DNA from: Candidatus Limnocylindrus sp.
Lineage (GTDB): Bacteria > Chloroflexota > Limnocylindria > Limnocylindrales > Limnocylindraceae
Length of the DNA stretch: 64,000 bases
Direction: 5' to 3' (one strand)
NCBI GenBank assembly: GCA_040397215.1
Contig: JBBAWK010000001.1
The notes below the pieces were generated by a model that was given only the letters and a program-made list of their open reading frames with translations, made no database searches and was not told the DNA's origin. Positions 1-64,000 of the stretch are shown one piece after another. The position numbers were made by a program, and so were the translations under genes. Every line of letters starts with the position of its first letter. Positions within the stretch are counted from its first letter, which is position 1.

Positions 1-321
1 GCTACGATCCTCGGCGAGTGGGGTGGCGTGCAGTTTGGTGCGCTCGGGAGCGACGTCATCTTCGCACTCGCCTACCTCATCGTGGTGGGAAGCCTCATTG
101 CCTACAACATCTATACCTGGCTGCTGCGCGTGGCGCCCTTCGGACTCGTCTCTACCTACGCCTACGTGAACCCAGTCGTCGCCGTACTCGCAGGCAGCTT
201 CATCTTGAGCGAGCCGATCTCGGCACAACTCATCGCCGGTGGTGCCGTGGTTGTTGCCGGGGTGGCGATCATGGTGACGGCACGAAATCGCGCGATCGCA
301 CGCGGGGCCGCGTCACACTGA
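1..321 (+). CDS. EamA/DMT-family transporter, C-terminal fragment (gene starts upstream of window)
   Basis: Frame-1 ORF is open from nt 1. C-terminal EamA-like hydrophobic repeat (AYLIVVGSLIAYNIYTWLL...). Stop TGA at 319-321. Confidence 0.55.
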   Translation, partial: ATILGEWGGVQFGALGSDVIFALAYLIVVGSLIAYNIYTWLLRVAPFGLVSTYAYVNPVVAVLAGSFILSEPISAQLIAGGAVVVAGVAIMVTARNRAIARGAASH

Positions 322-322
322 G

Positions 323-1590
323 ATGAGCGCAGGCGACGCGCCACTGCGCGTCTCAAGGGCGGCGGCTCGCCGCTTCCTCGCCGAACGCCACATGCTCCTC
401 CCGCCGCGCCAGCTCCCCGCCAGCAAGGGATCGGTGTTGGCGCTTGTTGAGCGGCTTGGCTCGCTACAGTTCGACCCAGTGGACCTTGCAGGCCGCAGCC
501 ATGAGATCGTCTGCCACGCCCGTATCGATGGGTTTGAGCCGCGCTGGGTCGATGAGCTCCTCTACGCCAAGGTGCCCGCCCACCGTGCCCTGGTGGAGCA
601 GTACAATGGTGTGCTGGTCATCGTGCCAACGAGTGAGCTCCCCTACTATCGTCGACCTGCCGACAAGCGCCGTGAGCGCTACTGGCGCGATGGCACGTAT
701 AAGCGACTCAAGCCCTGGGCCGACACCGTCATGGCGCGCATCAGCGCCGAGGGGCCGCTCAGCGCCGCCGACTTTGGCCCCTCAAAGTCCGTTGCCTGGT
801 CTTGGGGGCAAACTCCCGCCTATCGCGCCGCCCTCGAGATGCTGCAACTCGCTGGGTTGCTGCACCTCGCGCGCCGTGACGGATCGCGCCGCTGGTTCGA
901 CCTTGCCGAACGGCTGATCCCGCGCAACGTGCTGGAGCGCCGCGTTAGCGAAGAGGAGCAGATCGAACACACCTTCCTCGCACGACACCGCGACCTTGGC
1001 CTCGCCTCTGCCAACGGCGTCTGGGTGCAGACCGACTGGCCGCTGAAGCGCAAGGAGCTGGTGCGTCGACTCACTGAGCGTGGTGCGCTGCTTGAGATTG
1101 AGATTGACGGACTGCCAGGGCCGTGGCGTATTCCTGGTGGTGAACGCTTCGCCCTTGAGGCGGCGATGCGCGCAACGGCTGGCACGCGCCCAGTGGCCGC
1201 CGATCCGAACGCCGTCACGCTCCTCTCGCCGCTCGACCCGCTCATCCACGATCGGAAGCGCCTCGAGACGCTCTACAACTTCCACTACCGCTGGGAGATC
1301 TACACCCCCGAGAAGAGGCGAGTCTATGGCCCGTACGTGATGCCGATCCATGCGGGTGACGGGCTCGTCGGACGCATTCAGCTGCGACGTGTCAAGGAGA
1401 CAGGTGCGCTCGCCATTGATGGCCTCTGGTGGGAGCGGGGCGCAAAGCCCACGCGTCACATTGCCGGGTTGGCGAACGCCATTGCCGCGCACCAACGGTT
1501 GCTTGGGTCAACAGCGGGTCAGATGCCGAAGGAGATTGCCGATCGGAGTGACGGGCGTACCTTGTTCAGGGCGCTCCGCAAGATCGCCGG

Positions 1591-1594
<4 letters not shown>
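323..1594 (+). CDS. Winged-helix DNA-binding domain protein of the YcaQ/AlkZ-like family (putative crosslink-repair DNA glycosylase)
   Basis: 423 aa. N-terminal ARRFLAERHMLLPP...LALVERLGSLQFDPVDLAGRSHEIV is typical of the DUF1006/HTH_42 YcaQ family. ATG lies 2 nt after the upstream stop. Confidence 0.55.
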
Positions 1595-2304
<710 letters not shown>

Positions 2305-2317
2305 CGCCGTACTCCTC

Positions 2318-3340
2318 TCAGTGTCCCGCTGCGGCGCCGCGGCCGAGGTAGGCCTCGATCACCTTCGGGTTGGTGCGGATCTCTTTCGGTAGGCCCTCGG
2401 CAATCTTCTCGCCATGGTCGAGCACGGTGATGTGATCCGAGATCCCCATGACCACGCGCATGTCGTGCTCAATAAGCAGCACGGTGATGCCAAGCTCGTC
2501 GCGAATGCGGCGGATGAGTGCGGTCATCTCTTCGGTCTCTTTTGGATTCATGCCGGCCGCCGGCTCGTCAAGCAAGAGGAGCTTCGGTCGGCTGGCAATC
2601 GCGCGGGCAATCTCGAGCAGGCGCTGCTTGCCGTACGGCAGGTTGGCCGCCAACTCGTTCTCCATCCCAGCGAGGTCAACGAAGGCAAGGAGCTCACGGG
2701 CGCGCTGCTCAGCGGCTGCCTCCTCCTCGCGCACGCTTCGCGGGATAAAGAGTGCCCCAAGCAGGCTGCTGTGCAGGTGCACGTGCATGCCGATCAGGAT
2801 GTTCTCAAGCGTTGTCAGGCTCTTGTAGAGGCGAATGTTCTGGAAGGTGCGCGCAAGGCCAGCCACCACCATGTCGTTCGGTCGCGCAGGTCGCGTGACG
2901 CCGATGCGCTTGATGAGGCGGTTGTACCAGGCCGGGCGAACGATGTTCAGGAGCAGTGCGCCGACAAAGCCGAGGAGCGCTGCGGCAACAGAGGCAACCC
3001 CCTCGACGAGGCCTGTGTCGCCACCTACAACAAGGAGGGAGTAGATCGCGAGAGCAATAAATGGAATGGTTGGCAGGATGAGGAGGATCGGCTCTCGGCC
3101 AGACCCGGTCGGGGGCGAGATGAGCGGCTTCCCGTCGAGTTCGATGGTGCCCGATGTTGGCGCGTAGATGCCCGCAATGACGTTAAAGAATGTGGTCTTC
3201 CCCGCCCCGTTTGGCCCAATAATCGCGCTAATGGAGCCGCGGGGAATCTCAAAGTCAACGCCATTCACGGCAACAAGGCCACCAAACTTTCGCGTAACGC
3301 CGCGAGCCTTCAGCATTGGCCCACCCTTCGCTGTGTTCAC
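2318..3340 (-). CDS. livG: Branched-chain amino acid ABC transporter ATP-binding protein LivG carrying a ~83-aa hydrophobic insertion
   Basis: 340 aa. GPNGAGKTT, LPYGKQRLLEIARA, LLLDEP, IEHDM, NPKVIEAYLG. An extra segment sits between Walker A and the Q-loop (see findings). Confidence 0.85.
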   Translation of the reverse strand: MNTAKGGPMLKARGVTRKFGGLVAVNGVDFEIPRGSISAIIGPNGAGKTTFFNVIAGIYAPTSGTIELDGKPLISPPTGSGREPILLILPTIPFIALAIYSLLVVGGDTGLVEGVASVAAALLGFVGALLLNIVRPAWYNRLIKRIGVTRPARPNDMVVAGLARTFQNIRLYKSLTTLENILIGMHVHLHSSLLGALFIPRSVREEEAAAEQRARELLAFVDLAGMENELAANLPYGKQRLLEIARAIASRPKLLLLDEPAAGMNPKETEEMTALIRRIRDELGITVLLIEHDMRVVMGISDHITVLDHGEKIAEGLPKEIRTNPKVIEAYLGRGAAAGH

Positions 3341-4455
3341 TTGAGGCCTCGCTTCCCGATCTTCAGTGGGGCGAATTCGCGCATGCGTCGACGAACGGGG
3401 AAGATTCCCTGTGGGCGCTTGAGCATCATCAGCACCAGCACAATGCCGTAGAGCACGTACTGGAAATCCAAGAAGTTAATCTGGTTGAGCACTGGAATAT
3501 TGAAGTTTTCTACGAGGACATTTAGCTGCTTCAGCAGGATGCTCTGGAACAAATAGATGATGAAGGCACCTGTTGCTACGCCAATCGTGTTACCCATACC
3601 ACCAAGAACGACGGCGGCGAGGACACTAATGGAGACGGAAAACCGGAATTGTTCTGGTGTCACGATCGTGAGCTTCGCGACGCTTACGACGCCAATGATT
3701 CCAGCGATCGAAGCGCCAACGGCGAACGCCTGGAGCTTGGCGATCACGATATTCACTCCGGAAGACTCTGCGGCGAGCTCGTCTTCGCGAATAGCGTCCC
3801 AGGTGCGGCCAAGGCGCGAATCCTGAAGACGGAAGATCATGACCATGATCAACGTAAAGAGTGCAATGACCAGTCCGTACATTGGCCACGGGTTAATGAG
3901 GGTGAACTGTAAGAGCCCTGGAATGTTTGGCTTGTCGATGCCGCCGATCCCGTTCACACCATTCGTGAATCTGTCGGAGTTCTGCAAGGTGATCGGCACA
4001 ATCTCTCCAAAGCCGAGGGTCACAATCGCGAGGTAGTCACCACGAAGTCGTAACGTTGGAGCACCGAGCAATATTCCGAAGATCGCCCCAACCATGCCAC
4101 CGGCGAGCAACATTGGCCAGAACGGCAGATGAATGCCAGTGAATGGCGCCGCGACGAAGGCGTAGGTGTAGCCGCCGAGCGCAAAGAACGCTGCGTAGCC
4201 GAGATCGAGAAGTCCCGCGAATCCAATGACCACGTTGAGACCCATCGCCAACATGGCGTAAATTGCTGCGTTCGTGAAAGCATTCACCCACGCATTTGTT
4301 GATTGAATGCCGTCAAATGGCGGCACGCGCGTGATGAGCGGCAGGGCGATGCTTAACAGCAAGACCCCAACAAGGATGCCGAGGCTGCGGTGAAGGCGGA
4401 AATACGCACGTACCGGCGCGAATTGAGCGTTCAGCGCAGCGATTACCCCGCTCAT
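3337..4455 (-). CDS. livM: Branched-chain amino acid ABC transporter permease LivM
   Basis: 372 aa polytopic membrane protein, LivM-like (GLNVVIGFAGLLDLGYAAFFALGGY). Its stop overlaps the livG start. Confidence 0.85.
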   Translation of the reverse strand: MSGVIAALNAQFAPVRAYFRLHRSLGILVGVLLLSIALPLITRVPPFDGIQSTNAWVNAFTNAAIYAMLAMGLNVVIGFAGLLDLGYAAFFALGGYTYAFVAAPFTGIHLPFWPMLLAGGMVGAIFGILLGAPTLRLRGDYLAIVTLGFGEIVPITLQNSDRFTNGVNGIGGIDKPNIPGLLQFTLINPWPMYGLVIALFTLIMVMIFRLQDSRLGRTWDAIREDELAAESSGVNIVIAKLQAFAVGASIAGIIGVVSVAKLTIVTPEQFRFSVSISVLAAVVLGGMGNTIGVATGAFIIYLFQSILLKQLNVLVENFNIPVLNQINFLDFQYVLYGIVLVLMMLKRPQGIFPVRRRMREFAPLKIGKRGLK

Positions 4456-5513
4456 GCGCGGTCGCCCGTGTGCGAGCCGAGAAGGCCCGTTGGGCGGAAG
4501 ACCAAAAAGATGACGAGGAGCGAGAAGACGATTGCGCCGCCCCAGCGGCCATAGCCGAATGCCGCAGCACCAACCTCAACGAAGGCAATTAAGAATCCTC
4601 CGAGCGCCGCGCCTGCCGTGTTACCGATTCCGCCAAGAACGGCGGCGGTAAACGCCTTTAGGCCGGAGGCAAACCCGAGGCTAGAGTTGGTGTTGCCGTA
4701 GTAAAAGCCGTGGATCACCCCTGCTGCCCCAGCGAGACCAGAGCCGATCAGGAAGGTGATCATGATCGTGCGATTAATGTCAACGCCCATTAGCGATGAC
4801 GCGTCACGATCCATTGAGGTTGTGCGCATGGCGCGACCTGTGCGGGTTCGCGAGACGAAGATTTGCAACCCAGCCATAAGGATGATTGAGGTGGCGATCA
4901 CAAACAAATTGAGGAGTGGTATTCGAGCCCCCCCGACTTGGAATGCCCATTCAATCGGAACCAGCTGGGGCACTGTGATGATGGTTGAGCCAAAGAAGAA
5001 CTGGATAATATTTTGCAGGATAAAACTCACGCCAATTGCAGTAATCAACGGGGCAAGCTTGGGGGCACGTCGGAGCGGACGGTAGGCAAGTCGCTCAATC
5101 AGCGCGCCGACCAGCGCCATGCACCCAATTGTCAACGGAAACACCACAATCACGTTCAGTAGCAGGAGCGGTATGTCGCTAATGCCACCTGTGTTTCCGA
5201 GCAGACTTTTGCTAATAAACATGGCGACGAATGAGCCAACCATAAACACGTCACCGTGGGCGAAGTTGATGAGCTCAATAATGCCGTACACCATGGTGTA
5301 CCCGAGGGCCACAAGGGCATAAATGGCACCAAGGGTCATGGCGTTCACAAATTGGTCGATACCGAGAACCCCGAAGGCAAGGCTGAGGAAGATGAGGATG
5401 GTTGCCGGTAGACGGAGACTGCCTACGAGGCGGCTCGGGCTCGGGCTTGTCACGCTGGCTGCGGCCATGTTCCCTCCCCCTGCATTGGCAACCCGGATGG
5501 GCTGCAGACTCAT
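4452..5513 (-). CDS. livH: Branched-chain amino acid ABC transporter permease LivH
   Basis: 353 aa, LivH-like (TLGAIYALVALGYTMVYGIIELINFAHGD). Overlaps the livM start by 4 nt. Confidence 0.85.
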   Translation of the reverse strand: MSLQPIRVANAGGGNMAAASVTSPSPSRLVGSLRLPATILIFLSLAFGVLGIDQFVNAMTLGAIYALVALGYTMVYGIIELINFAHGDVFMVGSFVAMFISKSLLGNTGGISDIPLLLLNVIVVFPLTIGCMALVGALIERLAYRPLRRAPKLAPLITAIGVSFILQNIIQFFFGSTIITVPQLVPIEWAFQVGGARIPLLNLFVIATSIILMAGLQIFVSRTRTGRAMRTTSMDRDASSLMGVDINRTIMITFLIGSGLAGAAGVIHGFYYGNTNSSLGFASGLKAFTAAVLGGIGNTAGAALGGFLIAFVEVGAAAFGYGRWGGAIVFSLLVIFLVFRPTGLLGSHTGDRA

Positions 5514-5656
5514 TAGTTAGATAGTGCCGCCCAGCACGGGATTCGGCAAGAGGGTGCCAGCCGCCTCGCAATTTAAAGACCCCCACCACCCTTTCGGGTG
5601 ATGGGGGCCCTTACGGTGCCTAAAACAGGCGCGCGGGTCTCCCCACGCTCCTAGTT

Positions 5657-6853
5657 CTACTTGCCGTAGTCGATCTGCTTGACGAACTTCCAAGCACCAC
5701 CGTCAACCTTGTACAGGGAGATGATGTGCTGTGAAGTGTCTCCAACGTCGTCGAATGAAACTGGTCCGAGGACCGTCTCATACTTGGTACCTGGGTGAAT
5801 GATGGCTGAACGGACCGTCTCGCGGGTCACAGTGCCACCGGCGACGGCAGCCTTGATCCCCTCGATGATGATCTGTGCGCAGGCGTAGCCGGCGAAGGCA
5901 TAGCCCTCAGCATCGTGGCTGTACTCAGCCTTGAACTTCACGTTGAAGGCATCCTTGCCAGGAATGTTCTCGATTGCAGCCTGTGATGCGTAGCTGTTCT
6001 CAGCGTTCATACCAGCGGTTGCAATGTAGGAACCTTCACCGGCGCCGTCGTAGATGCCATCGCCGCCGTAGAACGGCAGCGCGCCAAGGCCCGCCTGGGC
6101 AAGGGCGTTACGGAAGAGTGGAGCGCCGTCTGACGTCACACCACCGTAGAAGATCGAGTCAGCGCCGGCTGCCTTTGCAGCCGCAGCTACAGCGGAGAAG
6201 TCGGTCTCGGTTGCGGCCTGGCCCTGATGGCCTACCACGGTGCCGCCGCCAGCGACGAACTCGTCATGGAAGGCATTCGCAATCCCCACGCCATAGGCGT
6301 CGGTGGAGTCAACGATGTAGACCTTCTTCGCGCCGTTCTCAAGAGCGTACACAGCAACGGCTGGACCCTGAAGGTCGTCCGTCGTCGCGAGGCGAATGTA
6401 GTTCACTGGTCGGCCGCCGCGGAGGGCTGCACCGGCATCACCCTTCGTGAGGTCTGGGTTCGTGTTTGATGGCGAGCACTGAAGAAGTCCGGCCTCTGAC
6501 GAGACAGGAATCTGTGCCAGAGCTACGGACGAGTTGAACGGGCCAACCACGGCGACAACTGTTTCGTCACCGACGAAGGTCAGCATGTCTGCAGCGCCCA
6601 GCTCTGGGTTCTTCTTGCCGTCGACAGCATGGTCAAGAACCTTCGACTTAAGGGTGTAGCCCTCAATCGTCGCTTCCTTGATTGCTAGGAGCGCGCCGTC
6701 ACGGGCCGGGCCCGCTGAGGCAAGTGAAGCACCGTTGAGCGGGAAGCTGATCCCGATCGTCAGCGTCTTGCCTCCGGTTGAACCACCGCATGCAGCTGCG
6801 AGAATCGCAACCGCTGCAAGGGCACTGAGACCCTTCTTGTTAAAGACCTTCAT
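5657..6853 (-). CDS. Branched-chain amino acid ABC transporter substrate-binding lipoprotein (LivJ/K-like)
   Basis: 398 aa. Signal peptide with lipobox LAAVAILAAAC. Type-I periplasmic binding-protein fold. First gene of the liv operon. Confidence 0.85.
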   Translation of the reverse strand: MKVFNKKGLSALAAVAILAAACGGSTGGKTLTIGISFPLNGASLASAGPARDGALLAIKEATIEGYTLKSKVLDHAVDGKKNPELGAADMLTFVGDETVVAVVGPFNSSVALAQIPVSSEAGLLQCSPSNTNPDLTKGDAGAALRGGRPVNYIRLATTDDLQGPAVAVYALENGAKKVYIVDSTDAYGVGIANAFHDEFVAGGGTVVGHQGQAATETDFSAVAAAAKAAGADSIFYGGVTSDGAPLFRNALAQAGLGALPFYGGDGIYDGAGEGSYIATAGMNAENSYASQAAIENIPGKDAFNVKFKAEYSHDAEGYAFAGYACAQIIIEGIKAAVAGGTVTRETVRSAIIHPGTKYETVLGPVSFDDVGDTSQHIISLYKVDGGAWKFVKQIDYGK

Positions 6854-7082
6854 GAGGTCCTCCTATCTACTATTCCCAACCGTTCCGGCTGGGCTCGCCT
6901 CTGTTTCGGACTACGTGATCACGTCTCATCTACCGAAGTAGATCTGACAGTGCGGCTGCGTCCGATGCAGTCGAGGAAGTTAATCATGAACGAGCACGCG
7001 CCTGTGTGCAACCTTTTCTGTGCGGCGCACTGTGCGGTGCCGTGCTCAGGAGGGGGAAGGTTAAGGAATCCGAATCTTTTGG

Positions 7083-7931
7083 CTAACGCCCTTCAGCGAT
7101 CAGAAGGGTTGCCCCTTCGGCAACCTCCAGGGCAATCTCGCCCGCCGCTAGGTGGGCGGTCGCCAAAGCCCCCAGCCGTAATCCGCCTGCAACTGTTGGG
7201 CCGGTTGCCGTGGCGGTGGCGCCTCGGGGGCCGATAGAGATGCTCCCCATCCATGGGCCCACAACGGCGCGGGCATAGAAGTGCGGCGATGCGACGAGGG
7301 TCTGCTCGCCTGCCAGCTGCCAATCGATCGCGGTGGTGCGCGTGGCCTGATGCTCCGCATCAGTCGCACGGATCGCCTCCTCGGAGTGAAGCGGCCGCGA
7401 CGGGTCGTTGCGCCCCCAGTCGGCGACACGATAGGTTCGGTCGGAGCGCTGCTGCACCTCCCAAATAAAGAGGCCGGGCATCAGCGCATGGAGGCAGCCG
7501 GTCGGCACGTCGAACACATCGCCGCGATGCGCAGTGTGCCGCGCCAGCAGTGGGGTGATGTCCCCGCCAGAGGCCAGCGCACTCGTGATGTTGGCACCGG
7601 TGACTGATGGAGAGCGCCCAAGCAGCAACTCGGCCCCAGGCGCAGCTTCAAGGACAACCCACGCCTCATGCTTGCCGATTGCATCGGGGCCGTGCATCAC
7701 CTTGGCCAAGGTGTCGTCGGGGTGCACCTGCACCGAGAGTCGGTCCTGCACGTCGAGCAACTTCACCAGCACGCCGCCAGGCTGTTCGTCGGCATCACCG
7801 AACCACGCCTCGCCAATTGGGCCACTCGGCGCCGCGTCGGGGGCGAGTGCTCGGAGTCGGTCACCACCCCACACGCGCCCAACGAGGCGGGGCGAGAGGA
7901 TGTGCGTGTCGCGCGGTGCAGACATTTTCAT
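7083..7931 (-). CDS. manA: Type I mannose-6-phosphate isomerase (cupin) family protein
   Basis: 282 aa. LSVQVHPDD and YRVADWGR motifs match class I PMI (LSIQVHP / RVYDW). Confidence 0.6.
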   Translation of the reverse strand: MKMSAPRDTHILSPRLVGRVWGGDRLRALAPDAAPSGPIGEAWFGDADEQPGGVLVKLLDVQDRLSVQVHPDDTLAKVMHGPDAIGKHEAWVVLEAAPGAELLLGRSPSVTGANITSALASGGDITPLLARHTAHRGDVFDVPTGCLHALMPGLFIWEVQQRSDRTYRVADWGRNDPSRPLHSEEAIRATDAEHQATRTTAIDWQLAGEQTLVASPHFYARAVVGPWMGSISIGPRGATATATGPTVAGGLRLGALATAHLAAGEIALEVAEGATLLIAEGR

Positions 7932-7981
7932 GGAGAGAGTCTAGGCGAGGGATCCCGCCTCGAAGGGGGTGATCGCGCCCT

Positions 7982-9205
7982 TCAGGCGAGCACGCTCGCG
8001 ACCGCCTTGGCCACGACGGGGATCTTTGCGGTGGAGAGGCCGGCCATATTGATACGACCACGGGCGACGAGGTAGACCGCGTGCTCGTCGCGGAGGCGCT
8101 TCAGCTGGTCGTCGGTGAGGCCAAGGAGCGAGAACATGCCGTGATGGTCAAGCAGGTACGAGAAGTCGCCTGCGCCAGCGGCGGTGAGCGCAGCGGCGAA
8201 GGCGGCACGACTATTTGCAATGCGGGTGCGCATGCCACTGACCTCGCCCTCCCACTGTGCGCGGAGGGTTGCATCGCCAAGGATGGTGGCCACGATGGCG
8301 CCGCCATGCGCCGGTGGGTTCGACCACATCGTGCGGACCGCCATGCGCGCATGTGATGCGATCGAGGCCGCTGCAGCACCATCGGCTCCAATGATTGCCA
8401 GGCTGCCGACGCGCTCGTTATAGAGGGCGAAGTTCTTGGAGGAGCTGCTGGCGACGAGCACCTCGCAGCCAGTCGCCAAGAAGGCGCGCAGCGATGCGGC
8501 ATCTTCAATCAGCCCTTCACCGAATCCCTGATACGCAAAGTCGAGGATCGGCAGGATGCCGCGATGGGCAATCTGGCCTGCGATCTCGCTCCACTGCTCG
8601 GGCGTTGGTTCGATCCCCGTTGGGTTGTGGCAGGCGCCGTGCAGGATCATCGCGTCGCCACCCTTTGCCGCAGCGATCGCATCGAAGAGTGCACTGGTGT
8701 TCAGCGATCGCGCATCGTCGGTGATCCAGTCGTGTCGTCGCGCCGTGATGCGCGATGACTCAATGATCTGCGTGTGGTTTGGCCAGGTTGGTTCGCCCAC
8801 CCAAATCTCCGCGCCGGGCCGAAGTCGCGAAACGAGGTCAACTGCAAGGCGCACTGCGCCGGTGCCGCCTGGCGTATGGATCATCTGCACGCGTTCGGTA
8901 GCGGCGGGCTCTATCTCTCCCCATGCCCCGCCTACGGTGCGGAAGAGGAGTGATTTGGCCGCCGCTAAAAAGGCGGGGTCACCACTAATCGGCATATAGA
9001 GCTTTGAGGTGGTTGAGGCGAGCAGGCGCTCTTCCGCAGCGCGGACGCTCGGCAGGATCGGGGTGACACCCTGCTCATCCATATAGACACCAGCGGCGAG
9101 GTTGATCTTGTGCGGGCGTGCGTCGGCACGGTGGAGCTCAACGATCCCGAAGATCGGATCGGTTGGCGCATCGCTGATTCGTGCAGAGAGGACTCCTTCA
9201 GACAT
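7982..9205 (-). CDS. aspC: Aspartate/aromatic amino acid aminotransferase (class I, AspC-like)
   Basis: 407 aa. KINLAAGVYMDEQGVTP; PLP-lysine motif SSSKNFALYNERVGSL (compare SFSKNFGLYGERVG). Confidence 0.85.
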   Translation of the reverse strand: MSEGVLSARISDAPTDPIFGIVELHRADARPHKINLAAGVYMDEQGVTPILPSVRAAEERLLASTTSKLYMPISGDPAFLAAAKSLLFRTVGGAWGEIEPAATERVQMIHTPGGTGAVRLAVDLVSRLRPGAEIWVGEPTWPNHTQIIESSRITARRHDWITDDARSLNTSALFDAIAAAKGGDAMILHGACHNPTGIEPTPEQWSEIAGQIAHRGILPILDFAYQGFGEGLIEDAASLRAFLATGCEVLVASSSSKNFALYNERVGSLAIIGADGAAAASIASHARMAVRTMWSNPPAHGGAIVATILGDATLRAQWEGEVSGMRTRIANSRAAFAAALTAAGAGDFSYLLDHHGMFSLLGLTDDQLKRLRDEHAVYLVARGRINMAGLSTAKIPVVAKAVASVLA

Positions 9206-9268
9206 GTTGCGAGTCTAGCCGCGCGACGCGGGCGGCGCGTTTCTGCCTACGGGCGTACGATCGCGCCG

Positions 9269-9541
9269 ATGAGCTTCTTTGACCTTGATCCGATCGGCTG
9301 GACCTTCGTCGGCCTTCTGGCCGGCGGGCTCTCCTCAATACTCGTTGGCGGCCGTGCCGCGCGGGGCTGCCTCCCGAACATTCTGGTTGGCATCCTCGGC
9401 GGCATCGTGGGTGGCACCCTCGCCAAGGGTGCGGGCTACGGCGACCCAGGCGGATTCACTGGATCGGTCTTCGTGGCGCTACTCGGATCGGTGATCTTGC
9501 GCCTGGCACTCGAATTCGTGGATCGGCGCCCGCGACGATGA
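9269..9541 (+). CDS. GlsB/YeaQ/YmgE-family (transglycosylase-associated) small membrane protein
   Basis: Internal ATG of ORF 9110..9541 gives a 90-aa Gly-rich protein with two TM segments (GILGGIVGGTLAKGAGYG). The longer N-terminus would overlap aspC on the antisense strand. Confidence 0.65.
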   Translation: MSFFDLDPIGWTFVGLLAGGLSSILVGGRAARGCLPNILVGILGGIVGGTLAKGAGYGDPGGFTGSVFVALLGSVILRLALEFVDRRPRR

Positions 9542-10641
9542 GTGACGAGAAGATCGTCGAGAAGCCGTTCAGCCCTGGCCTTGCCGGCGTCGTTGGCGCC
9601 GAGACGGCAGTCGGTTACGTCGACGGTGCCGCGGGTCGCCTTCTCTATCGCGGCTACCCCATTGAAGAGGTCGTCACCAAGGGGAACTACGCCAACGTCC
9701 TCGATCTCCTGCTCACTGGCGAGTGGCACCCGAACGCACAGCTTGCTCCCGAGAAGGTTCCTCCAGCCGTTCTCGCCGCACTTCGACTGCTCCCCGCCCA
9801 CGCCCATCCAATGGATGCACTGCGCACCGCCATCTCGGTCTGGGGCGCAGGTGAGCGACTCGGCTGGCCGCCAACCGCTGACGAGGCGAAGCGCATTGCC
9901 GCGTTTGCGCCATCGGCGCTCGCCGCATTTGCACGACTTCGACAAGGGCTCGAGCCCGTTGATCCGCAGCATGGACTTGGCATCGCGGCGGCGTTCTTAC
10001 AGCAGCTGCACGACAAGGAGCCCGAGCCGGCGACCGCCCGCGCGCTTGACGCCTACTTGATGGTGGGCGCGGAGCACGGTCTGAACGCCAGCACCTTCAC
10101 CGCGCGCGTGATCATTGCCACGCGATCAGACATTGCTTCGGCAATCTGCGGCGCCGTTGGCGCGATGAAGGGGCCGCTCCACGGCGGTGCACCCGCCGAG
10201 GTCATCGGCCAGCTCGGTGAGATCGGCTCCATAGATCGCGCCGAGGACTGGGCGCGCGGCAAGCTCTCCCGCAAGGAGTTGATCATGGGCTTCGGCCACC
10301 GCGTCTACCGCGCGTACGACCCGCGTGCCGCTGCGCTGCGCAAGGTTGCCGAGGCGATGCCAACGAGGCCAGCCTGGCTGGAGCTCGCCATCGGCGCCGA
10401 GGAGCAGATTCTCAAGGTCTTTGAAGAGATGAAGCCGGGCCGCGCGATGAAGACCAACGTTGAGTTCTACGCCGCCGCCGTGCTGCAGGGTGTTGGCCTT
10501 ATGCCTGATCTCTTCCCGGCAACATTCGCGCTGGCGCGCATCGCCGGTTGGTCAGCGCATGCGATCGAGCAGGCTGGCGTCGACAAGCTGATTCGCCCAG
10601 ACGCAAAGTACATCGGCCACGCGGAGCGACATCTTCCGTAA
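9538..10641 (+). CDS. Citrate synthase (short, ~370-aa type; could alternatively be 2-methylcitrate synthase)
   Basis: 367 aa. GFGHRVYRAYDPRA signature, LSRKELIMGFGH. Start overlaps the upstream stop as ATGA. Confidence 0.9.
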   Translation: MSDEKIVEKPFSPGLAGVVGAETAVGYVDGAAGRLLYRGYPIEEVVTKGNYANVLDLLLTGEWHPNAQLAPEKVPPAVLAALRLLPAHAHPMDALRTAISVWGAGERLGWPPTADEAKRIAAFAPSALAAFARLRQGLEPVDPQHGLGIAAAFLQQLHDKEPEPATARALDAYLMVGAEHGLNASTFTARVIIATRSDIASAICGAVGAMKGPLHGGAPAEVIGQLGEIGSIDRAEDWARGKLSRKELIMGFGHRVYRAYDPRAAALRKVAEAMPTRPAWLELAIGAEEQILKVFEEMKPGRAMKTNVEFYAAAVLQGVGLMPDLFPATFALARIAGWSAHAIEQAGVDKLIRPDAKYIGHAERHLP

Positions 10642-11426
10642 TGCGCACACGGCGCAAGTTTTTACTAGACGCGTCACTCTTTCTCCTTCTCGCCTTGGTC
10701 CCGGCGAGCGCAAAGGCGGTTCGGGCCACGCCCCGAAAACTGCGCTCAATCAGCCTGCGGGTTCCTGTCCTTATGTACCACCGCATCGCCCCTAGTAGCG
10801 AGATTGGGAACAGCCTTCCAGACCTCGTGATTTCACCGTCCCAGTTTGAATCCCAGCTAACTGCGCTGAAGCGCGCAGGTTGGGCAACAGTGACCGCGGC
10901 GACGCTTGCCGAACATCTTGGAACGGGGGAGCCGCTCCCGAAGAAGACGATGGTAATCACCATTGACGATGGGCGAATTGACGGATACACATACGCTTTT
11001 CCAATCTTGCAAAAGCTTGGTTTTGTTGCGACCTACTATGTGATCACTGGCAGAGTTGCCCGAAGCGAGTACCTGACTGTCACACAGTTGCAAGAGATGG
11101 CTACTAGTGGCATGGAGATCGGAAATCACACACTGACCCATATAGATGTTTCAAAGAAATCAACGGCGTACATCACGAACGAGGTTCTCCAGGCGCAAGA
11201 CCAGCTGACCACTTGGCTTGGTGTTGCTCCGGTAACGTTTGCTTACCCGTATGGTGCTCATCCAAAAAGCCTAGAGCAGGCCGTCGCCAAGGCCAACCTA
11301 CGACTAGCGTTCACCACGGTATTGGGCAAGGTTCACACCCCAAAAACGGCCTTGCTGTCACCCAGATTGCGAGTACAGCCCTCAACTACCGATATGAGGC
11401 TTGTAGCGCTCCTTACCAGTCCCTAA
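10641..11426 (+). CDS. Secreted polysaccharide deacetylase (NodB-homology domain)
   Basis: Internal ATG at 10641 (TAATG overlap with the citrate synthase stop). Signal peptide MRTRRKFLLDASLFLLLALVPASAKA. NodB motifs TIDDGRIDGY and HTLTH. Confidence 0.7.
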   Translation: MRTRRKFLLDASLFLLLALVPASAKAVRATPRKLRSISLRVPVLMYHRIAPSSEIGNSLPDLVISPSQFESQLTALKRAGWATVTAATLAEHLGTGEPLPKKTMVITIDDGRIDGYTYAFPILQKLGFVATYYVITGRVARSEYLTVTQLQEMATSGMEIGNHTLTHIDVSKKSTAYITNEVLQAQDQLTTWLGVAPVTFAYPYGAHPKSLEQAVAKANLRLAFTTVLGKVHTPKTALLSPRLRVQPSTTDMRLVALLTSP

Positions 11427-11468
11427 CAAGATCGCGCCAAACGGCGCGCCGGCGGGTTTGTCAGTCAA

Positions 11469-12305
11469 TTAGTCTCGGCGCGAGAGCCCCGCGCTCAGGC
11501 CGGCTGCGCCGACGAGTGCCGGGATACCAAACAGTGCGATGGCTATGAGCAGGGTGCTTAGGTCACTTGTCGTGCCTACGCCGCCAACGTTTGCTCGCTC
11601 TTCACCGTTAATCGGCATCGCGTCATACATCGCCTCAGCGAGCTCGAGTGTGCCAACGCTGTTCTGGGCAACGAGGCCCGCCTCAGTTTGGCTAAAGGTC
11701 AGCGCGCCACCGAGGAGGATTGCGCTGAACGTTGTCTCTGCCGCGTTTAACTCCTCGCAGAACATCTTCGTGGAGAGAAGATCGGTCACGGTGAACGTGC
11801 CATCGCTATTGGTGGTCACAGTGCCGCCAAGCTGATTGCATCCGACCGTTGCGCTGAAGCTGCCGTTATCACCAAAATACATCTGGCCAGCGATCACTTC
11901 GTAGCGAACACCACTGAGTGATACCGCGAGGATGGCGAACTGGCGACCGAACGATGGGACGATCTCACCGCCGGTTCGCGCGCAGATCGTGCTGCCGTCT
12001 GCTGTCATCCAGCAGGCGTCACCGCCAACAGGAGGATCCACTGGGAGCCCTGACTGGCACATCACGGGCGCCGCGCCGGTGGGATCAGGTGCACATGGGT
12101 CTTCTGCGACGACCGTCTGGATATAGACGCATTCGGCTGGCGCACCTTCAGGGATTACCGCGACGCCGTCGACGACGTTGACGGGTGGGCACTCCACGCC
12201 TGAAGAGGCGGGTACCGGGGTGACCTCGTCTGCGGCGGCTACGGGGCGCGCGCTTGGTGAGATCAGTAGTCCAAGCATCAGAACGGCGGTGAATACCTGA
12301 GTCAT
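11469..12305 (-). CDS. Secreted META/HslJ-domain protein with C-terminal membrane anchor
   Basis: 278 aa. N-terminal signal peptide. META-like GCNQLGGTV...TKMFCEE. C-terminal hydrophobic segment then an RRD tail. Confidence 0.45.
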   Translation of the reverse strand: MTQVFTAVLMLGLLISPSARPVAAADEVTPVPASSGVECPPVNVVDGVAVIPEGAPAECVYIQTVVAEDPCAPDPTGAAPVMCQSGLPVDPPVGGDACWMTADGSTICARTGGEIVPSFGRQFAILAVSLSGVRYEVIAGQMYFGDNGSFSATVGCNQLGGTVTTNSDGTFTVTDLLSTKMFCEELNAAETTFSAILLGGALTFSQTEAGLVAQNSVGTLELAEAMYDAMPINGEERANVGGVGTTSDLSTLLIAIALFGIPALVGAAGLSAGLSRRD

Positions 12306-12380
12306 AGCTGCCTCCTACGGTTACGGGCCCAAAGGACCCTTCGCCACCTAAACGCCCGGGAGGCGGGATCGGTTCCCCGC

Positions 12381-12905
12381 CTAGAGCTCTCCGCGGAGCG
12401 CCTTGGCGAGCTGCTCGCCGTGGTCGAGGGGGTGCTTGGAGTAGATCCGCAGCAGGTCGTCAAGCGTGAAGCGCCCGCGCTCGCTGTGCTCCGCATAGCG
12501 GGTCAAGTCTGCCTCCGTGAGGTGCTGGAGCACGTTGAACGTGCCCGCCCGCACCGCCGAGAAGACCGCGAGTGACGTCTCAATGGGATCGGTCTCATAG
12601 CCGAGCGCTGGGCTCGCCGCCCAGGCGCCCTCGTCGTATCCCTGAATAAGGGAGCCAGCTGGCTCTGCAACCAGGCGTCGCAGTCGCGCGTATGACTGCG
12701 CCTCGCTGTCGGCCAAGTGGTGGATCACCTGACGCGGCGACCAACCCTCTGGGTGCTTGGCGTCGAGCTTCAGGTGATCGAGTGCGGCAACCTGCTCTTC
12801 GAACGCTTTCGTTGCCGCCTGATAGGCCGCGACGCGTTCGGCGAAACTCACTTGCCAGTGACCCAATCGATCATGTTCGACATCAGTGGCGCAAAGCCGT
12901 TCCAT
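12381..12905 (-). CDS. DinB-family (DinB_2) metal-dependent protein
   Basis: Four-helix DinB-like sequence with an HHLADSE metal motif. Start set to the internal ATG at 12905 (M17); the upstream ATG at 12953 would overlap the preceding gene by 106 nt. Confidence 0.55.
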   Translation of the reverse strand: MERLCATDVEHDRLGHWQVSFAERVAAYQAATKAFEEQVAALDHLKLDAKHPEGWSPRQVIHHLADSEAQSYARLRRLVAEPAGSLIQGYDEGAWAASPALGYETDPIETSLAVFSAVRAGTFNVLQHLTEADLTRYAEHSERGRFTLDDLLRIYSKHPLDHGEQLAKALRGEL

Positions 12906-13597
12906 TGCACGAATGGCTCTGGGCACCAGTGCGGTCCGATGTCCGAGGTCCACACCAGTGATCGGCCCTTGCCAACCTGTGTCGTAGCGATGAGTGGATC
13001 GCCACCGACTGAGGCAACAAGTGTTGCGCCAGGCTTCAGCACCACCTTGTTGTAGCCAAGCAGTGCTGGCATGCCAGCAGGAACACCGGCGAGCACTGGA
13101 TGGTTTGCATCAACGATCACGGGCTGCGCACCCTCTGGTGCCTCAACGCGATCATCGTGGGTGAGGCAGGTCACTGGAAGCACGCGCTCGACGGCGCTGC
13201 CAGCGAAGCGCGCCTTCGCCTCAAAGCCTTGGAAGCTGAGATAGCCGCCGGCCATGATCAACGCGCCGCCGTTCTCCACCCACTCGGCGAGGAGCTTCAA
13301 GCGATTCGGCGTTGACTTCCCGTGCAGCCACGTTTCAATTGGGAGAAGGAACGAGTTAGTGCCGATGTCGGAGAGCACGATCACGTCGTACTTGCTCAGC
13401 TCTGCTGCGGTGTGCGAGAACTTTGCTGGCACATCGTGCGCGTACATCTGCTCAACCTCGTGGCCCTTGGAGCGAAGGGCGCCGTTGTACCAATCGGCAC
13501 CGGAGTGGAAGGTGACGCTGGTGAAGGAGTCAAACCCCTTGTAGTGCGTTGCCTCAGATACCCACGACTCCCCAACGAGCAGAACGCGCTTTCCCAT
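12848..13597 (-). CDS. Class-I glutamine amidotransferase-like protein (DUF1355/ThuA-like)
   Basis: 249 aa: MGKRVLLVGESW...VIVLSD...GGALIMAGGY. Assignment from overall architecture only. Confidence 0.4.
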   Translation of the reverse strand: MGKRVLLVGESWVSEATHYKGFDSFTSVTFHSGADWYNGALRSKGHEVEQMYAHDVPAKFSHTAAELSKYDVIVLSDIGTNSFLLPIETWLHGKSTPNRLKLLAEWVENGGALIMAGGYLSFQGFEAKARFAGSAVERVLPVTCLTHDDRVEAPEGAQPVIVDANHPVLAGVPAGMPALLGYNKVVLKPGATLVASVGGDPLIATTQVGKGRSLVWTSDIGPHWCPEPFVQWNGFAPLMSNMIDWVTGK

Positions 13598-13615
13598 GAG
13601 CTCCCCCTTCTGGCG

Positions 13616-14659
13616 CTAGCGCGCCTCCTCAAATAGCCGACGCGGATTATCCGTCATCATTGCAATTCCCTGCTTGAGCGACACGCCATGGCGCACCAGC
13701 CGTGGCAGGAAGAACTCCACGATGTGCCCGTAGCCTGGCCCACCGTTCGCGCGCAGCAGGATCTTCATGAAAATGTCCTGCGACATCAGCACGCGATCGC
13801 CGTACCCATCCGTAACGAGCCGTGCGATGTTGCGCGCATCATCTTCGTCGCTGGTGCAGGCGGCCTGCTGGTCGGCGTAGAAGACTTGCATGCCGATCAT
13901 GTCGTACTGCAGATAGATGCCGCGCTTCAGCAGGCGCGTTTGGTACTCGTAGTCATCACCGCTCGGGTTGGAGTGACAGAGCACCACGCTCTGCATCGGC
14001 ACCCCCTGCGCCGCAACGAAGTCGAGCACCTCGTCGCCGAGGCGATACCAGCCCGGCATGTGGATCTGGATCGGCACACCCGTCTCGCGCTGCGCCAGAC
14101 AGGCACCGGCGAGCGAGTTGCGCTCGCGATTGGTGAACGGCTGGCCAACGAAGATCTCGCCGATGAAGCCGGCGCGGATGTTGGTTCCCTGTGCGCCGAC
14201 GGTGAGGTCACGCACGATGCGATCGGCGATCTCACGCACGCTGCCGTCGAGGTGTTCTGGGCCATGAACGGGGTCGAGGAAGATGCCGCTCCCCATCACC
14301 ACGTTCAACCCCGACTCGCGGCTGATGCGTGCCAGCCCCTCGGGGTCGCGACCGTTCCCCTTATCGGCGCAGGCCTCAAGGATCGTGCGGCCACCCTGGG
14401 CGGCGAAGCGCTTCACCTCAACGATTGCCGACTCGATATCGTCGAGCACACAGTTGTCCTTGTTGAGGAATGGGTCGTGGCGCAGCTCCCAGACGTTGGT
14501 GATGGAGACCTTCTCGTCGACAAGCTCCATGGAGCGAGCAGAATCGTCGTAGGGCGGATGCCACCACGGCGTGACGATGTTGAAGAGGTGCTCGTGCGTG
14601 AGGGTGAGCCCCATCTCGGCGCTCTCGATCTCACCGGTGACCGTTTGAATCTTGACCAT
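13616..14659 (-). CDS. Phosphotriesterase-family (PTER/PHP, amidohydrolase superfamily) protein, paralog 1
   Basis: HxH metal motif LTLTHEHL, GFIGEIF, IQIHMP, LCHSN, MSQD, ANGGPGYGH. Start at internal ATG MVKIQT (14659), 4 nt after the paralog-2 stop. Confidence 0.8.
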   Translation of the reverse strand: MVKIQTVTGEIESAEMGLTLTHEHLFNIVTPWWHPPYDDSARSMELVDEKVSITNVWELRHDPFLNKDNCVLDDIESAIVEVKRFAAQGGRTILEACADKGNGRDPEGLARISRESGLNVVMGSGIFLDPVHGPEHLDGSVREIADRIVRDLTVGAQGTNIRAGFIGEIFVGQPFTNRERNSLAGACLAQRETGVPIQIHMPGWYRLGDEVLDFVAAQGVPMQSVVLCHSNPSGDDYEYQTRLLKRGIYLQYDMIGMQVFYADQQAACTSDEDDARNIARLVTDGYGDRVLMSQDIFMKILLRANGGPGYGHIVEFFLPRLVRHGVSLKQGIAMMTDNPRRLFEEAR

Positions 14660-14663
14660 GTGG

Positions 14664-15704
14664 TTAGCTTGCCTCTTCAAAGAGCCGACGTGGGCTCGCG
14701 GTCATCATGCTAATTCCCTGCTCGAGCGGCACGCCGTGCCGGGCGAGTCGCGGCAGGAAGAACTCGACCAGATGGCCGTAGCCTGGACCGCCGTACGAGC
14801 GCAGCAGCGTCTTCAAGCCGATGTCTTGCGACATCAGCACCTTCTGGCCGAACCCATCACGCACCAGGCGGGCAATGTTGCGCGCATCGTCTTCGTCGCT
14901 GCTGCACGACGCCTGCTGATCCGCGTAAAAGACCTGCATGCCAATCATGTCGTACTGCAGATAGGCGCCGCGCTTGAGCAGACGCGTCTGATACTCATGG
15001 TCGTCGCCACTCGGGTTGGAGTGGCAGAGCACGATGCTCTCCATCGGCACGCCGTGTGCCGCGCAGAGGTCGAGCACCTCGTCGCCTAAGCGGAACCAGG
15101 CGGGCATGTGGATCTGCATCGGTAGGTGCGTCTCGCGCTGTGCAATGCACGAACCAGCAAGTGACTTGCGCTCTCGTGCCGTGAACTCACTACCCACACC
15201 AATCTCACCAATGATTCCCGACTTCACCTTGGTGCCAGGTGCACCCTCCGTAATGTCGCGAATGAGATCGTTGGCGATGTCGCGTTCGCTCTTGGCGTCG
15301 TTCGCTTCGGATTGTGACCCGTCAAGGTAGTAACCCGTTCCCATGATGATGTTGAGTCCGGTGCGTGTGCTGATCGTGGCAAGCCCCTCAGGATTACGAC
15401 CATCGTTATAGCCACTCGTCTCGATGATCGTCTTGCCGCCCTGGTCTGCAAACCGCTGCACCTCTTTGATGGCAAGTTCAACGTCTTGAACAATGAGGTT
15501 GTCTTTATTGATGAACGGGTCGTGCTTGAGCTCCCAGATGTTGCTGATGGAGACCTTCTCGTCGACAAGCTCGCGCGATCGCGCTGAATCGTCGAATGGC
15601 GGGTGCCACCAGGAGGTCACGTCGCCGAGTAGGTGCTCGTGCGTGAGGGTGAGGCCCATGTCGGCGCTATCTATCTCGCCGGTGACGGTTCGGATCTTGA
15701 CCAT
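14664..15704 (-). CDS. Phosphotriesterase-family protein, paralog 2
   Basis: 346 aa with the same motif set, very similar to paralog 3 (high identity judged by eye, not computed). Begins 5 nt after the paralog-3 stop. Confidence 0.8.
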   Translation of the reverse strand: MVKIRTVTGEIDSADMGLTLTHEHLLGDVTSWWHPPFDDSARSRELVDEKVSISNIWELKHDPFINKDNLIVQDVELAIKEVQRFADQGGKTIIETSGYNDGRNPEGLATISTRTGLNIIMGTGYYLDGSQSEANDAKSERDIANDLIRDITEGAPGTKVKSGIIGEIGVGSEFTARERKSLAGSCIAQRETHLPMQIHMPAWFRLGDEVLDLCAAHGVPMESIVLCHSNPSGDDHEYQTRLLKRGAYLQYDMIGMQVFYADQQASCSSDEDDARNIARLVRDGFGQKVLMSQDIGLKTLLRSYGGPGYGHLVEFFLPRLARHGVPLEQGISMMTASPRRLFEEAS

Positions 15705-15709
15705 GGCGG

Positions 15710-16750
15710 CTAGCTCGCCGATTCGAAGAGTTGACGCGGATTCGCGGTCATCATCGCGATTCCCTGCTCCAGTGGCACGCCGTGTCGGGCGAGTCGCGGC
15801 AGGAAGAACTCAACCATGTGCCCGTAGCCTGGGCCGCCGTAGGAGCGCAGGAGGCTCTTGAGGAAGATGTCTTGCGACATCAGCACCTTCTGACCGAAGC
15901 CGTCACGCACTAGGCGTGCAATGTTGCGCGCGTCATCTTCGTCACTCGTGCACGAGGCCTGTTGGTCGGCGTAGAAGACCTGCATGCCGATCATGTCGTA
16001 CTGCAGATAGGCACCACGCTTCAGCAGACGCGTCTGGTATTCGTGATCGTCACCACTCGGATTGGAGTGGCAGAGCACGATGCTCTCCATTGGCACGCCG
16101 TGGGCTGCGCAGAAATCGAGCACCTCATCGCCGTAGCGGAACCAGGCGGGCATGTGCACCTGCATTGGGATATGCGTCTCGCGCTGGGCGATGCAGGCAC
16201 CGGCGAGTGACTTGCGCTCACGCGCGGTGAACTCACTGCCGACGCCAATCTCACCAATGATCCCCGACTTGATCCCTGTGCCGCGTGCCCCTTCGGTAAT
16301 GTCGCGAATCAGCTCGTTAGCAATGTCATGCTCACTCTTAGCGTCGTTCGCTTCTGGCTGCGATCCGTCGAGGTAGTAGCCCGTCCCCATGATGATGTTG
16401 AGGCCGGTTCGTTTGCTGATCGTGGCAAGCCCTTCGGGGCTACGGCCGTTGCCGTCGGCGCTCGTCTCGATGATCGTTTTTCCGCCCTGATCAACGAATC
16501 GCTGCACCTCCTTGATGGCCAATTCAATGTCTTGCATGGAGCAGTTGTCTTTATTGATGAACGGGTCGTGCTTCAGCTCCCAGATGTTGGTGATGGAAAC
16601 CTTCTCGTCGACCAGTTCGCGCGATCGCGCTGAATCGTCGAGTGGCGGATGCCACCAGGAGAGGACGTCGTTCAGAAGATGTTCGTGAGTCAGCGTCAGA
16701 CCGAGGTCTGCGGAGCTGATGGGGCCAAGAACGCTCTCTACCTGCTTCAT
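15710..16750 (-). CDS. Phosphotriesterase-family protein, paralog 3
   Basis: 346 aa: LTLTHEHLLNDVLSWWHPP..., GIIGEIG, MQVHMP, LCHSN, ANGGPGYGH. Confidence 0.8.
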   Translation of the reverse strand: MKQVESVLGPISSADLGLTLTHEHLLNDVLSWWHPPLDDSARSRELVDEKVSITNIWELKHDPFINKDNCSMQDIELAIKEVQRFVDQGGKTIIETSADGNGRSPEGLATISKRTGLNIIMGTGYYLDGSQPEANDAKSEHDIANELIRDITEGARGTGIKSGIIGEIGVGSEFTARERKSLAGACIAQRETHIPMQVHMPAWFRYGDEVLDFCAAHGVPMESIVLCHSNPSGDDHEYQTRLLKRGAYLQYDMIGMQVFYADQQASCTSDEDDARNIARLVRDGFGQKVLMSQDIFLKSLLRSYGGPGYGHMVEFFLPRLARHGVPLEQGIAMMTANPRQLFESAS

Positions 16751-16759
16751 GTGCGCAGA

Positions 16760-17989
16760 CTAGCGTGCGTTGTGGTCTCCCGCGGGGAGGCGGCGCACGG
16801 CGACGATCCCGAGCGCGAGAAGCAGCACCGACCCAAGAAAGATGGGGGTGAGTGCAAGCGCATCACCCGGCCGTGGCGTGCCAATGAGCGCGGCGGCTGA
16901 TGAGATCAGTGGCCCAACGACGGCACCGGCGTAGAGGGGGAAGAGCGAGAGGCTCAGCGCGGCGGTGCGACGGCGCTCGGTGACGGAGTTGGCCAGCCAG
17001 GTGAAGACCATCGCCTGCAGCAGCGCCGATGCCGCAGCAAGGAGCGTATTCGAGAGGGCAAGGCCGAACGCCGTTGAGACAACGATCATTGTGCCAGCGG
17101 CAACCGCCGCGGCGGCGAAGCCGAGCGCCATCACTCGCGGGGCGCCGATGCGCGGCACCAGGCGTGTAGCGAGGAGCGGCGCAACGAGGGCGCCCCCCAG
17201 CGCCGAGAGTCCTGTCAGTAGGCCAACGGCGCCCGCCACGCCAGGGGCGGCGAGCGGTTCGGCTATTCCCGTAATCGAGGGGCCAATCACCACCTCGGCA
17301 ATCCGTAGCGGGAAGACAGGGCGGAGCATGCGCTCCCCGGCGATAGCCAGGCCAAGCACCAGGTATCCCGCACGAATCTTGCGGTCGGCGAAGACCTCGC
17401 GAAGGCCACGGCGGGCCACCTCGAGCACGCCTCCCGTCGGCGGGTGGTGCGGTCGTACGTCAGGGATTGCCACGATGTTGGCCACGATGAGTGCAGCATT
17501 GAGCAGCGCCGCGACCATGATCGGTGCCGCAAGCGAGAGGCCCAGGCCGTCAATCATTGCGCCGGCGAGGAGTGGCCCCAGTGCGAAGCCCATCGGTGCC
17601 GCGGCGCTAAAGAGAGCGATCGACCTGGTGCGTGCGTGCTCTGGCGAAACCTCACGAATCGTCGCCAGCATGACGCCGGTGTTGCCGAGCCAGAAGCCGA
17701 GGGCGAGCGTTGCGGCGATCAACTGCCACGCCTCTTGCGCGAGGGCGAAGGCGATAAGTGCGATCAGCGCAATCAGTCCACTGCGCACGATGACGAGTCG
17801 ACGCGATCGCAACTCGGCGATGGCCAGCCAGATCGGCACCTGCGGTGCACCAACGATAAAGATACCCGCTGTCGCTGCGCCCGACACTGTCGCGATATCA
17901 CGCAGTGGTACCCCAGCCCCTTCAAGTGCGAGCGGAAGGTAGGCATAGATCATGGCGACGCCGAAGATCTCAGCGAATTGCACCAGCAC
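16760..17989 (-). CDS. MFS transporter
   Basis: 409 aa, about 12 predicted TM helices. 9 nt upstream of PTE paralog 3 on the same strand. Confidence 0.8.
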   Translation of the reverse strand: MLVQFAEIFGVAMIYAYLPLALEGAGVPLRDIATVSGAATAGIFIVGAPQVPIWLAIAELRSRRLVIVRSGLIALIALIAFALAQEAWQLIAATLALGFWLGNTGVMLATIREVSPEHARTRSIALFSAAAPMGFALGPLLAGAMIDGLGLSLAAPIMVAALLNAALIVANIVAIPDVRPHHPPTGGVLEVARRGLREVFADRKIRAGYLVLGLAIAGERMLRPVFPLRIAEVVIGPSITGIAEPLAAPGVAGAVGLLTGLSALGGALVAPLLATRLVPRIGAPRVMALGFAAAAVAAGTMIVVSTAFGLALSNTLLAAASALLQAMVFTWLANSVTERRRTAALSLSLFPLYAGAVVGPLISSAAALIGTPRPGDALALTPIFLGSVLLLALGIVAVRRLPAGDHNAR

Positions 17990-18033
17990 GTAGATGGTGA
18001 CGATCCGCTGCCACGGGATCGTGCTGGTTCGGA

Positions 18034-19605
18034 TCAGAGATCACCAGCCTTAGCACGGCTACGAACGTCGGCTGCGCGTACCAGGATCTCTTTGCGGACA
18101 CCCGCTGGCCGCGCAGACCAGGAGCGAACCTGTGTTGCCATGCGTGGATTCTTCGCGAACCGTGCCGAGTGACGATCAATGAACTCCCAGTACATGGTGG
18201 TAAACGGACAGGCCGTTTCGCCCACCGATTCGGTTGGGTTGTAGAAACACGATTTGCAGTCGTCGCCCATACGCGAGATGTATGCGCCGCCACAGATGTA
18301 CGGCTTACTCGTGATGCGACCCAGATCCGCAAACTGACTCATGGCCACGACGTTTGGCGTAACGACCCACGGCAGCGCATCGACAAATGCCTCCAGGAAC
18401 CAAGAGTCAACCTGCTGCGGTTGCACGCCGAAGAGGAGTGCAAAGTTGCCGAGCACCATGAGGCGCTCGATGTGGTGGACGTGTCCCGTTCGCTGCAGCG
18501 TTTTGACGATGCGCGACATGCAGGCCATCTTCGTCTCTCCCGACCAGTAGAGCTCAGGCAGCTCCTCATGGGCGTTCAGGCCGTTGTCGGTCTGCCACTC
18601 TCGCCAATACTCGCGATATGCGTGGCGCATGAATTCGCGCCAACCGAGGATCTGGCGGATGAACCCTTCGATGCTCGAGAGGGGGATCTCTTTCTTCCGA
18701 TCGGCATGCGTTTGTATTGCACGCTCGCAGACTTCGGCAGGAGTGATCAGGCCAAGGTTGAGCGCTGGTGACAGGAGCGAGTGAAAGAGATGCTCATGCT
18801 CTTTCGACATAGCATCTTCGTATGGGCCAAAGTTGGCCAGCCGATCGTCACAAAATGCGTCGAGTGCAGCGAGTGCCTCACGCCGGGTTGTCGGCCAGAT
18901 CAGTGTGGTTGACTCGCCAAAGAGCGTTGAGGACTCCTTAAGTACTTCATCAATCACCGACTGTACGAGTGGCGTGACTGCTGCATACGGCGGTGTCGGC
19001 ACGTCGGTGCCAGGGACGAGGCGCTTCCGATTCTCCTTGTCGAGGTTCCATGTGCCGCCAATCGGTTCGCTCTTCCCCGCGCTCTCCTCCATCAGCCAGC
19101 CACGCGCACTGCGCACACGTCGATACCAGTACTCCATGCGGAGCTCTTTTCGGCCCGACTTGAACGCCTCCCATTCAGCCACGGTGGTGAGCCAGAGCTG
19201 ATTTTCGACGACCTCCACGGGCGTACCGCTCGCAGCGGACCATGCCTGAATCGCCTCGAGGTCCTGAGGCTGCGCAGGGTCCATCAGGGTGACGCCGGAC
19301 GGCCGATACCGCTCCTGGGCGGCGGCGAGTGCCTCGCCCAGGGTGGGAGCCTTGATGACCTCGGTTGGAGCCCCGCGCCCCTGAAGCTCTGCCGCAAACC
19401 CTCGTAGCGCCGCGACCTGCAGCACCACGGCCTGCACGTGTCGTGCCTCGTGCCGCACGCCCGTGATCTCTAAGACGAGGATTGGATCGGCGAACTTGGC
19501 GCTGCCATCAAGATACGCGCGAAGTGGGCCAACCTGGTCAGTGAGCTGATCTCCTAGAACTACGAGGTGGTTCACGCTACGACCGCCTGCGACGACAGGC
19601 GTCAC
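18034..19605 (-). CDS. FeS-BCP / PhrB-type (6-4) photolyase-cryptochrome with a [4Fe-4S] cluster
   Basis: 523 aa cryptochrome/photolyase fold. The four-Cys cluster signature KPYICGG...[10 protein letters not shown]...ETACP is characteristic of FeS-BCP (CryB/PhrB). Confidence 0.8.
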
Positions 19606-19744
19606 TGCAATACTTCACCTCGTCCCAAACACGCTCCCAGCGCTTGCGCCACTGGAACGGTCGGCCGCACACCACGCAAATCTTTTCTGGGCGTTCGCTC
19701 GGCGGTCGATGCGGCTGCCGTGGTTCACGTCGTGCGCCGCCCAC
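19577..19744 (-). CDS. DUF2256 small Cys4 zinc-ribbon protein
   Basis: C-terminus [34 protein letters not shown] matches DUF2256. GTG at 19744 (2 nt after the CPD photolyase stop) is the only plausible start. 55 aa. Overlaps the next gene's start by 29 nt. Confidence 0.6.
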
Positions 19745-19746
19745 AG

Positions 19747-21228
19747 CTATTGGCCACTCTCTGGCTTCAGCGCCGCGCTGTACGCCGCAAGCGTTCGTTG
19801 ACGCGCCTCGGCGTGATCGACGATCGGCCCTGGATACTGTTCGCCGAGGGTGATCCCGGCCTCTGCAAGCGCCTTTGGATGCGCCCACGGCGCATGGATC
19901 GCGGGCGCTTGCAGAGCTGCAAGCTCTGGCACCCAGCGGCGCACATATTCACCATCGGGATCAAAGTTTCCCGCCTGCGTCACCGGATTGAAGATGCGGA
20001 AGTACGGTTGCGCATCAGTGCCACTCCCCGCACACCACTGCCAGCCACCATTGTTGGCGGCAATATCACCGTCGACAAGATGTCGCAAGAAGTGCGCCTC
20101 CCCCTCACGCCAATCAATCAGCAGGTCTTTTGTTAGGAATGATGCGGTGATCATGCGCGCGCGGTTGTGCATGAAGCCGGTCGCTGCGAGTTGGCGCATC
20201 CCTGCATCAACAACGGGGTAGCCGGTCTTGCCGCTTTTCCACGCCTCCAGTAAGCGCTGATCGCTGCTCCACTTGATTGCGTCGTAGCTTGGACGCCACG
20301 CGCTGCTCGCGGCATGCGGCGCGTGCCAAAGCACCTGTGTATAGAAGTCACGCCAGGCGATCTGGCTCACCCAGACTCGCTCACCAGATCGTTCACCCTC
20401 TTGCACTGGCGGTAGTGGAAGTTGTCGCACAACAAGTTCACGCGCGGAGAGGAGCCCAATATGCAGCGCCGCCGAGAGGCGGCTAGTTCCAGAGTTGTCG
20501 GCCAACGTGTTGCGCCGGTCTGCATACTTGTCAATTGATTTGCGCCACGCATCGGCGTATTTGCGCGCAGCGCGTTCACCTGGCACAGGGAGTTGATCAA
20601 TCTGCGCGGTTGGCACCGCATGCGCATCAAGGAGCGTCCGATCAACGGTGGAAGTTGGAGTTGGTGTTGGTAGTGGTGGAAGCTTCTTCGGCGCTGGGAG
20701 TGGCGCGCTCGCGTCAACCTGCTCGAGCCATCGGCGGAAATACGGCGTGTAGACGCCGTATGGTGTGCCGCCACCGGTCAGCAACTCCTCTGGCTCCACC
20801 ACAACGAGGCCACGCTTCGCATGCAGTTTCACGCCGAGTGGTGTGAGCAGATCCGCAACGGCGTGATCGCGCTCTCGCGCGAACGGAGTGTGGTCGCGCG
20901 TCATGAAGAGGTCAATTTCTCCAGTGCCGCCTGCGGCACGCAACTCGCTAACCAACAGTGGGAGTGCGGTAGTGGCTGGCCCCTGCAGTTCAATGAGGTC
21001 CGAGCCGATGGCGCGCAGGCTGGCGGCGAGTTCTGTGACGCTCTCGCGCAGGAACCAGGTGCGGTTGGCGCTCGACAGCTTGCCAGTAATGAGGCCGGGT
21101 TCCCAGATGAAGATCGGCAAGAGGGGTGCGCCCCGCTCCTTGGCTGCTGCCACCGCCGCCACCAGTGCGGGGTGATCGGCAAGGCGAAGGTCTCGGCGGA
21201 ACCAAAGGATCACTGGGGGGTGTGGCAT
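19747..21228 (-). CDS. phr: Deoxyribodipyrimidine (CPD) photolyase, class I / CRY-DASH-like
   Basis: [13 protein letters not shown]...[15 protein letters not shown]...WREGE...[24 protein letters not shown]. Start set to the internal [18 protein letters not shown] (21228); the ORF is open up to 21327. Confidence 0.85.
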
Positions 21229-21347
21229 CGTCGGTAGATCATCGCACCTTACCCGCGCCGCGGGGCTCCCTCTCGGGGCGGTGACGGGGTACGATCCCCC
21301 CGCCGTGCGTTGCCCGGCAGCATCCAAGCAACCGAGAGCGGGGGGCT

Positions 21348-22658
21348 ATGCCTGCGAGCGTGATCGTCGGACTCCAGTGGGGCGACGAGGGGAAGGGGAA
21401 GACCACAGACTTCCTCGCCGAGCAGGTTTCGACGGTCGTTCGCTATCAGGGTGGCGATAACGCTGGCCACACGATCGTCATCGGCGGCGACACCTTCAGG
21501 CTGCACCTGGTCCCCTCGGGCGTCCTCTATGGGCACATCACCCCGATCATCGGGCCAGGGGTGGTCGTCAACCCCGCCACGCTAATTCGGGAGTTTGATG
21601 GGCTGATCAGTCGTGGCATCGATATCTCGAAGGTGCGCGTCAGCCACGCAGCACACCTGATCCTGCCGTATCACGTGGCGCTCGACAAAGCCCGTGAGAG
21701 CGCGCTCGCTGGAGACAAGGTGGGCACCACCCAGCGTGGCATCGGACCTGCCTATGAGGATCGCGCCGCTCGACTCGGCCTTCGCGTTGAGGATCTCTTG
21801 GATCCAGCCTCAGCCGCGACGCGCCTCTCACGCGTGCTCCCTGAGAAGCGCGCACTCCTCGCCGCGCTCGGCGTCGTCGACTACGCCGACGCGGTTGACG
21901 CCGACGCGATTGCTGCGCTCATTACCACCTGGGGCGAGCGACTCCGTCCACACATCGCCGACACGAACGACCTGGTGCAGCGTGCCTACGCCCGTAAGGA
22001 GCACCTCCTCTTTGAAGGCGCTCAGGGGGCGATGCTCGACCTCGATCACGGCTCCTACCCATTCGTCACCTCGTCGCATCCAATTGCGGGAGGCGCCACC
22101 ACTGGAGGCGGCATCGCTCCACTCCAGATTGATGAGGTGATGGGCGTCATGAAGGCATACGCCACACGTGTCGGATCTGGCCCATTCGTCACCGAACTCA
22201 CCGACGCAATCGGCGAGCGCATCGCCGTCACTGGTCATGAGGTTGGCACGACCACTGGTCGCCGTCGCCGTGTCGGTTGGAACGATGCCGTTCCACTCCG
22301 CTACGCCTTTGAGTTGAATGGCGTCTCGAGCATCATGTTGAACAAGCTTGACGTGCTCTCGGGCATTCCTGAAATTCTGCTCTGCGTTGCGTATGAGATC
22401 GACGGCAAGCGCGTTGAGCGCTGGCCAACGTCGAGTGCTGAGCTTGCACGCGCGAAGCCAATCTACGAAACGTTCCCTGGCTGGGAACAGGAGATCACCA
22501 GCGTTCGCGCGATGGCCGACCTCCCTGAGACCGCCCGTCGCTATGTCACGGCACTTGAAGAGATTGCCAGTGCGCCGATCGTGCTCCTCTCTGTTGGCCC
22601 CGAGCGCACGCAAACCATTGAGCGCGCCTGGCGCCCGTTACGCCACGCCAAGCGATGA
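21348..22658 (+). CDS. purA: Adenylosuccinate synthetase
   Basis: 436 aa: VIVGLQWGDEGKGKTTD, GTTQRGIGPAY, GTTTGRRRRVGW. Confidence 0.95.
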   Translation: MPASVIVGLQWGDEGKGKTTDFLAEQVSTVVRYQGGDNAGHTIVIGGDTFRLHLVPSGVLYGHITPIIGPGVVVNPATLIREFDGLISRGIDISKVRVSHAAHLILPYHVALDKARESALAGDKVGTTQRGIGPAYEDRAARLGLRVEDLLDPASAATRLSRVLPEKRALLAALGVVDYADAVDADAIAALITTWGERLRPHIADTNDLVQRAYARKEHLLFEGAQGAMLDLDHGSYPFVTSSHPIAGGATTGGGIAPLQIDEVMGVMKAYATRVGSGPFVTELTDAIGERIAVTGHEVGTTTGRRRRVGWNDAVPLRYAFELNGVSSIMLNKLDVLSGIPEILLCVAYEIDGKRVERWPTSSAELARAKPIYETFPGWEQEITSVRAMADLPETARRYVTALEEIASAPIVLLSVGPERTQTIERAWRPLRHAKR

Positions 22659-23962
22659 TCCCCCGCTACGCCACGCCGTCAATGACGGCGGTCTGGAGCG
22701 ATGAGGCTCGCTGGAGTGCAGCACTACAGGTTGAACTTGCGGTGCTTGACGCGCAGGCTGCATCGGGTGAAGTCCCAGCCGAAGCCGTCGCAGTGATTCG
22801 TGCCAAGGCGAAGGTTAACGTCGCACGCATCAACGAGTTGGAGCGAACTACTGATCATGACGTCGTCGCCTTCGTGAACCAGCTGGCGGAGAGCGTTGGC
22901 CCAGAGGGGCGGTGGATTCACCACGGCCTCACCAGCAGCGACGTTGTGGACACCGCGCTCGCACTGCAGATGCGTGAGGCCGCTGCGCTCATTGATGCAG
23001 GTCTCGCAACTCTACTCGCAACGATCATTCGCCGTGCGCGTGAGGAGAGCGACACGATCATCATTGGGCGCACGCACGGCATGCACGCAGAGCCAACCAC
23101 CATGGGCGCCAAGATGGCGAACTGGGCCTTTGAAGTTGCACGGGCACGTGAGCGCATCACGCTTGCGACCGCCGAAGCGGCGACGGGAAAGATCTCCGGG
23201 CCTGTCGGCACCTACAGCCAGATCAACCCTGAGATTGAGCAGATCGCATTGGCGACGCTCGGCCTACGCGCCGATCAGGCCAGCACCCAGATTGTGCAGC
23301 GCGACCGACACGCCGCCTTCGTGAGTGCGATTGCCATCGCCGGTGGCACGCTTGAGCGAATCGCTACCGAGATCCGCCATCTGCAGCGTTCCGAGGTGGA
23401 TGAGATGCGCGAGCCGTTCCGCACTGGTCAGGCTGGTAGCTCAGCAATGCCGCAGAAGCGCAATCCGATCAAGAGCGAACGGATAGCCGGTCTCGCTCGC
23501 CTCCTGCGTGGCTACGCCGCAGCGGCAATGGAGAACCAGCCACTCTGGCACGAGCGCGACATCAGCCACAGCTCCGCCGAGCGAATCCTTCTGCCCGATG
23601 CAACCTCGCTCCTCGCCTTCATGGCGGATTCGCTCAACGGTGTAATCGATGGCGCAGAGATTCGCCGCGAGCGGATGAAGGAGAACCTTACGGCTGGGCT
23701 CGGGCTGCACGCCGCATCGCGGCTACTCACGGCACTCGTTGATGCGGGGATGCAGCGCGATGCCGCCTATTCAATTGTGCAAGCTGCGGCGACGAGCGCG
23801 CGCGATGGCAACCGACAGCTACATGAAGTGTGTCTGGCAGATGCCAGCATTGCCGCTGCACTCAGCAGCGGCGCGCTGCTCAAGCTCTTTGACTACGGCG
23901 CCGCAACGGTGCATGCAGCACTACTCGTTGACCGACTCGCTCAATTAGAAACTCGGGGATAA
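22655..23962 (+). CDS. purB: Adenylosuccinate lyase
   Basis: 435 aa fumarase/ASL family: SSAMPQKRNP signature. ATGA overlap with purA. Confidence 0.95.
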   Translation: MIPRYATPSMTAVWSDEARWSAALQVELAVLDAQAASGEVPAEAVAVIRAKAKVNVARINELERTTDHDVVAFVNQLAESVGPEGRWIHHGLTSSDVVDTALALQMREAAALIDAGLATLLATIIRRAREESDTIIIGRTHGMHAEPTTMGAKMANWAFEVARARERITLATAEAATGKISGPVGTYSQINPEIEQIALATLGLRADQASTQIVQRDRHAAFVSAIAIAGGTLERIATEIRHLQRSEVDEMREPFRTGQAGSSAMPQKRNPIKSERIAGLARLLRGYAAAAMENQPLWHERDISHSSAERILLPDATSLLAFMADSLNGVIDGAEIRRERMKENLTAGLGLHAASRLLTALVDAGMQRDAAYSIVQAAATSARDGNRQLHEVCLADASIAAALSSGALLKLFDYGAATVHAALLVDRLAQLETRG

Positions 23963-23968
23963 ATCGAA

Positions 23969-23996
23969 CGGCCGAGACCCCGAAGGGTCCCGGCCG
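23969..23996 (-). terminator. Intrinsic-terminator-like hairpin between the convergent purB and zinc-ribbon genes
   Basis: Inverted repeat cggccgagaccc-cgaa-gggtcccggccg. On the minus-strand RNA this is a 12-bp stem with a UUCG tetraloop followed by UUCGAUUUAU. On the plus-strand RNA there is one A·C mismatch and no U-tract. Confidence 0.5.
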
Positions 23997-24023
23997 TCCG
24001 GGTTGCTCAAAGAGCTACTGGAC

Positions 24024-24395
24024 TCAGCGCGCTGGGCGTCGGGTCGAGAAGCAGTTGTCGCAGTAAACCGGCTTGCCGCTGGTTGGCAGGAAGGGGACCA
24101 TGGTCTCCTTGCCGCAATCCGAGCAGGTTGCTGGGTGCAACTCGCGTGGTCCGCGAGGTGCGCGTGGGGCGCCGTAGCCGCCGGCGCTGTAAGAGCTGCC
24201 ACCGGTGTAGCCGCCGAAGCCGCCACCCGCTGAACCACCCTCGCGCTGCGCCTTACGGGCATTGCGGCATGGTGTGCAGCGCTTTGGCTCCGTGAAGCCG
24301 CGCTCAGCGTAGAACTCCTGGTCCCGCGCTGTGAATACGAATTCCTGGCTGCAATCCATGCAGACCAAGTTCTTGTCTGTGTACATTCCGTTCAC
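24024..24395 (-). CDS. Tandem zinc-ribbon (zf-trcl-like CxxC-x17-CxxC) protein with Gly-rich linker
   Basis: 123 aa. Two copies of CxxC...FxF...EQEFY...GF..P.RC.xCR separated by GGSAGGGFGGYTGGSSYSAGGYG. Confidence 0.6.
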   Translation of the reverse strand: MNGMYTDKNLVCMDCSQEFVFTARDQEFYAERGFTEPKRCTPCRNARKAQREGGSAGGGFGGYTGGSSYSAGGYGAPRAPRGPRELHPATCSDCGKETMVPFLPTSGKPVYCDNCFSTRRPAR

Positions 24396-24614
24396 TCCTA
24401 GTGCTGGCTCGCCTCGTGGTCCGATGCTGGTCTCGCGAGCCCTGGATGGGAACGGTTGACTGATCTCGGTCGCGTGCGTGCGTGCTTATGTCCACCGAAG
24501 CCCGGGGAACCTCCGTAGCATACGGCATCCCGCTCATCTCTCATAGGGGCTGCCCTATGATCAGGCCCAACGGGGTGCCGCTGGCCCCCCGAAGACTCGT
24601 GGAGGTCCCTACGA

Positions 24615-25307
24615 ATGCCCAGTCGAACCCTCGTCGCCGCACTCGCCGCTGAGGCGATCGGCACCTTCCTCTTCTTCGTGCTCGGAGCGGGCGCGGTGAT
24701 CATGAATGCCCAGACCGGCGGGGAGGTCGGCCTGATCGGCATCGCCCTCGCCCACGGCCTCGCCCTCGCCGCCCTTGGCACCGCCTTCGCCCCCATCAGT
24801 GGCGGGCAGTTCAACCCGGTGGTAACCGTGGCCCTCTGGCTGGTTGGCAAGGTCCGAACCATTGAGGGGATTCGCTACATCGTGGCCCAACTGGTCGGCG
24901 CCGTCGCCGCTGGGTTCGCCCTCAAGCTCGCCTTTGGCGGCTTCGAGTCGGGTGACACCGCCTGGTCGATTGCAGGTGGCGGATCACCCGCTGTTGCTGC
25001 TGGCCTGACCCAGGCCACGGCGATCGCCATCGAGGCGGTCCTCACTGCCGTGTTGGTCTACGCCGTACTGCTAACCGCCGTTGATAAGCGCGCCCCACAG
25101 CTCGGTGCACTCCTCATTGGCGGCGTGATTATCGCCGAAATCATGGTGGGCGGACCGCTCACCGGCGCGGCAATGAACCCGGCGCGCTGGTTCGGCCCTG
25201 CGTTGGCGCTTGGCGACCTATCGGCCGCCGTCGTCTACATCGTGGGGCCGCTCATCGGCGCGGTCGTCGCCGCGCTCTCCGTTCGCTACCTCTTCGCCGA
25301 GCGCTAA
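24615..25307 (+). CDS. aqpZ: Aquaporin (MIP family, AqpZ/GlpF-like)
   Basis: 230 aa, six TM helices, two NPx boxes (SGGQFNPVVT and AMNPARWFGPA). Confidence 0.85.
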   Translation: MPSRTLVAALAAEAIGTFLFFVLGAGAVIMNAQTGGEVGLIGIALAHGLALAALGTAFAPISGGQFNPVVTVALWLVGKVRTIEGIRYIVAQLVGAVAAGFALKLAFGGFESGDTAWSIAGGGSPAVAAGLTQATAIAIEAVLTAVLVYAVLLTAVDKRAPQLGALLIGGVIIAEIMVGGPLTGAAMNPARWFGPALALGDLSAAVVYIVGPLIGAVVAALSVRYLFAER

Positions 25308-25793
25308 ATGCCAGGCGACGATTGGGCGGCACGGCGCCCTTCGTGGCTGAAGGGGGCACAGCGCTGGCTCGGTCGACTGATTGGACTCGTTGCGCCGTTC
25401 CACGCACGCCTGGCGCTTGCTACCAACGGTTGGGTGTCACCCAACCTTGGTGGACGGCCGGGAATCATCTTGGAGACGATCGGGCGACGGAGCGGTACGC
25501 CACGTCGCGTAGTACTGACCTATCTCCCTGACGGTGAGCGCATTGTGGTGATCGCGAGCAACTACGGTCGCAAAGGGCATCCCGCCTGGTATCGCAACAT
25601 TGAGGCCGAGGCGACCGTGACGATCATCTACAAGCGCTTCCGACGCCCGTATCGCGCGCGCATTGCCGTTGGCGAGGAACGCCTGAGCTACCTGCGCGCA
25701 ACGGACGATGCGACGTACGGCGTTTATGCAGCGTATGCGCGGAAGACGTCGCGTGAGATTCCGGTTGTCATTCTTGAGCCAACGCCTAAATGA
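25308..25793 (+). CDS. Deazaflavin (F420H2)-dependent nitroreductase-family oxidoreductase (Ddn/FDR-A-like, PNPOx fold)
   Basis: 161 aa: GRRSGTPRRVVLTYLPDGERIVVIASNYGRKGHPAWYRNIEAEATVTI is the hallmark of the DUF385/Ddn family. Start abuts the aquaporin stop. Confidence 0.7.
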   Translation: MPGDDWAARRPSWLKGAQRWLGRLIGLVAPFHARLALATNGWVSPNLGGRPGIILETIGRRSGTPRRVVLTYLPDGERIVVIASNYGRKGHPAWYRNIEAEATVTIIYKRFRRPYRARIAVGEERLSYLRATDDATYGVYAAYARKTSREIPVVILEPTPK

Positions 25794-26491
25794 GCGGGGC
25801 TGCTGCCGCACTGAGCACGGCGCGCACGCGCCTCGTAGTTGACTCGCTTGGCATCTGGGCCATCGCCATCATCGTTGGCGGCATCTTCGGCTTTACCGCG
25901 CGCCAGGGTGGGCTCTCTCTCGTTGAGGCAATCGCCTTTAGTTCGATCCTCTTTGCTGGCGCGTCGCAATTTGCCGCCGTTGGGCTCCTGGTCGTCAACA
26001 CGCCGTGGCCATCGATCGTGCTGCTGGTGTGGCTACTCAATGCACGGCACCTCCTCTACTCCGCCTCTGTCGCTCCGTACACCACGAAGCTCTCGCTGAA
26101 GCTTCGGGCGGGGCTCGCCTATCTGCTCACCGACGAAGCGTTCGCCCTCACGACGGCACACATTGCGCGCCTTGGGCGTATTGACGTGAGAGGCGCCTGG
26201 TATGCAGGGTTCACGATCTTCATCCCTTGGAACCTCGCGACAATCGCCGGATGGCTTGCCGGTGCAGCACTGCCTGATCCCGCCACCATCGGTCTCGATG
26301 TGGTCTTCCCCGCGGCGATGGCTGGGCTCGCCATCGGCCTTGTGAAGGATCGTGCTGCGCTTGTTGCACTGCTCGTTGGTTGTGTCAGCGCAGTCGCTGC
26401 GGCGCTCGTGATTGATCCGAGTGCAGCAATCATGATCGGTGGCCTGGTTGGGCCACTCGCAGGGCTCGCACTCTTTCGGAGGCACGCGTGA
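25790..26491 (+). CDS. azlC: AzlC-family branched-chain amino acid exporter subunit
   Basis: 233 aa membrane protein (SILFAGASQFAAVGLL). ATGA overlap with the upstream gene. Confidence 0.8.
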   Translation: MSGAAAALSTARTRLVVDSLGIWAIAIIVGGIFGFTARQGGLSLVEAIAFSSILFAGASQFAAVGLLVVNTPWPSIVLLVWLLNARHLLYSASVAPYTTKLSLKLRAGLAYLLTDEAFALTTAHIARLGRIDVRGAWYAGFTIFIPWNLATIAGWLAGAALPDPATIGLDVVFPAAMAGLAIGLVKDRAALVALLVGCVSAVAAALVIDPSAAIMIGGLVGPLAGLALFRRHA

Positions 26492-26820
26492 ACAACGACC
26501 TCTTGAGCACTGACCTGGTTCCACTCGCGATCCTTGGTGGGCTCGGCACGTATGTCGCGCGCGCACTGCCGATGCTGGTCCCTGGCATTGATCGCCTGCC
26601 GCCCGTCGTTCTCGAGTACCTGCGGCTGATCGGCCCAGCGGTGCTGGGCGCAATCGCTGCGGCATCAGTGTTTGTGCAGGGCGGTACGTTCGCCGTCGGT
26701 CCGGAAGCGGTCGCCGTGTTCGCTGGCGGTGCTGCGGGCCGCTGGCGAGGCAGCCTCCTCATCGGCATGTTGGTGTCTGTCATTACCGTTCTCGCGCTGC
26801 GCGCTACGATTCGCAACTGA
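26488..26820 (+). CDS. azlD: AzlD-family branched-chain amino acid transport protein
   Basis: 110 aa, three TM segments, overlaps azlC by 4 nt. Confidence 0.75.
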   Translation: MNNDLLSTDLVPLAILGGLGTYVARALPMLVPGIDRLPPVVLEYLRLIGPAVLGAIAAASVFVQGGTFAVGPEAVAVFAGGAAGRWRGSLLIGMLVSVITVLALRATIRN

Positions 26821-27266
26821 TGTTAATCACCGAAGCAGATCTCACGCCGATTGAAGTGAAGCTCGTTGCCGCGGCGCGTGCCATTCGTCCGCGCGCATAC
26901 GCGCCGTACTCCGGTTACACGGTTGGCGCTGCCGCAGCCGACGAGAACGGCGGCATTCACGTTGGTGCAAACATGGAGGGTGTCGACTACACCCTTACGG
27001 TGCACGCTGAACAGCACACGATGAATGCAATGCGCCTAGCCACCGATGCACGTGCCGTCGCTCTCGCGTTTGCGGTGCAATCACCAGCGGAGGCGCCGGC
27101 GCCGTGCGGCATCTGCCGCCAGAGAATTCGCGAGTTCGCGGCGTCGCTTTCAATTCCGATCGTTGCCGTCAACCTTGACGAGCGGCTCGGGATCCTGCGA
27201 ATCAATCGCTACCCGTTCGATCTGCTCCTGCCTAACTCCTTCGGCCCGGAGAACATTGGCAAATAA
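26820..27266 (+). CDS. cdd: Cytidine deaminase
   Basis: 148 aa: YAPYSGYTVGAA, zinc ligands HAEQ and PCGICRQ. Confidence 0.85.
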   Translation: MLITEADLTPIEVKLVAAARAIRPRAYAPYSGYTVGAAAADENGGIHVGANMEGVDYTLTVHAEQHTMNAMRLATDARAVALAFAVQSPAEAPAPCGICRQRIREFAASLSIPIVAVNLDERLGILRINRYPFDLLLPNSFGPENIGK

Positions 27267-27401
27267 AAACGCCCCGCCGCGGCATAAGCCACAACGAGGC
27301 GCCCTTATCTGATCGTCAGCGTTAGCTGCGAAGATCCTTATACGCCGCCCAGAGAACTGGAAGACTTACCAAGAAACCAAGCACGAAGACGATCGGGTCG
27401 T

Positions 27402-27572
27402 TCACTTGCTCTTCTTGGCGAGCAGGGTGCCGAGCGAAAGGATCGCTGGAACCCACAGGCCGATGTAGATTGAGGTCTGGGTGTTCTGGACAAAGCCGAC
27501 ACCAAAATAGTGCGCGAGTGAAAGTGCGAGGCTGGCTACTGCAGCCAAGATGTACAGGTTCTTCGAATCCAT
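27402..27572 (-). CDS. Small (56-aa) two-helix membrane protein, absent from the ORF track (below its length cutoff)
   Basis: Hand translation: MDSKNLYILAAVASLALSLAHYFGVGFVQNTQTSIYIGLWVPAILSLGTLLAKKSK. ATG is preceded by GGGAGGA at a 5-nt spacing. Confidence 0.45.
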   Translation of the reverse strand: MDSKNLYILAAVASLALSLAHYFGVGFVQNTQTSIYIGLWVPAILSLGTLLAKKSK

Positions 27573-27640
27573 GTTTCCTCCCTAACGTCTGAGCTGAACT
27601 TCAGCCCTGCTGAAAACGGTAGCCGATTCACCGATATAAC

Positions 27641-28678
27641 TCAATCGTTAAGGGCTGGGGCTGCCGGATCGTCGCCAGCGCTGAGTTCTACCCGCTCAAT
27701 CCTCTCGCCTCGGTCAAGCACCTTCTTTGAGGAGATCTTGATCTGCTCGATGTCCTTGCTCGCCTGCCCGAAGTGCGTTTCAAGGCTCTCTACGCGCTCG
27801 CCGAGCCTGCCCACGTCGTCGAGGATGAGGCGCACCTCACGCTGAATGAGGGAGGCCTGCGCGGCGATCTTGGTGTCGATGTAGACCGAGCGGAGATTGG
27901 TCAGCCAACCATGAATCGTATTCGGGCTGGCGAGGTAGACGCGCTTCTTGCTCGCGTACTCCACCAGATCGGCAAAGTGCTGCAGCAGCTCGCCGTAGAT
28001 GGACTCCGCCGGGATGAACATCAGGGCGAGGTCGCGCGTTTCGCCCTTGATGAGGTATTTCGACGAGATGTCGTCAATATGCTTCTTTACGTCGACCTTG
28101 AACTGGCGCTCAGCAACGATCCGCGTGGCGTCGTCACTAGCGGCGAGCATGCTGCGATACGAGTCAAGTGGAAACTTTGAATCAACAGCGAGGTCACCGC
28201 CACGCTCACCGAAGCGGATGAGGCAGTCAACGCGGGCACGATTTGAGAGGGTTGCCTGGAATTCGTAGAGCTCGGCGGGGAGCACATCTTCAACGATCTG
28301 CTCCAGGCGGACCTCGCCAAACGCGCCGCGCGCCTGGTTGCTGCCGAGGATGCCGACCAGGTCGACAACCTGGCCCTTCAACTCTTCGATCTGCTGCTGG
28401 GCCCGATCAATGATGCCGAGGCGTTCGCCAACCTGCTGAAGCTGCTCTGTGGTGCCCTTTGCGCCAGCCGCTAGCGCCTGCTGCACGCTCTCTCGATCGC
28501 GATTGGACTGCGTGACGAGTCCCTGCACCATGGCGGCGAGCTGTGCGGCCTGAATGGCGGCACTCTGGTCGGGCGGAGTTGGGCGCCCAGCGCGGAGCGC
28601 TGCATAGATCGATGCGACGGCGGCAACTCCGGTGAAGAGTGCGGCGATTGGGACGAGTAGATCGTTCATGCCCGCCAT
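27641..28678 (-). CDS. rmuC: DNA recombination protein RmuC
   Basis: 345 aa. N-terminal TM anchor, coiled-coil region, RmuC C-terminal nuclease-like domain (FIPAESIYGELL, YLASPNTI). Confidence 0.85.
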   Translation of the reverse strand: MAGMNDLLVPIAALFTGVAAVASIYAALRAGRPTPPDQSAAIQAAQLAAMVQGLVTQSNRDRESVQQALAAGAKGTTEQLQQVGERLGIIDRAQQQIEELKGQVVDLVGILGSNQARGAFGEVRLEQIVEDVLPAELYEFQATLSNRARVDCLIRFGERGGDLAVDSKFPLDSYRSMLAASDDATRIVAERQFKVDVKKHIDDISSKYLIKGETRDLALMFIPAESIYGELLQHFADLVEYASKKRVYLASPNTIHGWLTNLRSVYIDTKIAAQASLIQREVRLILDDVGRLGERVESLETHFGQASKDIEQIKISSKKVLDRGERIERVELSAGDDPAAPALND

Positions 28679-28733
28679 CTTGCCTGATCAGTGTGCCGAC
28701 TGTTTGGCACAGCGGGGAAGCCGATGTGGTGAA

Positions 28734-29747
28734 TTACGCGCCCGGAACGGGAGCTGCACGTTCGAGGAACTCGGGGATGCGTGTGAGATCAACGTTTCCG
28801 CCACTCAGAATCACAACAACCCGGTCGCCAGGGATCACGGGGATGCGGCCAAAGAGGAGTGCGGCAAGTGCGGCGGCGCCGGCAGGCTCAATGACCTGCT
28901 TGAGCCGCTCCATGGCGAATTTAAGGCCGCCGAGAATCTCTTCGTCGGGGAGGGTAATCAGAGCGTCGAGATGTGACGACGCGATTGGAAGGGTCCAGGA
29001 TCCCGCATAAGGTGCGCCGAGTCCGTCAGCGATGGTGTCGGGGGTTACTGGAACTATTCCGCCTGAATCCACGGCTTGCTTCACCGCAGACGAGCCGTCG
29101 GGCTCAACGCCGTAGAGGCGAATCTCGGGCTTGAGTGCGCGAAGCGCAACGGATGCGCCGCAGAGCATGCCGCCGCCACCAAGTCCGCCAATGACCACAT
29201 CAACTTCGGGAATCTGCTCAAGGATCTCAATGCCCATGCTGCCGTGGCCGGCAATCACAAACGGATCATCAAACGGGTGAGCATCGATGAGACCGCGCTC
29301 TGCGACAAGCTTGCTCTTGAGCTCGCCAGCGGTGCCCATGTTGCCCTCAACAAGGTGCACCGTTGCACCGTACGCTTTGCAGGCGGCAATCTTTGCGGGC
29401 ACAGCCTTCGCCGGCATGACCACCTCGACAGGGATGCCGTAGGCGCGGCCCGCCCAGGCATATGCGGCGGCGGCGTTGCCCGCACTAAATGTGATGATCC
29501 CGCGGCGCTTCACCTCGTCGATGCCGAAGAACTCAACAAGTCGTGCGACGCGATTCAACATGCCGCGAACCTTGTACGAGCCGCTGCGCTGCAGATGCTC
29601 GGACTTAAATCGCACGCGTCCGTCGCCAAGGAGCGGACCCCCACTGCGGCGAATTGCGTCAGCGGCACCGACCGAGGAGAGGATTGGCGTGATGTGCAGT
29701 TTCCCCGCGGTGCGCTGGACCGCATCTTTCACCGCCTTCAGATCCAT
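28734..29747 (-). CDS. PLP-dependent threonine dehydratase / serine-threonine ammonia-lyase family enzyme
   Basis: Fold-type II PLP enzyme: SGSYKVRG with the lysine, ITFSAGNAAAAYAWAG, GHGSMGIEI. Start set to the internal ATG MDLKAVKDA (29747); the ORF extends to 29879 with an atypical 44-aa leader. Confidence 0.7.
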   Translation of the reverse strand: MDLKAVKDAVQRTAGKLHITPILSSVGAADAIRRSGGPLLGDGRVRFKSEHLQRSGSYKVRGMLNRVARLVEFFGIDEVKRRGIITFSAGNAAAAYAWAGRAYGIPVEVVMPAKAVPAKIAACKAYGATVHLVEGNMGTAGELKSKLVAERGLIDAHPFDDPFVIAGHGSMGIEILEQIPEVDVVIGGLGGGGMLCGASVALRALKPEIRLYGVEPDGSSAVKQAVDSGGIVPVTPDTIADGLGAPYAGSWTLPIASSHLDALITLPDEEILGGLKFAMERLKQVIEPAGAAALAALLFGRIPVIPGDRVVVILSGGNVDLTRIPEFLERAAPVPGA

Positions 29748-29871
29748 GCTGAACGGCTCGCCCGTCAGGGGGTCGGTGGTCGGCAGCGGCGGATAGGCGG
29801 GGCGCTGTTCGCGAGCGGATAGGTCGGGCATGTGAGAACGGTAATACATGCGCGGGGGGAGCAGGTAGCCT

Positions 29872-30306
29872 GTGCGCATGCTGGAAATTCGACCTGCGAC
29901 CTTCGAGGAGATCCTGAACCTGCGCCACGAAGTGCTGCGCGCGGGGAGGCCGCTGGAGAGTGCCCACTACCCGGGTGATGAGGCTGGCGCTGGCGCGCAC
30001 TGGGGCGCCTGGAGCGGCGGCGAACTCGCCTCCTGCGTCTCGCTCTATGCCGTAGAGGGGCCAAGCACTCAGCTGCGAGGGGCGGCGACCGCCCCCCACT
30101 GGCGCAGCCAAGGGATTGGCGAGGCGCTGATGCGCGCCGCCATCGCCGCCTGGTGGGCCGACGAGAGCGCCCCGCGCGACCTCTGGTGCAACGCACGGGT
30201 GGCCGCTATCACCCTCTATCAGCGCCTCGGCTTTGTCGCCGAGGGGGAACGCTTTGAGTTTCCCGAGGTCGGCCCACACCAGCGCATGCGCTGGGTTGCC
30301 CGATGA
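29872..30306 (+). CDS. GNAT-family N-acetyltransferase
   Basis: 144 aa: acetyl-CoA motif RSQGIGEALM. GTG start at 29872; an ATG at 29878 is also possible. Confidence 0.7.
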   Translation: MRMLEIRPATFEEILNLRHEVLRAGRPLESAHYPGDEAGAGAHWGAWSGGELASCVSLYAVEGPSTQLRGAATAPHWRSQGIGEALMRAAIAAWWADESAPRDLWCNARVAAITLYQRLGFVAEGERFEFPEVGPHQRMRWVAR

Positions 30307-31244
30307 TCGGCGCACTCTTCGGCGTGATCGCCGCCTTCTCCTGGGGTGGTGGCGACTTCCTGGGCGGGCTCGCTAGCCGTCGTCTTCCAACATTCCTCGT
30401 TGTCGCCGCAAGTCAGACGGCGACGCTTGCGCTCCTTATCCCCGCGGCACTCATCACAGGGGGCGTTCCGCCGACTGGCTCTGCTCTGCTCACCACGGCG
30501 ATCGCCGGCATCGTTGGTGGCACTGGTGTGCTCTTGCTCTATCACGGGTTTGCACACGGGCGTATCTCCATTGTTGCCAGCATCGCCGGCACACTCTCTG
30601 CACTGATTCCCGTTGGGGTCAGCATCCTGCAGGGTGAGATTCCATCACTGCTTCGACTCTTTGGATTCTTGGCGGCCATTGTTGCGATCATCATCGTCTC
30701 GACGAGCTCTGTTGAGCATGCGGTTGCTGGCGAGGCGGGGGCACACGCCGATGCATCGAGTGGCGCGGCGGCTCGCGGTGGTGCGATCTACGGCATCACC
30801 GCCGGTATCTGCTTTGCAGGATTCAGCCTGATCTTCGCCGGTGTTGAATCCGACGCAACCGTGTGGCTCATCACCATCCTTCGAATTGCCAGTGTCTCCG
30901 CGTTGGCACTGGTCTTCGTTGTGGCTCGCCTGGTTGGCCGTCGGCCACCTGGCGATGAGCCGATTCGCGATGGCGCGGTTCCTGTAGGGCTACTGCCACG
31001 ACTGCGCCTGCTGCTGCTCCTTACCGTGGCAGGCACATGCGAAACCGCGGGGAACCTCTTCTTCTTCCTCTCGAAAGAGGAGAGCGGCGTGGCCGTAGCG
31101 GCGGTCTTCACATCGATTGCGCCGATCACCACCGTGATCTTTGCCGCCCTACTACTGGGCGAACGGGTGACCGCTCGCCAAGGATTAGGAATTGGATTGG
31201 CGGGCATCGCAACCGCTGCGATCGCCCTGGGCAGAGTGTCGTAG
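30303..31244 (+). CDS. EamA/DMT-family transporter
   Basis: 313 aa, ten TM helices, two EamA repeats. Overlaps the GNAT gene by 4 nt. Confidence 0.8.
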   Translation: MIGALFGVIAAFSWGGGDFLGGLASRRLPTFLVVAASQTATLALLIPAALITGGVPPTGSALLTTAIAGIVGGTGVLLLYHGFAHGRISIVASIAGTLSALIPVGVSILQGEIPSLLRLFGFLAAIVAIIIVSTSSVEHAVAGEAGAHADASSGAAARGGAIYGITAGICFAGFSLIFAGVESDATVWLITILRIASVSALALVFVVARLVGRRPPGDEPIRDGAVPVGLLPRLRLLLLLTVAGTCETAGNLFFFLSKEESGVAVAAVFTSIAPITTVIFAALLLGERVTARQGLGIGLAGIATAAIALGRVS

Positions 31245-31279
31245 ACGAACTGTTACAGACCCGCTACTATCGCTCTCCC

Positions 31280-31603
31280 ATGACTGATGTACCACTTGTA
31301 GAGCCGACGCCCATCGCGATCGATCGCGCCAGTGGCGCGTTGCGACTTGCTGAGCGAACCATCACCCTCACTGGCACCGAGCTACGACTCCTCTCGCTCT
31401 TGATTGAGCGACTCGGCGATGCGGTCTCACATCAAGAGATTCGAGATTACGTGTGGGGCGAGAACTGGGCCGGTGGCGATGAGGCACTCCGCGTTGCCGT
31501 GAATCGCATCCGCAAGAAGTTTGAAGAAAACCAACGTCGCCCACAGATCTTGGTGAGCGTTCGCGGCATCGGCTACCGCCTGATTGGCACGCGCCAGGCG
31601 TAA
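31280..31603 (+). CDS. Stand-alone OmpR/PhoB-type winged-helix DNA-binding domain protein (no receiver domain)
   Basis: Internal ATG at 31280 gives 107 aa: LTGTELRLLSLLIERLGDAVSHQEIRDYVWG...VAVNRIRKKF...ILVSVRGIGYRL is a classic trans_reg_C domain. Confidence 0.6.
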   Translation: MTDVPLVEPTPIAIDRASGALRLAERTITLTGTELRLLSLLIERLGDAVSHQEIRDYVWGENWAGGDEALRVAVNRIRKKFEENQRRPQILVSVRGIGYRLIGTRQA

Positions 31604-31616
31604 CGCTCCGCTACCG

Positions 31617-32030
31617 CTACGCGAAGAGCGGTTTCAGGAACTGGCTCTCGATGACGAGAGCGATGTATGCCACGGGAAAACTCGCGAAGAGACCGAGCAC
31701 TGCTGACCACCCAGACCGCTCAGTACCGTTGCCGTCTGCGCGCGGTTGTGGAACGATCAGGTAGGTGATGAGGCTGCCAAGAATCACCGTGCCAAGCACC
31801 AAGAGTGCCGCCGCTTCGGTGCGCAGGTCTCGTCCGCCGATGACGCCGCTCAAGTCAGCGCTGCTGCGCAGCGCGCGCTCCACCTGTAGGTCGTAGAGGA
31901 GGTACGCGAGCGTCAGGACTGCAGCGATAGAGACGTTCGAGAAGACGGCGCGAAAGACTGGCTTCGGCGCATGGAGCAGCTGGTAGATGCGACGGCCAAT
32001 GAAGCCGCGTGGTTGGCGTGCCTTAGCCAT
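31617..32030 (-). CDS. Hypothetical membrane protein
   Basis: 137 aa with three predicted TM helices. No family recognised. Confidence 0.4.
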   Translation of the reverse strand: MAKARQPRGFIGRRIYQLLHAPKPVFRAVFSNVSIAAVLTLAYLLYDLQVERALRSSADLSGVIGGRDLRTEAAALLVLGTVILGSLITYLIVPQPRADGNGTERSGWSAVLGLFASFPVAYIALVIESQFLKPLFA

Positions 32031-33291
32031 GCAAGATTTCTATGGTTGGCCGCTTCGGCAACGTCTCCGGGGTGTGGGCGGCGAAGAGGGCGATCAGCTC
32101 GGCGATGCGCGCCACCTCGGCCTCGGTGTTCCAGAAGCCCCACGAGGTGCGAAGTGCGGCGGCAGAGCCTGGGCGGCCGTCGATGGCTGGGAGGCTCGGC
32201 ACGCGGCGCGTGATAGCGAAGGCGCGTCGGGTGAGCTCCTCCACGAGCTGTTCGGGCTTCCAGCCAGCCACGCGGAGGGAGACGATCGTGGCGTGCCCGC
32301 CAGCCGGGGCGAGCATCTGTACCCCTGGCAGGTCGCGCACGGCGGCATGGAACTCGGCGGCGAGGCGCTGGGCACGATCGGTGGCCCACGGCAGGCCAAC
32401 CTGCATTGAGAGCCAGCCCGCCGCTCGGGCAGCCCCCGCTAGTGATGGACGGCTGAACCCTGAGACCTGGTAGCGGCGCGCATCGGAGCGGAGGGTCCCC
32501 ACCCCATTCAGTGGCTGCCCGTCAAACGCCATATAGCCCCCGATGACAGGTCGGAAGGTTTCAGCGGCAAGTGCCTGAGGTGAGAGGCGAACCCCAGCGA
32601 GCCCCTCGACGCCGAGGAGCCACTTCTGCGAGGGGAAGGCGAGCAGGTCGGGGTTCAGCGCGTCGACATCATCACGCAGGGCGCCAACCCCTTGAGCACT
32701 GTCGAGCACGGTGGTGATGCCCGCGGCACGTGCTGCTGCGAGCAGTGGCGCCACTGGCAGCACTCGGCCGCTGATCCATGAGACGCGCGAGAGCAAGAGC
32801 AGCTTCGTCGGCGCGTTTAGTAGTGGAAGGACGCTCGCCACGATCTCATCGTCACTGAGCGGTTGGCTGTCGGCGTTGCAGAGTGAGAGCGTCTGAATCA
32901 GAACGCCGGTGCGCGATGCAAGTGCGGCGATGCTGCCGCGAATTGCCGGGTACTCTTCGTCGAACGTAATGATGCGGTCGCCGGCGCGCCACTCCATGCC
33001 GAGGATCGGTCGAAGTACCGACTCGGTGGTGCTGTGACCAATGGCGACAAGTTCCAGATCAGTGGCGAGCACGCCGGCGAAGACGCCGCGCAACTCGTTG
33101 GCGCGCTCCTCAACGTCATCCATGGCGTGTTCGGTGGCGCGCCCGGTCTGTAGCTCTTGGTCGTGCACTGCGCGCATCGCCGCGTCGACCTCCGCGGGCA
33201 CCGGTCCGTTGCTGCCAGCGTTGAGGTAGATGCTCGCCTCTGTCGAGGGCATCATCTTGCGCAGCTCGGCGACCTTCTCGTGCTCGCTCAT
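32023..33291 (-). CDS. Aminotransferase class V-fold PLP-dependent enzyme
   Basis: 422 aa; probable PLP-lysine motif PSQKWLLG. Specific function not resolved. Confidence 0.7.
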   Translation of the reverse strand: MSEHEKVAELRKMMPSTEASIYLNAGSNGPVPAEVDAAMRAVHDQELQTGRATEHAMDDVEERANELRGVFAGVLATDLELVAIGHSTTESVLRPILGMEWRAGDRIITFDEEYPAIRGSIAALASRTGVLIQTLSLCNADSQPLSDDEIVASVLPLLNAPTKLLLLSRVSWISGRVLPVAPLLAAARAAGITTVLDSAQGVGALRDDVDALNPDLLAFPSQKWLLGVEGLAGVRLSPQALAAETFRPVIGGYMAFDGQPLNGVGTLRSDARRYQVSGFSRPSLAGAARAAGWLSMQVGLPWATDRAQRLAAEFHAAVRDLPGVQMLAPAGGHATIVSLRVAGWKPEQLVEELTRRAFAITRRVPSLPAIDGRPGSAAALRTSWGFWNTEAEVARIAELIALFAAHTPETLPKRPTIEILHG

Positions 33292-35027
33292 TCCGTCTCC
33301 CCTGCCGATCCATTAGAGGCGCGGCAGCGCGCTTCGATCGCCGAGAGCGAGGCGATCTGATCGGGACCGAGGTCGGTGCGGAAGCGCACGATGCGTGGGC
33401 CGCGGAGGGTGTAGCCCGAACCGCTGCGATGACTGCGGCGCAGCTCATCGAATGAAACCTCTACAACGGTGCGCGGCTCAACGCTGCGATAGTTGCCGAG
33501 CTGCGCAACGGTGTGCTCTTCAAACCAGCGCCCCATCTCGCTCATCTCGTGTTCGCCGAACTGTGCCGAGGCGCGCCCAAGGGTTGTGAGCCGCCCCGAG
33601 AGATCGTCGCGCACGGCGAAGGTCAACTCCGACAAGAGCGTTCGGCGACGACCCACGCCGTACTCCACGCCAACCACCACGCAATCAACGCTATCAATCG
33701 GATTCGTCAACTTGAGCCATGCTGAGCCGCGCCGACCTGGGGCGTATGCGGCGGTGGTGGACTTCAGTACGACCCCTTCAGAGCCACGCATGCGCGCGGC
33801 AATGAACTCCGCCTCAATCTCTTCAATACCGCTAACCATTCGCTGTGGTGCAACATGAATCACACCGCCACATTGCTCCGTGACGCCAATCCTAGAGAGG
33901 GCGGCATATCGCTCGTGGAGTGGCGTGCCGATCAGGAGTTGATCGTTCTGGGCGATGAGGTCGAAGGCAATGAATTGCACGGCGGTGCGCTCACGCTCGT
34001 GCAGCGTGGTCTCTGCACCGCTCAGCCGTGATTGCACCGCACTCACTGGAAGAGGGTGTCCCCCTTCAAAGGCGATGATCTCGCCATCGAGTACCAGCGA
34101 CCCCGATAGTTGCGCGGCTGCGGCGGCGATCTCGGGGAGCGCCACTGTGATCTCGTTGGCGTCTCGCCCGTAGAGTGCGACCTGTCCATCGGCGATATGC
34201 AGTTGCGCGCGAATGCCGTCGTACTTGTCTTCCACGGCAATAGCGCCAGCCGCGATCTCGCTCAGTCGCTCCACCGCATCGGCGGCACTGGCGGCGGGAG
34301 CGGCGAGCATGGCTGGGATTGGATGAAAGTAGCGGAGCTTCGCCTCGGCGAGGGCGCCGCGCTTCGCCAGAAGCGCCACGCGGCCGGCGTCCCCCTCAAG
34401 GGTCATCGCCCAACGCACAGCGCTTACATCCGCACCGAAGGCTGCGGCGATCGCGCCTTCGAGGAGGCCGTCGCGCAGGCCAATCTGCACGTCACCAGAG
34501 AGCATGCGCACGATGTACTTCCCTGCGATTGGTGAGGTGCCGTAGAAGAGCTGCATCAGCAGATCGTGACGGCGCTGGCCACTGGCGCCACGAATTGCGG
34601 CGAAGGCAGCGGGGAGCGAGCGGAGGGTCGGTGCTGAGCTGGCTCCTGCCACGGGCAAGATCCCTGTGGCGCTGGCAATGGCGCTGCTGCGCACCTGCGC
34701 GTGGCGCTCCTCGCTGGCGGCAGCCTCACCGGCAATGGGACGCTCGCTCTCGAGGAGCTCCTCAACGGCAAGGCCAATATCACCGGTCTCGTCGAGGATC
34801 TTGGCGAGCGAACCGGCCGGTGCGACCACGACCTCCTCGACCGCCTTGGCGAGTGCCGACCATGAGACGGCGCCCGCTTGCGCGGTGCCCCGGCTCCCAA
34901 GGAGTCGGCAGATCACCTCAAGGTCAACCTCATCGGCGACACGGAGCGCCTCCGCAAAGAGGCGTGCCTTCTCCGAGGTGCGCGAGGCGCCCTCGATCTT
35001 GCGTGCCAACTGCATCCAACTAAGCAT
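33288..35027 (-). CDS. ATP-dependent DNA ligase
   Basis: 579 aa: adenylation motif I EDKYDGIRAQ, downstream nucleotidyltransferase and OB-fold regions. Confidence 0.85.
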   Translation of the reverse strand: MLSWMQLARKIEGASRTSEKARLFAEALRVADEVDLEVICRLLGSRGTAQAGAVSWSALAKAVEEVVVAPAGSLAKILDETGDIGLAVEELLESERPIAGEAAASEERHAQVRSSAIASATGILPVAGASSAPTLRSLPAAFAAIRGASGQRRHDLLMQLFYGTSPIAGKYIVRMLSGDVQIGLRDGLLEGAIAAAFGADVSAVRWAMTLEGDAGRVALLAKRGALAEAKLRYFHPIPAMLAAPAASAADAVERLSEIAAGAIAVEDKYDGIRAQLHIADGQVALYGRDANEITVALPEIAAAAAQLSGSLVLDGEIIAFEGGHPLPVSAVQSRLSGAETTLHERERTAVQFIAFDLIAQNDQLLIGTPLHERYAALSRIGVTEQCGGVIHVAPQRMVSGIEEIEAEFIAARMRGSEGVVLKSTTAAYAPGRRGSAWLKLTNPIDSVDCVVVGVEYGVGRRRTLLSELTFAVRDDLSGRLTTLGRASAQFGEHEMSEMGRWFEEHTVAQLGNYRSVEPRTVVEVSFDELRRSHRSGSGYTLRGPRIVRFRTDLGPDQIASLSAIEARCRASNGSAGETE

Positions 35028-35103
35028 CGAGGCGATCGTATACCGTGACCGCGTGATCGGATCGCAGCCCTACAGATCAATCGGCGGACATGAGGCAATC
35101 CTC

Positions 35104-35628
35104 GTGGGCGAGCACGTGGCGCTGCGCCCACACACCGCCGATACCCTCCCAGCGCTCAAGCGTTGGTACGCCGATCCAGAGCTAGTGCGCCTCGCCCGTC
35201 ACCGCAACGAGCCACTCACCGGAGATGAGGTGGAGCGCATGGTCCGCGACCGCTTCAGTACCGCCCAGATGCTCGCCTTCGCCCTCTATGAACGTGTCGG
35301 CGCTACCGAGCAGTTAATTGGCAGCTGCACACTGGCGAATCTCGATATTGAGAACGGGGCTGCAAGCTTCCACTTGATGATCGGCGAGCCTGCCGCCCGC
35401 GGACGCGGTCTTGGCAGCGAGGCGACGCGACTCGTTACCAAGTTCGCCTTTGAGGCCCTTGGTCTTCATCGCATCAGCCTCACCCTCTTCGCCTTCAACG
35501 AGGCGGCGCTGCGCTGCTACACCAAGGCGGGCTTCACCGAAGAGGGGCGCATGCGCGATGCGATCACGCGCGATGGACGGCGCTGGGACGAAATTCAGAT
35601 GGGACTCCTCGCAACCGACGCGTCATAG
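35104..35628 (+). CDS. GNAT-family N-acetyltransferase (RimJ/RimL-like)
   Basis: valRP-type N-terminus HVALRP, acetyl-CoA motif RGRGLGSEA. GTG at 35104 has GAGG 8 nt upstream; GTG at 35053 is an alternative. The rest of ORF 34666..35628 is antisense to the ligase. Confidence 0.6.
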   Translation: MGEHVALRPHTADTLPALKRWYADPELVRLARHRNEPLTGDEVERMVRDRFSTAQMLAFALYERVGATEQLIGSCTLANLDIENGAASFHLMIGEPAARGRGLGSEATRLVTKFAFEALGLHRISLTLFAFNEAALRCYTKAGFTEEGRMRDAITRDGRRWDEIQMGLLATDAS

Positions 35629-35637
35629 AGAGCGAAT

Positions 35638-36573
35638 CTAGGCGCGGAACGCCTTTCGGGTCATCTCAATGAATCGCTCGCGATCAACGCGATAGACCAC
35701 CCGGCAGTTCGGCTCGCGCTTCGTGTTGCCCAGGTGATCAACGATGGTTTGTCCGCGCTCATGTCCAAGGCCGAGCGACACCTCAACACGAAGGTGCGCT
35801 TCGCTGGTCGCGATGTCGGGCTCAAGCGCCACCGCCATGGCGATTGGATCTGGCCAGTCAAAGCCCTTCAGCTTTGATGACTCTTCGCAGAACTTTCGCA
35901 AGGCGCGCTGAATGTCGATGCTGTACTGGCCGAGCGGCCCGAGCGCGCGCAGCTCTGCAGCAAGATCATCCTCAATGACCGCGTCGGCCACAGAGACATC
36001 CCAGCCGACCATCTCCACCTTCATGCCGGACTCTAAGACGATGTGCACCGCCTCTGGGTCGACCCACCAGTTGAATTCGGCGAGCGGCGTGATGTTGCCA
36101 GGGAGCACGCCCGTGCCGCCCATGATCACGCAGCGCTTCACCCAGCTAGCGAACTTTGGTTCAATGCGAATGGCGATGGCAAGGTTGGTGAGCGGGCCGA
36201 GCGCGACGAGTTCTAGCTCGCCTGGCTCTTTGCGGAATGCGTCGATCATGGCGTGTACCGCGTCGTTACTTGTTGCTTTGCGGCCCTTCAGCGGTAGTCC
36301 GATGTCACCCATGCCGTCGGCGCCGTGCACATGCTGCGCAGTGGCAAACGCCCGCACGAGCGGCATCTCAGCACCGGCATGTAAGGGAATGCTCTTGCCG
36401 CACAGTTCAACGGTGTAGAGGGCGTTTTGCACGCCGAGCTCCACCGGAACATTGCCGATCACAACCGACATGCCAACGACTTCGGTGTTCGGATGCTTTA
36501 GTGCCATGACGATCGCCACGACGTCATCTGAGGCAGTATCGGTATCGATCCACATGCGGCGGGTTGGGCTCAT
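35638..36573 (-). CDS. Nucleoside hydrolase (IUNH family)
   Basis: N-terminal aspartate cluster WIDTDTASDDVVAI (DxDxxxDD). Start at internal ATG 36573, which avoids overlap with the upstream gene. Confidence 0.8.
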   Translation of the reverse strand: MSPTRRMWIDTDTASDDVVAIVMALKHPNTEVVGMSVVIGNVPVELGVQNALYTVELCGKSIPLHAGAEMPLVRAFATAQHVHGADGMGDIGLPLKGRKATSNDAVHAMIDAFRKEPGELELVALGPLTNLAIAIRIEPKFASWVKRCVIMGGTGVLPGNITPLAEFNWWVDPEAVHIVLESGMKVEMVGWDVSVADAVIEDDLAAELRALGPLGQYSIDIQRALRKFCEESSKLKGFDWPDPIAMAVALEPDIATSEAHLRVEVSLGLGHERGQTIVDHLGNTKREPNCRVVYRVDRERFIEMTRKAFRA

Positions 36574-36602
36574 GCGCGCATCGTATCTGCTGCTCGAACG
36601 GA

Positions 36603-37598
36603 TTAGTTGCGGCGTTCTGAAAGCGCGGCGGGGTCGGCCTGCCACGGTCGAATCCCCTCGGCGAGGAGCAGATTCTCGCGATCGAGATGTGCGGCGAGCA
36701 GGGTGAGGCGTGCCAGCGCATCAGGGGCTTCGAGGAGCGCTTGGCGCTGCTCAAGGCTCAGCTGCACAACACCGCCAACCACGTGCGAGAGGCCGACCGG
36801 ATCGTCGCTCCCTGAGAGTCGATCGATGGCCGTAGCAAGTAGTTCGCCATCAGGGTCACCCTCGTCGTCGGGAGACTCGTCATCGCCAGTGTTGTATTCG
36901 GTGATCTTGGTCGGCCCAACTGCAGTGTTTGACGCCACAAGGAGACGCTCGATCTCAGAGACCACCTCTTGGCTGAGTGCCGCACCCTGCTCCTCTTCGA
37001 GCGCCTCGGTAATCGCTTCGGGGGTTACCTCATCGTCCTCGATGAATTCGCCCTCCTCCTCTTGATCGTCGTCGTCATGGTCGTGATCGTGCTCCCCCTC
37101 ATCGACGCCGCGCAGCAGCTCAAGATAGTCAATGAACAAATCAGAGACGCGCTCCGCCGTGGCGCGCACGCGCTCAGCCGATTCGCCCACCGCCTCGTCG
37201 AGGAGCTCGATCTCGGCCTGTAGATATGGGGCACTGCGATCAAAGTTCGTAACGCGGAAGCGCTGCGTGCCGAGCCCCACGATGTCCCAGCGCCCATCGA
37301 TGTAGCGCGTCGCCTCGCGAATCTCGGCGAGGGTGCCGATCTCAGAGAGGCCGTCGTTTCCGGAGCGAATCACCCCGAATGGCTGGTTGAGTTCAAGGCA
37401 GCGCTTCACCATCAGGCGATAGCGCGGTTCAAAGATATGCAGCGGTAGGGCAACGCCAGGGAAGAGAACGAGTTGTAGCGGGAAGAGCGGGATCAGTTTC
37501 GGCGCGTCGCCGTTCTGCTCCAGGTCAGTGGCTGCAGGCCGAGGCCTGTCCCGCCGAATCCGCCGTGCGGAAGCTGGAGCCGCAGCCGCAGCCGCCAA
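36603..37598 (-). CDS. LON N-terminal substrate-binding domain protein with poly-acidic insertions
   Basis: LIPLFPLQLVLFPGVALPLHIFEPRYRLMV is a Lon-N domain. Acidic tracts EGEHDHDHDDDDQEEEGEFIEDDE and GDDESPDDEGDPDGE. Start uncertain (74-nt overlap with the iscA-like gene). Confidence 0.65.
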   Translation of the reverse strand: MAAAAAAPASARRIRRDRPRPAATDLEQNGDAPKLIPLFPLQLVLFPGVALPLHIFEPRYRLMVKRCLELNQPFGVIRSGNDGLSEIGTLAEIREATRYIDGRWDIVGLGTQRFRVTNFDRSAPYLQAEIELLDEAVGESAERVRATAERVSDLFIDYLELLRGVDEGEHDHDHDDDDQEEEGEFIEDDEVTPEAITEALEEEQGAALSQEVVSEIERLLVASNTAVGPTKITEYNTGDDESPDDEGDPDGELLATAIDRLSGSDDPVGLSHVVGGVVQLSLEQRQALLEAPDALARLTLLAAHLDRENLLLAEGIRPWQADPAALSERRN

Positions 37599-37935
37599 CA
37601 GAGTTCGGATTCTCCACGACGAAGCCGGCGCCCATCATCGCGTCAACGTAGTCAACAGTTGAGCCTTGAATTAGCGGCACGGCCTTCTCGTCAACGTAGA
37701 CGCGCACGCCGTTCGCCATGAAGACGCTGTCGCCTGGGTTCTCGACATCGTCGAGCATCATGCCGTAGCGATAGCCGCTGCAGCCGCCCGAAACGATATA
37801 GACGCGCAGGCCGATTAGTGGGTTCGTCTCGCCCTTAGCGAGCTCAACAACCTTGGCGGCGGCGGTGTCGGTGAGGGCGAGAACGGGTGCTCCGGCTGGC
37901 GCCTCGTTGGCGACCTGTGGCTCCTGGTTCAACAT
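37525..37935 (-). CDS. HesB/IscA-family iron-sulfur cluster insertion protein
   Basis: 136 aa: IVSGGCSGYRYGMMLD plus C-terminal NPNSVGGCGCGSSF cysteine motif. Confidence 0.85.
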   Translation of the reverse strand: MLNQEPQVANEAPAGAPVLALTDTAAAKVVELAKGETNPLIGLRVYIVSGGCSGYRYGMMLDDVENPGDSVFMANGVRVYVDEKAVPLIQGSTVDYVDAMMGAGFVVENPNSVGGCGCGSSFRTADSAGQASACSH

Positions 37936-37984
37936 CGCTCCTCCTTCGGCATCTGCCGCTGCTCTGATCCAGATTCTAGCGCGC

Positions 37985-39238
37985 CTACGCCTCTACGCGC
38001 TCAACCAGCATGGCGATCCCCTGACCCACCCCCACGCACATGGCGGCGATCCCGTAGCGACCACCGCTGCGGCGCAGCTCGCGGACCAGGGTTGTGGCCA
38101 TTCGGGCCCCAGAGGCGCCGAGGGGGTGCCCGAGGGCGATAGCGCCGCCGTGCACATTGGTCTTTGCCGGGTCGAGCCCGAGTTCGGTGATACAGGCGAC
38201 CGCCTGGCTGGCGAACGCCTCATTGAGCTCCACGCGGTCGATGTCGGCGACGGTGAGCCCGGTGCGCTCGAGCAGCTTGCGGATCGCTGGGATCGGCCCT
38301 GCGCCCATCACCGACGGATCCACGCCGGCAACCGCCGTTGCAACGATGCGCGCGTACGGCTTCAAGCCGAGGGCTCGCGCGCGCTCCGACTCCACAACGA
38401 GGAGTGCTGCAGCGCCATCATTGATGCCGGAGGCATTCCCTGCGGTTACGGTGCCATCGGCGGCGAAGGCGGGCTTCAGCTTTGCGAGTGCGGCGGCACT
38501 GCTATCGGGTCGCGGATGCTCATCGCGATCAACAACGATCGGCGCGCCGGAGCGCTGTGGGATGGAGACGGGCACGATCTCTTCTGCAAAGATGCCGCTC
38601 GCGGCGGCGGCTGCGGCGCGCTGCTGTGATGCGAGGGCGAGTTCGTCTTGCGCCTCGCGCGAAACGTGCCACTGAGCGGCAACCCGCTCCGCCGTTTCGC
38701 CAAGTGAGATCGCTGGATACTTGGCATGGAGTCGCGGATTCACAAAGCGCCAACCGATGGTGGTGTCGACGAGCTCACGATTGCCGCGCTCAAGGCCACT
38801 CTCAGGCTTCAGGGTGACGAGTGGCGCACGGCTCATGCTCTCTACGCCGCCTGCCACCACCACCTCAGCATCGCCAACGGCAATGGCGTTCGCTGCGGCG
38901 GCGAGTGCCTGCAAGCCGGAGCCGCAGAGTCGATTTACCGTTTGCCCTGGAACCTCAACGGGGTATCCGGCAACAAGGAGCGCCATGCGCGCCACGTTAC
39001 GATTGTCTTCGCCGGCCTGGTTGGCGCAGCCCAAGATCACATCATCGATGTCGGCGGCGTTGATGCCGCTGCGGGCAACGAGCGCCTCGAGGACGGTAGC
39101 GGCAAGGTCGTCGGGGCGAACGCCAGCGAGCGCGCCGCCGTAGCGACCGAAGGGGGTGCGCAGCGCCTCAACGATCCAGGCCTCCTTTAGGGGGCGGCCC
39201 GGGGTGCTGCTCTGGAAGAGTGGTGCGCTACTGCTCAT
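37985..39238 (-). CDS. Acetyl-CoA C-acetyltransferase (thiolase II family)
   Basis: 417 aa: active-site [11 protein letters not shown]-terminal [17 protein letters not shown] and [10 protein letters not shown]. Confidence 0.9.
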
Positions 39239-39277
39239 GCGCTCAGTCTACGCCCGCCCCTCGGCTAGGATGGGGCC

Positions 39278-40018
39278 ATGAGCGAGACCCTCGTACCCAT
39301 CGCCCCCGCCCTCCCCCCGATCTCGACCAGCCTCACCCCTGGGCTCCCCACGGCGGCCGAGCTCTTCGACTTCGCCGGTGGGGCAGAGCGCCGCTTCAGC
39401 ACCCTGCGCCTCCGTATTGAGGAGCGCGCGGTGACAGCCGCGGGCGAGAGCCTCGGATCGGTTGAACTCCTCATTGATCGGCCCCTAGCCCGCGTCACCA
39501 CGGTGCATCCGCAGGGCGGCTACGACGTGTGGGTCACCGACGGCGCCAACGTGCGCAGCTACAACGCAGTCACGAAAACCACCACGCGCCGACCGCATCG
39601 CGCGGCGCCAACAGGCCTCGACGACAGTGGCCTACCGCAAAGCTCGCGCGTGCCGACCAACATGGGTCCGCTCCCCGGCAAAGGTTGGGCGACAAGCTTC
39701 GTTCGCCCTGGTTCGTTCTGCAGCAGCGTCCTCGCAGGTGCGGTGCTCGGTGCCGTGCACGAGACACGCCTCGTTGGACGTGTCGCACTCACCATTGAGG
39801 CGGCAGCCCCACGCGCCGTTGCTCTTGAAGGCGATCGCGCCGACTTCCGCTTCCGCGTCACCTTCGATCGACTCACCGGCCTCTTGCTTGGTGTAGAAGA
39901 GTTCCGCGGTACGCATCTGGTGCGCAGTGCGCTCTGCACCGCGTTTGAGGCGGATGCCTCTATTCCTGCCAGTGCCTTTGATCTTGAAATTCCACCTGAC
40001 GTTGTGACGCTCTACTGA
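39278..40018 (+). CDS. Hypothetical protein
   Basis: 246 aa. ATG-initiated ORF in a gap between well-supported genes. No family recognised. Confidence 0.4.
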   Translation: MSETLVPIAPALPPISTSLTPGLPTAAELFDFAGGAERRFSTLRLRIEERAVTAAGESLGSVELLIDRPLARVTTVHPQGGYDVWVTDGANVRSYNAVTKTTTRRPHRAAPTGLDDSGLPQSSRVPTNMGPLPGKGWATSFVRPGSFCSSVLAGAVLGAVHETRLVGRVALTIEAAAPRAVALEGDRADFRFRVTFDRLTGLLLGVEEFRGTHLVRSALCTAFEADASIPASAFDLEIPPDVVTLY

Positions 40019-40025
40019 GCCGCCG

Positions 40026-40469
40026 ATGAGTGAGATCGTTGGCCAGGCGCTGCTCGAAAAGTCGGTAGCGCACCTCGTCGCCGCAAGCGACAGCCCAGAG
40101 CTCATCGCGAAACTGATCCCCGGATGCGATGCTCTGCATCGCATCGATGCAGAGCATATTGAGGGTCGCCTCGCGACACAGGTTGCCGGCATTCCGATTG
40201 AGGCCGCTATCTCTGTTCGTCGCACTGTTGAGGTACTTGGCGGCGGCGTGACCAGACTGCATCTGCGACTCAAGGTTCGTCCCGACATTGGCGGTCATGC
40301 GATTGTCGTTGCCCTCATTGATCTGACTGAAGCCAGCGCGACGAGCAGCAACGCCTCGTGGCGAACCTCAACGGAGCTTGATCCAATGCTCGCCGTGATG
40401 GCGGGACAGCGCGTAGAAGAGTTCTTGCGCAGTTCAATCGATCACTTAATCGCAGGCCTCGCAAGCTAA
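40026..40469 (+). CDS. Hypothetical protein (possibly SRPBCC/CoxG-like)
   Basis: 147 aa, 7 nt downstream of the previous gene. Weak resemblance only. Confidence 0.35.
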   Translation: MSEIVGQALLEKSVAHLVAASDSPELIAKLIPGCDALHRIDAEHIEGRLATQVAGIPIEAAISVRRTVEVLGGGVTRLHLRLKVRPDIGGHAIVVALIDLTEASATSSNASWRTSTELDPMLAVMAGQRVEEFLRSSIDHLIAGLAS

Positions 40470-40485
40470 GCGCGTCGCGTCGGCG

Positions 40486-41013
40486 CTAGGCGTTCAGCGC
40501 CACCCAGATTGCAGCGAGCACAATAAGTGCCAAAGTTGCAATCATCAGCACCCACCCAGCACGAAAGAGTGCGCGCCCGCGGCTGATCGGCCACCAGGCA
40601 CCAACGGAGCGAGCGATGCGGAGCGCCGCCTCACCCATGGTGACGAAGAGTGGGATGGAACCAATCAGAAGCGGCACCTTGACGATGCCATCGCTCCACT
40701 TCGCGCCAAGGTTCAGCGCGCTGATGACAATCGTGCCGCAGATCAACGCAACAACACTGAGGTAGATGTAGCCGCCGCGCAGTGGTGTTGGATCTGTCTC
40801 TGGAACGTACGCTGGAAGACCATCGTCGGCGATTGGCACCGGCTGGCGATCGAGCTTGATCATCCCTGGCTCGTAGCGCTCGTCAACCAACACGCCACGC
40901 AGCAACTCCCCTGCGTCGGGCGCCTCCTCTTCAGCTCCTGGGAGTGCGTGTGGCAGCGCCTCAGCGCCGTCAATCTGGTCGGGGCGAACGATGCGTTGGC
41001 GCTCGTTGCTCAT
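40486..41013 (-). CDS. Hypothetical membrane protein
   Basis: 175 aa; acidic N-terminus then three TM helices. Overlaps the upstream gene by 4 nt. Confidence 0.4.
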   Translation of the reverse strand: MSNERQRIVRPDQIDGAEALPHALPGAEEEAPDAGELLRGVLVDERYEPGMIKLDRQPVPIADDGLPAYVPETDPTPLRGGYIYLSVVALICGTIVISALNLGAKWSDGIVKVPLLIGSIPLFVTMGEAALRIARSVGAWWPISRGRALFRAGWVLMIATLALIVLAAIWVALNA

Positions 41014-41444
41014 CGTCGAGCGAGCAGGAATCCGACGACCGCCAGCGCGATGCCAATAATGCGCGTGGCAGACACAGGAATGGCTGATGTGCCAAGAAGT
41101 CCGAACCCGTCAATGGCGAGTGCGGCGCCGAGCGAGCCGAGGATGTAGATGAGGGTCGCTTCGGTCACGCCGAGCACCGGCACGGTGGTGGCAAATCCGG
41201 TCACGATCAGCGCGCCAAAGAGGCCGCCGGTGAGCAGGAGTGGCGGCACCTTCGTTGCCTCAACGAGCTGCAGCTTGCCGCTCAAGAGCGCCACAACGAG
41301 CAGTACCGCCAAGCCACCGATGAACGAGACCACGGCGGCGTTCACCGGGTCGGTGCGGCGACCAAGTTCGGAGTTCACGATCGATTGCACCGAGGAGCCG
41401 ACACCGGCGGCAAAGATGAAGAAAGCCAAGGCTAGAAACTGCAT
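41010..41444 (-). CDS. DMT-superfamily small membrane transporter (DUF606/YdcZ-like)
   Basis: Internal ATG at 41444 (MQFLALAFF) preceded by GGGGGA. 144 aa with four or five TM helices. Confidence 0.55.
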   Translation of the reverse strand: MQFLALAFFIFAAGVGSSVQSIVNSELGRRTDPVNAAVVSFIGGLAVLLVVALLSGKLQLVEATKVPPLLLTGGLFGALIVTGFATTVPVLGVTEATLIYILGSLGAALAIDGFGLLGTSAIPVSATRIIGIALAVVGFLLARR

Positions 41445-41489
41445 GCGTCCCCCTCTATTGGATTGCTTCGCGCGCTGCGTGCCCACTCG

Positions 41490-42983
41490 TTATTCGCCCT
41501 GGGCGCGGGTGAATCCCTCTTCGCTGCCCCACACACGGAGCTTCTCCAGGTGCACCCACGGTGCAACGCCTGCCACACGAGCGGCAAGCGCGAGGAGTTT
41601 CTCGTCAGGCAGATCGGAACCATCAGCGCGTGCCAAGAAGCGCGCGCGGAAGAGGCCCGTTGGGTCGAATGCGGGGGCAGCATTTGGCCACACCACCGTT
41701 CCCTTGCTCTCAATCATCTTAAGGGTGAGCTCCTGGCCGGCGAGGGCGGAGAGCTTGGCGCCGAGCTCAGCCGGCGACATGAGCGACTGCAAGAAGAGAT
41801 CGAGGCCAACAACGCGCGCTGTGCCGACTTCGCGCTCGCGCGCCTCGCCGCTGGTCCAGCGCGCATGCGGCTTCACATCAACAGGTCGTGGTCGGCTCGC
41901 GGCGGCGGGAACGGTTGTTGGACGCTTGCCGAGGCTCTCGATCACCGCATCAGCGAAACCGCTGGTGCTCGTTGCTGCCTCAACATCGCCACCCTGCTGG
42001 CGCACCACATCCTGTGGGAGTGCCTTCCCCGCTTCGAGCGTTGCAAGGACCGCGTCTTCAACCACATCGGCGAGATCAGTCTCACCCAAGTGGCGCAGCA
42101 TCATCGTTGATGACAGAATCAGCGCGGTTGGATTGATGACGTTCTTGCCGGCGTACTTCGGCGCAGATCCGTGCACCGCCTCGAAGATCGCCACGCCGTC
42201 ACCGTAGTTGGCGCTCGACGCAAATCCGAGTCCGCCAACAAGCCCAGAGGCAAGGTCGCTAATGATGTCGCCGTGCAAATTCGTGGCAACCACCACATCA
42301 AACTGCGCCGGGTCTTTCACCATCTGGTGCGCAACGTTATCAATGATTAGATGATTCGCTTCTAGCGACGAATACTCTTTGCTGAGATCTTCGCCGATCT
42401 GCTTGAAGAGTCCTTCGGTGAACTTCAGAATGTTCGCCTTGCTCGCAGTGGTGACCTTATGTCGACCTTCGCGTAGCGCAAGTTCGTAGGCGAAGCGAAT
42501 GATCTTCTCTGAGCCAGTTCGGCTGATCAGCTTGACCGCCTGTGCCACATCGTGCGTCTGAAGGTGCTCGATGCCGGCGTAGAGGTCTTCAACGTTCTCG
42601 CGCACGATGACCATGTTGATCCCTTCGCCCTTGTAGCGCGTTGGCACGCCTGGCAGCTCACGCGCAGGTCGAACGTTGGCGTACGTTTCAAAGAGTTTGC
42701 GCAGTGTGACGTTGGCACTCTTTTCGCCGAAGCCGACCGGCGTCTCGAGTGGCCCCTTCAGGGCGACGCGTGTGCGCTCAATGCTGTCGCGGGTCTCCTT
42801 TGGCACACCAGAGGTGTCGCCCTTCTTAAAGACTTCAGCACCAGCCTCAGCCTCCTCCCAGTCGAAGGCCACACCCGCCGTTGCGGCGGCAGCGTCAAGG
42901 ACGCGTTTTGTGGCGAGGGCAACCTCAGGGCCAACCCCGTCGCCAGGGATCAGGGTGATGGCGTGGCGTCGTGGGGTGGTCAT
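41490..42983 (-). CDS. icd: Isocitrate dehydrogenase (isocitrate/isopropylmalate DH family) with ~140-aa C-terminal extra domain
   Basis: 497 aa. Residues 1-355 are IDH-like (LIPGDGVGPE, SKANILK, NLHGDIISD, HGSAPKYAGKNVINPTA); residues ~356-497 form an additional domain. Confidence 0.85.
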   Translation of the reverse strand: MTTPRRHAITLIPGDGVGPEVALATKRVLDAAAATAGVAFDWEEAEAGAEVFKKGDTSGVPKETRDSIERTRVALKGPLETPVGFGEKSANVTLRKLFETYANVRPARELPGVPTRYKGEGINMVIVRENVEDLYAGIEHLQTHDVAQAVKLISRTGSEKIIRFAYELALREGRHKVTTASKANILKFTEGLFKQIGEDLSKEYSSLEANHLIIDNVAHQMVKDPAQFDVVVATNLHGDIISDLASGLVGGLGFASSANYGDGVAIFEAVHGSAPKYAGKNVINPTALILSSTMMLRHLGETDLADVVEDAVLATLEAGKALPQDVVRQQGGDVEAATSTSGFADAVIESLGKRPTTVPAAASRPRPVDVKPHARWTSGEAREREVGTARVVGLDLFLQSLMSPAELGAKLSALAGQELTLKMIESKGTVVWPNAAPAFDPTGLFRARFLARADGSDLPDEKLLALAARVAGVAPWVHLEKLRVWGSEEGFTRAQGE

Positions 42984-43001
42984 GCGCTCAGGATAGCGGG
43001 G

Positions 43002-44252
43002 TTAGCGTGCGGCGCTGGGGGCGGCGATCGGCAGGTTCACATAGCCGCGGAACTGGAAGCTGGGGCGGCGCACTGCCCCAGGAAGGAGCGCGATCTGAGG
43101 GAGCGCCTCGGCAAGTGCGCCAAAGAGAAGTTCGAGTTCTAGGCGGGCCAGCGGCGCGCCGATGCAGAAGTGAATCCCGCCACCGAACGAGAGGTGTGAT
43201 GTCTCACCACGCGCGATGCGGAAGGCGTCGGGGTTCTCGTACTTCTCGGGGTCACGATTCGAGGAGCCGATCATCAGGCCCACCTTTGCGCCGCGAGGGA
43301 TCTGCACGCCCCGCACCTCAAACCCGTCGTCGAGCACCCAGCGCTGAAAGAACTGCAGCGGCGGATCCCAGCGCAGGATCTCTTCGATCGCGCTCTTCAT
43401 CGGCACCGTTCCTGCGCGCAACAGCCGCCACTGATCTGGGTTCGCAGCGAAGGCGGCGACGCCGTTAGAGGCGGCGTTCACCGACGCTTCGTGTCCGGCC
43501 ATCAGGAGCACCATCACCGTGGAGATCACCTGCTCGTCGCTCAGGTGCTCGCCGTCGACGGTGGCATCAATGAGGCCAGAGAGCAGATCGTCGGCCGGTT
43601 GACGTCGGCGGGCTCGAATGAGGTCGGCAACGTAGGCGGAAAATTCGCGCACGGCGAGGTTGGCGTGATCCTTCACCGCGTCAGCGGGCGCCGGCTCATA
43701 CATCGAGACCACGTCGTGCGAGAGGGCGAGGATTCGCATGCGGTCAGGCTCTGGGACGCCGATCAGCTCACAGATGATCGTGAGTGAGAGCGGCTCGGCG
43801 AGATCCTGCACCAGGTCGAGGCTGCCCCGCTCACGTGCCGCGGCAATGCGCTCGCTAATGAGGCGGCTCGCCGGCTCCCGCTGCGCCTCAATGGAGCGCG
43901 GCGTGAAGGCGGTGGTGACGAGGCGGCGCAGCTTTGTATGGTCGGGCGGTTCAAGGGCGATCATGTCCCAGCGCTCAAACGCCTTGAAGTCCGCGTAGCG
44001 GTCGTCGCGCCACGGCTGCAGGTCGGCCGGGTCGCGAATGAACTCTTCGGCGGTATAGCGCTGCGAGAAATCGGAGCCGAGATGCTTATCGCGCCAGGCG
44101 GCATGCACGTCGGCGTGGCGGGTGATGAAGTGGATCCCACTCTGCGGCGAGTGCCAGACGGGGCCGTGCTCCCGAAGCCGGGTGTAGGCGGGAAAGGGAT
44201 CAAGCGCGGTCGCTGCGTCGGTCGGGTCGAAGAGCAGCTCTGAGTCCGCCAC
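43002..44252 (-). CDS. Cytochrome P450
   Basis: 416 aa. Heme-thiolate loop FGGGIHFCIGAPLA, ExxR EILRW, I-helix AGHEAS. Confidence 0.9.
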   Translation of the reverse strand: MADSELLFDPTDAATALDPFPAYTRLREHGPVWHSPQSGIHFITRHADVHAAWRDKHLGSDFSQRYTAEEFIRDPADLQPWRDDRYADFKAFERWDMIALEPPDHTKLRRLVTTAFTPRSIEAQREPASRLISERIAAARERGSLDLVQDLAEPLSLTIICELIGVPEPDRMRILALSHDVVSMYEPAPADAVKDHANLAVREFSAYVADLIRARRRQPADDLLSGLIDATVDGEHLSDEQVISTVMVLLMAGHEASVNAASNGVAAFAANPDQWRLLRAGTVPMKSAIEEILRWDPPLQFFQRWVLDDGFEVRGVQIPRGAKVGLMIGSSNRDPEKYENPDAFRIARGETSHLSFGGGIHFCIGAPLARLELELLFGALAEALPQIALLPGAVRRPSFQFRGYVNLPIAAPSAAR

Positions 44253-44256
44253 GCGG

Positions 44257-45042
44257 TTACGCTCCCGCGGCGCGGTCTCGGGCGATCAACAGGCGCAGTC
44301 CGTGTACGGCCGTGTCGATCACCGGATCAATCGAGAAGTTCTTCATTGAGGCCTGTGACTCCTCGTGCGTCATGGAGGGGCTGCCGACGCAGACCATGAT
44401 GCCGCCCGCGCGTGCGCGCAGGGTTGCCGCAACGATGAAGAGGGTGGCCGACTCCATCTCAGAGCTGATCGCACCGCCGCCGATCCAGGCCTTCCATCTT
44501 CGTGCGAGGTCGTCGGCCACCGGCATGCGCCCTGGCTCAACTTCGCCATAGAACGAATCCTTTGACTGCGCCACGCCAACGCGGTGGCGAACGTTGCGCT
44601 CGCGGGCCGCATCACGCATGGCCAGCACCACATCAAGATCGGCTACGGCGGGAAACTCCATCGGCAGGTAGTGACTGCTCGTCCCCTCGTCGCGAATCGC
44701 ACCGCTGATCACCGCTAGGTCGCCGGTCTGCATCCCTGGCTGCATGCCGCCCGAGGTCCCCACGCGAATAAACGTGTCGGCGCCAATGGCGTGCAACTCT
44801 TCGGCGGCGATCGCCGTTGAGGGGCAGCCGATCCCAGTTGAGGTGCATGCCACCGGTACGCCATCAAGCTCACCGACCCAGGTGGTGTACTCACGCTTCT
44901 GCGCCACGAATCGTGGGTTATCGAATCGGCGGGCAATCACCTCGACGCGACCAGGGTCACCTGGCAGCAGCACGTAACGACCAACATCGCCCTTCTTTAG
45001 GCCAAGGTGGTGAACGGTGCCGTCTGGTTCAAAGAGTGCCAT
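44257..45042 (-). CDS. udp: Uridine phosphorylase-family nucleoside phosphorylase (PNP/UDP-1), paralog A
   Basis: 261 aa, close to E. coli Udp across its length: HLGL, LLPGDPGRVE, REYTTW, ELDGVPV, CTSTGIGCPSTAIAAEEL, EFPAVAD, EMESATL. Confidence 0.8.
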   Translation of the reverse strand: MALFEPDGTVHHLGLKKGDVGRYVLLPGDPGRVEVIARRFDNPRFVAQKREYTTWVGELDGVPVACTSTGIGCPSTAIAAEELHAIGADTFIRVGTSGGMQPGMQTGDLAVISGAIRDEGTSSHYLPMEFPAVADLDVVLAMRDAARERNVRHRVGVAQSKDSFYGEVEPGRMPVADDLARRWKAWIGGGAISSEMESATLFIVAATLRARAGGIMVCVGSPSMTHEESQASMKNFSIDPVIDTAVHGLRLLIARDRAAGA

Positions 45043-45049
45043 ACGAGGA

Positions 45050-45943
45050 TTATGACGTGATCAGCGCGCGGATGGCGATGAACATCACGCCGACGAAGAC
45101 GATGATGCCGAAGAGGAACATCGCCGTCGCCACGAGGGGATCGAACTGCAGCGGCGTCGAGGCGCTCTGCCCCCAGTTCGCGAGCCCATACACCGTAAGG
45201 GCCGACATTGTGGCAATGCCGAGCACCCCTACGAACAGATCAAATGGCCCACTCGGCACGCGACGATACGAGGTCTTTACGCCCTTGGAGCCAAAGGCGC
45301 GTGACTCAAGGCTGATCGCGAGCTGCTGCACACGCTCAACAGCACCAGCTGCAACTGGCACAAACGATGGCACAATTGAGCCGAAGCCGGTCCCCTTCAT
45401 GCCGCGTGATCGCTGTGCCGCCAAGACGAGTTGCACTTCGCGCTGCAACACCGGAACAAGCTGGAGCGTCATGGAGATCATGAAGTTGATCAGATATGGC
45501 ACGCGCATACGTGCAAGCGACGCAAAGAGATCAGATGGGTGTGTTGTCAGGATTAGTGCGAATGCCATCGTTTGGAATGAGGCGACACGCAACATCAGTG
45601 AGATCGCATGCGAAAGTCCTTCGGTATAGATATGAAATGGGCCGACTGCAAGCGGAGTTCCGCAATGGTTTCCGCAAATTGCAGGAGCCAGCGATTGAAT
45701 CACAATAATTGATGCTGTGATCGGCGTAAAGATCACAAGGATCTTCGCGAGTGGCTTGATGATCTTCGATGTTAAGGCGATGACGATCGAGAAGAGGAAG
45801 ACCGCAAGCAACGGCAGCGGCGAATACGTGGTGAAGCAGAAGATTCCAGCCGGGAGCAGCCAGGCAAACTTCGCCACGGGGTCGAGGCGGTGCATCCATG
45901 AGGTTCCACGAACGTGGCTTACTGAGACGCTCGGTCCGTACAT
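45050..45943 (-). CDS. ecfT: ECF transporter transmembrane (T) component EcfT
   Basis: 297 aa CbiQ-family membrane protein with the conserved Arg-containing coupling motifs. Confidence 0.85.
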   Translation of the reverse strand: MYGPSVSVSHVRGTSWMHRLDPVAKFAWLLPAGIFCFTTYSPLPLLAVFLFSIVIALTSKIIKPLAKILVIFTPITASIIVIQSLAPAICGNHCGTPLAVGPFHIYTEGLSHAISLMLRVASFQTMAFALILTTHPSDLFASLARMRVPYLINFMISMTLQLVPVLQREVQLVLAAQRSRGMKGTGFGSIVPSFVPVAAGAVERVQQLAISLESRAFGSKGVKTSYRRVPSGPFDLFVGVLGIATMSALTVYGLANWGQSASTPLQFDPLVATAMFLFGIIVFVGVMFIAIRALITS

Positions 45944-46779
45944 TAGGCAGCTCCCATCTTCTTGCCACCAAGCTCAGCGGAGAGTTCAGTAACGCTCAGC
46001 GACGCTGGCCTACCCTTGCGGCTCTTCAGGCGCAACGAGATCTGCGTGACCTGTGGTGGCGCAATGTGCGTGCGCTCCATCACTTCGGTGTTCCCGAAGA
46101 CTTCGCGGGCACCACCGTCGGCAATGATCTTTGCGTTCCACATCACGATCATCCGCTCGCTCACGTCGGCCAAGAGCGGCATATCGTGGGAGACACAGAT
46201 CACCGTTGAGCCACGATCCTGCAGCCGATGAATTAACTGGTTGATCACCTTGGTGGTCTGATGGTCCTGGCCGGTGGTCGGCTCGTCGAGCACGAAGACC
46301 TTCGGGCCCATCGTGAAGACCGAGGCGATCCCCACCAACTTGCGCAGCGGGAAACTCAGTCGGTAGGGATGCATGTCGGCATACTGTTTGATGTCGAAGA
46401 ATTCCAGCGCGTGCGCGATCCGTTCGGCGATCTCTTCGGGTGGCAGCTTCAGGTTTGTTGGGCCGAAGGCCAACTCCGCCGTCACCGACGGGGCGAAGAG
46501 CTGGTGGTTCGGGTTCTGGAAGACGTAGCCAACCGTCGACGACATCTGCTGCACGGAATTCTTCGCCGTGTCCTTGCCGTCAACCACGATGCTCCCCGAG
46601 GTTGGCTTCAGCAGACCGTTCAACAGCTTGGTGAGTGTGGTCTTCCCTGAGCCGTTTTGACCAACGATGCCGACCGACTGCCCCTCAGGGATCTCGAGGT
46701 TGACGCCATCAAGTGCGAGTACCGCGCCGTTTGAATACACATAACGTGCGTCGGTGACCTTAATCAACGGCGTGCTCAT
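45943..46779 (-). CDS. ecfA2: ECF transporter ATPase EcfA2
   Basis: 278 aa ABC ATPase ([19 protein letters not shown]). Overlaps ecfT by 1 nt. Confidence 0.85.
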   Translation of the reverse strand: MSTPLIKVTDARYVYSNGAVLALDGVNLEIPEGQSVGIVGQNGSGKTTLTKLLNGLLKPTSGSIVVDGKDTAKNSVQQMSSTVGYVFQNPNHQLFAPSVTAELAFGPTNLKLPPEEIAERIAHALEFFDIKQYADMHPYRLSFPLRKLVGIASVFTMGPKVFVLDEPTTGQDHQTTKVINQLIHRLQDRGSTVICVSHDMPLLADVSERMIVMWNAKIIADGGAREVFGNTEVMERTHIAPPQVTQISLRLKSRKGRPASLSVTELSAELGGKKMGAA

Positions 46780-47621
46780 GATCGCGCCTCCAACCAGGTC
46801 ACGGCTTGGTCCGTGGTGACGGGAAGATCCTTCGCACCTGCGGGCGCAAGCGAGAGTGCCAGTTCCGTTGCCTGTGGCACACGTAATCCGATCTTGGCAA
46901 GTTCGGCGCCGCGCGAGAAGACTTCGCTCGGCGTACCAATCATCACGATCTCTCCCTGGTGGAGCACGACAATGCGATCGGCGTAGGCGGCAAGAACTTC
47001 GGCTTCATGCTCGGCAACGATCACCGTCATCCCCTCTTCGCGATTCAATTTACGGGCCAGCTCAAACACCTCCTCCTTGCCGATCGGATCAAGGTTTGAG
47101 GTTGGCTCATCCATGAAAAGAATCTTTGGCTGCATCGCAAGCACCGATGCGATCGCGAGTCGCTGCTGCTGACCGCCCGAGAGACCCATTGGTGAGCGCT
47201 CCTCAAAGCCGGCGAGTCCAACGGTGCCGAGTGCCGCGCCAACGCGCGGTGGCATCTCTTCATTTGGAACGCCAAGGTTCTCTAAGCCGAGAGCGACCTC
47301 TTCGGCGGCACTCACCTGGCTCATCTGAAATTCAGGGTTGTCAAACACAATGCCAACGGTGCGCGCCATCTCGCGCACGGGGGTGGTGGAGGTGTCGAGC
47401 CCCTCAACGGTGACGTTCCCCTCGTAGATGCCCATCGTGGATTGCGGAACGATGCCGTTAATGGAGAGGCCGAGCGTTGTCTTGCCCGCACCGTTAAGTC
47501 CCATGATGCCAAGGTATTCGCCGCGCTTAATCTCAAGATTGATCTTGTTCAGTGCCGGCTTCTCACCACCGGAATAGGTGAAGCTGAGATTCTCAATCTT
47601 GACGGCGATCTCTCCAGCCAA
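46776..47621 (-). CDS. ecfA1: ECF transporter ATPase EcfA1
   Basis: 281 aa ABC ATPase (GLNGAGKTTL, LSGGQQQRLAIA, MDEPTSNLD). TTG start with GGAGG 5 nt upstream. Confidence 0.85.
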   Translation of the reverse strand: MAGEIAVKIENLSFTYSGGEKPALNKINLEIKRGEYLGIMGLNGAGKTTLGLSINGIVPQSTMGIYEGNVTVEGLDTSTTPVREMARTVGIVFDNPEFQMSQVSAAEEVALGLENLGVPNEEMPPRVGAALGTVGLAGFEERSPMGLSGGQQQRLAIASVLAMQPKILFMDEPTSNLDPIGKEEVFELARKLNREEGMTVIVAEHEAEVLAAYADRIVVLHQGEIVMIGTPSEVFSRGAELAKIGLRVPQATELALSLAPAGAKDLPVTTDQAVTWLEARS

Positions 47622-47673
47622 TGTGACCTCCTACCTCTCTTCGATGATCCTGTGAGATGCAGTGTGTAGCGAA

Positions 47674-47707
47674 CCGCCCGATCGCACTATGCGGTGCGAC
47701 CGGGCGG
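47674..47707 (-). other. 14-bp stem-loop in the 120-nt spacer between the small ORF and ecfA1
   Basis: ccgcccgatcgcac-tatgcg-gtgcgaccgggcgg. On the minus-strand RNA the single mismatch becomes a G·U pair. No downstream U-tract. Confidence 0.4.
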
Positions 47708-47740
47708 CTGTCGCGCTCGTCATCGCGACGATTTAACTGT

Positions 47741-47956
47741 TCAGTCCTTTGCGCGAATAACGGCGACGCCTGCGCCAAGCGTAAAGAGGCCTGCAAGCAC
47801 ATTCATTGCTGCAAGCATCGGGAACGCCTGGTCAGGTGCATCGATCTTGATAGCGCTTGCGGCGAACGGCAATGCGATCACGAAGATACCCATTGCAATT
47901 ACGCCGACAGCTGCGGCCTCACGAGGCCCAACCGTTGCTCCAGTATCTTTTGCCAT
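47741..47956 (-). CDS. Small (71-aa) two-TM membrane protein co-transcribed with the ECF S-component
   Basis: ATG preceded by AAGGAGGAG at a 6-nt spacing; starts 12 nt after the S-component stop. Sequence MAKDTGATVGPREAAAVGVIAMGIFVIALPFAASAI... Confidence 0.5.
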   Translation of the reverse strand: MAKDTGATVGPREAAAVGVIAMGIFVIALPFAASAIKIDAPDQAFPMLAAMNVLAGLFTLGAGVAVIRAKD

Positions 47957-47968
47957 GATTTCTCCTCC

Positions 47969-48658
47969 TTACGCTGGCTTGATCTGGCTGTATACGTACA
48001 GCAAGATGACGATGCCAACGCCAAGTCCAACGAGCACCATCTTGAGCGCGCCGCTCTGGTCAGTTTTCGGAAGGCCAACGCCAGCCGTAAGGCCAGATGG
48101 CAACGCTCGAAGAATGGCAAGGCCGATGAACGTTGCAATCAACTTGTCGGCGGTCGAACCTGGAAGGCCGCCGAGGAATGAGGCTGCAAGCACACCGGTG
48201 CCGCCTGAGGCGAGCGCCGCCACGAGCGCGTCCGAGGAGTGCCCGGTGGCACCACCGAAGACGAATGTAATGATTGGCGCAGCCATTGCCTGAACGGCAA
48301 TACCGCAGATCACTCCAACGGCAATCAAGCCTGGGAGCGACTTGCCGAGGCCGAAGTTACGGATACCGTAACCCCAGACGAGGGCGCCAACGACGTTACA
48401 GAGCGCGAACGGAATCCCAACGGGACCGTTGACCAATGAGCCAGCGGTGTTCGTGATGATTCCGGTGAGGGCGCCCCACCAAGGTCCGAGCGCGACGCTC
48501 ACGACCATGGTCCCGATCATGTCGAGGAAGATCGGTACGTTTACGAGCTTGATAATGAATCCGCCGACGATGTTGAGGGCCGCCATCACTGGCACAAGGA
48601 CCGCAACGTACGAGAGCGGGATTCGCTGGGCGGCGCGTGCCGCTGCTGCTCCTGACAT
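47969..48658 (-). CDS. ECF transporter substrate-specific (S) component, substrate unknown (nucleoside/queuosine-type suspected)
   Basis: Internal ATG at 48658 (MSGAAAARAAQRIPLSYVAVLVPVMAAL) with GGGAGGAA SD. 229 aa, about six TM helices, Gly-rich like ECF S-proteins. The N-terminal 79 aa of the track ORF lie in the leader. Confidence 0.6.
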   Translation of the reverse strand: MSGAAAARAAQRIPLSYVAVLVPVMAALNIVGGFIIKLVNVPIFLDMIGTMVVSVALGPWWGALTGIITNTAGSLVNGPVGIPFALCNVVGALVWGYGIRNFGLGKSLPGLIAVGVICGIAVQAMAAPIITFVFGGATGHSSDALVAALASGGTGVLAASFLGGLPGSTADKLIATFIGLAILRALPSGLTAGVGLPKTDQSGALKMVLVGLGVGIVILLYVYSQIKPA

Positions 48659-48767
48659 CTCTGTTCCTCCCTTTCGTCGGTCCCCACTCAGAGAGCCGAC
48701 CTGTTTCGCCTGGGGTGACAACGTCACCCTTGGCTTTACAACCAAACGGCAACCCGCCGTTGCGCGC

Positions 48768-48795
48768 ACGTTATGCTTCCTTAACCTGTTGTCAA
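48768..48795 (-). promoter_or_regulatory. Candidate sigma-70-type promoter for the S-component operon (TTGACA-16 nt-TAACGT on the minus strand)
   Basis: Hexamers read by eye in the 249-nt divergent intergenic region. Predicts a ~105-nt leader containing three GC-rich hairpins. Confidence 0.3.
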
Positions 48796-48907
48796 GCCCC
48801 TGATGCGTCAGGCGAGTCAGCGACCGAGGGGTTGCGGCAGTGGGCTTCGGGGTATGGTCTCCCCCTTGGGGAGCGCGGGCCAGGGGGCCCATCACGAGGA
48901 GGCATTC

Positions 48908-49915
48908 ATGCGAGGGAAGTGGTGGTCGAACCCGATTCTGAGCTCACTGACCCCAGTGGTTGAGGGTTCTGGGTTTGTTACAACAAACGAGGGGGAGGTC
49001 CGGCGGGTGGCGACGTGGATGGCCGCCGAGGAGTTCCCCGACTTCCGCTCCACCGCCCCAGCTGCGAAGAGCCCCTTCGACATCGGCTCCGACCCCGACA
49101 AGAACATCGACCTCACGATGCTCATCGCCATCCTCAACTTCGCCTTTACCGACTTCGCCACCTCCAAGAAGTTCGAAGTCACCTATAACGGGGTCCGCTA
49201 CTCCGACAGCGAGGCGATGTTCGCCTGCCTGCACAAGGCGATCCTGGCTGGGCAGCCAATCCTCACCGGCCAGTGGGCCGCAGGGGTCACTCGCCGCGAC
49301 CTTGAGGAGCTCTTCCGTGGCGACAACGAGATGCCGATGCTCGATGAGCGAGTCGTGGCACTCAATACGGTCGGCGCCGCCCTAACCGAGAAGTACGACG
49401 GGAAGTGGCACCGCTGGGTCGCTTCATGTGCGCCCGCCCTGTACGCCGGTGGCGATGGGCTGTTGGAGCGACTCGTCACTGAGTTCCCACGCTTCGACGA
49501 TTTGAGCGACTGGAAGGGGCACAAGATCCAGATTCAGAAGCTCTCGCAGCTTGGCTTGTGGGGCTTGCACCGTGGCCTAGCCCCACTCGGTCGCACAGTG
49601 CTGAAAGATCCAGAGATGTGCACGGCGTTTGCCGACTACATCGTGCCGGTCGCACTGCGCACCATGGGAATCTTTCAATACGAAGCATCACTGGAGAAGC
49701 GGATTATGGCTGGCGAAATGATCCAGCGAGATTCACTTGAAGAGATTGAGATTCGTGCGCACAGCATCTATGCAACAGCGCTCCTCACCGACGAGGTGAA
49801 CGCGCGACGACCAGCCGATAAGCAGCTGCTGATTCCGGAGGTTGACTACCGACTCTGGAAGACGTATCACGCGACGCACTATCCGCACCATCTAACGCGA
49901 ACGATCATGTACTAA
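48908..49915 (+). CDS. DUF2419 / Q_salvage-family protein (Qng1-like queuosine-nucleotide N-glycosylase homolog)
   Basis: ATG at 48908 with GAGGAGG 6 nt upstream. 335 aa. C-terminal region FADYIVPVALRTMGIFQYEASLEKRI...SLEEIEIRAHSIYATALL resembles the conserved FADYRVPQ...EEVEIRxxS block I recall for DUF2419/QNG1 (not database-verified). Confidence 0.5.
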   Translation: MRGKWWSNPILSSLTPVVEGSGFVTTNEGEVRRVATWMAAEEFPDFRSTAPAAKSPFDIGSDPDKNIDLTMLIAILNFAFTDFATSKKFEVTYNGVRYSDSEAMFACLHKAILAGQPILTGQWAAGVTRRDLEELFRGDNEMPMLDERVVALNTVGAALTEKYDGKWHRWVASCAPALYAGGDGLLERLVTEFPRFDDLSDWKGHKIQIQKLSQLGLWGLHRGLAPLGRTVLKDPEMCTAFADYIVPVALRTMGIFQYEASLEKRIMAGEMIQRDSLEEIEIRAHSIYATALLTDEVNARRPADKQLLIPEVDYRLWKTYHATHYPHHLTRTIMY

Positions 49916-49917
49916 CG

Positions 49918-51141
49918 GTGTCGAAGAGGCCACGCGGCGCACGTTCGCTGCCATTCGCTGATGTTCTCTCGCTAGATGGCGCTGTCGTCACATCACTCGG
50001 TGGGCTGATTGCACGCGCGCCCGTCGCCATGGTGCCGATCGGGCTGATTGCAATCGGTAGCGGAGCGTTGAACTCCTACGCCGTTGGTGGCGCTGCTGCT
50101 GGCGCCTTCTCTATTGCAAACGCGGTTGGCGCAACGCTGATTGGTCGATCGGCTGATGAGCAGGGGCATCAACGAACACTAATTCGTGCGACCGCTGTGA
50201 TGCTCGTTGCCGCAGCGGCGATCACTGCCGTGGCACTTGCGGCGCCTGAAGCGGTCTTACTGATTGCAGCATCGGCGCTTTTCGGCGCTGCAACGCCAAA
50301 CATCGGCTCGATCATTCGTGCGCGTTGGACCGCTGTGGTGAAAAGCGGACCACTGCGACTCCGTGCCATGGCACTAGAGTCTGTGAACGATGAGGTGAAC
50401 TTCCTGATCGGTCCACCGCTTGCATCACTCCTGATTGTGCAAGGGCTCCTCTGGGGGCCCATCGCGGTCGCCGCGCTCCTATCGCTGATCGGGCTCATTG
50501 CCGTGTTGTCGCAGCGAAAGTGGGAGCCGGCGCTGCACGCACCAGATGCTGCGGGCATGGCTGGGGCGATTCGAGAAAACGGGCTGCTCATTGTGAGTGC
50601 GGCTGGAATTGGTTTGATCCTCGGTTCAAGCCAGGTGTTACTACTTGGATACTGCACGGCAATTGGTGCGGCGACCGGCATTGCGCTGGCTCTTGGATTG
50701 AACTCTGGAGCAAGCCTCGTTGGTGCAATTCTCATCGGCGCAAAGAGCGATTGGCGCTGGTCGGCGGAGCGGCGATTCGCCGTGGCCGCGATCTTCTTCG
50801 CACTTGTCACGATCCCTACGGCGCTCGTTGACGGTTACGTGCCGTACCTGATTGTCACGACAATCGCGGGCTTCGGCATCGCACCGATGTTTATTCAGAT
50901 CAATGCGGCGGTCGCAGAGCGAGCCGGTGGTTCTGCTCGAAGTGGTGCATTTGCCCTCATCGGTGGTGGTGTTGTGTTCGGCATCTCTGCCGGTTCGGCA
51001 ATCGGTGGCGTAGCGATTGACGCGGCTGGGGCTTCGGATGCGCGGCTGGTTTTGATCCCGCTGGTGCTCCTGATGGTGCTCCCGATCCTGCTTGGAGCTC
51101 AGCGCGCCGAGAAGCGCCCGACCCGCTCCGCAAAGCGCTGA
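49918..51141 (+). CDS. MFS transporter
   Basis: 407 aa, twelve TM helices; starts 2 nt after the DUF2419 gene. Confidence 0.75.
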   Translation: MSKRPRGARSLPFADVLSLDGAVVTSLGGLIARAPVAMVPIGLIAIGSGALNSYAVGGAAAGAFSIANAVGATLIGRSADEQGHQRTLIRATAVMLVAAAAITAVALAAPEAVLLIAASALFGAATPNIGSIIRARWTAVVKSGPLRLRAMALESVNDEVNFLIGPPLASLLIVQGLLWGPIAVAALLSLIGLIAVLSQRKWEPALHAPDAAGMAGAIRENGLLIVSAAGIGLILGSSQVLLLGYCTAIGAATGIALALGLNSGASLVGAILIGAKSDWRWSAERRFAVAAIFFALVTIPTALVDGYVPYLIVTTIAGFGIAPMFIQINAAVAERAGGSARSGAFALIGGGVVFGISAGSAIGGVAIDAAGASDARLVLIPLVLLMVLPILLGAQRAEKRPTRSAKR

Positions 51142-52109
51142 AGGAAGGCCTCGCCGTCGCCGGCTATGGCGACGCGGCTGTTCGCTGGGGTGTTGGTGCG
51201 GCCCCGCACATCCACGAGAAGGTCTCCCTGCGTGATCCCCTCACGCGTCTCAACGGCGCTCGGCGCACTGATGATGGTTGCAAGCCCTGCATCAAGCGCC
51301 ATCGCCACGGTGAAGGCGTCGTGAATGTGTGACCCCTCGATCTTGTCGTACTGCAGGTGGAACTCGTCGTAGAAGCGCAGCGCCTCGTCGATTAGGCGCA
51401 AGACCGGGTTGAGTGTGGCATCGCCGCGCTGTGCGCCAACACGGCCGGCTGCGGCAACGAGTGCCGCCCAATGCGGCGGTCGAATGAGTGCCGACTCTGT
51501 GGCATCAAGTGGCAAGATGAGCGCGGGTCGGCCCGCTGCAGCACAGGCGCGAATCACCTCGTCAAGTGCCTCAGGGTCACACCAGGCGTTCCACTCACTG
51601 CGCGCACCAGTGTTCCCTGGAGTTGCAACAGCGCCAGTCATCAACACCACGTCGTGTAAGAGCGTCGGTAGCTCGGCGTCAATTCGGAAGGCGGCGGCAA
51701 TGTTGGTGGCCGGCGCGCAGCCGATGATCGTCACGGCGCCAGGATGACGACGCACCTCGGCAACGATGCGCGCGGCAGCGGCGTTCGTGCCATCGGCGGA
51801 GGGGGTGCTGAGCGCGCGTGATAGCGCAGGGAGAACGGCGTACCCAAGACCAGTTGGCCCGTGTGTCTCTGGTGTGGTGACCAGCGCCTTCACGAGCGGC
51901 GTACGAGCGCCGGCGATCACGTCGATGTGCGACGCACCCGCAACGTCGAGCACGCCACGCGTGTTGCGCACGACTGCTTCGAGGTTAACGTTCCCTGGTG
52001 CACAGGTTGCAACGAGCAGCTCGGCATCGGGTGATGCGAGTGCGTAGAGGAGCGCCATTGCATCATCGATGCCCGTGTCGACATCGAGGATGAGTTTCTG
52101 CTGTGGCAT
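51099..52109 (-). CDS. Nucleoside hydrolase (IunH/RihA-like; cf. QueK)
   Basis: 336 aa with the calcium-binding aspartate cluster LILDVDTGIDDAMAL at the N-terminus. Confidence 0.85.
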   Translation of the reverse strand: MPQQKLILDVDTGIDDAMALLYALASPDAELLVATCAPGNVNLEAVVRNTRGVLDVAGASHIDVIAGARTPLVKALVTTPETHGPTGLGYAVLPALSRALSTPSADGTNAAAARIVAEVRRHPGAVTIIGCAPATNIAAAFRIDAELPTLLHDVVLMTGAVATPGNTGARSEWNAWCDPEALDEVIRACAAAGRPALILPLDATESALIRPPHWAALVAAAGRVGAQRGDATLNPVLRLIDEALRFYDEFHLQYDKIEGSHIHDAFTVAMALDAGLATIISAPSAVETREGITQGDLLVDVRGRTNTPANSRVAIAGDGEAFLQRFAERVGRFSAR

Positions 52110-52120
52110 GCGCGCGAGCG

Positions 52121-52909
52121 CTACTTGATGCGGCCGGCGGCGCGATCCGCCGCAATGAGCTTGCGCAGGCCCGCGATTGACGTATCGATCACGCGATCAA
52201 TCGATGAGTCGGCAAGCTCTGCCTCGGTCATTGGGCGCTGATCTGGATTGCCAAGGATCAACATTGCGCCGCCTGCGCGCACGCGCAGCGTTGCCGCAAC
52301 GATGAAGAGCGTTGCCGCCTCCATCTCGGAGCAGATTGCGCCACCTGCCATCCATGCCTTCCAGCGACGCTGCAGGTCCTCGGCGATCGGCATGCGCTCG
52401 GGATTGTGCTGGCCGTAGAACGAATCCTTTGACTGTGCGATGCCAACGTACCAAGGGAAGCCGCTCTCCTTCGCCGCCTCACGCAACGCGAGTGTGATGT
52501 CGAGATCGGCGACCGATGGGAACTCCATCGGTAGGTAGTGGCGACTGGTGCCTTCGTCGCGAATGGCGCCGCTAATGATCCCAACCGAGCCCGGCTTGAT
52601 GTGGTGCTGCATGGAGCCCGAGGTGCCGACGCGAATGAAGGTGTCAACGCCAACGTCTGCAAGCTCTTCTACAGCGATCGCCGTCGATGGGCAGCCGATG
52701 CCGGTCGAGGTGCAGGCAACAGGCACGCCGTCGAGTTCACCCGTCCAGGTGGTGTATTCGCGGCGGCGCATCAGGAACTTCGGGTTGTCAAAGCGGCTGG
52801 CGATGACCTCAACGCGATCCGGGTCGCCTGGGAGCAGCACGTAGCGGCCAACCTCGCCGTTGCGAATACCAATATGGTGCTTGCGGCCGTCGCTCTCGGT
52901 TGCTGCCAT
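52121..52909 (-). CDS. udp: Uridine phosphorylase-family nucleoside phosphorylase, paralog B
   Basis: 262 aa with the same Udp motif set as paralog A (roughly 70-75% identical by eye). Start overlaps the ribokinase stop as ATGA. Confidence 0.8.
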   Translation of the reverse strand: MAATESDGRKHHIGIRNGEVGRYVLLPGDPDRVEVIASRFDNPKFLMRRREYTTWTGELDGVPVACTSTGIGCPSTAIAVEELADVGVDTFIRVGTSGSMQHHIKPGSVGIISGAIRDEGTSRHYLPMEFPSVADLDITLALREAAKESGFPWYVGIAQSKDSFYGQHNPERMPIAEDLQRRWKAWMAGGAICSEMEAATLFIVAATLRVRAGGAMLILGNPDQRPMTEAELADSSIDRVIDTSIAGLRKLIAADRAAGRIK

Positions 52910-53844
52910 CAGCGCGTTCCTCTCACTAGATTTGGTGCGGCGAGTTTCGCCGCCTCTTCTTTCGAAATGTAGCTGCTCTGTGTGCCTGGCTTCTGCACGC
53001 TCTCTGAGGCGCAGGCTACGGCAAGTTCTGCCGCCCGAACAGGGGTGAGGCCACTGGCCAGACCGAAGGAGAAGGCGCCGAGGAACGAGTCGCCCGCCCC
53101 GGTCGTGTCGACCACGGTCACCTTCGGCGCGCTCACGCGCTGAAGGGGCTGACCACGCTCGGCGATTGCGGCACCGTAGCCACCGAGGGTCACCAGCAGG
53201 TTGACGCCGCTCTTCGCTGCGGCGGCAAGGATGCGCTCGTCGGCACCGTCGCCAATCGCCGAACCGCCGAAGAGGGTCGTGAACTCCATCTCGTTTGGCG
53301 CGAGCCAGTCCGAGAGGGCGAGGAGCTCAGGTTCGATGGGTGCGGCGGGGGCTGGGTTGAGCAGGGTGGTGATCCCCGCAGCACGTGCCGCGCGGAAGGC
53401 GGCGAGCGTTGTTGCTTGTGGAATCTCGAACTGGCCCACGACAATGGTTGGCTTGAAGTCGCGAATGGCCGCCTCGGCGACGGCTGGGTCGGTCTCGTTG
53501 TTGGCGCCGGGGACGATGATGATGCGGTTGATCCCATTCGCGTCGACCCAGATCGGCGCCACGCCACTAGAGCCTGGAACGGTGCGCATCCAACGCGTGT
53601 CGATCCCCTCGCGCACAAAGTTCGCGAGATGTGAAGCGCCGTACGCGTCGTCACCGACGGCGTTGACCATGGCGACGGGGGCGCCGAAGCGCGCCGCCTG
53701 CACCGCCTGGTTCGCCCCCTTCCCGCCGAAGCCCATCTGGAAGCGATCGCCGACCAGGGTCTCACCCGCATTGGGGATGACCTTGGCGTACGAGATCAGG
53801 TCCATCATGGTGCTGCCGACGACGAGAATGCGAGCGCTGCTCAT
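52909..53844 (-). CDS. rbsK: Ribokinase (PfkB family)
   Basis: Internal ATG at 53844 (MSSARILVVGS) with GGAGG SD. FGGKGANQAV and DTTGAGDSF motifs. 311 aa. Confidence 0.85.
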   Translation of the reverse strand: MSSARILVVGSTMMDLISYAKVIPNAGETLVGDRFQMGFGGKGANQAVQAARFGAPVAMVNAVGDDAYGASHLANFVREGIDTRWMRTVPGSSGVAPIWVDANGINRIIIVPGANNETDPAVAEAAIRDFKPTIVVGQFEIPQATTLAAFRAARAAGITTLLNPAPAAPIEPELLALSDWLAPNEMEFTTLFGGSAIGDGADERILAAAAKSGVNLLVTLGGYGAAIAERGQPLQRVSAPKVTVVDTTGAGDSFLGAFSFGLASGLTPVRAAELAVACASESVQKPGTQSSYISKEEAAKLAAPNLVRGTR

Positions 53845-53920
53845 AGAGCCTCCGTGCTGGGTAATTTGCTGTGGGGAGTCTACCGCCATCAGGGTTGGCG
53901 GTTGGCTGGGTTCCCGCCTG

Positions 53921-54307
53921 TTACTTAGCGCGCAGCGTCTCGATTGCCTTCTGCGCAGTCTCAAGCCCAAGCAGCGCGCAGTGGATGCGCGTGGGGCCAA
54001 CCTCTACCCCAAGGAGCTCCATCACGAAGGGACTGCTGAGCGCCAGGATCTCATCGATGCGCTTGCCCCGCAACTCGTCGGTAATGAGCGAGGTCCCCGC
54101 CTGCGAGATGGCGCAGCCACGGCCGCTGAAGGCCACATCGGTGATCACGCCCGCGTCATCAAGTTGTAGTTGCAGATTTATGACGTCACCACAGTTTGGA
54201 TTGCGCCCTTCGAGGCTCACGCTGGGTGCAGCGAGGGTTCCCTGGTTGTGCGGGCGGCGATGGTGCTCAAGGATCTGCTCCCTGTAGAGATCGTCTATAC
54301 CACCCAT
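53921..54307 (-). CDS. sufU: SUF-system Fe-S cluster scaffold/sulfurtransferase SufU (NifU-like)
   Basis: 128 aa: NPNCGD, GRGCAISQA, RIHCALL cysteine and metal ligands. Confidence 0.85.
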   Translation of the reverse strand: MGGIDDLYREQILEHHRRPHNQGTLAAPSVSLEGRNPNCGDVINLQLQLDDAGVITDVAFSGRGCAISQAGTSLITDELRGKRIDEILALSSPFVMELLGVEVGPTRIHCALLGLETAQKAIETLRAK

Positions 54308-54310
54308 GAC

Positions 54311-55567
54311 TTACCCCTCAAATACTTTGCGCGCGTCGCGCAGGCCAGCGAACAGGGCGTCGAGATCGTCGTGTGTGGTGAAGGGGGCAACGCTGACGCG
54401 CGCCGAGGAGCTGAGCTCCAGCTGCTCGTGGAGCGGCTGGGCGCAGTGGAAGCCGGCTCGAATAGCCACCCCACGGCGGTCGAGGATCTCAGCAAGGTCA
54501 TGGGCGTGCACGAGATCGCTCGAGAAGGCGACCAGGCCGGCGCGCTGGCTAGCGTCCCGCGGCCCAAGGATTCGAGCGTCGGGGAGCACCTCAGGGAGCT
54601 CGCGCAGCACGCGCTCAATCATGAGCGCCTCGTGCGCGTGGATCTTGTCGCGGCCGAACTCGTCGAGCAGGTCACAGGCGGCGGCGAGGGCTACGGCACC
54701 CGACGCGTCGGGGGTGCCCGCCTCAAATCGCTGGGTGCCCGTCGCAAAGTCGGCGTCGCGCAGGCGCACGCTGTGGATCATGTCGCCACCGGTTTCAATC
54801 GGCGCCATCTCGGAAAGGAGGTCGGCACGCGCCCAGAGGCCGCCGCCAGCGAAGAGGCCGCCCATCTTGTGTGCACTAAAGGCGTAGAAGTCGGCGCCAG
54901 TGGCGGGAATCGAGACGGGCATGTTCGCGACCGCCTGGCAGCCGTCGACACAGAGGAGTGCGCCAACGGCGTGCGCCGCTTCGGCAATCTGGGCCAGTGG
55001 TGCAATGGAGCCAAGCACGTTGGAGACGTGCCCAAGAGCGACCATCTTTGGCTTCAACTTCATGAGCGAGTCGAGGCGATCCCAGAGGATCTCGCCGGTT
55101 ACGTCGTCAACGGGGATGAATTCAAGGTCAGCATCCATCTCGCGTGTGATCTGCTGCCACGGGATGAGATTTGCGTGATGCTCTGCCTCAGTGACGAGCA
55201 CCACGTCGCCGCGGCGCAGGTTTGCTTTGCCCCACGAAAGCGCGACAAGATTGAGCGCTTCTGTGGCGCTGCCGAGCAGCACCAGCTCGCTCGCTGGCAC
55301 GTTCAAATACGTAGCGATGCGCGCGCGGGCCCCTTCGTACCCGTCGGTCGCCATCTGGGCGAGGGCATACGAGCCGCGGTGCGGGTTCGCATTCGCGGTG
55401 AAGAGGTACTTTGAAAGTGCATCAACAACGCGCTGAGGGCGCTGCCCTGTCGCGGCGCTGTCAAGATAGTGCAGTGGCCGACCGCCAGGTTGCGTCTTAA
55501 AGATTGGATATTCGGCGCGTACCTTTACTGGGTCTAGCGCGCCGTCAGCGTTATGCCACATGCTCAT
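54311..55567 (-). CDS. sufS: Cysteine desulfurase, SufS-like (aminotransferase class V)
   Basis: 418 aa. PLP-lysine region FSAHKMGG, C-terminal active-site region. Sits between sufC and sufU. Confidence 0.85.
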   Translation of the reverse strand: MSMWHNADGALDPVKVRAEYPIFKTQPGGRPLHYLDSAATGQRPQRVVDALSKYLFTANANPHRGSYALAQMATDGYEGARARIATYLNVPASELVLLGSATEALNLVALSWGKANLRRGDVVLVTEAEHHANLIPWQQITREMDADLEFIPVDDVTGEILWDRLDSLMKLKPKMVALGHVSNVLGSIAPLAQIAEAAHAVGALLCVDGCQAVANMPVSIPATGADFYAFSAHKMGGLFAGGGLWARADLLSEMAPIETGGDMIHSVRLRDADFATGTQRFEAGTPDASGAVALAAACDLLDEFGRDKIHAHEALMIERVLRELPEVLPDARILGPRDASQRAGLVAFSSDLVHAHDLAEILDRRGVAIRAGFHCAQPLHEQLELSSSARVSVAPFTTHDDLDALFAGLRDARKVFEG

Positions 55568-55590
55568 TTTGCGAGCCTACACCCGCCGCG

Positions 55591-56454
55591 TTACGCCGAC
55601 GGCGCTGGTGCAGCTGTCGGCGTTGCCGCCTCTTCTGCCGTAGGGCTGATGCCGTTCTCGGCAAGGATCGGCGCGTACCCTTCGCTCTCTAGCCGGTGCG
55701 CCAGATCTGGTCCACCTGAAACGACGATGCGGCCGCGCGCGAGCACGTGCACGAACTGTGGCTTCAAGTAATCGAGCAGTCGCTGATAGTGCGTAATTAC
55801 CAATACCCCGAGCTCTGGCGAGAGCATCGTGTTCACTCCTTCGGCAACAATGCGCAGCGCATCGATGTCAAGGCCAGAGTCGGTCTCGTCGAGGATCGCC
55901 ATCTCTGGCTTCAGCAGAGCCATCTGCAACATCTCAAGGCGCTTCTTCTCGCCGCCCGAGAACCCATCATTCACGTAGCGCGTCATAAATGCCTCGTCCA
56001 TCTTCAGTTGCGTGAGCTTCTCTTTGACGAGCTTTCGGAACTCGCCCATCGTCATGCCGCCCTTCACTGGGTCCGACGGATCGAACTCAGGATCGCGTAC
56101 CAAGCCGGAGCGACGCGCATTCATTGCGGTGCGCAAGAAGCTCGCAACGGAGAGACCAGGAATCGAGGTTGGATACTGGAAGGCCAAGAAGAGGCCGAGT
56201 CGCGCGCGTTGGTCGGCGCTGTAGTCGAGCAGGTTCTCACCCTTCCAGAGGACAGTGCCAGAGACGATTTTGTAGCTCGGGTGTCCCACTAGCGCGTAGC
56301 TGAGGGTCGTTTTGCCGGAGCCGTTCGGCCCCATGATCGCGTGCACTTCGCCCGGTTTCACCGTCAGCGAGATCCCCTGAAGGATGTGCTTGCTCAGATC
56401 GCTCGAAGGTGCGACGACGAGGTCCTTGATGACCAGATACGCGTTCTCACTCAT
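55591..56454 (-). CDS. sufC: Fe-S cluster assembly ATPase SufC
   Basis: 287 aa: [46 protein letters not shown]. Low-complexity C-terminal tail [15 protein letters not shown]. Confidence 0.9.
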
Positions 56455-56472
56455 GTGCCTCTCCTCTCTCTC

Positions 56473-56901
56473 TCAGTGTTTGGTTGAACTACTCAGGGCG
56501 ACCGGCGAGCCGGGCTTCGCCAAGTCGGCGAGGGTGAAGGAGTCGAGCGCCTCGTTGACCGAGTCGCGTACGCGGCTCCAGAGCTGGCTCACGGTGCAGT
56601 TGTCGGCGCGATTGCAGGGGCTCCCAGCTGCGGCCAGGCAGGCCATCGGCACGATGGGGCCCTCAAGCGCCCTTACGACCTCACCCATGCGCACCTCGCT
56701 CGCCGGTCGGGCGAGGCGGTAGCCGCCATGTGCCCCACGCTGGCTATCGATGAGGCCCGCATCGCGCAGGCCACCAATGATCTGCTCCAAGTACGCGCGT
56801 GGCAGGTCTTCCTGATCGGCGATATCGGTCAGCGAGACAGGCTCGCCGTGATCCATGCGGGTGAGGGCGACCATGAAGCGCACCCCGTACTCACTGCGCA
56901 T
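56473..56901 (-). CDS. Rrf2-family transcriptional regulator with a 3-Cys cluster (IscR/SufR-like)
   Basis: Internal ATG at 56901 (MRSEYGVRFMVALT). wHTH then CLAAAGSPCNRADNC. 142 aa. The N-terminal 156 aa of the track ORF look spurious. Confidence 0.75.
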   Translation of the reverse strand: MRSEYGVRFMVALTRMDHGEPVSLTDIADQEDLPRAYLEQIIGGLRDAGLIDSQRGAHGGYRLARPASEVRMGEVVRALEGPIVPMACLAAAGSPCNRADNCTVSQLWSRVRDSVNEALDSFTLADLAKPGSPVALSSSTKH

Positions 56902-57024
56902 GCTGAATGTGACGGCGCCGCTGCCGTGAAGGTCGCGCTGAGCGGGATCCTGGAGTTCGTTCAATGCTCCTCCTGAAGGGGGATTTCTGACGCATTTTGT
57001 CGGAATTGATACTACCCTATCTCC

Positions 57025-58047
57025 ATGAGCCGAAGCGACGAACGAGCGATCGCCCTCTCGAACGCCCTCCCTGCAGGATTCACGGCGCTCCCCTGCGACG
57101 TTGAACGTGATGTTGCAGCGCTGACCACCCTCACCAACGAGAACTACCACGCGGTCGGCTACCCGCTGCTGTACAGCGAGGGCGACATGCTCGAAGACCT
57201 CACTGCCTCTGGCATCGACGCTCACAACAACGCCATCGTCGTCCGCGCTCCCACCGGCGCAATTGCGGGATGGGGTTGGGCGGTCGGCGCGACCGACGCC
57301 GAGAAGCCGCGCGCCTACCTCTTCGGCGGCGTGCACCCGCTCTTTCAGGGCATAGGACTTGGTCGCCACCTTCTTGCATGGTCAAGGGATCGTGCCCGAG
57401 AGCTGCTCGCGCCGTTTCCTGGCGCAACGATTCAGGCGCACTGCGTTGAGCCCGACGAGCGTGCGCAGCGACTCTATGTGGCCGCCGGCATGCGACCCAT
57501 TCGCTACTACTCGGAGATGCTGCTGCGTTTTGCCAATCGACCCACCAGTAGCAAGCTCAGCAACGCGCCAATCCCTTCTGGCTACCAGTCGCTGGCGATA
57601 GCCGGGGTTGATCTAGAGGCGCTTCGGGTGCTGAAGAATCACTGTTTTGCCGATCACTGGGGGAGCTCATCGATGACACCCATCGAGTGGCAGGAGTACC
57701 TGGCCGCCGAATCAGCGCGACCGGCGCTCAGTGAGGTGATCACCGATGTGAACGGCGAACTTGTCGCCTATCAGCTTACGGGCGCATTCCCACAAGACAG
57801 CAACACCGTTGGCCACGTGCTCTGGGTGAACAACCTCGGCGTGCATCGCGAGCATCGCAACCGCGGCCTTGCACGGCTACTGCTTGAGCGGCATCTGATT
57901 CGTGCGCAGGCCGACGGCTACGAAGGGTCGATGATTGGGGTTGATGCCGAGTCGTTAACTGGCGCGAACAAACTCTATGAGAGCGTTGGATACAAGCACC
58001 ACTCTGGCGCCGTGCGCTACATCCTTGGAGACGCGGAGTTCTCCTAG
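57025..58047 (+). CDS. Two-domain GNAT N-acetyltransferase (MshD-like architecture)
   Basis: 340 aa with two acetyl-CoA motifs (QGIGLGRHLL and RNRGLARLLL). Confidence 0.55.
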   Translation: MSRSDERAIALSNALPAGFTALPCDVERDVAALTTLTNENYHAVGYPLLYSEGDMLEDLTASGIDAHNNAIVVRAPTGAIAGWGWAVGATDAEKPRAYLFGGVHPLFQGIGLGRHLLAWSRDRARELLAPFPGATIQAHCVEPDERAQRLYVAAGMRPIRYYSEMLLRFANRPTSSKLSNAPIPSGYQSLAIAGVDLEALRVLKNHCFADHWGSSSMTPIEWQEYLAAESARPALSEVITDVNGELVAYQLTGAFPQDSNTVGHVLWVNNLGVHREHRNRGLARLLLERHLIRAQADGYEGSMIGVDAESLTGANKLYESVGYKHHSGAVRYILGDAEFS

Positions 58048-58054
58048 GGGTTCG

Positions 58055-58672
58055 TTAGTCGCGAACGGGCGTCTGTGAAACGGATCGCGTTGCCGAAGCT
58101 TCGAGCTTCTCCGCCTGACGCGCGAGCAGCCACAAGAGATCGGCGAGGCGGTTCAAATACGCCAACAGGTGCTCGCCAGGGAGTAGCCCTTCGCGGCCGA
58201 GGGTGACGCACCAGCGCTCCGCACGGCGAATGATCGTGCGCGCGAGCTCAATGGCCGACGAGGCCTTACTCGAACCTGGGATTACGAAGTCTTTCGGGAA
58301 TTCAATCACCGCTTCGGTGGCGGCAAGCAGCGTGTTGATGCGCGCCAACATCTTTGGTGAAACCTTGGTGCGCCCCTCTTCGAGGCGGTTCCATGCGTCT
58401 GGGTTCGTTGCGAGTTCGGCGCCAATCACAAAGAGGTCGCGCTGAATGGAGAGAATGGTTTCGTCGAGCTCGGCGATCCCCTCGCCGGTAAGGCCGATCA
58501 GTTCGGCGCGGGCCATGCCGAGTGCGGCGGTGGCTTCGTCGATGGTGCCGTACGCCTCGGTGCGCACATCGTCTTTTGAGATTCGATCGCCGCCGAAGAG
58601 GAGGCCTGTGGTGCCAGTGTCACCCTTACCGGTGGCGACCTTGCTTGCTGGCAGCTTCAGCTCGTCGCTCAC
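58055..58672 (-). CDS. ATP:cob(I)alamin adenosyltransferase, PduO type
   Basis: 205 aa: TGKGDTGTTGL N-terminal motif, MMAB/PduO fold. Confidence 0.85.
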   Translation of the reverse strand: MSDELKLPASKVATGKGDTGTTGLLFGGDRISKDDVRTEAYGTIDEATAALGMARAELIGLTGEGIAELDETILSIQRDLFVIGAELATNPDAWNRLEEGRTKVSPKMLARINTLLAATEAVIEFPKDFVIPGSSKASSAIELARTIIRRAERWCVTLGREGLLPGEHLLAYLNRLADLLWLLARQAEKLEASATRSVSQTPVRD

Positions 58673-58989
58673 CAGGCGAGACCCGCATCCTTCGGATCCC
58701 AGCGCTCGGCGAGGAGTGTGACCTTCACCGGATGCTCGAGCACCGATTCCGCCGCCTCTTTCACCTGCGCAAGCATCGAGCCTGCGTATGGGCAGAACGG
58801 CGTGGTGAGGATCATCTTCACTTCGGATTCGGTCTCGCCCACCAGCACCTGGCGAATGAGTGCGAGTTCGACGACATTCATGCCGATCTCGGGATCAACA
58901 ACAGAACGCAGCGCGTCGAGGATTGCGAGTTCGGTGGCACGCTTCTGCGCATCAAACGGGGTGATTGCGGCGAGAGTCTCTTCGGTCAT
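58669..58989 (-). CDS. sufT: SufT / MIP18-family (DUF59) Fe-S assembly protein
   Basis: 106 aa: VVDPEIGMNVVELALI...TTPFCPY. Confidence 0.75.
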   Translation of the reverse strand: MTEETLAAITPFDAQKRATELAILDALRSVVDPEIGMNVVELALIRQVLVGETESEVKMILTTPFCPYAGSMLAQVKEAAESVLEHPVKVTLLAERWDPKDAGLAW

Positions 58990-59261
58990 ACGAGGCTCGC
59001 CTCCTCTGATGTGAGCTCTGGGCCCAGCAGCGTGCCATCGCTATCAAAGAACACTTCATAGTGTTCGCGGTTCGCCACGGCGAATTCATAGGCGCGTGCG
59101 ATGCCAACGATGCGCAGCTCGGGCATCTCTTTCAACAGCTGTGCGCCGTCAAACCCCGATGCGCGGAGCTCAAGCAGTCGCCGCACGGTGAGGCGCGTGC
59201 CGTACAAGAATGGCTCGCCATTCATGACGAGCGGATCGGTGTGCACCCACTTGAGGGTCAT
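58986..59261 (-). CDS. DUF433-domain protein
   Basis: Internal ATG at 59261 (MTLKWVHTDPLVMNGEPFLYGTRLTV). 91 aa. Starts 2 nt after the upstream gene. Confidence 0.5.
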   Translation of the reverse strand: MTLKWVHTDPLVMNGEPFLYGTRLTVRRLLELRASGFDGAQLLKEMPELRIVGIARAYEFAVANREHYEVFFDSDGTLLGPELTSEEASLV

Positions 59262-59263
59262 GC

Positions 59264-59746
59264 TTACGCCCCCTTGTAGATGGCCGCGAGGATGCGGTTG
59301 CGCTTGCGCGTGTCGCCACCAAGGCGACGGTGCCACTTTAGTACAGCGATCCCTTCGAGGAGTGCGCGATCGGCGAACGCAGCGGCCTCGCCAGCGAGCA
59401 CGTTTGGTACGGCCACTCGTAGGCCTTCATAGAGATCGGTGACGTCATCCATGGAGATGCGGCGGCGGCGCCAGGTTGGGGTGCCATGTTCGGTGAAGCT
59501 CTTCAGCGGGGTGATGCTGCCAGAGGCAACGCTCTCGGCGAGCTTCTCGAGCACCACCTGGGCATCGCGCATGAGGTGGCGCAGGCCGATGTCGCCCACG
59601 CGGTCGCGGAGTTCAGGATTGCGCTCAACGGCGGCCACGATGGCGCGGCCAGCGAGCTGCTCCCACTGGGCGGTGAGTGGCGCAACAACGCTCGGGAACC
59701 CGGCGGTACGGTCGAGGGGGCGGACGCCGTGCAGTGGGTGACTCAT
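59264..59746 (-). CDS. Hypothetical all-alpha protein
   Basis: 160 aa. First gene of a tightly spaced four-gene same-strand run (this, DUF433, sufT, PduO-type ATR). Confidence 0.4.
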   Translation of the reverse strand: MSHPLHGVRPLDRTAGFPSVVAPLTAQWEQLAGRAIVAAVERNPELRDRVGDIGLRHLMRDAQVVLEKLAESVASGSITPLKSFTEHGTPTWRRRRISMDDVTDLYEGLRVAVPNVLAGEAAAFADRALLEGIAVLKWHRRLGGDTRKRNRILAAIYKGA

Positions 59747-59784
59747 GTGCCTAAGGGTACCATCGCGCCCCGCAAGAGAGCCCG

Positions 59785-60297
59785 CTACCAGATGTCGTCG
59801 CCCTCGCCCTTCACGGGCGTTCGTGTGCGATTCAGGGCGTGATCTTCATGCTCGCTCGCCGCCTTGCGCGCGGCATCGATTGCCGCCTGCAGCGCACCGG
59901 TGCCGCCAGCTAAGCCGTGCGGCGCCTCAAAGAGATGATCGGGCAGCCCCTCCTTCTGGTCGCGCGCACGCCCCTTCGTTTCGCCAAGGAAGGGCATGCC
60001 GAGTCGCTCCACCGCGTCGAGTGAGGCGCGCAGCACGGCACCCTTGGCGGCGACCACGGCGCGCACCTCGTCGCCCTCCTCACCCTCGCTGATCTGGCGG
60101 CCGCGCAGGGGCTGCGCGATGCGCCCCACGTCGAGCCACGCCTGGTGGTAGCGATCCATCTGCCCCCACGCCGACGCCAGCAGTGCGTCGCTCGCGGCGA
60201 GCCAGGTGTTCAGCGCCGCTCGCGACGGGGCACGCGCAATGCGATCGCCCTGATCGATCAGGTCTTGCGTCTGCCGAACAAGATCGTCGCGCTTCAT
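59785..60297 (-). CDS. Hypothetical protein
   Basis: 170 aa, ATG start. No family recognised. Confidence 0.4.
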   Translation of the reverse strand: MKRDDLVRQTQDLIDQGDRIARAPSRAALNTWLAASDALLASAWGQMDRYHQAWLDVGRIAQPLRGRQISEGEEGDEVRAVVAAKGAVLRASLDAVERLGMPFLGETKGRARDQKEGLPDHLFEAPHGLAGGTGALQAAIDAARKAASEHEDHALNRTRTPVKGEGDDIW

Positions 60298-60302
60298 GCG
60301 CG

Positions 60303-60761
60303 CTAGTGGTCGCCCGTGGCGCGGTCGCTCTTGGCAAAGGCGCTCAGCTCGGCGCGACAGGCGTCGTGCGCCTTGGCCACCTGGCGCTCCAGCCAGCCGG
60401 TCATGCGCGAAGAATCTTCGAGCGTCACCACAGCGCCCTGGTCGCCATCTTCCACGATGAAGCCGGTCGTGGTGCGGAAGTCGCTAAACCAGTTCGCCTG
60501 CAGCTGCAGCAGCTCGTCGGCCACAACCCTGCGCTCAAAGAGCCAATCGAGGTGCACCGCATTGAGCGCGTCGGCAATGTCGGCGAGTCGCTCGCGAGTG
60601 CCGCGGCTCCGCGCCAGCATCAGCGTTGCCACGCGCACCGCCGTGAACGGCGAACGTGCCTCAGCGATCACCGGAGGCCAAGGAAGCGGAAGGGTGGCGT
60701 TGTCAGGTTTGCTCATGACCGACAGTATCGCACCACCCATAAAAAGAGACGACCCCCGCAC
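60303..60761 (-). CDS. Hypothetical protein
   Basis: 152 aa ORF; internal ATGs at 60740 and 60716 are alternative starts. 5 nt upstream of the preceding gene. Confidence 0.35.
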   Translation of the reverse strand: MRGSSLFMGGAILSVMSKPDNATLPLPWPPVIAEARSPFTAVRVATLMLARSRGTRERLADIADALNAVHLDWLFERRVVADELLQLQANWFSDFRTTTGFIVEDGDQGAVVTLEDSSRMTGWLERQVAKAHDACRAELSAFAKSDRATGDH

Positions 60762-60802
60762 CAGCGGGGGCCGCCTCTTGTCGTTTCTTTAGAAGCGGAC
60801 GC

Positions 60803-61853
60803 TTACGCGCGACGCTCCTTCTTCGAAAACGCCAGACCTGCAACTGCGAACAGTGCCGCCGCGAACGCGAGCATCGCGCTCATTGGCGACCAGGCCGTAT
60901 TCGTTGGCGGGAGTGGCGGCGGTGCCGCTGCCGTCAGTGTCATGCCGTAGCTCACATCAAAGGTATAGCTTGCACCAGCTGCAAGTGTGCCGATTTTTAC
61001 TGCTACCCCAATATCAGTGTCGTTTAAGACCGGGTCGCCCTTCACAATATTGGCGTTAGTTCCGTCCCAATTGTTGTTAGGGGTACCCCTATCGCAACCC
61101 ACATGCGCGCGCGTTTGTGTCGCTGCTAAACATCAGTAGCGCCGTGTCGACAGAATCGTACGAAGCAGTTGCCTGCACAACGGCAATTCCGTCGTCGGCA
61201 ATTGTTTTTGTGACGTTATTTGCGGTGTCGTACGCACCGCCCGCAGCCTTCACGTTATCAGGGTCTACGCAACGGCCATAGTAAATATCATCAATAGCAG
61301 CACCAGTTGTGTTTGATACCGTGACGTGCATCTTCAGCACGACATCATCCACAATCGAATACACCTGTACTAGTCCCAGCCCGTTGAATGCAGAATCCAT
61401 CGTCCAGGTTTCGCAGACGCCTGAACACACACTCCACGTGCCGAGTCCGAGGTCAGAGTCGCCGCCCCCGCTGTTGCCGCCCGAATTGGCGCCGACTGCC
61501 AGAGAGAAACCCTCATATGGGCTGCCAGGCTTGAAGAAGTCACCGATGTCGGCGCCTGTTCCCCAACCATCACCGTTGTCGTAGGTGAACCCGAGCACGT
61601 CATCACCAGCGGCTGACCAGGTGTTGTGCCCACTTTGATCGGATCGGGTGTGGGAGCCCGCGGGGGCGTTTCCAACGCTACCAAATGCACCGTTCTGCTG
61701 AATCCCGACGTTGACGTGGGTTCCGAGCAAGAATCGGTCCGTTGAATCACTTCCGCCACCAACGGCATATGTTGGGGCGATTCGTGCGGTGAGCACAAGT
61801 GACAGTGAGATGGCGGCTGTAACAACGCCGCGACGCAATGCGTTACCTCTCAT
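60803..61853 (-). pseudogene. Secreted, C-terminally anchored surface protein split by a frameshift at a (GC)n repeat
   Basis: ORF 61089..61910 has a signal peptide (MRGNALRRGVVTAAISLSLVLTARIAPTYA) and a Gly/Asp-rich beta-type domain, and stops at 61089. ORF 60803..61102, one frame over, carries a C-terminal sorting-type tail (PPPLPPTNTAW, hydrophobic segment, KKERRA). The junction sits at gcgcgcgcg (~61103-61112). Confidence 0.4.
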
Positions 61854-61955
61854 TGGAATAGTCCTACGTGCGGGCAAATTGACTTGAGTCCGGCGGACCC
61901 AAGTGTTCACGCTACGCGAGAGGCTACCAGAATTCTAACGGCGGAGTTCAGACGC

Positions 61956-63515
61956 TTAGAGCAGCTCCCCATGCGCCGCGGCGCTCGGCTCGCCCTCTTT
62001 CGGACGTGCGATGGTGCCGGCTGGGAGCACCTCGAGCGGCTCACGTGCTGTGCCCTCAACGGCGCCGCCGATGCCGAGTGGCTGCCACTTCGACGGATCC
62101 TGCAGGCGATGCGCCTCTGTGTTGCCGCGGCTATGCATCTCGGCGTGGCCCTTCGGCTCGATCCACATCTCATGGCCGGCGAGCAGACCGAAGATCCCCT
62201 CTTGTCCTGGCTCAGGACGTGAGCTGCGGCAATCGACGCACTTGGTGGCGTCATGTCGCGTGTAGTGCTCAGGCTCTTCGTAGGTGCTGATGTACCCCTC
62301 GTAGTTGCGCAGCACCACCTTGTGGTCGCTATACGAGATCAGGTAGTTCGGCATCACTGGAATCTTGCCGCCACCACCTGGTGAGTCGATCACGTAGGTT
62401 GGCACGGCGTAGCCGCTGGTGTGGCCGCGCAGACCTTCGATGATCTCGAGCCCCTTGCCCACAGGTGTACGGAAGTGGCCTGAGCCTTCAACGAGGTCGC
62501 ACTGATAGATGTAGTACGGGCGGATGCGATTCTCGACGAGCTTGTGCACCAGCTTGCGCATGATGTGCACGCAGTCGTTGACGCCCGCGAGCAACACCGA
62601 CTGATTGCCAACCGGGATGCCGGCGCGCGTGAGCTTGTCAACGGCGCGCGACACTTCTGGGGTGATCTCCTGCGCGTGATTGAAGTGCAGGTTCATCCAG
62701 AGTGGGTGGTACTTGGCGAGCATCTCGCAGAGCTCGTCATCGACGCGCTGCGGCATGAAGACTGGCACGCGCGAGCCGATGCGAATGATCTCGATGTGCG
62801 GAATGTCGCGCAGGCCGCGCAGGATCTTCTCAAAGAGCTTCGGTGCCAGGGTGAGCCCGTCACCACCGCTAATGAGTACGTCGCGCACCTGTGGGGTGCG
62901 GCGCAGGTAGTCGAGCTGCGCCTCGTGATCCTTGCTGTTGAAGTTCTGCGTTGGGTCGCCGACGATGCGCGAACGCGTGCAGTAGCGGCAGTACGAGGCG
63001 CACTGCGTGGTGACGAGCATCAGCACGCGGTCGGGGTAGCGGTGCACCAGGCCTGGCACTGGGGAGTGACGATCTTCGCCGAGCGAGTCTTCCATCATGG
63101 CGGTGAAGGCCTGCTGCTCAGAGCCGACCGGAATCACCTGGCGTCGGATTGGATCGTTTGGATCCTTCGGGTCGATCAGGCTAATGAAGTACGGGGTGAT
63201 GTCGACGCGGAACTTACCGTCCGCGGAGAGGCCTTCGCGCTCGTCGTCGGTGAGTTCGAGGATCTCGCCAATCTCTTCGAGCGAGTTGACGCGGTTGCTG
63301 AGCTGCCAGCGCCAGTCATCCCACTGCTCGTTCGGCACATTGGCCCACTTTGGGGCGCGGCGGCTGCGGAGTGGCTGACCATCGGCGCCAACGGCCTTGG
63401 CCGGATCGCGCGGATTCACCCAGGCGGCATCGGCGGCGGCAACCGCGATAGCGTTGCTCTTCAGAATCTCCGTTGCGTCCATGCCGTGCCTCCTACTCCC
63501 GGGCGGGTGCCCCAT
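61956..63515 (-). CDS. kamA: Lysine 2,3-aminomutase (KamA-family radical SAM aminomutase)
   Basis: 519 aa: radical-SAM cluster CASYCRYCTRS, KamA-family core, extended C-terminus. Confidence 0.85.
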   Translation of the reverse strand: MGHPPGSRRHGMDATEILKSNAIAVAAADAAWVNPRDPAKAVGADGQPLRSRRAPKWANVPNEQWDDWRWQLSNRVNSLEEIGEILELTDDEREGLSADGKFRVDITPYFISLIDPKDPNDPIRRQVIPVGSEQQAFTAMMEDSLGEDRHSPVPGLVHRYPDRVLMLVTTQCASYCRYCTRSRIVGDPTQNFNSKDHEAQLDYLRRTPQVRDVLISGGDGLTLAPKLFEKILRGLRDIPHIEIIRIGSRVPVFMPQRVDDELCEMLAKYHPLWMNLHFNHAQEITPEVSRAVDKLTRAGIPVGNQSVLLAGVNDCVHIMRKLVHKLVENRIRPYYIYQCDLVEGSGHFRTPVGKGLEIIEGLRGHTSGYAVPTYVIDSPGGGGKIPVMPNYLISYSDHKVVLRNYEGYISTYEEPEHYTRHDATKCVDCRSSRPEPGQEGIFGLLAGHEMWIEPKGHAEMHSRGNTEAHRLQDPSKWQPLGIGGAVEGTAREPLEVLPAGTIARPKEGEPSAAAHGELL

Positions 63516-63567
63516 GGGGGGCTGGATAGGGAGTATGCACGCTGGATAGCCGTCTGGGTAGCCCCCG

Positions 63568-64000
63568 CTAGGTAAGGAGCGTGACCGCCGCAGGGAGCAC
63601 GGTAAAACGTGCGGGGAGGCGCCCCACGATCTCGCCGTCGGCCTCGATCTCGACGGCGCGGGCCTCGGGGCCGCCCGCCGGTGCGGCGAAGACGTCGGCC
63701 CCCTGGGAGACGGTCACCTTCGGGTGCGCGTAGTGGGTGCCTTTGTAGAGGAGCGGCAGGCTGACCACGAAGTCGCTGCGGGCGATGTCGCCGAAGCGCA
63801 CCACCTCAAAGCGGCCATCGTCGATGCGGGCGGTTGGCGCCACATGCATGCCGCCGCCAAACCAGGCGCCGTTAGCGATCGCCATCGCGGCAACTGGGCC
63901 GCTCTCCGGCGCATGCGTGTCGACGCGTGCCTCTACCAGATCGGGCGCGTACTTCAGACCGGCGCGCACGGTCGCGAGTCCGAAAGCAAGCGCGCCAGCA
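63568..64000 (-). CDS. Diacylglycerol/lipid kinase family protein (YegS/BmrU-like), C-terminal part; gene continues past the window end
   Basis: C-terminal beta-sandwich of DAGK_cat proteins; ORF open to nt 64000. Confidence 0.55.
   Translation of the reverse strand, partial: AGALAFGLATVRAGLKYAPDLVEARVDTHAPESGPVAAMAIANGAWFGGGMHVAPTARIDDGRFEVVRFGDIARSDFVVSLPLLYKGTHYAHPKVTVSQGADVFAAPAGGPEARAVEIEADGEIVGRLPARFTVLPAAVTLLT

Follow-up and report, generated by a model that had tools for sequence, protein, structure and literature searches.

In Salmonella, rikA (STM3547) lies in a cluster with STM3548, STM3549, and STM3550 that has been called uncharacterised and in which RikA is a ribose kinase (PMC13432705, 2026); Proteus is among the genera reported to carry a cluster of this rikA-STM3550 type (PMC13432705). 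Two further points of reference are Rsp3690 and Pmi1525, metal-stimulated esterases that were assayed on artificial esters only (PMC5341072). Here we describe a related locus from Candidatus Limnocylindrus, a genus of freshwater Chloroflexota that has been described as genome-reduced (PMC13212565). The window, by which we mean the whole 64,000-nt stretch of DNA that was analyzed, is 95–99% identical to Limnocylindrus and Aquidulcis metagenome-assembled genomes. It holds a PF02126 hydrolase gene beside a PF07090 gene (18-nt spacer) and a transporter gene 9 nt upstream of the first hydrolase copy, and judged by these shared building blocks it appears to be a local version of an orphan cluster that is widespread in bacteria, matching Salmonella rikA-STM3550.

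Six minus-strand open reading frames encode, in reading order, an MFS transporter, three hydrolases (PTE3, PTE2, and PTE1), a PF07090 GATase1-like protein (GAT), and a DinB/YfiT-like protein (Table 1). The spacers within the hydrolase array measure 5 nt (PTE3-PTE2) and 4 nt (PTE2-PTE1), the PTE1-GAT spacer includes GGGGGAG, and the GAT stop overlaps the DinB start by 4 nt (GTGA). PTE1 most likely starts at the listed ATG and not at the TTG at 14680, and the DinB-like gene most likely at the listed GTG and not at the GTG at 12953. Coordinates, Pfam families, and spacers all agree with the first-pass annotation, which had described six minus-strand genes with 4–18-nt spacers or overlaps. Spacing and conserved gene order suggest a tightly packed, conserved unit that is probably co-transcribed; promoter and terminator scans at the locus gave output at chance level. 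The upstream photolyase, DUF2256, and DPRP genes, whose synteny is kept in the genus although DPRP is absent from several relatives, are possibly part of the same transcript, and no terminator-like hairpin was seen ahead of the MFS gene in the scan that itself ran at chance level. The locus had also been called an island, a term that does not suit it: its GC content (0.623) equals that of the window (0.625) and it is syntenic across the genus.

Table 1. Features of the locus and its upstream neighbors (window positions).
Feature	Position	Strand	Details
MFS transporter	16760..17989	-	409 aa from GTG 17989; MFS_1 E 9e-23
PTE3, first hydrolase copy	15710..16750	-	346 aa; PF02126 190.4 bits; 3k2g E 5e-98
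PTE2, middle hydrolase copy	14664..15704	-	346 aa; PF02126 182.1 bits
PTE1, last and most divergent copy	13616..14659	-	347 aa from ATG 14659 (most likely start); PF02126 180.6 bits; 3k2g E 6e-95
PF07090 GATase1-like protein (GAT)	12848..13597	-	249 aa; PF07090 331.7 bits
DinB/YfiT-like metalloprotein	12381..12851	-	156 aa from GTG 12851 (most likely start); DinB_2 59 bits
Three direct repeats (the three hydrolase genes)	13614..16750	no strand	about 1,046 nt each; 70-82% identical
Photolyase	19747-21327	-	upstream neighbor, within 18034..21327
Small DUF2256 gene	19577 to about 19700	-	upstream neighbor
Photolyase-related DPRP gene	18034-19605	-	upstream neighbor; its stop 44 nt before MFS start

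All three hydrolases belong to PF02126, covering profile positions 1–298 of 298 at scores above the 22.4-bit cutoff. Each has the ligand set H22, H24, E167, H199, H228, and D294, and none of these six residues varies among the three paralogs or across the 20 family members in the alignment, the HxH columns being missing for the partial PHP chain. The complete binuclear set claimed by the first-pass annotation is therefore present in all three copies; the carboxylated lysine it had included is not, since E167 bridges the metals, a Glu (motif GEIG) that corresponds in the alignment to Glu125 of E. coli PHP. The closest structure is Rsp3690 (3k2g), aligned over residues 5–344 at about 46% identity and including the insertion after HxH (E 5e-98), whereas Pmi1525 (3rhg) is 37–40% identical. 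A phylogeny against PLL, PTER, and PHP enzymes, which the first-pass annotation had proposed, places the window paralogs inside a clade bounded by Pmi1525 and apart from those three groups, and within it a Rhizobium hydrolase encoded in a hydrolase-PF07090 operon clusters with Rsp3690. Alignments and tree thus point to membership in the Rsp3690/Pmi1525 esterase clade, and the hydrolases are predicted not to be true phosphotriesterases, PLL lactonases, or PTER. The esterase activity of the closest characterized relatives, Rsp3690 and Pmi1525, makes esters or lactones the most plausible substrate class. The phospho-furanose lactonase model NF045706 was rejected as an assignment, at 45–56 bits against an equivalog cutoff of 630.

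A PF07090 gene lies directly downstream of the hydrolase gene in every relative of at least 41% identity whose DNA reaches that far; this adjacency was found in all genome-scan loci extending past the hydrolase and in all metagenome relatives at identities of at least 57%, and it is absent from homologs at 33–40% identity. The evolutionarily conserved unit is an Rsp3690-type hydrolase followed by PF07090, always beside a transporter. At about 40 loci outside Limnocylindria, the genes encode LacI, a substrate-binding protein (SBP), an ATPase, a permease, the hydrolase, PF07090, a nucleoside hydrolase, and then, in most, PfkB. In Actinomycetota, the operons combine LacI and a ribose-type (CUT2) ABC importer with the hydrolase, PF07090, a nucleoside hydrolase, and a PfkB kinase. 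Those of Alpha- and Gammaproteobacteria have the ABC importer, hydrolase, PF07090, and PfkB/ribokinase without a nucleoside hydrolase, and plasmids of Rhizobium, Aureimonas, and Pantoea carry versions of the cluster with PfkB/ribokinase. The SBP of these operons has 5hsg as its nearest structure (E 5e-117), followed by ribose-binding proteins. In Monoglobus, PF07090 stands beside a non-homologous MBL-type lactonase, a ribose-type ABC system, and a ribokinase. The Limnocylindrus operon itself includes neither PfkB nor a nucleoside hydrolase: the nearest such genes are 35 kb away and 28–38% identical to the actinobacterial ones, and the sole PfkB gene in the window (52909-54000; 38% identical) stands apart from the cluster. 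Since both genes lie outside the operon, the link to ribose is carried over from other lineages, and a ribose-derived ester or lactone is a best guess at the substrate.

Taken together, we lean towards a co-transcribed module of MFS transporter, Rsp3690/Pmi1525-type hydrolases, PF07090 protein, and DinB/YfiT-like protein that acts on a sugar-derived ester or lactone, with the three hydrolase copies as probable isozymes; we regard this as somewhat probable. The compound taken up would be a small ester or lactone derived from a sugar, most likely ribose, and a hydrolase, with its Glu-bridged two-metal center, would then open or de-esterify it. PF07090 would perform some next step, and the product would enter general pentose or nucleoside metabolism.

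The partner proteins can also be read in another way. GAT matches the PF07090 profile over positions 1–246 of 247 (cutoff 27 bits) and is homologous to Salmonella STM3548 (PDB 2gk3, E 4e-61). No conserved Cys was found among eight PF07090 proteins, STM3548 included, and the elbow reads GGY(L/M/Y)SF; assignment as a class I glutamine amidotransferase, which calls for a Cys-His-Glu triad, was rejected, and since the nucleophile Cys is not conserved, the name "amidotransferase-like" reflects fold only. The MFS gene precedes the hydrolase array in 48/48 fully spanned Limnocylindria arrays. The nearest solved relative of its product is the DHA1-type exporter NorA, a weak match (E 6e-5) accompanied by weak MdtG and Tet matches; the transporter resembles DHA1 exporters more than sugar importers, which counts against the reading as sugar uptake. 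The DinB-like protein, seen at this position only in Limnocylindria, has His 44/45, 140, and 144 (motifs HHLADS and HPLDH) where the YfiT metal triad is expected, and matches both DinB_2 (PF12867) and the YfiT structure 1rxq (E 6e-11). Thiol-dependent detoxification is the better-known role of DinB/YfiT relatives, and this too counts against sugar uptake. A shared function with the YfiT bacillithiol transferase was rejected at 82.7 bits, below the equivalog cutoff of 160.

These proteins might instead form a detoxification and export module, in which a toxic compound (an ester, lactone, or electrophile) is pumped out by the MFS protein and inactivated by the three hydrolases and the thiol-transferase-type DinB/YfiT-like protein, and does not serve as food. 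The best named matches of the transporter are indeed efflux pumps (MdtG, Tet, and NorA), the DinB-like protein matches the YfiT bacillithiol-transferase model as well as 1rxq, and where the sister operons have an importer, a nucleoside hydrolase, and a kinase, Limnocylindria have exactly the MFS and DinB-like genes instead. However, the transporter matches are all weak and the direction of transport is not readable from sequence, the bacillithiol-transferase match falls short of its cutoff, and at least three other phyla have the conserved hydrolase-PF07090 core within LacI-regulated sugar-importer operons that are clearly catabolic. We therefore consider export of a toxic compound rather unlikely.

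The three hydrolase copies were compared with each other and with their orthologs. Protein identity is 88% between PTE3 and PTE2 and 71% between PTE3 and PTE1; at the DNA level the values are 82% for PTE3 and PTE2, 70% for PTE3 and PTE1, and 72.5% for PTE2 and PTE1, and the longest identical run is 30 nt. The first-pass annotation was right that PTE1 is divergent, but its near-identical PTE2 and PTE3, and with them near-identical direct repeats of about 1 kb, were overstated. Its view of the locus as prone to recombination and copy-number change is borne out: the copy-number comparison it had suggested gave 1, 2, or 3 copies across 48 Limnocylindria arrays, some of the two-copy arrays coming from short-read assemblies; PTE2 is chimeric; and identical PTE3/PTE2 tracts of 131 and 65 nt occur in relatives. 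The PTE3-PTE2-PTE1 order recurs in 12 other contigs from genome and metagenome collections, which rules out an assembly artefact as the source of the three copies. At informative sites, PTE2 is PTE1-like from nt 1 to about 75 and PTE3-like in the remainder (breakpoint Fisher p=1e-12). Each paralog has its own orthologous clade in the tree, and PTE1 represents an older duplicate lineage, which the more distant Limnocylindrus clade has as well. The history of the array comprises three steps. An old duplication, predating the split of the two Limnocylindrus clades, produced PTE3-type and PTE1-type copies; an unequal crossover, joining the 5′ 75 nt of PTE1 to the remainder of PTE3, then added the chimeric PTE2 to the array in the clade of the window; and later losses and gene conversion gave the present one-, two-, and three-copy arrays.

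Strong purifying selection maintains all three copies, with dN/dS among orthologs of 0.037 for PTE3, 0.051 for PTE2, and 0.036 for PTE1. Pseudogenised paralogs in related strains, which the first-pass annotation had named as evidence against its proposal, did not appear: 0/85 related genes have an internal stop, and dN/dS is 0.04–0.05. Fixed differences beside catalytic residues have accumulated as well. N27G and F296G, adjoining catalytic H24 and D294, occur in PTE2 alone and are fixed across strains, and L26F, D28I, I164F, G169F, A202G, and L297M are fixed in PTE1. Given selection on all three copies together with these fixed differences, the copies are probably isozymes with different substrate ranges and not dosage copies. 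Plain gene dosage, with three functionally equivalent hydrolases in an array that serves only to raise the enzyme level, would fit the range of one to three copies among close relatives, and conversion tracts of 65–131 nt homogenise parts of PTE2 and PTE3 there. However, the copies are old (dS 0.78 for the PTE3/PTE2 pair and about 1.2 for comparisons with PTE1), each has its separate clade, and the strain-fixed substitutions N27G and F296G of PTE2 and G169F, L26F, and D28I of PTE1 stand beside catalytic residues, which makes dosage alone improbable.

Other substrates can be set against the sugar-derived ester or lactone. PTER-like hydrolysis of N-acyl amino acids or N-acetyltaurine is suggested by PTER (9efa) as the third-best solved relative, with the same Glu-bridged ligand set, and by an M20 peptidase or "Zn-dependent hydrolase" gene in some proteobacterial clusters, but identity is just 28–29%, PTER branches outside the Rsp3690/Pmi1525/Limnocylindrus clade (orthology was rejected on these grounds), and the locus has no taurine or amino-acid catabolic genes. 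An amidohydrolase role of this kind is highly improbable; of the substrates named by the first-pass annotation, ester and lactone stand on the esterase activity of the closest characterized relatives, whereas N-acyl compounds and N-acetyltaurine fall away with the low PTER identity and the sugar/ribose context elsewhere. Equally doubtful is phosphorus scavenging, with natural phosphonate esters in the dissolved organic matter of lakes as the source from which methylphosphonate or other phosphonates would be freed. In its favor, the host belongs to the plankton of oligotrophic lakes, and the titles of two Raushel-laboratory papers cited in PMC5341072 have Pmi1525 and Rsp3690 hydrolysing methylphosphonate esters; against it, genes for phosphonate use (C-P lyase) or of the pho regulon were seen beside none of roughly 170 loci, the conserved partners are all sugar-type genes, and the methylphosphonate activity was described as promiscuous. 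Organophosphate triesterases or quorum-quenching acyl-homoserine-lactone lactonases of the PTE/PLL type, which the PF02126 match and the detection of PLL/PTE structures at E 1e-18 to 1e-27 might suggest, are extremely unlikely given the Glu in place of a carboxylated Lys bridge, OPH equivalog scores (NCBIfam) of 61–72 bits against a cutoff of 500, a similarity to Rsp3690 stronger by some 70 orders of magnitude in E-value, and a genomic context of sugar metabolism.

Among the named enzymes, Rsp3690 of Rhodobacter sphaeroides (3k2g), a member of the amidohydrolase superfamily that acts as a non-specific carboxylate esterase, shares with the window copies the H-H-E-H-H-D ligands and the long post-HxH insertion, and is 45–47% identical to them over full length (E 5e-98 to 6e-95); the Rsp3690-related genes examined in other lineages are single-copy, whereas the Limnocylindrus copies have their own active-site-adjacent substitutions. 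Pmi1525 of Proteus mirabilis (3rhg/4qsf), a methylphosphonate/carboxylate esterase, has the same ligand set on a more distant branch. E. coli PHP (1bf6) and mammalian PTER (9efa) share the Glu-bridged binuclear center and the fold family, but are 28–31% identical, lie outside the clade, and occur in other gene contexts. OPH and the PLL lactonases (SsoPox, Dr0930, and others) have the Pfam family and TIM-barrel metal site in common with the window hydrolases; they differ in their carboxylated Lys bridge and in lacking the long post-HxH loop, and their alignments begin at query residue 73–84. Among gene clusters, Salmonella rikA-STM3550 is built from the same blocks, a PF02126 hydrolase, PF07090 (STM3548), and a transporter, but with a DMT transporter, a PfkB ribose kinase, one hydrolase, and another gene order, whereas in Limnocylindrus the transporter is of the MFS type, the hydrolase genes number three, a DinB-like gene is present, and no kinase gene adjoins. 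The unnamed actinobacterial and rhizobial operons found in this analysis share the order of hydrolase, then PF07090, with tight spacing and at 49–59% identity; their hydrolase is always single-copy, an ABC importer stands where Limnocylindrus has the MFS transporter, and the place of the DinB-like gene is taken by a ribokinase together with a nucleoside hydrolase in the actinobacterial operons and with BtpA/TenA in the rhizobial ones.

Six minus-strand genes spanning positions 12381-17989 were confirmed in the window by the ORF listing and by direct reading of the sequence, and the Pfam family of each is unambiguous. They are packed as tightly as the first-pass annotation had described, with spacers of 4-18 nt and one overlap. 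From the MFS gene to the PF07090 gene, in gene order, the spacers measure 9, 5, 4, and 18 nt, the last of them (PTE1 to PF07090) containing GGGGGAG, and the PF07090 stop codon is overlapped by the DinB start (GTGA). For PTE1, ATG 14659 is preferred as the predicted start because it lies 4 nt past the PTE2 stop and because the Pfam match then starts at the same residue as in PTE2 and PTE3; for DinB, GTG 12851 is the preferred candidate because it lies a short way upstream of the domain and is the residue at which alignments with relatives begin. Reading back from the predicted MFS start at GTG 17989, no stop is met for 17 codons, until the one at 18043-18041 (window 17990-18041, minus strand); these codons include no ATG, GTG, or TTG and overlap the 3′ end of DPRP. 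The GC content of the locus is 0.623, vs. 0.625 for the window. No element was found in tRNA and Rfam scans of the whole window, and there is therefore no riboswitch to serve as a clue to the ligand.

Features of the hydrolase locus and of other genes in the window, in descending order of position
Feature	Coordinates	Strand	Length	Remark
PfkB kinase, PNP/UDP-type phosphorylase, inosine-uridine nucleoside hydrolase	51099-54000	-		three genes in a row
Second nucleoside hydrolase	35638-36645	-		15 kb from the preceding cluster
Photolyase	19747-21327	-		same strand, upstream of MFS
DUF2256 zinc-ribbon small gene	ORF 19577-19888, functional part ~19577-19700	-		Pfam E 3e-20
DPRP, photolyase-related	18034-19605	-		stop 44 nt before MFS start
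MFS transporter	16760-17989	-	409 aa	
PTE3	15710-16750	-	346 aa	
PTE2	14664-15704	-	346 aa	
PTE1	13616-14659	-	347 aa	
PF07090 'GATase1-like'	12848-13597	-	249 aa	
DinB/YfiT-like	12381-12851	-	156 aa	
META-domain (HslJ-like) protein	11469-12305	-		75 nt downstream of DinB, own GGAGG
Hairpin	11448-11433			GC-rich, T-rich tail
Branched-chain-amino-acid-type ABC importer	1591-6853	-		complete

The transcript could extend beyond these six genes, since the terminator scan found no terminator-like hairpin between the same-strand photolyase, DUF2256, and DPRP genes and MFS, and the META-domain gene is followed by the sole nearby hairpin that is GC-rich and has a T-rich tail. The promoter and terminator scan performed at chance level, and no operon boundaries were obtained from it. 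The DUF2256 gene fills the gap between the photolyase and DPRP genes and is probably only ~40-45 codons long, because the long ORF overlaps both neighbours. DPRP is missing from about ten related contigs (L008, L010, L011, L022, L027, L033, L090, L094, L107, and L116), and where it is kept its identity ranges from 53% to 98%, far more variable than that of its neighbours. The META-domain gene was rarely detected here in more distant Limnocylindrus contigs, with one weak match (contig L112). The window also encodes an ABC importer, made up of a Peripla_BP_6 binding protein, two BPD_transp_2 permeases, and two ATPases, that is unrelated to the hydrolase locus.

The nearest solved structure to the three hydrolases is Rsp3690 of Rhodobacter sphaeroides (3k2g; E 5e-98, 45-47% identity), followed by Pmi1525 of Proteus mirabilis (3rhg/4qsf; 37-40%), PTER (28-29%), and PHP (28-31%). 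Both Rsp3690 and Pmi1525 are described as metal-stimulated esterases (PMC5341072). Genuine phosphotriesterases and PLL lactonases match only at E 1e-18 to 1e-27, in alignments that start at residue 73-84, and scores for the OPH, PHP, and phospho-furanose lactonase equivalog models of NCBIfam all fall far under cutoff. Neighbour joining places the window paralogs in one clade with Rsp3690, whose partner there is a Rhizobium hydrolase taken from a hydrolase-PF07090 operon; an exact-protein look-up of PTE3 found no record. The three proteins have the complete set of metal ligands claimed for them (H22, H24, E167, H199, H228, and D294), although the proposed carboxylated lysine does not form the bridge. 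Phosphotriesterases and PLL lactonases have a carboxylated lysine bridge, whereas PTE1-3 have a glutamate, whose counterpart in the alignment is Glu125 of E. coli PHP, a residue also shared by Rsp3690, Pmi1525, and PTER. Nor are paralogs 2 and 3 near-identical, as first thought: they share 88% protein and 82% DNA identity. PTE1 is indeed divergent (71% protein identity to PTE3; DNA identity 70% to PTE3 and 72.5% to PTE2), and no two copies match exactly over more than 30 nt.

Scanning a single genome for each species gave 74 loci; the best lie on 95-99% identical MAG contigs named Candidatus Limnocylindrus or Aquidulcis, both freshwater Chloroflexota. The genus is reported to be genome-reduced with high coding density (PMC13212565, 2026). 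Among contigs spanning the MFS gene to PF07090, one hydrolase copy is found in 22, two in 14, three in 12, and more than three in none; two-copy arrays are always PTE3-PTE1 and three-copy arrays always PTE3-PTE2-PTE1. At 82% DNA identity, a collapse of three copies into two during assembly is an unlikely origin of the two-copy arrays, though less surely so for short-read MAGs. Misassembly of the three-copy array was rejected, since 12 other contigs carry it too.

The third copy appears to have arisen between the other two. At 333 informative sites, where exactly two of the three paralogs agree, PTE2 equals PTE1 at 28 and PTE3 at 3 of the first 33, and later equals PTE3 at 180 and PTE1 at 59, placing a breakpoint at about nt 75, just past the HxH codons (Fisher p=1e-12). 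An unequal crossover between PTE1 and PTE3 in a two-copy PTE3-PTE1 array would be expected to give such a product. Two genomes of the more distant Limnocylindrus clade have their second copy placed in the PTE1 ortholog clade, which in the tree is sister to everything else; in the window's clade, PTE2 and PTE3 form a sister pair. The PTE1 clade thus spans both Limnocylindrus clades, so the first duplication is older than the genus split, and the topology indicates that most of the distant clade then lost PTE1 and that PTE2 was a later addition. Identical tracts between paralogs in relatives are evidence that gene conversion is continuing: contig L002 (JBBAWJ010000005.1) has a 131-nt tract from nt 703 over which PTE3 equals PTE2 exactly, the two being otherwise 83.5% identical; L003 has a 65-nt identical PTE3/PTE2 tract (overall identity is about 83-85% in L002 and L003); and in L012 and L016, PTE2 and PTE1 are identical over 56-74 nt at the 5′ end. 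The proposal that the array is prone to recombination and copy-number change is consequently upheld by these tracts and by the one, two, or three copies of relatives. The L002 tract is recent and is absent from the window's own copies.

All copies seem to be maintained as functional genes. Internal stops occur in none of 85 full-length relatives, and median dN/dS among orthologs is 0.036 for PTE1, 0.051 for PTE2, and 0.037 for PTE3, with paralog dS of 0.78 (PTE3/PTE2) and ~1.2 (to PTE1). At 68 positions each paralog group has a fixed residue that differs between groups. Two changes are confined to PTE2, N27G at three residues from catalytic H24 and F296G at two from catalytic D294; Rsp3690, Pmi1525, and all outgroups have N and F there. 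The PTE1 lineage carries L26F, D28I, I164F, G169F, A202G, and L297M. We infer that divergence in specificity would fit this pattern better than dosage. Three long-lived copies altered beside catalytic residues, in a genome otherwise shedding genes, form a natural experiment, and their retention speaks for a substrate class of ecological importance in lakes. The copies are also ready-made specificity variants for biochemistry, and the locus is a clean example of a tandem array growing by unequal crossover and reshaped by loss and gene conversion.

The PF07090 protein cannot be called amidotransferase-like in the catalytic sense. Eight such proteins from four phyla, STM3548 included, have no conserved Cys, and the nucleophile-elbow position reads GGY(L/M/Y)SF. 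Numerous polar residues do not vary among them (E10, H18, K20, D23, H54, D77, D148, D149, R150, E152, E155, H166, D219, and H223), and the protein is probably an enzyme. In the genome scan, PF07090 lies directly downstream of the hydrolase in every locus whose DNA reaches past the hydrolase. More remote PF02126 homologs, at 33-40% identity, are without it. Hydrolase, PF07090, and a transporter together form the conserved unit.

The companions of this unit vary by lineage. About 40 non-Limnocylindria loci, mostly Actinomycetota, encode, in this order, LacI, a sugar-binding protein, an ABC ATPase, a permease, the hydrolase, PF07090, and an inosine-uridine-type nucleoside hydrolase, usually followed by a PfkB kinase; the binding protein of these sister operons best matches 5hsg, whose name gives no ligand, and then generic ribose-binding proteins. 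Annotated plasmids of Aureimonas, Pantoea, and Rhizobium carry the ABC system, hydrolase, and PF07090 and continue with varying sets (PfkB/ribokinase, BtpA/SgcQ, TenA, M20 or Zn hydrolase). Limnocylindria instead have an MFS transporter, whose named relatives are only DHA1 exporters of weak similarity, in place of the ABC importer, and a DinB/YfiT-like protein with metal-binding histidines in place of the nucleoside hydrolase and kinase. All 48 fully spanned arrays have the order MFS-hydrolase(s)-PF07090-DinB. The window's own PfkB and nucleoside hydrolase genes are unlinked to the pair and 28-38% identical to the actinobacterial genes. In Monoglobus pectinilyticus (L087, NZ_OY725736.1, 5998-8000), PF07090 adjoins an MBL-fold 'N-acyl homoserine lactonase family' gene with no PF02126, and the ribose-type ABC transporter and ribokinase are retained. 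This may be a non-homologous replacement of the hydrolase, which suggests that the hydrolytic step could be a lactonase or esterase step. Another ribose-linked context is seen on Rhodococcus aetherivorans plasmid pN1 (L085, 2849-10901), where no PF02126 gene accompanies PF07090 and the flanking genes encode a HAD phosphatase, a LacI regulator, a PfkB kinase, ribose-phosphate pyrophosphokinase, and nicotinate phosphoribosyltransferase.

The earlier interpretation, an operon for ester or lactone hydrolysis that contains a dynamic tandem array, is therefore right in outline and wrong in several details, and the Limnocylindrus locus is a new form of a widespread, still orphan cluster type. Three proteins of the widespread hydrolase-PF07090 pair have solved structures (3k2g, 3rhg, and 2gk3), and the constant core with its usual ribose-type companions narrows the substrate search. 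From the gene neighbours in other lineages, we propose that the substrate may be a ribose-derived ester or lactone. A bolder reading, which we hold to be rather improbable, is that the pair are obligate two-step enzymes of an undescribed ribose-derived ester/lactone catabolism in at least three phyla, acting on one or more compounds important enough in lakes for a streamlined plankter to keep three specificity-diverged hydrolases. If true, naming the substrate would assign function to PF07090, Rsp3690, Pmi1525, and Salmonella STM3548-3550 at once. Current knowledge is not overturned by these results, which offer a useful lead and no surprise. Literature searches for Limnocylindr- names with phosphotriesterase, or for tandem PTE paralogs, found nothing relevant, and those for PF07090, GATase1_like, or DUF1355 found only a Salmonella paper. 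Its authors state that no function is known for rikA(STM3547)-STM3548-STM3549-STM3550 (PMC13432705, 2026). STM3548 (2gk3) matches the window PF07090 protein at E 4e-61, and the Salmonella cluster has the same parts as those described here: a PfkB ribose kinase, PF07090, a DMT transporter, and a phosphotriesterase-family protein.

Follow-up and report, generated by a model that had tools for sequence, protein, structure and literature searches.

We found that a gene cluster of Candidatus Limnocylindrus, a freshwater member of the Chloroflexota, belongs to a conserved set of genes, and our data support the view that this set is a functional unit for the uptake and dismantling of ribonucleosides. 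The cluster was studied in a 64,000-nucleotide stretch of DNA, referred to here as the window. We interpret it, with a probability of about 0.55, as an island for nucleoside scavenging and ribose harvesting in which the specificities assigned to several enzymes are tentative. The original prediction had proposed an unpublished uptake and dismantling unit with an emphasis on queuosine; the unit stood, and our literature search found no published description of it, but the emphasis on queuosine was not supported; its alternative, another modified ribonucleoside, is still a candidate. On the evidence, a general route that takes up nucleosides and breaks them down to obtain ribose and bases is favored over a dedicated queuosine pathway. 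Queuosine may be one substrate among others, but queuine supply to tRNA would not be the main role of the locus.

All eleven genes of the original prediction were found, on the strands and essentially at the coordinates claimed (Table 1), and its list was one member short. The additional gene, encoding a cytochrome P450, starts 4 nt past the udp-A stop and is cotranscribed after udp-A. ecfA2 shares one base (45943) with ecfT and overlaps ecfA1 by 4 nt, and the MFS gene lies 2 nt downstream of the qng1-like gene.

Table 1. Features of the cluster in the window, with their strands and supporting profile matches
Feature	Coordinates	Strand	Support
Cytochrome P450 (CYP107-like)	43002..44252	-	PF00067; last gene of the ECF/udp-A operon
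udp-A, SpUP-type nucleoside phosphorylase, 'GE[VLI]' type	44257..45042	-	PF01048; TIGR01718 280.3 bits
ecfT, ECF T component (EcfT/CbiQ family)	45050..45943	-	PF02361 85 bits
ecfA2, ECF ATPase A2	45943..46779	-	TIGR04521 235 bits; PF00005
ecfA1, ECF ATPase A1	46776..47621	-	TIGR04520 267 bits; PF00005
71-aa two-helix membrane ORF	47741..47956	-	No family match; conserved position
ECF S component	47969..48658	-	NF045596 103.8 bits; PF12822 20 bits
Divergent intergenic region, ECF operon vs qng1-like/MFS operon	48659..48907	.	
Qng1-like (DUF2419) N-glycosidase	48908..49915	+	PF10343 169 bits, E 2e-49
MFS transporter	49918..51141	+	PF07690
iunH, IunH-family nucleoside hydrolase (group I, RihA/IU-NH-like)	51099..52109	-	PF01156 243 bits
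udp-B, SpUP-type uridine phosphorylase	52121..52909	-	TIGR01718 276.5 bits (cutoff 280.3)
rbsK, ribokinase (PfkB family)	52909..53844	-	PF00294 208 bits; TIGR02152 280.6 bits

The cluster recurred in at least five lineages besides Limnocylindrus, namely acI Actinobacteria and at least four others; the neighborhood is conserved across phyla, and its carriers include abundant freshwater bacteria. Neighborhood counts were confined to loci in which the Qng1-like gene had 6 kb or more of sequence on each side. Among these, rbsK, both Udp genes, and the P450 gene were retained in 5/5 Limnocylindrus loci, and acI-type loci carried two Udp genes and IunH in 16/17 cases and rbsK in 15/17. The recurring genes fall into two modules: module A comprises the ECF importer (S, the two-TM 71-aa subunit, A1, A2, and T) and two SpUP-type phosphorylases, often with the P450, and module B comprises ribokinase, the Qng1-like glycosidase, and the MFS transporter, often with IunH. 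Wherever the unit of S, small ORF, A, A′, and T was seen, two Udp genes followed it, with ecfT synteny in L064 and L071–L073, and twin Udp genes appeared in 3/3 contexts reached independently via the S component. The order Qng1-like gene then MFS gene was also found in L061, L071, L072, and acI, and of all neighbors of the Qng1-like gene, ribokinase was the one found in the largest number of lineages. The modules are separable: in L061, L063, and L065, module B stood by itself, with neither ECF nor Udp genes (with no Udp or IunH within the 10-kb flanks on each side of the Qng1-like gene in L063 and L065), and module A occurred without Qng1 in L073.

Part of the conservation within the genus is simple synteny, because the flanking IDH gene and suf operon, which are unrelated housekeeping genes, are also syntenic within Limnocylindrus. 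These flanks would suit a chance neighborhood of unrelated housekeeping genes. However, the families recur together in varying order and orientation across phyla and GC classes (36–68% GC), including contexts obtained from the independent S-component query. Chance juxtaposition is contradicted by this cross-lineage conservation, and we regard it as extremely improbable.

In the acI island, the importer found where the ECF unit would lie is a nucleoside ABC system of the PnrA/Bmp type, and it is accompanied by DeoC, an aldehyde dehydrogenase, adenosine deaminase (Add), and 2–3 IunH copies under a LacI regulator. Where a locus has a regulator, it is of the LacI or GntR/UTRA type, as is usual for catabolic operons. 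The divergent intergenic region of the window contained a single short imperfect inverted repeat and gave no Rfam match at E ≤ 1, and the riboswitch search returned neither a preQ1 nor any other riboswitch. The cross-lineage conservation, the two Udp genes after each ECF unit, the acI gene content, and regulation of a catabolic type with no riboswitch all argue for nucleoside scavenging. This reading also draws on metabolic gaps described in a 2025 study of Nanopelagicales, in which abundant Planktophila have no oxidative pentose phosphate pathway and a distinct RbsK, and Nanopelagicus has no de novo purine synthesis (PMC12817590).

The S component came nearest to NF045596 (“CD3073 family”), below the cutoff of 180 bits, and its PF12822 score was likewise sub-cutoff; profile searches matched no QueT, ThiT, RibU, or BioY model. 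The protein lies outside the known vitamin S components, and the idea of a QueT-type S component found no backing. Its AF2 model (pLDDT 85.9) matched the folds of FolT, RibU, and ThiT at 15–19% identity. It appears to be a member of a new, uncharacterized S-component family and would serve as the nucleoside-binding subunit. The 71-aa ORF gave no family match in profile searches, but L064, L071, L072, and L073 each have an ORF of 75–88 aa in the corresponding place; a TVGP(R/K) motif and a pair of hydrophobic segments are common to all. Conserved in five lineages, this two-helix protein is a predicted accessory subunit of the ECF system. To our knowledge, the ECF transporters described so far import micronutrients, not bulk carbon sources, which weighs against scavenging. 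We know of no ECF-type importer specific for nucleosides.

Both Udp paralogs were nearest to the S. pyogenes uridine phosphorylase SpUP, with about 48% identity (3QPB was the top PDB match of udp-A, at 236 bits). Like SpUP, udp-B retains K162, Q168, and H169, present as SKDSFYGQH, the canonical uracil-binding triad; the roles of K162 and H169 were reportedly described by Tran et al. in 2011. In contrast, udp-A retains the phosphate and ribose residues but carries Glu for Q168 and Val for H169. A variant with Glu at the first position and Val, Leu, or Ile at the second was found once per locus in every locus (38 copies). These substitutions suggest a different base specificity for udp-A and its orthologs, and the conserved Glu/aliphatic pocket probably accepts a different base from that of the canonical paralog.

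The DUF2419 assignment held up in the HMM search, and the AF2 model of the Qng1-like protein (pLDDT 89.5) superimposed on StQng1 7U07 with TM 0.84–0.88, at 25–28% identity to Qng1. Conservation extends to the catalytic D243, K211, and Y244, to the base-face pair D313/W317, and to the C-terminal Tyr; by role, the nucleophile Asp, the HhH Lys, and the ribose-stacking Phe and Tyr of Qng1 are conserved. Because the catalytic and 2-amino-6-oxo-face residues are all intact, a 7-deazaguanine substrate is still plausible. However, the StQng1 cyclopentenediol pocket residues W48, H53, Y93, and W94 are replaced by G/A, D or a gap, S, and E, respectively, although alignment of the loop around W48/H53 is uncertain (AF2 pLDDT 70–74 there). 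Y93/W94 correspond to S101/E102 in the window protein, and other clade members have D, L, or Q in place of W94. The phosphate contact K233 is replaced by an Ile that is invariant in the clade (I245 in the window protein), and Q306 has no clear equivalent: HMMER alignments show a deletion there, whereas MAFFT places an invariant His opposite it. The protein has therefore lost one of the 5′-phosphate contacts and perhaps a second, and it falls into a distinct PF10343 subfamily whose substituent pocket is altered. A fusion to a GNAT acetyltransferase occurs in one member of the clade. The three canonical St-type Qng1 genes that were checked stood alone, without cluster neighbors.

These features bear on queuosine salvage for tRNA, in which queuosine or a derivative would be imported via the ECF or MFS transporter, queuine released by the Qng1-like enzyme and/or a QueK-like IunH, ribose recycled by ribokinase, and queuine, or preQ1 derived from it, inserted by a TGT encoded elsewhere. 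The strong family match, the Qng1 fold, and the conserved catalytic residues, base-face residues, and C-terminal Tyr favor this pathway. The intact catalytic and base-face residues also count against scavenging, and so does the uncertain loop alignment. A further point against scavenging is that, for PF10343, queuine release from Q and Q-5′-MP is the sole activity demonstrated; StQng1 and human QNG1 leave GMP, AMP, UMP, and CMP uncleaved. In favor of salvage, StQng1 cleaves nucleoside Q too, with just a 1.7-fold preference for Q-5′-MP (PMC9881137). Streamlined genomes are often auxotrophs, and a published neighborhood survey records both MFS transporters and PF12822 clustered with the Q-salvage signature genes bTGT, Qng1, or QueK, with QueK as the partner of PF12822 in a supplementary table (PMC11130926). 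On the other hand, the loss of the aromatic pocket and of K233, the lack of a clear Q306 equivalent, and the different context of the canonical Qng1 genes argue against queuosine salvage and for scavenging. Neither tgt nor queA was found in the window, as the original prediction had noted for tgt, or in about 65 related loci; a preQ1 riboswitch and a QueT-like S component are likewise missing from the window. Two pyrimidine-type phosphorylases, DeoC, Add, and a dedicated ribokinase would be superfluous at micronutrient-scale flux, and the LacI and GntR regulators and the acI nucleoside ABC importer point elsewhere. We consider queuosine salvage for tRNA unlikely to be the function of the locus.

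The best solved relative of the P450 was S. avermitilis CYP107P2 (8YHN, 343 bits). The protein has the Cys loop FGGGIHFCIG and the I-helix motif AGHEAS, and its orthologs showed 54–60% identity in L063, L071, and L072 and 36% in acI. The MFS protein has weak similarity to drug/H+ antiporter models and 27–41% identity to its homologs. Neither has an obvious job in plain nucleoside catabolism, a point against scavenging, and both would fit a dedicated pathway for one modified or toxic nucleoside, such as a 7-deazapurine nucleoside antibiotic, 7-methylguanosine, thiolated uridine, or glycosylated Q. Here, the target of the Qng1-like enzyme, the P450, and the variant Udp would be this compound or the base it contains, and export through the MFS protein would rid the cell of a base that it cannot use. 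The conserved manner in which the Qng1-like substituent pocket is remodeled, the retention of the 'GE[VLI]' Udp paralog across lineages, the orthologous P450 in four lineages, and the GNAT fusion are consistent with such a pathway. However, the same loci encode a canonical uridine phosphorylase, a generic IunH, ribokinase, and, in acI, DeoC and Add, a gene set that fits an ordinary nucleoside mixture. As the modules are also separable and the sequence singles out no candidate compound, we find a dedicated pathway of this kind doubtful.

Among solved structures, iunH came closest to RihA of E. coli and to IU-NH of Leishmania and Crithidia, at about 115 bits; its DxDxxxDD motif is intact, and so is its leaving-group His. 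rbsK scored 280.6 bits against TIGR02152, below the cutoff of 299.65, and its acI ortholog scored 301.5. Its top PDB matches were ribokinases throughout, with human RBKS the best (185 bits); the residues for ribose binding (D, K, N, and E) and the catalytic D align with those of RBKS. As judged from these matches, rbsK encodes a ribokinase closest to eukaryotic RBKS; its position beside the Qng1-like gene and its matched ribose-binding residues favor scavenging.

We propose that the cluster is a composite, horizontally shuffled island of genome-streamlined freshwater bacteria that would convert ribonucleosides to ribose phosphate and bases. Module A is a single operon of a dedicated ECF importer, nucleoside phosphorylase(s), and P450. 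The importer may take up nucleosides at very low concentration, and the two SpUP-type phosphorylases would convert them to base and ribose-1-phosphate. The Qng1-like HhH glycosidase would cleave a guanine- or 7-deazaguanine-type nucleoside, not a 5′-nucleotide, to base and free ribose, which ribokinase would trap as ribose-5-phosphate. The MFS protein would move either the released base or the nucleoside; its direction of transport, the substrates, and the role of the P450 are tentative assignments.

Several known systems resemble parts of this island. The importer in the acI ECF slot is that of PnrA/Bmp (NupN-type) ABC systems with deo, rih, and rbsK, and in acI phosphorylases, hydrolases, ribokinase, and DeoC follow it as in classical nucleoside catabolic operons. 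The window importer, however, is of the ECF type, and classical deo/nup operons lack the Qng1-like enzyme and P450 found here. Pseudouridine catabolism by PsuK/PsuG employs a PfkB kinase and a nucleotide glycosidase, and in the window, too, a PfkB-family kinase has a glycosidase as its partner, one whose relative cleaves a nucleotide. Unlike PsuK, the window kinase has true-ribokinase ribose-binding residues and scores as a ribokinase, and its step most likely follows glycosidic cleavage rather than preceding it. Group I ECF transporters (CbiMNQO and NikMNQO) have a small accessory membrane subunit, and their dedicated operons are arranged like that of the window, with T and A subunits and with a small membrane protein of two helices immediately after S. 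In contrast, the ECF operon proteins here do not match CbiM/CbiN, the S unit lacks the metal-binding N terminus, and the operon runs on into nucleoside phosphorylases.

The Qng1-like protein shares its Pfam family, HhH two-lobe fold, and catalytic and guanine-face residues with Qng1/QNG1, the queuosine-5′-phosphate N-glycosidase of S. thermophilus and human (Hung et al. 2023, PMC9881137), but the aromatic box (W48, Y93, and W94) and H53 are replaced, and its partners are ribokinase, IunH, Udp, ECF, and MFS genes, whereas the St-type genes checked have none of these beside them. In the QueK/QueL/QrtT-QueT salvage system of C. difficile (PMC11130926), an ECF S component and an IunH-family hydrolase likewise occur together, and import is followed by glycosidic cleavage. 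The window has no radical-SAM QueL, no S component matching a QueT model, and no preQ1 riboswitch, and instead combines a dedicated ECF module and its extra 2-TM subunit with two Udp paralogs, ribokinase, and a P450.

Every gene that the original prediction had assigned to a queuosine-type modified-nucleoside salvage cluster at 44257-53844 was recovered in our ORF map, on the predicted strand and essentially at the predicted coordinates, but a cytochrome P450 gene at one end of the cluster had been left out. The genes inside each of the three groups abut or overlap (ecfA1 and ecfA2 by 4 nt; ecfA2 and ecfT, and rbsK and udp-B, by one base), so that an organization in three transcription units is plausible. 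A search for a shared operator upstream of ecfS/qng1 and of rbsK turned up nothing beyond short imperfect inverted repeats that are unrelated. On one side of the cluster lies a gene for isocitrate dehydrogenase with a bacterial C-terminal domain (41490-42983, minus strand) and on the other lie sufU, sufS and sufC (53921-56454, minus strand), sufC being named by order and sequence and not by profile; both flanks are syntenic in Limnocylindrus and lie outside the conserved island elsewhere.

Genes of the cluster and their best profile assignments
Feature	Coordinates	Strand	Assignment
Cytochrome P450	43002-44252	-	start 4 nt past the udp-A stop, same strand
udp-A	44257-45042	-	PNP_UDP_1; TIGR01718, 280.3 bits
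ecfT		-	CbiQ family (PF02361)
ecfA2 and ecfA1		-	ECF ATPase models TIGR04521, TIGR04520
S-component	47969-48658	-	NF045596 'CD3073 family', 103.8 bits (cutoff 180); PF12822, 20 bits
Qng1-like, DUF2419	48908-49915	+	PF10343, 169.1 bits
MFS transporter		+	2 nt from the qng1-like gene
iunH		-	PF01156, 243 bits
udp-B		-	TIGR01718, 276.5 bits (cutoff 280.3)
rbsK		-	PfkB; TIGR02152, 280.6 bits (cutoff 299.65)

The neighborhood proved to be conserved in related genomes, the gene set being shared by Limnocylindrus, the acI Actinobacteria and further lineages. Copies of the Qng1-like protein are 97% identical in MAGs of Candidatus Limnocylindrus and Aquidulcis, both freshwater Chloroflexota, and 52-57% identical in acI (Planktophila, Nanopelagicaceae). 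Searches with all window proteins (tblastn) revealed full synteny in the Limnocylindrus loci, and in acI the Qng1-like gene adjoins rbsK, two neighboring Udp paralogs, two to three IunH proteins and a P450. Neighbors were counted only in loci with at least 6 kb on either side of the Qng1-like gene. By this count, rbsK, both udp genes and the P450 were kept in 5 of 5 Limnocylindrus loci, and the ECF system, MFS transporter and iunH in 4 of 5; the 17 acI-type loci held two Udp paralogs in 16 cases, IunH in 16, rbsK in 15 and the P450 in 14. With these counts in hand, we give almost no weight to the idea that the locus is a chance neighborhood. One Limnocylindrus species (locus L011) lacks the ECF module, MFS and iunH and retains udp-A, the qng1-like gene, udp-B and rbsK; at 7500-10000 of this locus unrelated small ORFs take their place, and the sequence contains a masked N-run.

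The order of the genes differs across lineages. In two loci (L061 and L062) a PfkB gene is divergent from the Qng1-like, MFS and IunH genes; in L063 it is divergent from the Qng1-like gene, with a convergent P450, and L065 also has PfkB divergent from the Qng1-like gene. Another Chloroflexota genome (L064) carries, in one direction, LacI, the Qng1-like gene, the S-component, a 78-aa ORF, A, A', T, Udp, Udp and MFS, again with PfkB divergent. All three contexts reached independently through S-component homologs read S, a 75-88-aa ORF, A, A', T, Udp, Udp; two of them go on to P450 plus MFS and Qng1-like genes, and the third, which has a GntR/UTRA regulator upstream, goes on to MFS and IunH. These differing arrangements show that the locus is a composite of two modules, one consisting of the ECF system and twin Udp enzymes, often with the P450, and the other of the ribokinase, Qng1-like protein and MFS transporter, often with IunH. 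Either module can stand alone in a genome, and other genomes have the two joined.

One of the contexts reached through the S-component (L071, 5025-6890, plus strand) encodes, immediately upstream of the ECF/Udp operon, a 621-aa fusion of a PfkB kinase and a PNP_UDP_1 phosphorylase, and a further, divergent PNP_UDP_1 protein comes next; the fusion ties a sugar or nucleoside kinase to a phosphorylase within one pathway. In acI the place of the ECF importer is taken by a known type of nucleoside importer, made up of a CUT2-type ABC system and a substrate-binding protein of the PnrA/Bmp type (PF02608, 182 bits). The acI island also carries a LacI regulator, DeoC, aldehyde dehydrogenases, adenosine deaminase and a nucleoside 2-deoxyribosyltransferase-like protein. 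The last of these (150-153 aa, PF05014, 66 bits; 10975-11436, minus strand, in the acI locus L024, with equivalents in other acI loci) directly adjoins the Qng1-like gene in acI and is absent from the window.

The importer of the window is of the dedicated (group I) ECF type, with S, T and two A subunits encoded contiguously or with overlaps in one operon (PF02361, TIGR04520, TIGR04521). A structural model of the S-component matched the FolT, RibU and ThiT folds with probability 1.0 at 15-19% identity, which is a generic match, and no close relatives were found among solved S-components. As the original prediction had anticipated, no known vitamin S-component was recognized: Pfam and NCBIfam gave no ThiT, RibU or BioY match, and the FolT family scored 16 bits only, against a cutoff of 60. 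NF045596 is the nearest model, and its score lies too far below the cutoff for membership of the 'CD3073 family'. The suggestion that the S-component is of the QueT/QrtT type failed, no QueT match being found in Pfam or NCBIfam at E<=0.01. A search of the literature returned no account of 'CD3073' or of an ECF system combined with a uridine phosphorylase; a Dual Tn-seq preprint considered in this connection was set aside, its subject being PnrABCD and an MFS cytidine transporter.

The 71-aa ORF between the S-component and ecfA1 is a real gene: at this operon position, five lineages have two hydrophobic helices and the motif TVGP(R/K) in common. It recalls CbiN, the small subunit of metal ECF systems, but shares no sequence similarity with it. 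A JGI annotation and this CbiN-like small ORF raised the possibility that the S-component is a CbiM-type metal unit, which we rejected because it matches no CbiM model and does not have the metal-binding N-terminus.

The DUF2419 assignment was borne out by profile search (PF10343 cutoff 25 bits, E 2e-49). The AF2 model (pLDDT 89.5) has the HhH two-lobe fold of S. thermophilus Qng1 (StQng1, PDB 7U07) and human QNG1, and Foldseek gave TM values of 0.84-0.88 to 7U07 and 7U1O and 0.84 to 7UGK; identity to StQng1 is 28%. Residues were mapped by HMMER alignment to the solved Qng1 chains, with roles taken from Hung et al. 2023 (PMC9881137). The nucleophile (St D231, here D243), the HhH lysine (K199, K211), the ribose-stacking residues (F75 and Y232, F80 and Y244), the Asp and Trp by which 7-deazaguanine is recognized and stacked (D298 and W302, D313 and W317) and the C-terminal Tyr (Y323, Y335) are kept, and all seven are invariant across the distinct PF10343 subfamily, or clade, to which the protein belongs. 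The aliphatic I203 corresponds to L215. The chemistry is likely to resemble that of Qng1, namely N-glycosidic cleavage of a guanine-like nucleoside.

The cyclopentenediol pocket of StQng1 (P46, W48, H53, Y93, W94, W299), in contrast, is not retained. In a confidently aligned stretch Y93 is replaced by S101 and W94 by E102, and W299 corresponds to Y314; W48 is opposite Gly or Ala and H53 opposite Asp or a gap, both in a loop that is aligned and modeled with less certainty. Among the 5'-phosphate contacts, Y232 is kept, R80 is K88 and K233 is I245; HMMER places Q306 in a 3-residue deletion, and MAFFT places it opposite an invariant His. Throughout the clade, position 93 is always Ser, Ala or Thr and position 233 always Ile, with E, D, L or Q at position 94. 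A full HMMER scan placed the PF10343 family in 1815 representative clusters, and only a minority of the nearest 100 full-length representatives carried the St-type Y-W-K-Q signature, which, on these alignments, makes the family functionally heterogeneous. St-type Qng1 genes of Sphaerobacter, Nitrolancea and one uncultured genome had none of the cluster neighbors (0 of 3). A protein of the same clade (P0362) carries an N-terminal GNAT acetyltransferase fusion, which hints that the substrate or the product bears an amine; its JGI contig is only 2.7 kb long and its context is uninformative. Because the specificity pocket is not kept, it would be wrong to class the locus as a Qng1 queuosine-salvage system. 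The pocket residues need checking before the PF10343 annotation is carried over to this subfamily.

These results bear directly on queuosine salvage for tRNA, the role first proposed for the locus. A neighborhood survey found MFS and PF12822 transporters next to the bacterial Q-salvage signature genes bTGT, Qng1 and QueK and noted Qng1-encoding species without bTGT (PMC11130926); its main text and supplements hold no association of ribokinase, Udp, IunH or P450 with Qng1, and the taxa studied here are absent from it. Against queuosine salvage stand the altered pocket and the S-component without a QueT match. In addition, no riboswitch, preQ1 included, matched Rfam at E<=1 in 43000-54500 of the window, and 8 related loci had none at the gathering score. 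Neither the window nor ~65 loci contained a homolog of TGT or QueA in tblastn searches with the E. coli proteins, and the regulators, where present, are of catabolic types. We therefore regard queuosine salvage as unlikely. A radical-SAM lysine-2,3-aminomutase-type protein at 61956-63515 (minus strand; PF12544 and PF04055) is by family no QueL or QueE candidate.

The two Udp paralogs are both closest to S. pyogenes uridine phosphorylase (SpUP, 3QPB), and alignment with the E. coli enzyme showed no loss of a phosphate- or ribose-binding residue in either. They differ in the base pocket. Residues K162, Q168 and H169 of SpUP, which reportedly bind uracil (Tran et al. 2011), are all present in udp-B and its orthologs (SKDSFYGQH), whereas udp-A and its orthologs read SKDSFYGE(V/L/I), so that K162 is kept, Q168 is replaced by Glu and H169 by Val in udp-A. 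The TIGR01718 score of udp-A equals the cutoff exactly, and that of udp-B falls below it. A census of all loci counted 40 GQH and 38 GE[VLI] copies, with one of each in nearly every two-Udp locus. Judged from these sequences, udp-A and udp-B stem from an old duplication and selection acts on each, suggesting that they differ in base specificity.

The PfkB kinase is best read, from its sequence, as a true ribokinase. Every top PDB match was a ribokinase, human RBKS being first with 185 bits, and the two proteins align at the ribose-binding residues D16, K43, N46 and E143 and the catalytic D255 (E. coli numbering). The window protein falls below the TIGR02152 equivalog cutoff, which its acI ortholog passes with 301.5 bits. 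The possibility that it is a missing queuosine kinase, by analogy with PsuK/PsuG, was rejected as the main reading because of its ribose-binding residues and because all its solved relatives are ribokinases. Of all neighbors, rbsK stands beside the Qng1-like gene in the largest number of lineages, even where the 10 kb on each side hold no IunH or Udp gene. This tight pairing and the seemingly weakened phosphate site fit a nucleoside substrate yielding free ribose. A flux that would justify a co-located ribokinase likewise argues against a role limited to a micronutrient.

IunH aligns with E. coli RihA at 'DVDTGIDD' (the DxDxxxDD calcium site) and at the leaving-group His in 'HD', as a group I hydrolase; its best named models, RihA, UriH and RihC, all score far below their cutoffs. 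A second IunH-family hydrolase (35638-36645, minus strand; PF01156, 300.8 bits) lies ~6.4 kb upstream of the cluster, on its P450 side, adjoining a LON-substrate-binding-domain protein and an Fe-S assembly protein. The P450 is intact, with orthologs 54-60% identical in three other lineages and 36% in acI. Its best solved relative, CYP107P2, is an orphan, so no function can be transferred. All orthologs have AGHEA(S/T) in the I-helix, with Ala where most P450s have a conserved Thr; the same replacement occurs in P450eryF, where a hydroxyl group of the substrate takes part in catalysis. One conceivable scheme is an O2-dependent, indirect form of queuine salvage in aerobic freshwater bacteria: the Qng1-like enzyme would free queuine from queuosine imported by a new Q-type ECF system, the ribokinase would reclaim the ribose, and the co-conserved CYP107-like P450 would oxidatively N-dealkylate queuine to preQ1 for a canonical TGT encoded elsewhere. 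The P450 would then perform with O2 the step of Clostridioides QueL, an oxygen-sensitive radical-SAM lyase. We consider this scheme very improbable.

Our main reading, with a probability of about 0.55, is an island for nucleoside scavenging and ribose harvest. The ECF system would import nucleosides, and the Udp enzymes would convert pyrimidine-type nucleosides to base and ribose-1-phosphate by phosphorolysis. IunH and the Qng1-like enzyme would hydrolyze other nucleosides to base and ribose, with a guanine- or 7-deazaguanine-type nucleoside as the probable substrate of the latter, and the ribokinase would phosphorylate ribose to ribose-5-phosphate. The MFS protein may transport a base or nucleoside, and the P450 may modify the base or a side chain. 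We also considered a route devoted to a single nucleoside, either modified or toxic, and regard this as unlikely.

Limnocylindrus and the acI/Nanopelagicales are among the most abundant lake bacteria, with streamlined genomes and poorly understood nutrient needs. Nucleoside scavenging fits this setting, since abundant Planktophila have no oxidative pentose phosphate pathway and a distinct RbsK, and Nanopelagicus has no de novo purine synthesis (PMC12817590). If the scavenging reading is right, the island is a route from dissolved nucleosides to ribose-5-phosphate and nucleobases in these cells, and the ECF importer family may be the first nucleoside-specific one. A widespread Qng1 subfamily would probably differ in role from its 'queuosine salvage protein' annotation. 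The island also holds a conserved paralog among the nucleoside phosphorylases, with Glu and an aliphatic residue in its base pocket, and an orphan P450 that would be tied to nucleoside metabolism.

Elsewhere in the window, purA (adenylosuccinate synthetase) adjoins purB (adenylosuccinate lyase) at 21348-23962 (plus strand); the two enzymes convert IMP to AMP. At 13616-17989 (minus strand), an MFS transporter follows three phosphotriesterase-family paralogs (PF02126) in tandem, in what looks like a separate small catabolic or lactonase-type operon. An AlkZ-like DNA glycosylase is encoded at 323-1594 (plus strand), and a photolyase adjoins a photolyase-related DPRP protein at 18034-21327 (minus strand).

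The locus is not a new principle. In the scavenging reading it works like the classical systems of nucleoside uptake and catabolism, in which nup or pnr transporters are combined with deo, rih and rbsK, but it differs from them in its ECF importer, which has an additional subunit, its Qng1 subfamily, whose pocket is remodeled, a Udp paralog of the Glu/aliphatic type and an orphan P450.

Follow-up and report, generated by a model that had tools for sequence, protein, structure and literature searches.

The window analysed here is a stretch of 64,000 nucleotides of DNA from Candidatus Limnocylindrus, a freshwater member of the Chloroflexota. The gene of interest is named QNG1L. The genes and features around it are as follows.

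44257..45042, minus strand: uridine phosphorylase-family enzyme 1 (TIGR01718 280.3 bits, equal to the cut-off; PNP_UDP_1)
45050..45943, minus strand: ECF T-component, CbiQ family (Pfam CbiQ, E 7e-24)
45943..46779, minus strand: ECF ATPase, EcfA' (Pfam ABC_tran, E 5e-29)
46776..47621, minus strand: ECF ATPase, EcfA (Pfam ABC_tran, E 3e-27)
47744..47956, minus strand: small conserved membrane ORF of 71 aa, between the S-component and EcfA genes (tblastn)
47969..48658, minus strand: ECF S-component, CD3073-like family, distantly FolT-like (NCBIfam NF045596; Pfam ECF_trnsprt, weak; PDB FolT)
48659..48907, no strand: conserved divergent spacer of 249 bp (alignment; RNAalifold)
48896..48902, plus strand: Shine-Dalgarno sequence GAGGAGG (sequence; conserved in orthologous loci)
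48908..49915, plus strand: QNG1L, predicted Qng1-like (PF10343) N-glycosidase gene of a divergent subfamily, 335 aa (Pfam, PDB match, AF2 and Foldseek, residue mapping)
49918..51141, plus strand: MFS_1 transporter, 407 aa, first possible start a GTG 2 nt past the QNG1L stop (Pfam MFS_1; pairing and spacing conserved)
51099..52109, minus strand: IU-type (RihA-like) nucleoside hydrolase (Pfam IU_nuc_hydro, E 5e-72; NCBIfam RihA/UriH/RihC below their cut-offs)
52121..52909, minus strand: uridine phosphorylase-family enzyme 2 (TIGR01718 276.5 bits)
52909..53847, minus strand: ribokinase-like PfkB kinase (Pfam PfkB, E 3e-61; TIGR02152 ribokinase 280.6 bits, cut-off 299.65)

The QNG1L reading frame runs from an ATG (48908-48910) to a TAA (49913-49915). 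The longest frame possible would begin at 48803. This start is disfavoured because the homologues are also 335 aa long and the extra 5' stretch is not conserved as coding sequence. The Shine-Dalgarno sequence is positioned 5 nt before the ATG and was kept in 12 of 13 orthologous loci. Hence, the open reading frame and the strong ribosome-binding site pointed out in a preliminary description of this DNA are both real. The block quoted there, TAFADYIVPVALR...EEIEIRAHS, occupies residues 239-286 of the translation. The combination of reading frame, family match and locus layout is far beyond chance.

QNG1L is a true relative of Qng1, in both family (Q_salvage/DUF2419, PF10343) and fold. The protein matched PF10343 with an E of 2e-49 and 169 bits (cut-off 25), over profile positions 7-285 of 285. 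The closest relatives in the PDB were the S. thermophilus enzyme (E 6e-30) and human QNG1 (E 1e-26). An AlphaFold (AF2) model had a pLDDT of 83 and a pTM of 0.83, and was poor at residues 313-335, which are part of the active site. Using Foldseek, the two-lobe HhH-like Qng1 fold was found in this model. Matches to 7U1O, 7U07, 7UK3 and 7UGK had E values of 2e-17 to 3e-16 and TM scores of 0.77-0.81. Thus, the Qng1 homology claimed in the preliminary description is upheld by the profile search and by comparison of the predicted structure with the Qng1 crystals (TM about 0.8). Identity to the known enzymes (S. thermophilus 7UK3, 7U07, 7U1O and 7U91; human QNG1/C9orf64 7UGK) is 26-27%. The same description called the bacterial members largely uncharacterised, but the best-characterised Qng1, that of S. 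thermophilus, is bacterial. Some relatives of QNG1L are named 'queuosine salvage family protein' by NCBI. Literature searches yielded nothing on the QNG1L subfamily, nor on queuosine in Limnocylindria.

Apart from Qng1, MagIII, MutY and TAG are distant structural relatives. Genes for photolyases and a DNA ligase are likewise present in the window, at a distance of about 14 kb or more from QNG1L. That QNG1L is an HhH-superfamily glycosylase acting on DNA (or RNA) is nonetheless highly improbable. Foldseek matches to DNA glycosylases were weak (E 0.13 or worse, TM below 0.3), and neither StQng1 nor HsQNG1 acts on tRNA (PMC9881137). In QNG1L, the enclosed mononucleotide-type active site and the C-terminal carboxylate are conserved, and the conserved neighbours function in transport and nucleoside catabolism, not repair. 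The same low probability applies to a non-catalytic binding protein; the catalytic residues are all invariant.

We mapped the residues of QNG1L onto S. thermophilus Qng1 (St numbering) using phmmer, a profile search against the PDB, MAFFT and hhalign. All of the methods agreed, and hhalign gave a probability of 100% and an E of 5e-66. The kept residues are N72, F75, K199, I203 (Leu in QNG1L), D231, Y232, E267, D298, W302, H316 and the C-terminal Tyr. The changes are P46T, W48P, H53D, D69A, R80K, Y93S, W94E, S206W, D207G, K233I and W299Y. QNG1L also has a 3-residue insertion after F80.

The pattern was compared across a clade of 119 relatives with 55-95% identity, from Chloroflexota, Acidimicrobiia, acI Actinobacteria and some Gammaproteobacteria. 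Kept positions were invariant in all 119, except N72 (Asn in 109, Asp in 10). Conversely, the canonical residue was found in no relative at any changed position. Instead, D69 was replaced by A/T/S/N/G/E, Y93 by S/T/A and D207 by S/T/G/M/I/A, and the Trp at 206 was invariant. Thus, the residue pattern is fixed across the clade.

The kept residues include the nucleophile of the HhH motif, Asp231 (D243 in QNG1L), and Lys199 (K211), as well as Phe75 and Tyr232, which wall the ribose. In Qng1 the carboxylate of the C-terminal Tyr, held in place by E267 and H316, completes the active site, and tags at the C-terminus inactivate the enzyme. The C-terminus of QNG1L reads ...TRTIMY, and E279 and H328 (St E267 and H316) are invariant. 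The clamp on the 7-deazaguanine ring, formed by D298, W302 and an aliphatic residue at 203, is present as D313, W317 and L215, and all three are invariant in the clade.

Three functional sites of StQng1 are affected. [quoted passage not shown] N72 is kept in QNG1L (N77), but D69 is A74 and D207 is G219, and no clade member has Asp at either position. In the cyclopentenediol pocket, P46, W48, H53, Y93, W94 and W299 are replaced by T49, P51, D58, S101, E102 and Y314. The Y93 and W94 columns are ungapped and well anchored; W48 and H53 lie beside an indel, yet three alignment methods concur. Acidimicrobiia have Leu rather than Glu at position 94. In the 5'-phosphate pocket, Y232 is kept, R80 is K88 and K233 is I245 (Ile in 116 of 119 relatives). 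The Q306 position falls within an indel region, where Lys or His is placed opposite it depending on the method. R274, R315 and K88 are new invariant basic residues of the clade, which might rebuild a phosphate site.

Alanine substitution of D69, N72, D207, D231, Y232 or K233 compromises StQng1 function (PMC9881137). Human QNG1 retains D69, N72, Y93, W94, D207, D231 and Y232, with Arg at 233, and our alignment shows that the canonical signature is kept from human to bacterial Qng1. Only about 10 of 100 cluster representatives near the QNG1L query had this signature. For the preliminary description, loss of catalytic residues was one of the outcomes that would speak against its proposal. The outcome is divided: the nucleophilic Asp and the HhH Lys remain, but D69, D207, K233 and the whole side-chain pocket are replaced.

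Under that proposal, QNG1L would be a Qng1 of the usual kind, cleaving queuosine or queuosine-5'-monophosphate to provide queuine. The significant PF10343 match, the fold and the NCBI names agree with this, as do the Asp nucleophile, HhH Lys, Asn72, base clamp and C-terminal Tyr, and the QPTR-like neighbour of some loci (below). Even so, this activity is distinctly unlikely. Three residues (D69, D207 and K233) at which substitution compromises StQng1 in vivo are naturally replaced, and so are all five aromatic or His residues of the side-chain pocket, which canonical Qng1 keeps. The setting also differs. P0238, a bacterial Qng1 that has the canonical signature, is encoded directly upstream of a TGT gene in 4 contigs. 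For other representatives, the contigs of P0265 and P0228 were too short to reveal gene context, and that of P0141 gave nothing informative. Conversely, tgt was not detected within about 10 kb of QNG1L, either in the window or in any of 80 QNG1L loci. Two TGT probes were used: E. coli Tgt (42% identity, E 2e-114, to the real TGT of locus L082) and the L082 TGT itself. Furthermore, at least 5 Limnocylindria MAGs have two QNG1L paralogues per genome, more than would be expected of an enzyme devoted to one micronutrient. Hence, family and fold stand, and the assignment to queuosine fits poorly with the recognition residues and the neighbourhood.

The gene directly downstream encodes an MFS protein, which matched Pfam MFS_1 with an E of 4e-14 and 52.6 bits (cut-off 33.4). 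NCBIfam matches were weak, there were no PDB relatives, and no subfamily was assignable. The two-gene unit with 2-nt spacing seen in the preliminary description was confirmed. A 'stop-NN-GTG' arrangement occurred in 9 Limnocylindria orthologues, with 'TAG-GCGC-ATG' in two more, and pairing with an MFS gene recurred in two phyla (26 of the 58 loci with enough downstream DNA). Clustering of Qng1 with MFS genes has been reported previously (PMC11130926).

In 14 Limnocylindria loci a QPTR-like gene is found directly 3' of QNG1L, at the syntenic position of the MFS gene. This distant member of the QPTR/YhhQ family (COG1738) scored 51 bits with QPTR/Vut_1 PF02592 (cut-off 27) and 44 bits with TIGR00697, below the cut-off of 51. 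To our knowledge, every characterised QPTR/COG1738 member carries preQ0, preQ1 or queuine. The preliminary description considered both export and import of the released base. Replacement of the MFS gene by one of an importer-type family argues slightly for import by the MFS protein.

The remainder of the neighbourhood is also conserved. Ribokinase was the commonest neighbour in the 80 loci (40), followed by uridine phosphorylase (36), MFS (31), IUNH (31), BMP/PnrA-type ABC genes (12-20), QPTR-like genes (14) and ECF genes (11-13). In the window, the nucleoside hydrolase gene is convergent with the MFS gene and their 3' ends overlap by 43 bp. In Actinomycetota, QNG1L is inside a BMP/PnrA nucleoside ABC operon with the order LacI-Bmp-ATPase-permease-permease-QNG1L-(Nuc_deoxyrib_tr)-MFS-IUNH-UP-UP and a divergent ribokinase gene. 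Here Bmp is the SBP, and QNG1L is a conserved extra member that is always paired with MFS. We know of no general BMP/PnrA nucleoside locus that includes a Qng1-fold enzyme.

The pyrimidine-oriented neighbours, two uridine phosphorylases and a RihA-like hydrolase, could indicate that QNG1L cleaves a different N-riboside in pyrimidine nucleoside catabolism. This might be pyrimidine-derived or ring-opened, such as ribosylurea, in the manner of URC4 (DUF1688). URC4 acts in uracil catabolism. Some clade members had a borderline DUF1688 match (25.8 bits, cut-off 25). Other non-canonical PF10343 clades are found beside DeoC, HD and CDA-fold deaminase genes, or fused to deaminase or GNAT domains. The PF10343 fusions were to GNAT (P0122), a CDA-fold deaminase (P0140) and Cu-oxidase (P0199); they may be gene-calling or assembly artefacts and we gave them no weight. 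We consider a pyrimidine-type substrate very unlikely. The DUF1688 signal is marginal, and the strictly conserved D298, W302 and L203 recognise a 2-amino-6-oxo purine-like ring, which points to a guanine-like base.

Upstream of QNG1L is a complete, dedicated group I ECF module of S-component, two EcfA ATPases and EcfT (CbiQ). The S-component did not match the QueT or QrtT families. Its best model was the CD3073 family (NF045596, 104 bits), below the cut-off of 180, and it matched FolT in the PDB with an E of 7e-7. QrtT is CD1683 (PMC11477304) and, hence, CD3073 represents a different, uncharacterised family. The 71-aa ORF matched no Pfam family. With tblastn it was found in 17 loci that have ECF genes, and identity fell to 36-41% in the more distant Chloroflexota. 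The C. difficile queK-qrtT-queL operon similarly places an N-glycosidase gene beside an ECF S-component and an IU-family nucleoside hydrolase. However, the QNG1L locus lacks the QueL radical-SAM lyase and the preQ1 riboswitch. Its S-component is CD3073-like and FolT-related rather than QrtT or QueT, and it adds the EcfAA'T module, ribokinase and uridine phosphorylases.

The minus strand of the divergent spacer carries a candidate -35 element, TTGACA (48795..48790), and a structured leader for the S-component gene, with hairpins at 48745-48761, 48708-48734 and 48676-48700. In the RNAalifold analysis, G-U pairs were valid on the minus strand only, and compensatory changes occurred in the third hairpin. 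Conserved structure in the spacer is thus mainly that of the minus-strand ECF leader. The plus-strand QNG1L leader had weak structure and an unfavourable covariation term, and we do not propose a riboswitch there. Rfam searches of the whole window at gathering thresholds gave no match. Between 47500 and 49100, with E up to 1, there were two chance-level matches only, and seven related loci contained only tRNAs and glycine riboswitches, far from QNG1L. Thus, neither a preQ1 nor a purine riboswitch was found near QNG1L in the window or in these seven loci. The preliminary description inferred a promoter shared with, and co-regulation with, the S-component gene. QNG1L is genuinely linked to the ECF system, since in loci L050 and L072 it is the first gene of a same-strand ECF operon. 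The divergent layout makes co-regulation plausible. However, scanning 47500-51400 revealed no sigma-70 consensus; terminator-like matches were at chance level.

We give about an even chance to QNG1L being a Qng1-fold N-glycosidase, of a distinct subfamily, that acts in nucleoside scavenging on a non-queuosine, guanine-like nucleoside or nucleotide. The analysis establishes the family, the fold, the clade-wide residue pattern and the conserved neighbourhood; catalysis, the class of base, the direction of transport and the choice between nucleoside and nucleotide are what we infer. The enzyme would be cytoplasmic. Asp243 would serve as the nucleophile or stabilise an oxocarbenium, Lys211 and the carboxylate of C-terminal Tyr335 would hold the ribose, and Asn77 would complete the retained bond-breaking machinery. 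Asp313, Trp317 and Leu215 should grip a 2-amino-6-oxo edge, as the Qng1 clamp does with 7-deazaguanine. The Asp69/Asp207 relay and the aromatic pocket for the aminomethyl-cyclopentenediol arm of queuosine are lost, W218 probably fills part of the space, and the phosphate-binding Lys233 is Ile. Because bond-breaking and base-clamp residues are kept, and the arm pocket and Lys233 are lost, the substrate is most likely a guanine-like ribonucleoside, possibly a 5'-nucleotide, and not queuosine. Nucleosides would enter via the adjacent ECF system, or BMP-type ABC systems in Actinomycetota. QNG1L, the two uridine phosphorylases and the IU-type hydrolase would then cleave them, and ribokinase would capture the ribose. 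Movement of the base would fall to the MFS protein co-transcribed with QNG1L or, in sister lineages, to the QPTR/COG1738-type transporter encoded at the same position.

Some observations run against a non-queuosine substrate. The deazaguanine-clamping residues are kept and a QPTR/COG1738-family gene directly follows QNG1L in 14 loci. Hence, the substrate may be a 7-deazaguanine compound, even queuosine in another binding mode. In addition, with less bulky side chains at Y93 and W48, the pocket could be larger rather than closed.

A narrower version of the favoured reading is salvage of a smaller 7-deazaguanine. Here, preQ1, preQ0 or a related base would be freed from a nucleoside or nucleotide of tRNA or phage-DNA debris and would feed the bacterial TGT, with the MFS or QPTR-like protein importing the same free base. 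We regard this as possible but unlikely. The invariant D298, W302 and L203 are consistent with it, and a smaller 7-substituent would suit an enzyme in which the cyclopentenediol pocket is lost and S206 has become Trp. The new acidic residues E102 and D58 could bind a primary amine, but position 94 is not acidic in Acidimicrobiia. The QPTR/Vut_1 gene in the MFS place is also in keeping with this version, and there is precedent. A transporter encoded beside Acidobacteriota qng1 unexpectedly carried preQ0/preQ1, not queuosine, and a Bartonella MFS protein encoded next to tgt carries preQ1/preQ0 (PMC11130926). The COG1738 family is, however, a heterogeneous one, and other purines may be among its substrates (PMC5372724). 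Against salvage for TGT are the lack of tgt or que genes within about 10 kb in the 80 loci, the lack of a preQ1 riboswitch or other Rfam element near QNG1L, and neighbours that are mostly general nucleoside-catabolic (ribokinase, uridine phosphorylases, IUNH and BMP ABC).

Returning to the favoured reading of a non-queuosine N-glycosidase, we tentatively suggest, with the chances somewhat against it, a new specificity of the Qng1 fold. The substrates could be ribosides of preQ1/preQ0, or a different modified guanosine released from nucleic-acid debris. The MFS or QPTR-like protein would be the dedicated transporter of the base, and the ECF S-component would be of a new, nucleoside-specific type. 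If so, the name 'queuosine salvage protein' would be mistaken for most of the prokaryotic proteins that bear it. An undescribed scavenging route would then exist in Limnocylindria, acI and Acidimicrobiia, which are among the most abundant of the streamlined bacteria in freshwater and sponges.

PF10343 proteins are routinely named 'queuosine salvage protein', and the large and phylogenetically broad QNG1L clade lacks the queuosine-recognition residues. The capacity for queuosine salvage inferred from PF10343 in metagenomes is probably overestimated, since canonical residues occur in only about one in ten representative clusters near QNG1L. The clade is found in very abundant streamlined aquatic bacteria, in loci for nucleoside uptake and ribose recycling, and QNG1L points to an extra step in the scavenging of dissolved nucleosides. 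The CD3073-like S-component, the MFS protein and the distant QPTR are candidate partners in this step. QNG1L may be a natural experiment, in which the Qng1/HhH scaffold has been retuned to a new base.

The gene at 48908-49915 (plus strand) of the window, which has a G+C content of 62.5%, encodes 335 aa and ends with TAA (49913-49915). As noticed earlier, it is preceded by GAGGAGG (48896-48902). A longer reading frame from an ATG at 48803 is disfavoured; homologues are nearly all 335 aa, and indels in the upstream alignment break the frame. The window is best matched by MAGs from Candidatus Limnocylindrus and Ca. Aquidulcis, both Chloroflexota of fresh water (class Limnocylindria), where the protein is up to 97% identical.

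The product matches Pfam PF10343 (Q_salvage) across the entire model (E 2e-49); NCBIfam has no model for it. The nearest solved structures are Sphaerobacter thermophilus Qng1 (StQng1; E 6e-30) and human QNG1 (E 1e-26). An AlphaFold2 model, made with 20 relatives as input, had a pLDDT of 83 and pTM of 0.83; its quality was poor at residues 313-335. The model superimposed on the two structures with TM 0.77-0.81. The coordinates, family match, PDB matches and superposition confirm the preliminary description of a Qng1/DUF2419 homologue. That description also held bacterial members to be largely uncharacterised, and here it erred; the bacterial StQng1 is the reference enzyme. The folds ranking after Qng1 were HhH DNA glycosylases, at E 0.13 or worse. 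A DNA glycosylase, or a protein that is no enzyme, is scarcely credible.

D231 of StQng1 acts as nucleophile or stabilises the oxocarbenium ion. The ribose is positioned by K199 and the carboxylate of C-terminal Y323, itself held by E267 and H316, and is walled by F75 and Y232 (Hung et al., 2023, PMC9881137). The 7-deazaguanine is clamped and read by I203, W302 and D298. The general acid, N72, belongs with D69 and D207 to a network described as 'strictly conserved', which begins at the secondary amine of the queuosine (Q) side chain. The cyclopentenediol pocket consists of P46, W48, H53, Y93, W94 and W299, and the 5'-phosphate is bound by R80, K233 and Q306. Alanine at D69, N72, D207, D231, Y232 or K233 compromises complementation (PMC9881137).

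We mapped the divergent Qng1-like subfamily to which the window protein belongs (QNG1L) onto StQng1 using phmmer, a profile against the PDB, MAFFT and hhalign. All four agreed; hhalign of the clade profile against a canonical Qng1 profile gave 100% probability and E 5e-66. The window protein keeps N77, F80, K211, L215, D243, Y244, E279, D313, W317, H328 and the terminal Y335. The changed positions are listed below; by profile comparison with the PDB, human QNG1 retains the canonical residues.

Residues of StQng1 and their replacements in the window protein
P46, replaced by T49
W48, replaced by P51
H53, replaced by D58
D69, replaced by A74
R80, replaced by K88
Y93, replaced by S101
W94, replaced by E102
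S206, replaced by W218
D207, replaced by G219
K233, replaced by I245
W299, replaced by Y314

Across 119 relatives (55-95% identity), only N72 varies among the kept positions (N in 109, D in 10), and none has a canonical residue at the changed positions. W206 (StQng1 numbering) is invariant in the same set and I233 occurs in 116 of the 119. The pattern recurs in 78 genome-derived QNG1L copies. We also surveyed 100 full-length representatives of 50%-identity clusters. Only about 10 carried the canonical signature D69/Y93/W94/D207/[KR]233, and the window signature (S/T93, W206, I233) marked one clade, extending to about 44% identity. Judged from these alignments, the residue pattern is clade-wide and no oddity of one sequence. 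By the refuting criterion set in the preliminary description, the claim that this protein is Qng1 was half refuted: the glycosidic-cleavage chemistry appears preserved, but the residues for queuosine recognition are replaced and that recognition is predicted to be lost.

Neither the window nor any of the 80 loci compared below yielded a TGT gene with two probes. A genuine bacterial Q-salvage pair provided a positive control; the gene for P0238, a bacterial protein with the full canonical signature, immediately precedes a TGT gene (PF01702) on four independent contigs (L082-L085; e.g. L082:223-2462). QNG1L shares its fold and catalytic core with Qng1, but its Q side-chain pocket and K233 are lost, and ordinary cleavage of queuosine or Q-5'MP is unlikely. 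Elsewhere in PF10343, another non-canonical clade (P0153) adjoins genes for DeoC, HD and CDA-fold deaminase proteins (L089:5319-6996). That setting points to a family that is nucleoside- or nucleotide-catabolic overall, with Qng1 one specialised branch. The same is hinted at by further PF10343 members fused to GNAT (P0122) or CDA-fold deaminase (P0140) domains, fusions that may be artefacts, and by borderline DUF1688 (URC4-like) matches of some QNG1L members.

The genes around QNG1L in the window are as follows.

Neighbouring features in the window
44257-45042, second uridine phosphorylase, after the CbiQ-type T component gene
47744-47956, minus strand, 71-aa membrane ORF, apparently two-helix, between the S-component and first EcfA genes
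47969-48658, ECF S-component, upstream of and divergent from QNG1L; best model 'CD3073 family putative S component'
49918-51141, plus strand, MFS_1 transporter; first GTG 2 nt past the QNG1L stop
51099-52109, IU-type nucleoside hydrolase (Pfam/NCBIfam), convergent with the MFS gene; 3' ends overlap by 43 bp
52121-52909, uridine-phosphorylase-family enzyme (Pfam/NCBIfam), convergent with the MFS gene
52909-53847, ribokinase-like PfkB kinase (Pfam/NCBIfam), convergent with the MFS gene

The last three form an operon convergent with the MFS gene. The divergent ECF importer is complete and dedicated, with S-component, 71-aa ORF, two ABC ATPases and CbiQ-type T component. Its S-component scored 104 bits against the best model, under the cut-off, and is distantly FolT-like by PDB comparison. 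The 71-aa ORF belongs to no Pfam family; it is conserved across 17 loci with ECF genes, at identities down to 36-41% in distant Chloroflexota, and may encode an additional subunit of this ECF system. Given the importer and the hydrolase, phosphorylase, kinase and MFS assignments, 44.2-53.9 kb reads as a locus for taking up and cleaving nucleosides. Upstream of it by 12 kb, the gene for a second IU-type nucleoside hydrolase (35638-36645, minus strand; Pfam E 2e-89) adjoins one for a LON substrate-binding-domain protein. Separately, 13616-17989 (minus strand) encodes in tandem three paralogues of the phosphotriesterase family (PF02126; 346-354 aa), then an MFS transporter; adjoining this cluster, 18034-21327 encodes a DNA photolyase and a protein related to photolyases.

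We compared 80 loci from Limnocylindria and other Chloroflexota, Acidimicrobiia (including sponge-associated Spongiisociaceae), acI Planktophila and other Actinomycetota, and a few Gammaproteobacteria. ORFs were clustered and cluster representatives annotated. QNG1L neighbours were ribokinase (40 loci), uridine phosphorylase (36), an MFS protein of the window's family (31), IU nucleoside hydrolase (31), BMP/PnrA-type ABC transporter genes (12-20), LacI regulator (15), QPTR/Vut_1 (COG1738) protein (14) and ECF genes (11-13). The MFS gene lies directly 3' of QNG1L in 26 of the 58 loci whose downstream DNA extends 1 kb or more. The Actinomycetota operon runs LacI, Bmp SBP, ATPase, two permeases, QNG1L, MFS, hydrolase and two uridine phosphorylases, with ribokinase divergent. 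In acI-type members, the start of a nucleoside 2-deoxyribosyltransferase-like gene (PF05014; L077 and L078, about 10980-11430, also L068 and L080) overlaps the QNG1L stop (TAATG) and precedes the MFS-hydrolase-phosphorylase-phosphorylase genes.

Sister Limnocylindria (L023, L031, L038 and others) share the window's upstream flank: ORF clusters c10, c6 (no Pfam family) and c15 (a third conserved ORF), DMT_YdcZ and isocitrate dehydrogenase. Here the ECF system is absent, and a distant QPTR/YhhQ-family (PF02592) gene occupies the syntenic position of the window's MFS gene. Such a gene is directly 3' of QNG1L in L023 (10997-11557), L031, L038 and 11 more loci. With the same flank and a QPTR-like gene in place of MFS, we read the swap as a case in which one base transporter has displaced another, non-orthologous one. 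At least five Limnocylindria MAGs have a second QNG1L paralogue of about 63% identity (pairs L004/L017, L006/L018, L015/L019, L012/L020 and L021/L026), with Asp for Asn72 and Ile at position 207. In L018, L019 and L026 it adjoins a different MFS gene, with no ribokinase or phosphorylase nearby.

QNG1L has kept its catalytic and ribose-binding residues and the clamp that fits a 2-amino-6-oxo purine-like ring, and the association of its gene with those for nucleoside import, further nucleoside-cleaving enzymes, ribokinase and secondary transport is conserved. We give an even chance to a glycosidase of a guanine-like ribonucleoside other than queuosine; a chemically different riboside as substrate is very unlikely. 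Such a glycosidase would hydrolyse the N-glycosidic bond of this nucleoside, or possibly of a 5'-nucleotide, since new invariant Arg and Lys residues could rebuild a phosphate site. Freed ribose would be phosphorylated by ribokinase and the base carried by the MFS or QPTR-like transporter. Because QPTR proteins are importers, QNG1L and transporter may be two routes to one base: free-base import and release from imported nucleoside. In C. difficile, queK-qrtT provides two routes to the same base, as free base and as imported nucleoside (PMC11477304). Within or beside the guanine-like reading, a dedicated role in preQ1/preQ0-type 7-deazaguanine salvage is possible, if doubtful. Support comes from the QPTR neighbour and from a result published as a surprise, that a transporter beside an Acidobacteriota qng1 carries preQ0/preQ1, not Q (PMC11130926).

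The 249-bp spacer between QNG1L and the S-component gene is strikingly conserved in alignment.

Features of the spacer
48795..48790, minus strand, perfect TTGACA, ahead of the S-component leader
48745-48761, 48708-48734 and 48676-48700, minus strand, three hairpins of the ~100-nt S-component leader (48659-48800 region)

G-U pairs in the hairpins fit the minus strand only, and the third hairpin has compensatory changes, in a comparison of only 10 closely related sequences. The leader has no Rfam match and could be a new cis-regulatory RNA. The plus-strand QNG1L leader gave no convincing consensus structure. Tandem glycine riboswitch aptamers occur 6-10 kb downstream of QNG1L in L012 (20048-20264), L015 (18914-19126), L023 (16501-16715), L031 and L038, preceding glycine dehydrogenase (GcvP) in the last three; none was detected in the window.

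Co-regulation from a shared divergent promoter, as first proposed, is plausible from the gene layout and from Chloroflexota loci L050 and L072, where QNG1L is the first gene of a same-strand ECF operon; however, a consensus scan found no sigma-70 promoter. The reported 2-nt spacing to the MFS gene was found, is conserved in Limnocylindria and, with the conserved lack of an MFS Shine-Dalgarno sequence, is compatible with translational coupling.

Clustering of Qng1 and MFS genes has been reported at Pfam level (PMC11130926). Our literature search found no paper that sets the QNG1L clade apart or singles out its residue pattern or its setting among nucleoside-catabolic genes. As two defining features of Qng1 are absent, the window protein is, on sequence grounds, a PF10343 member with the Qng1 fold and not Qng1 sensu stricto. 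Paralogous specificity within this fold would not astonish a specialist. Even so, the QNG1L clade is large, ecologically prominent and probably mis-annotated, and its substrate is directly determinable by experiment.
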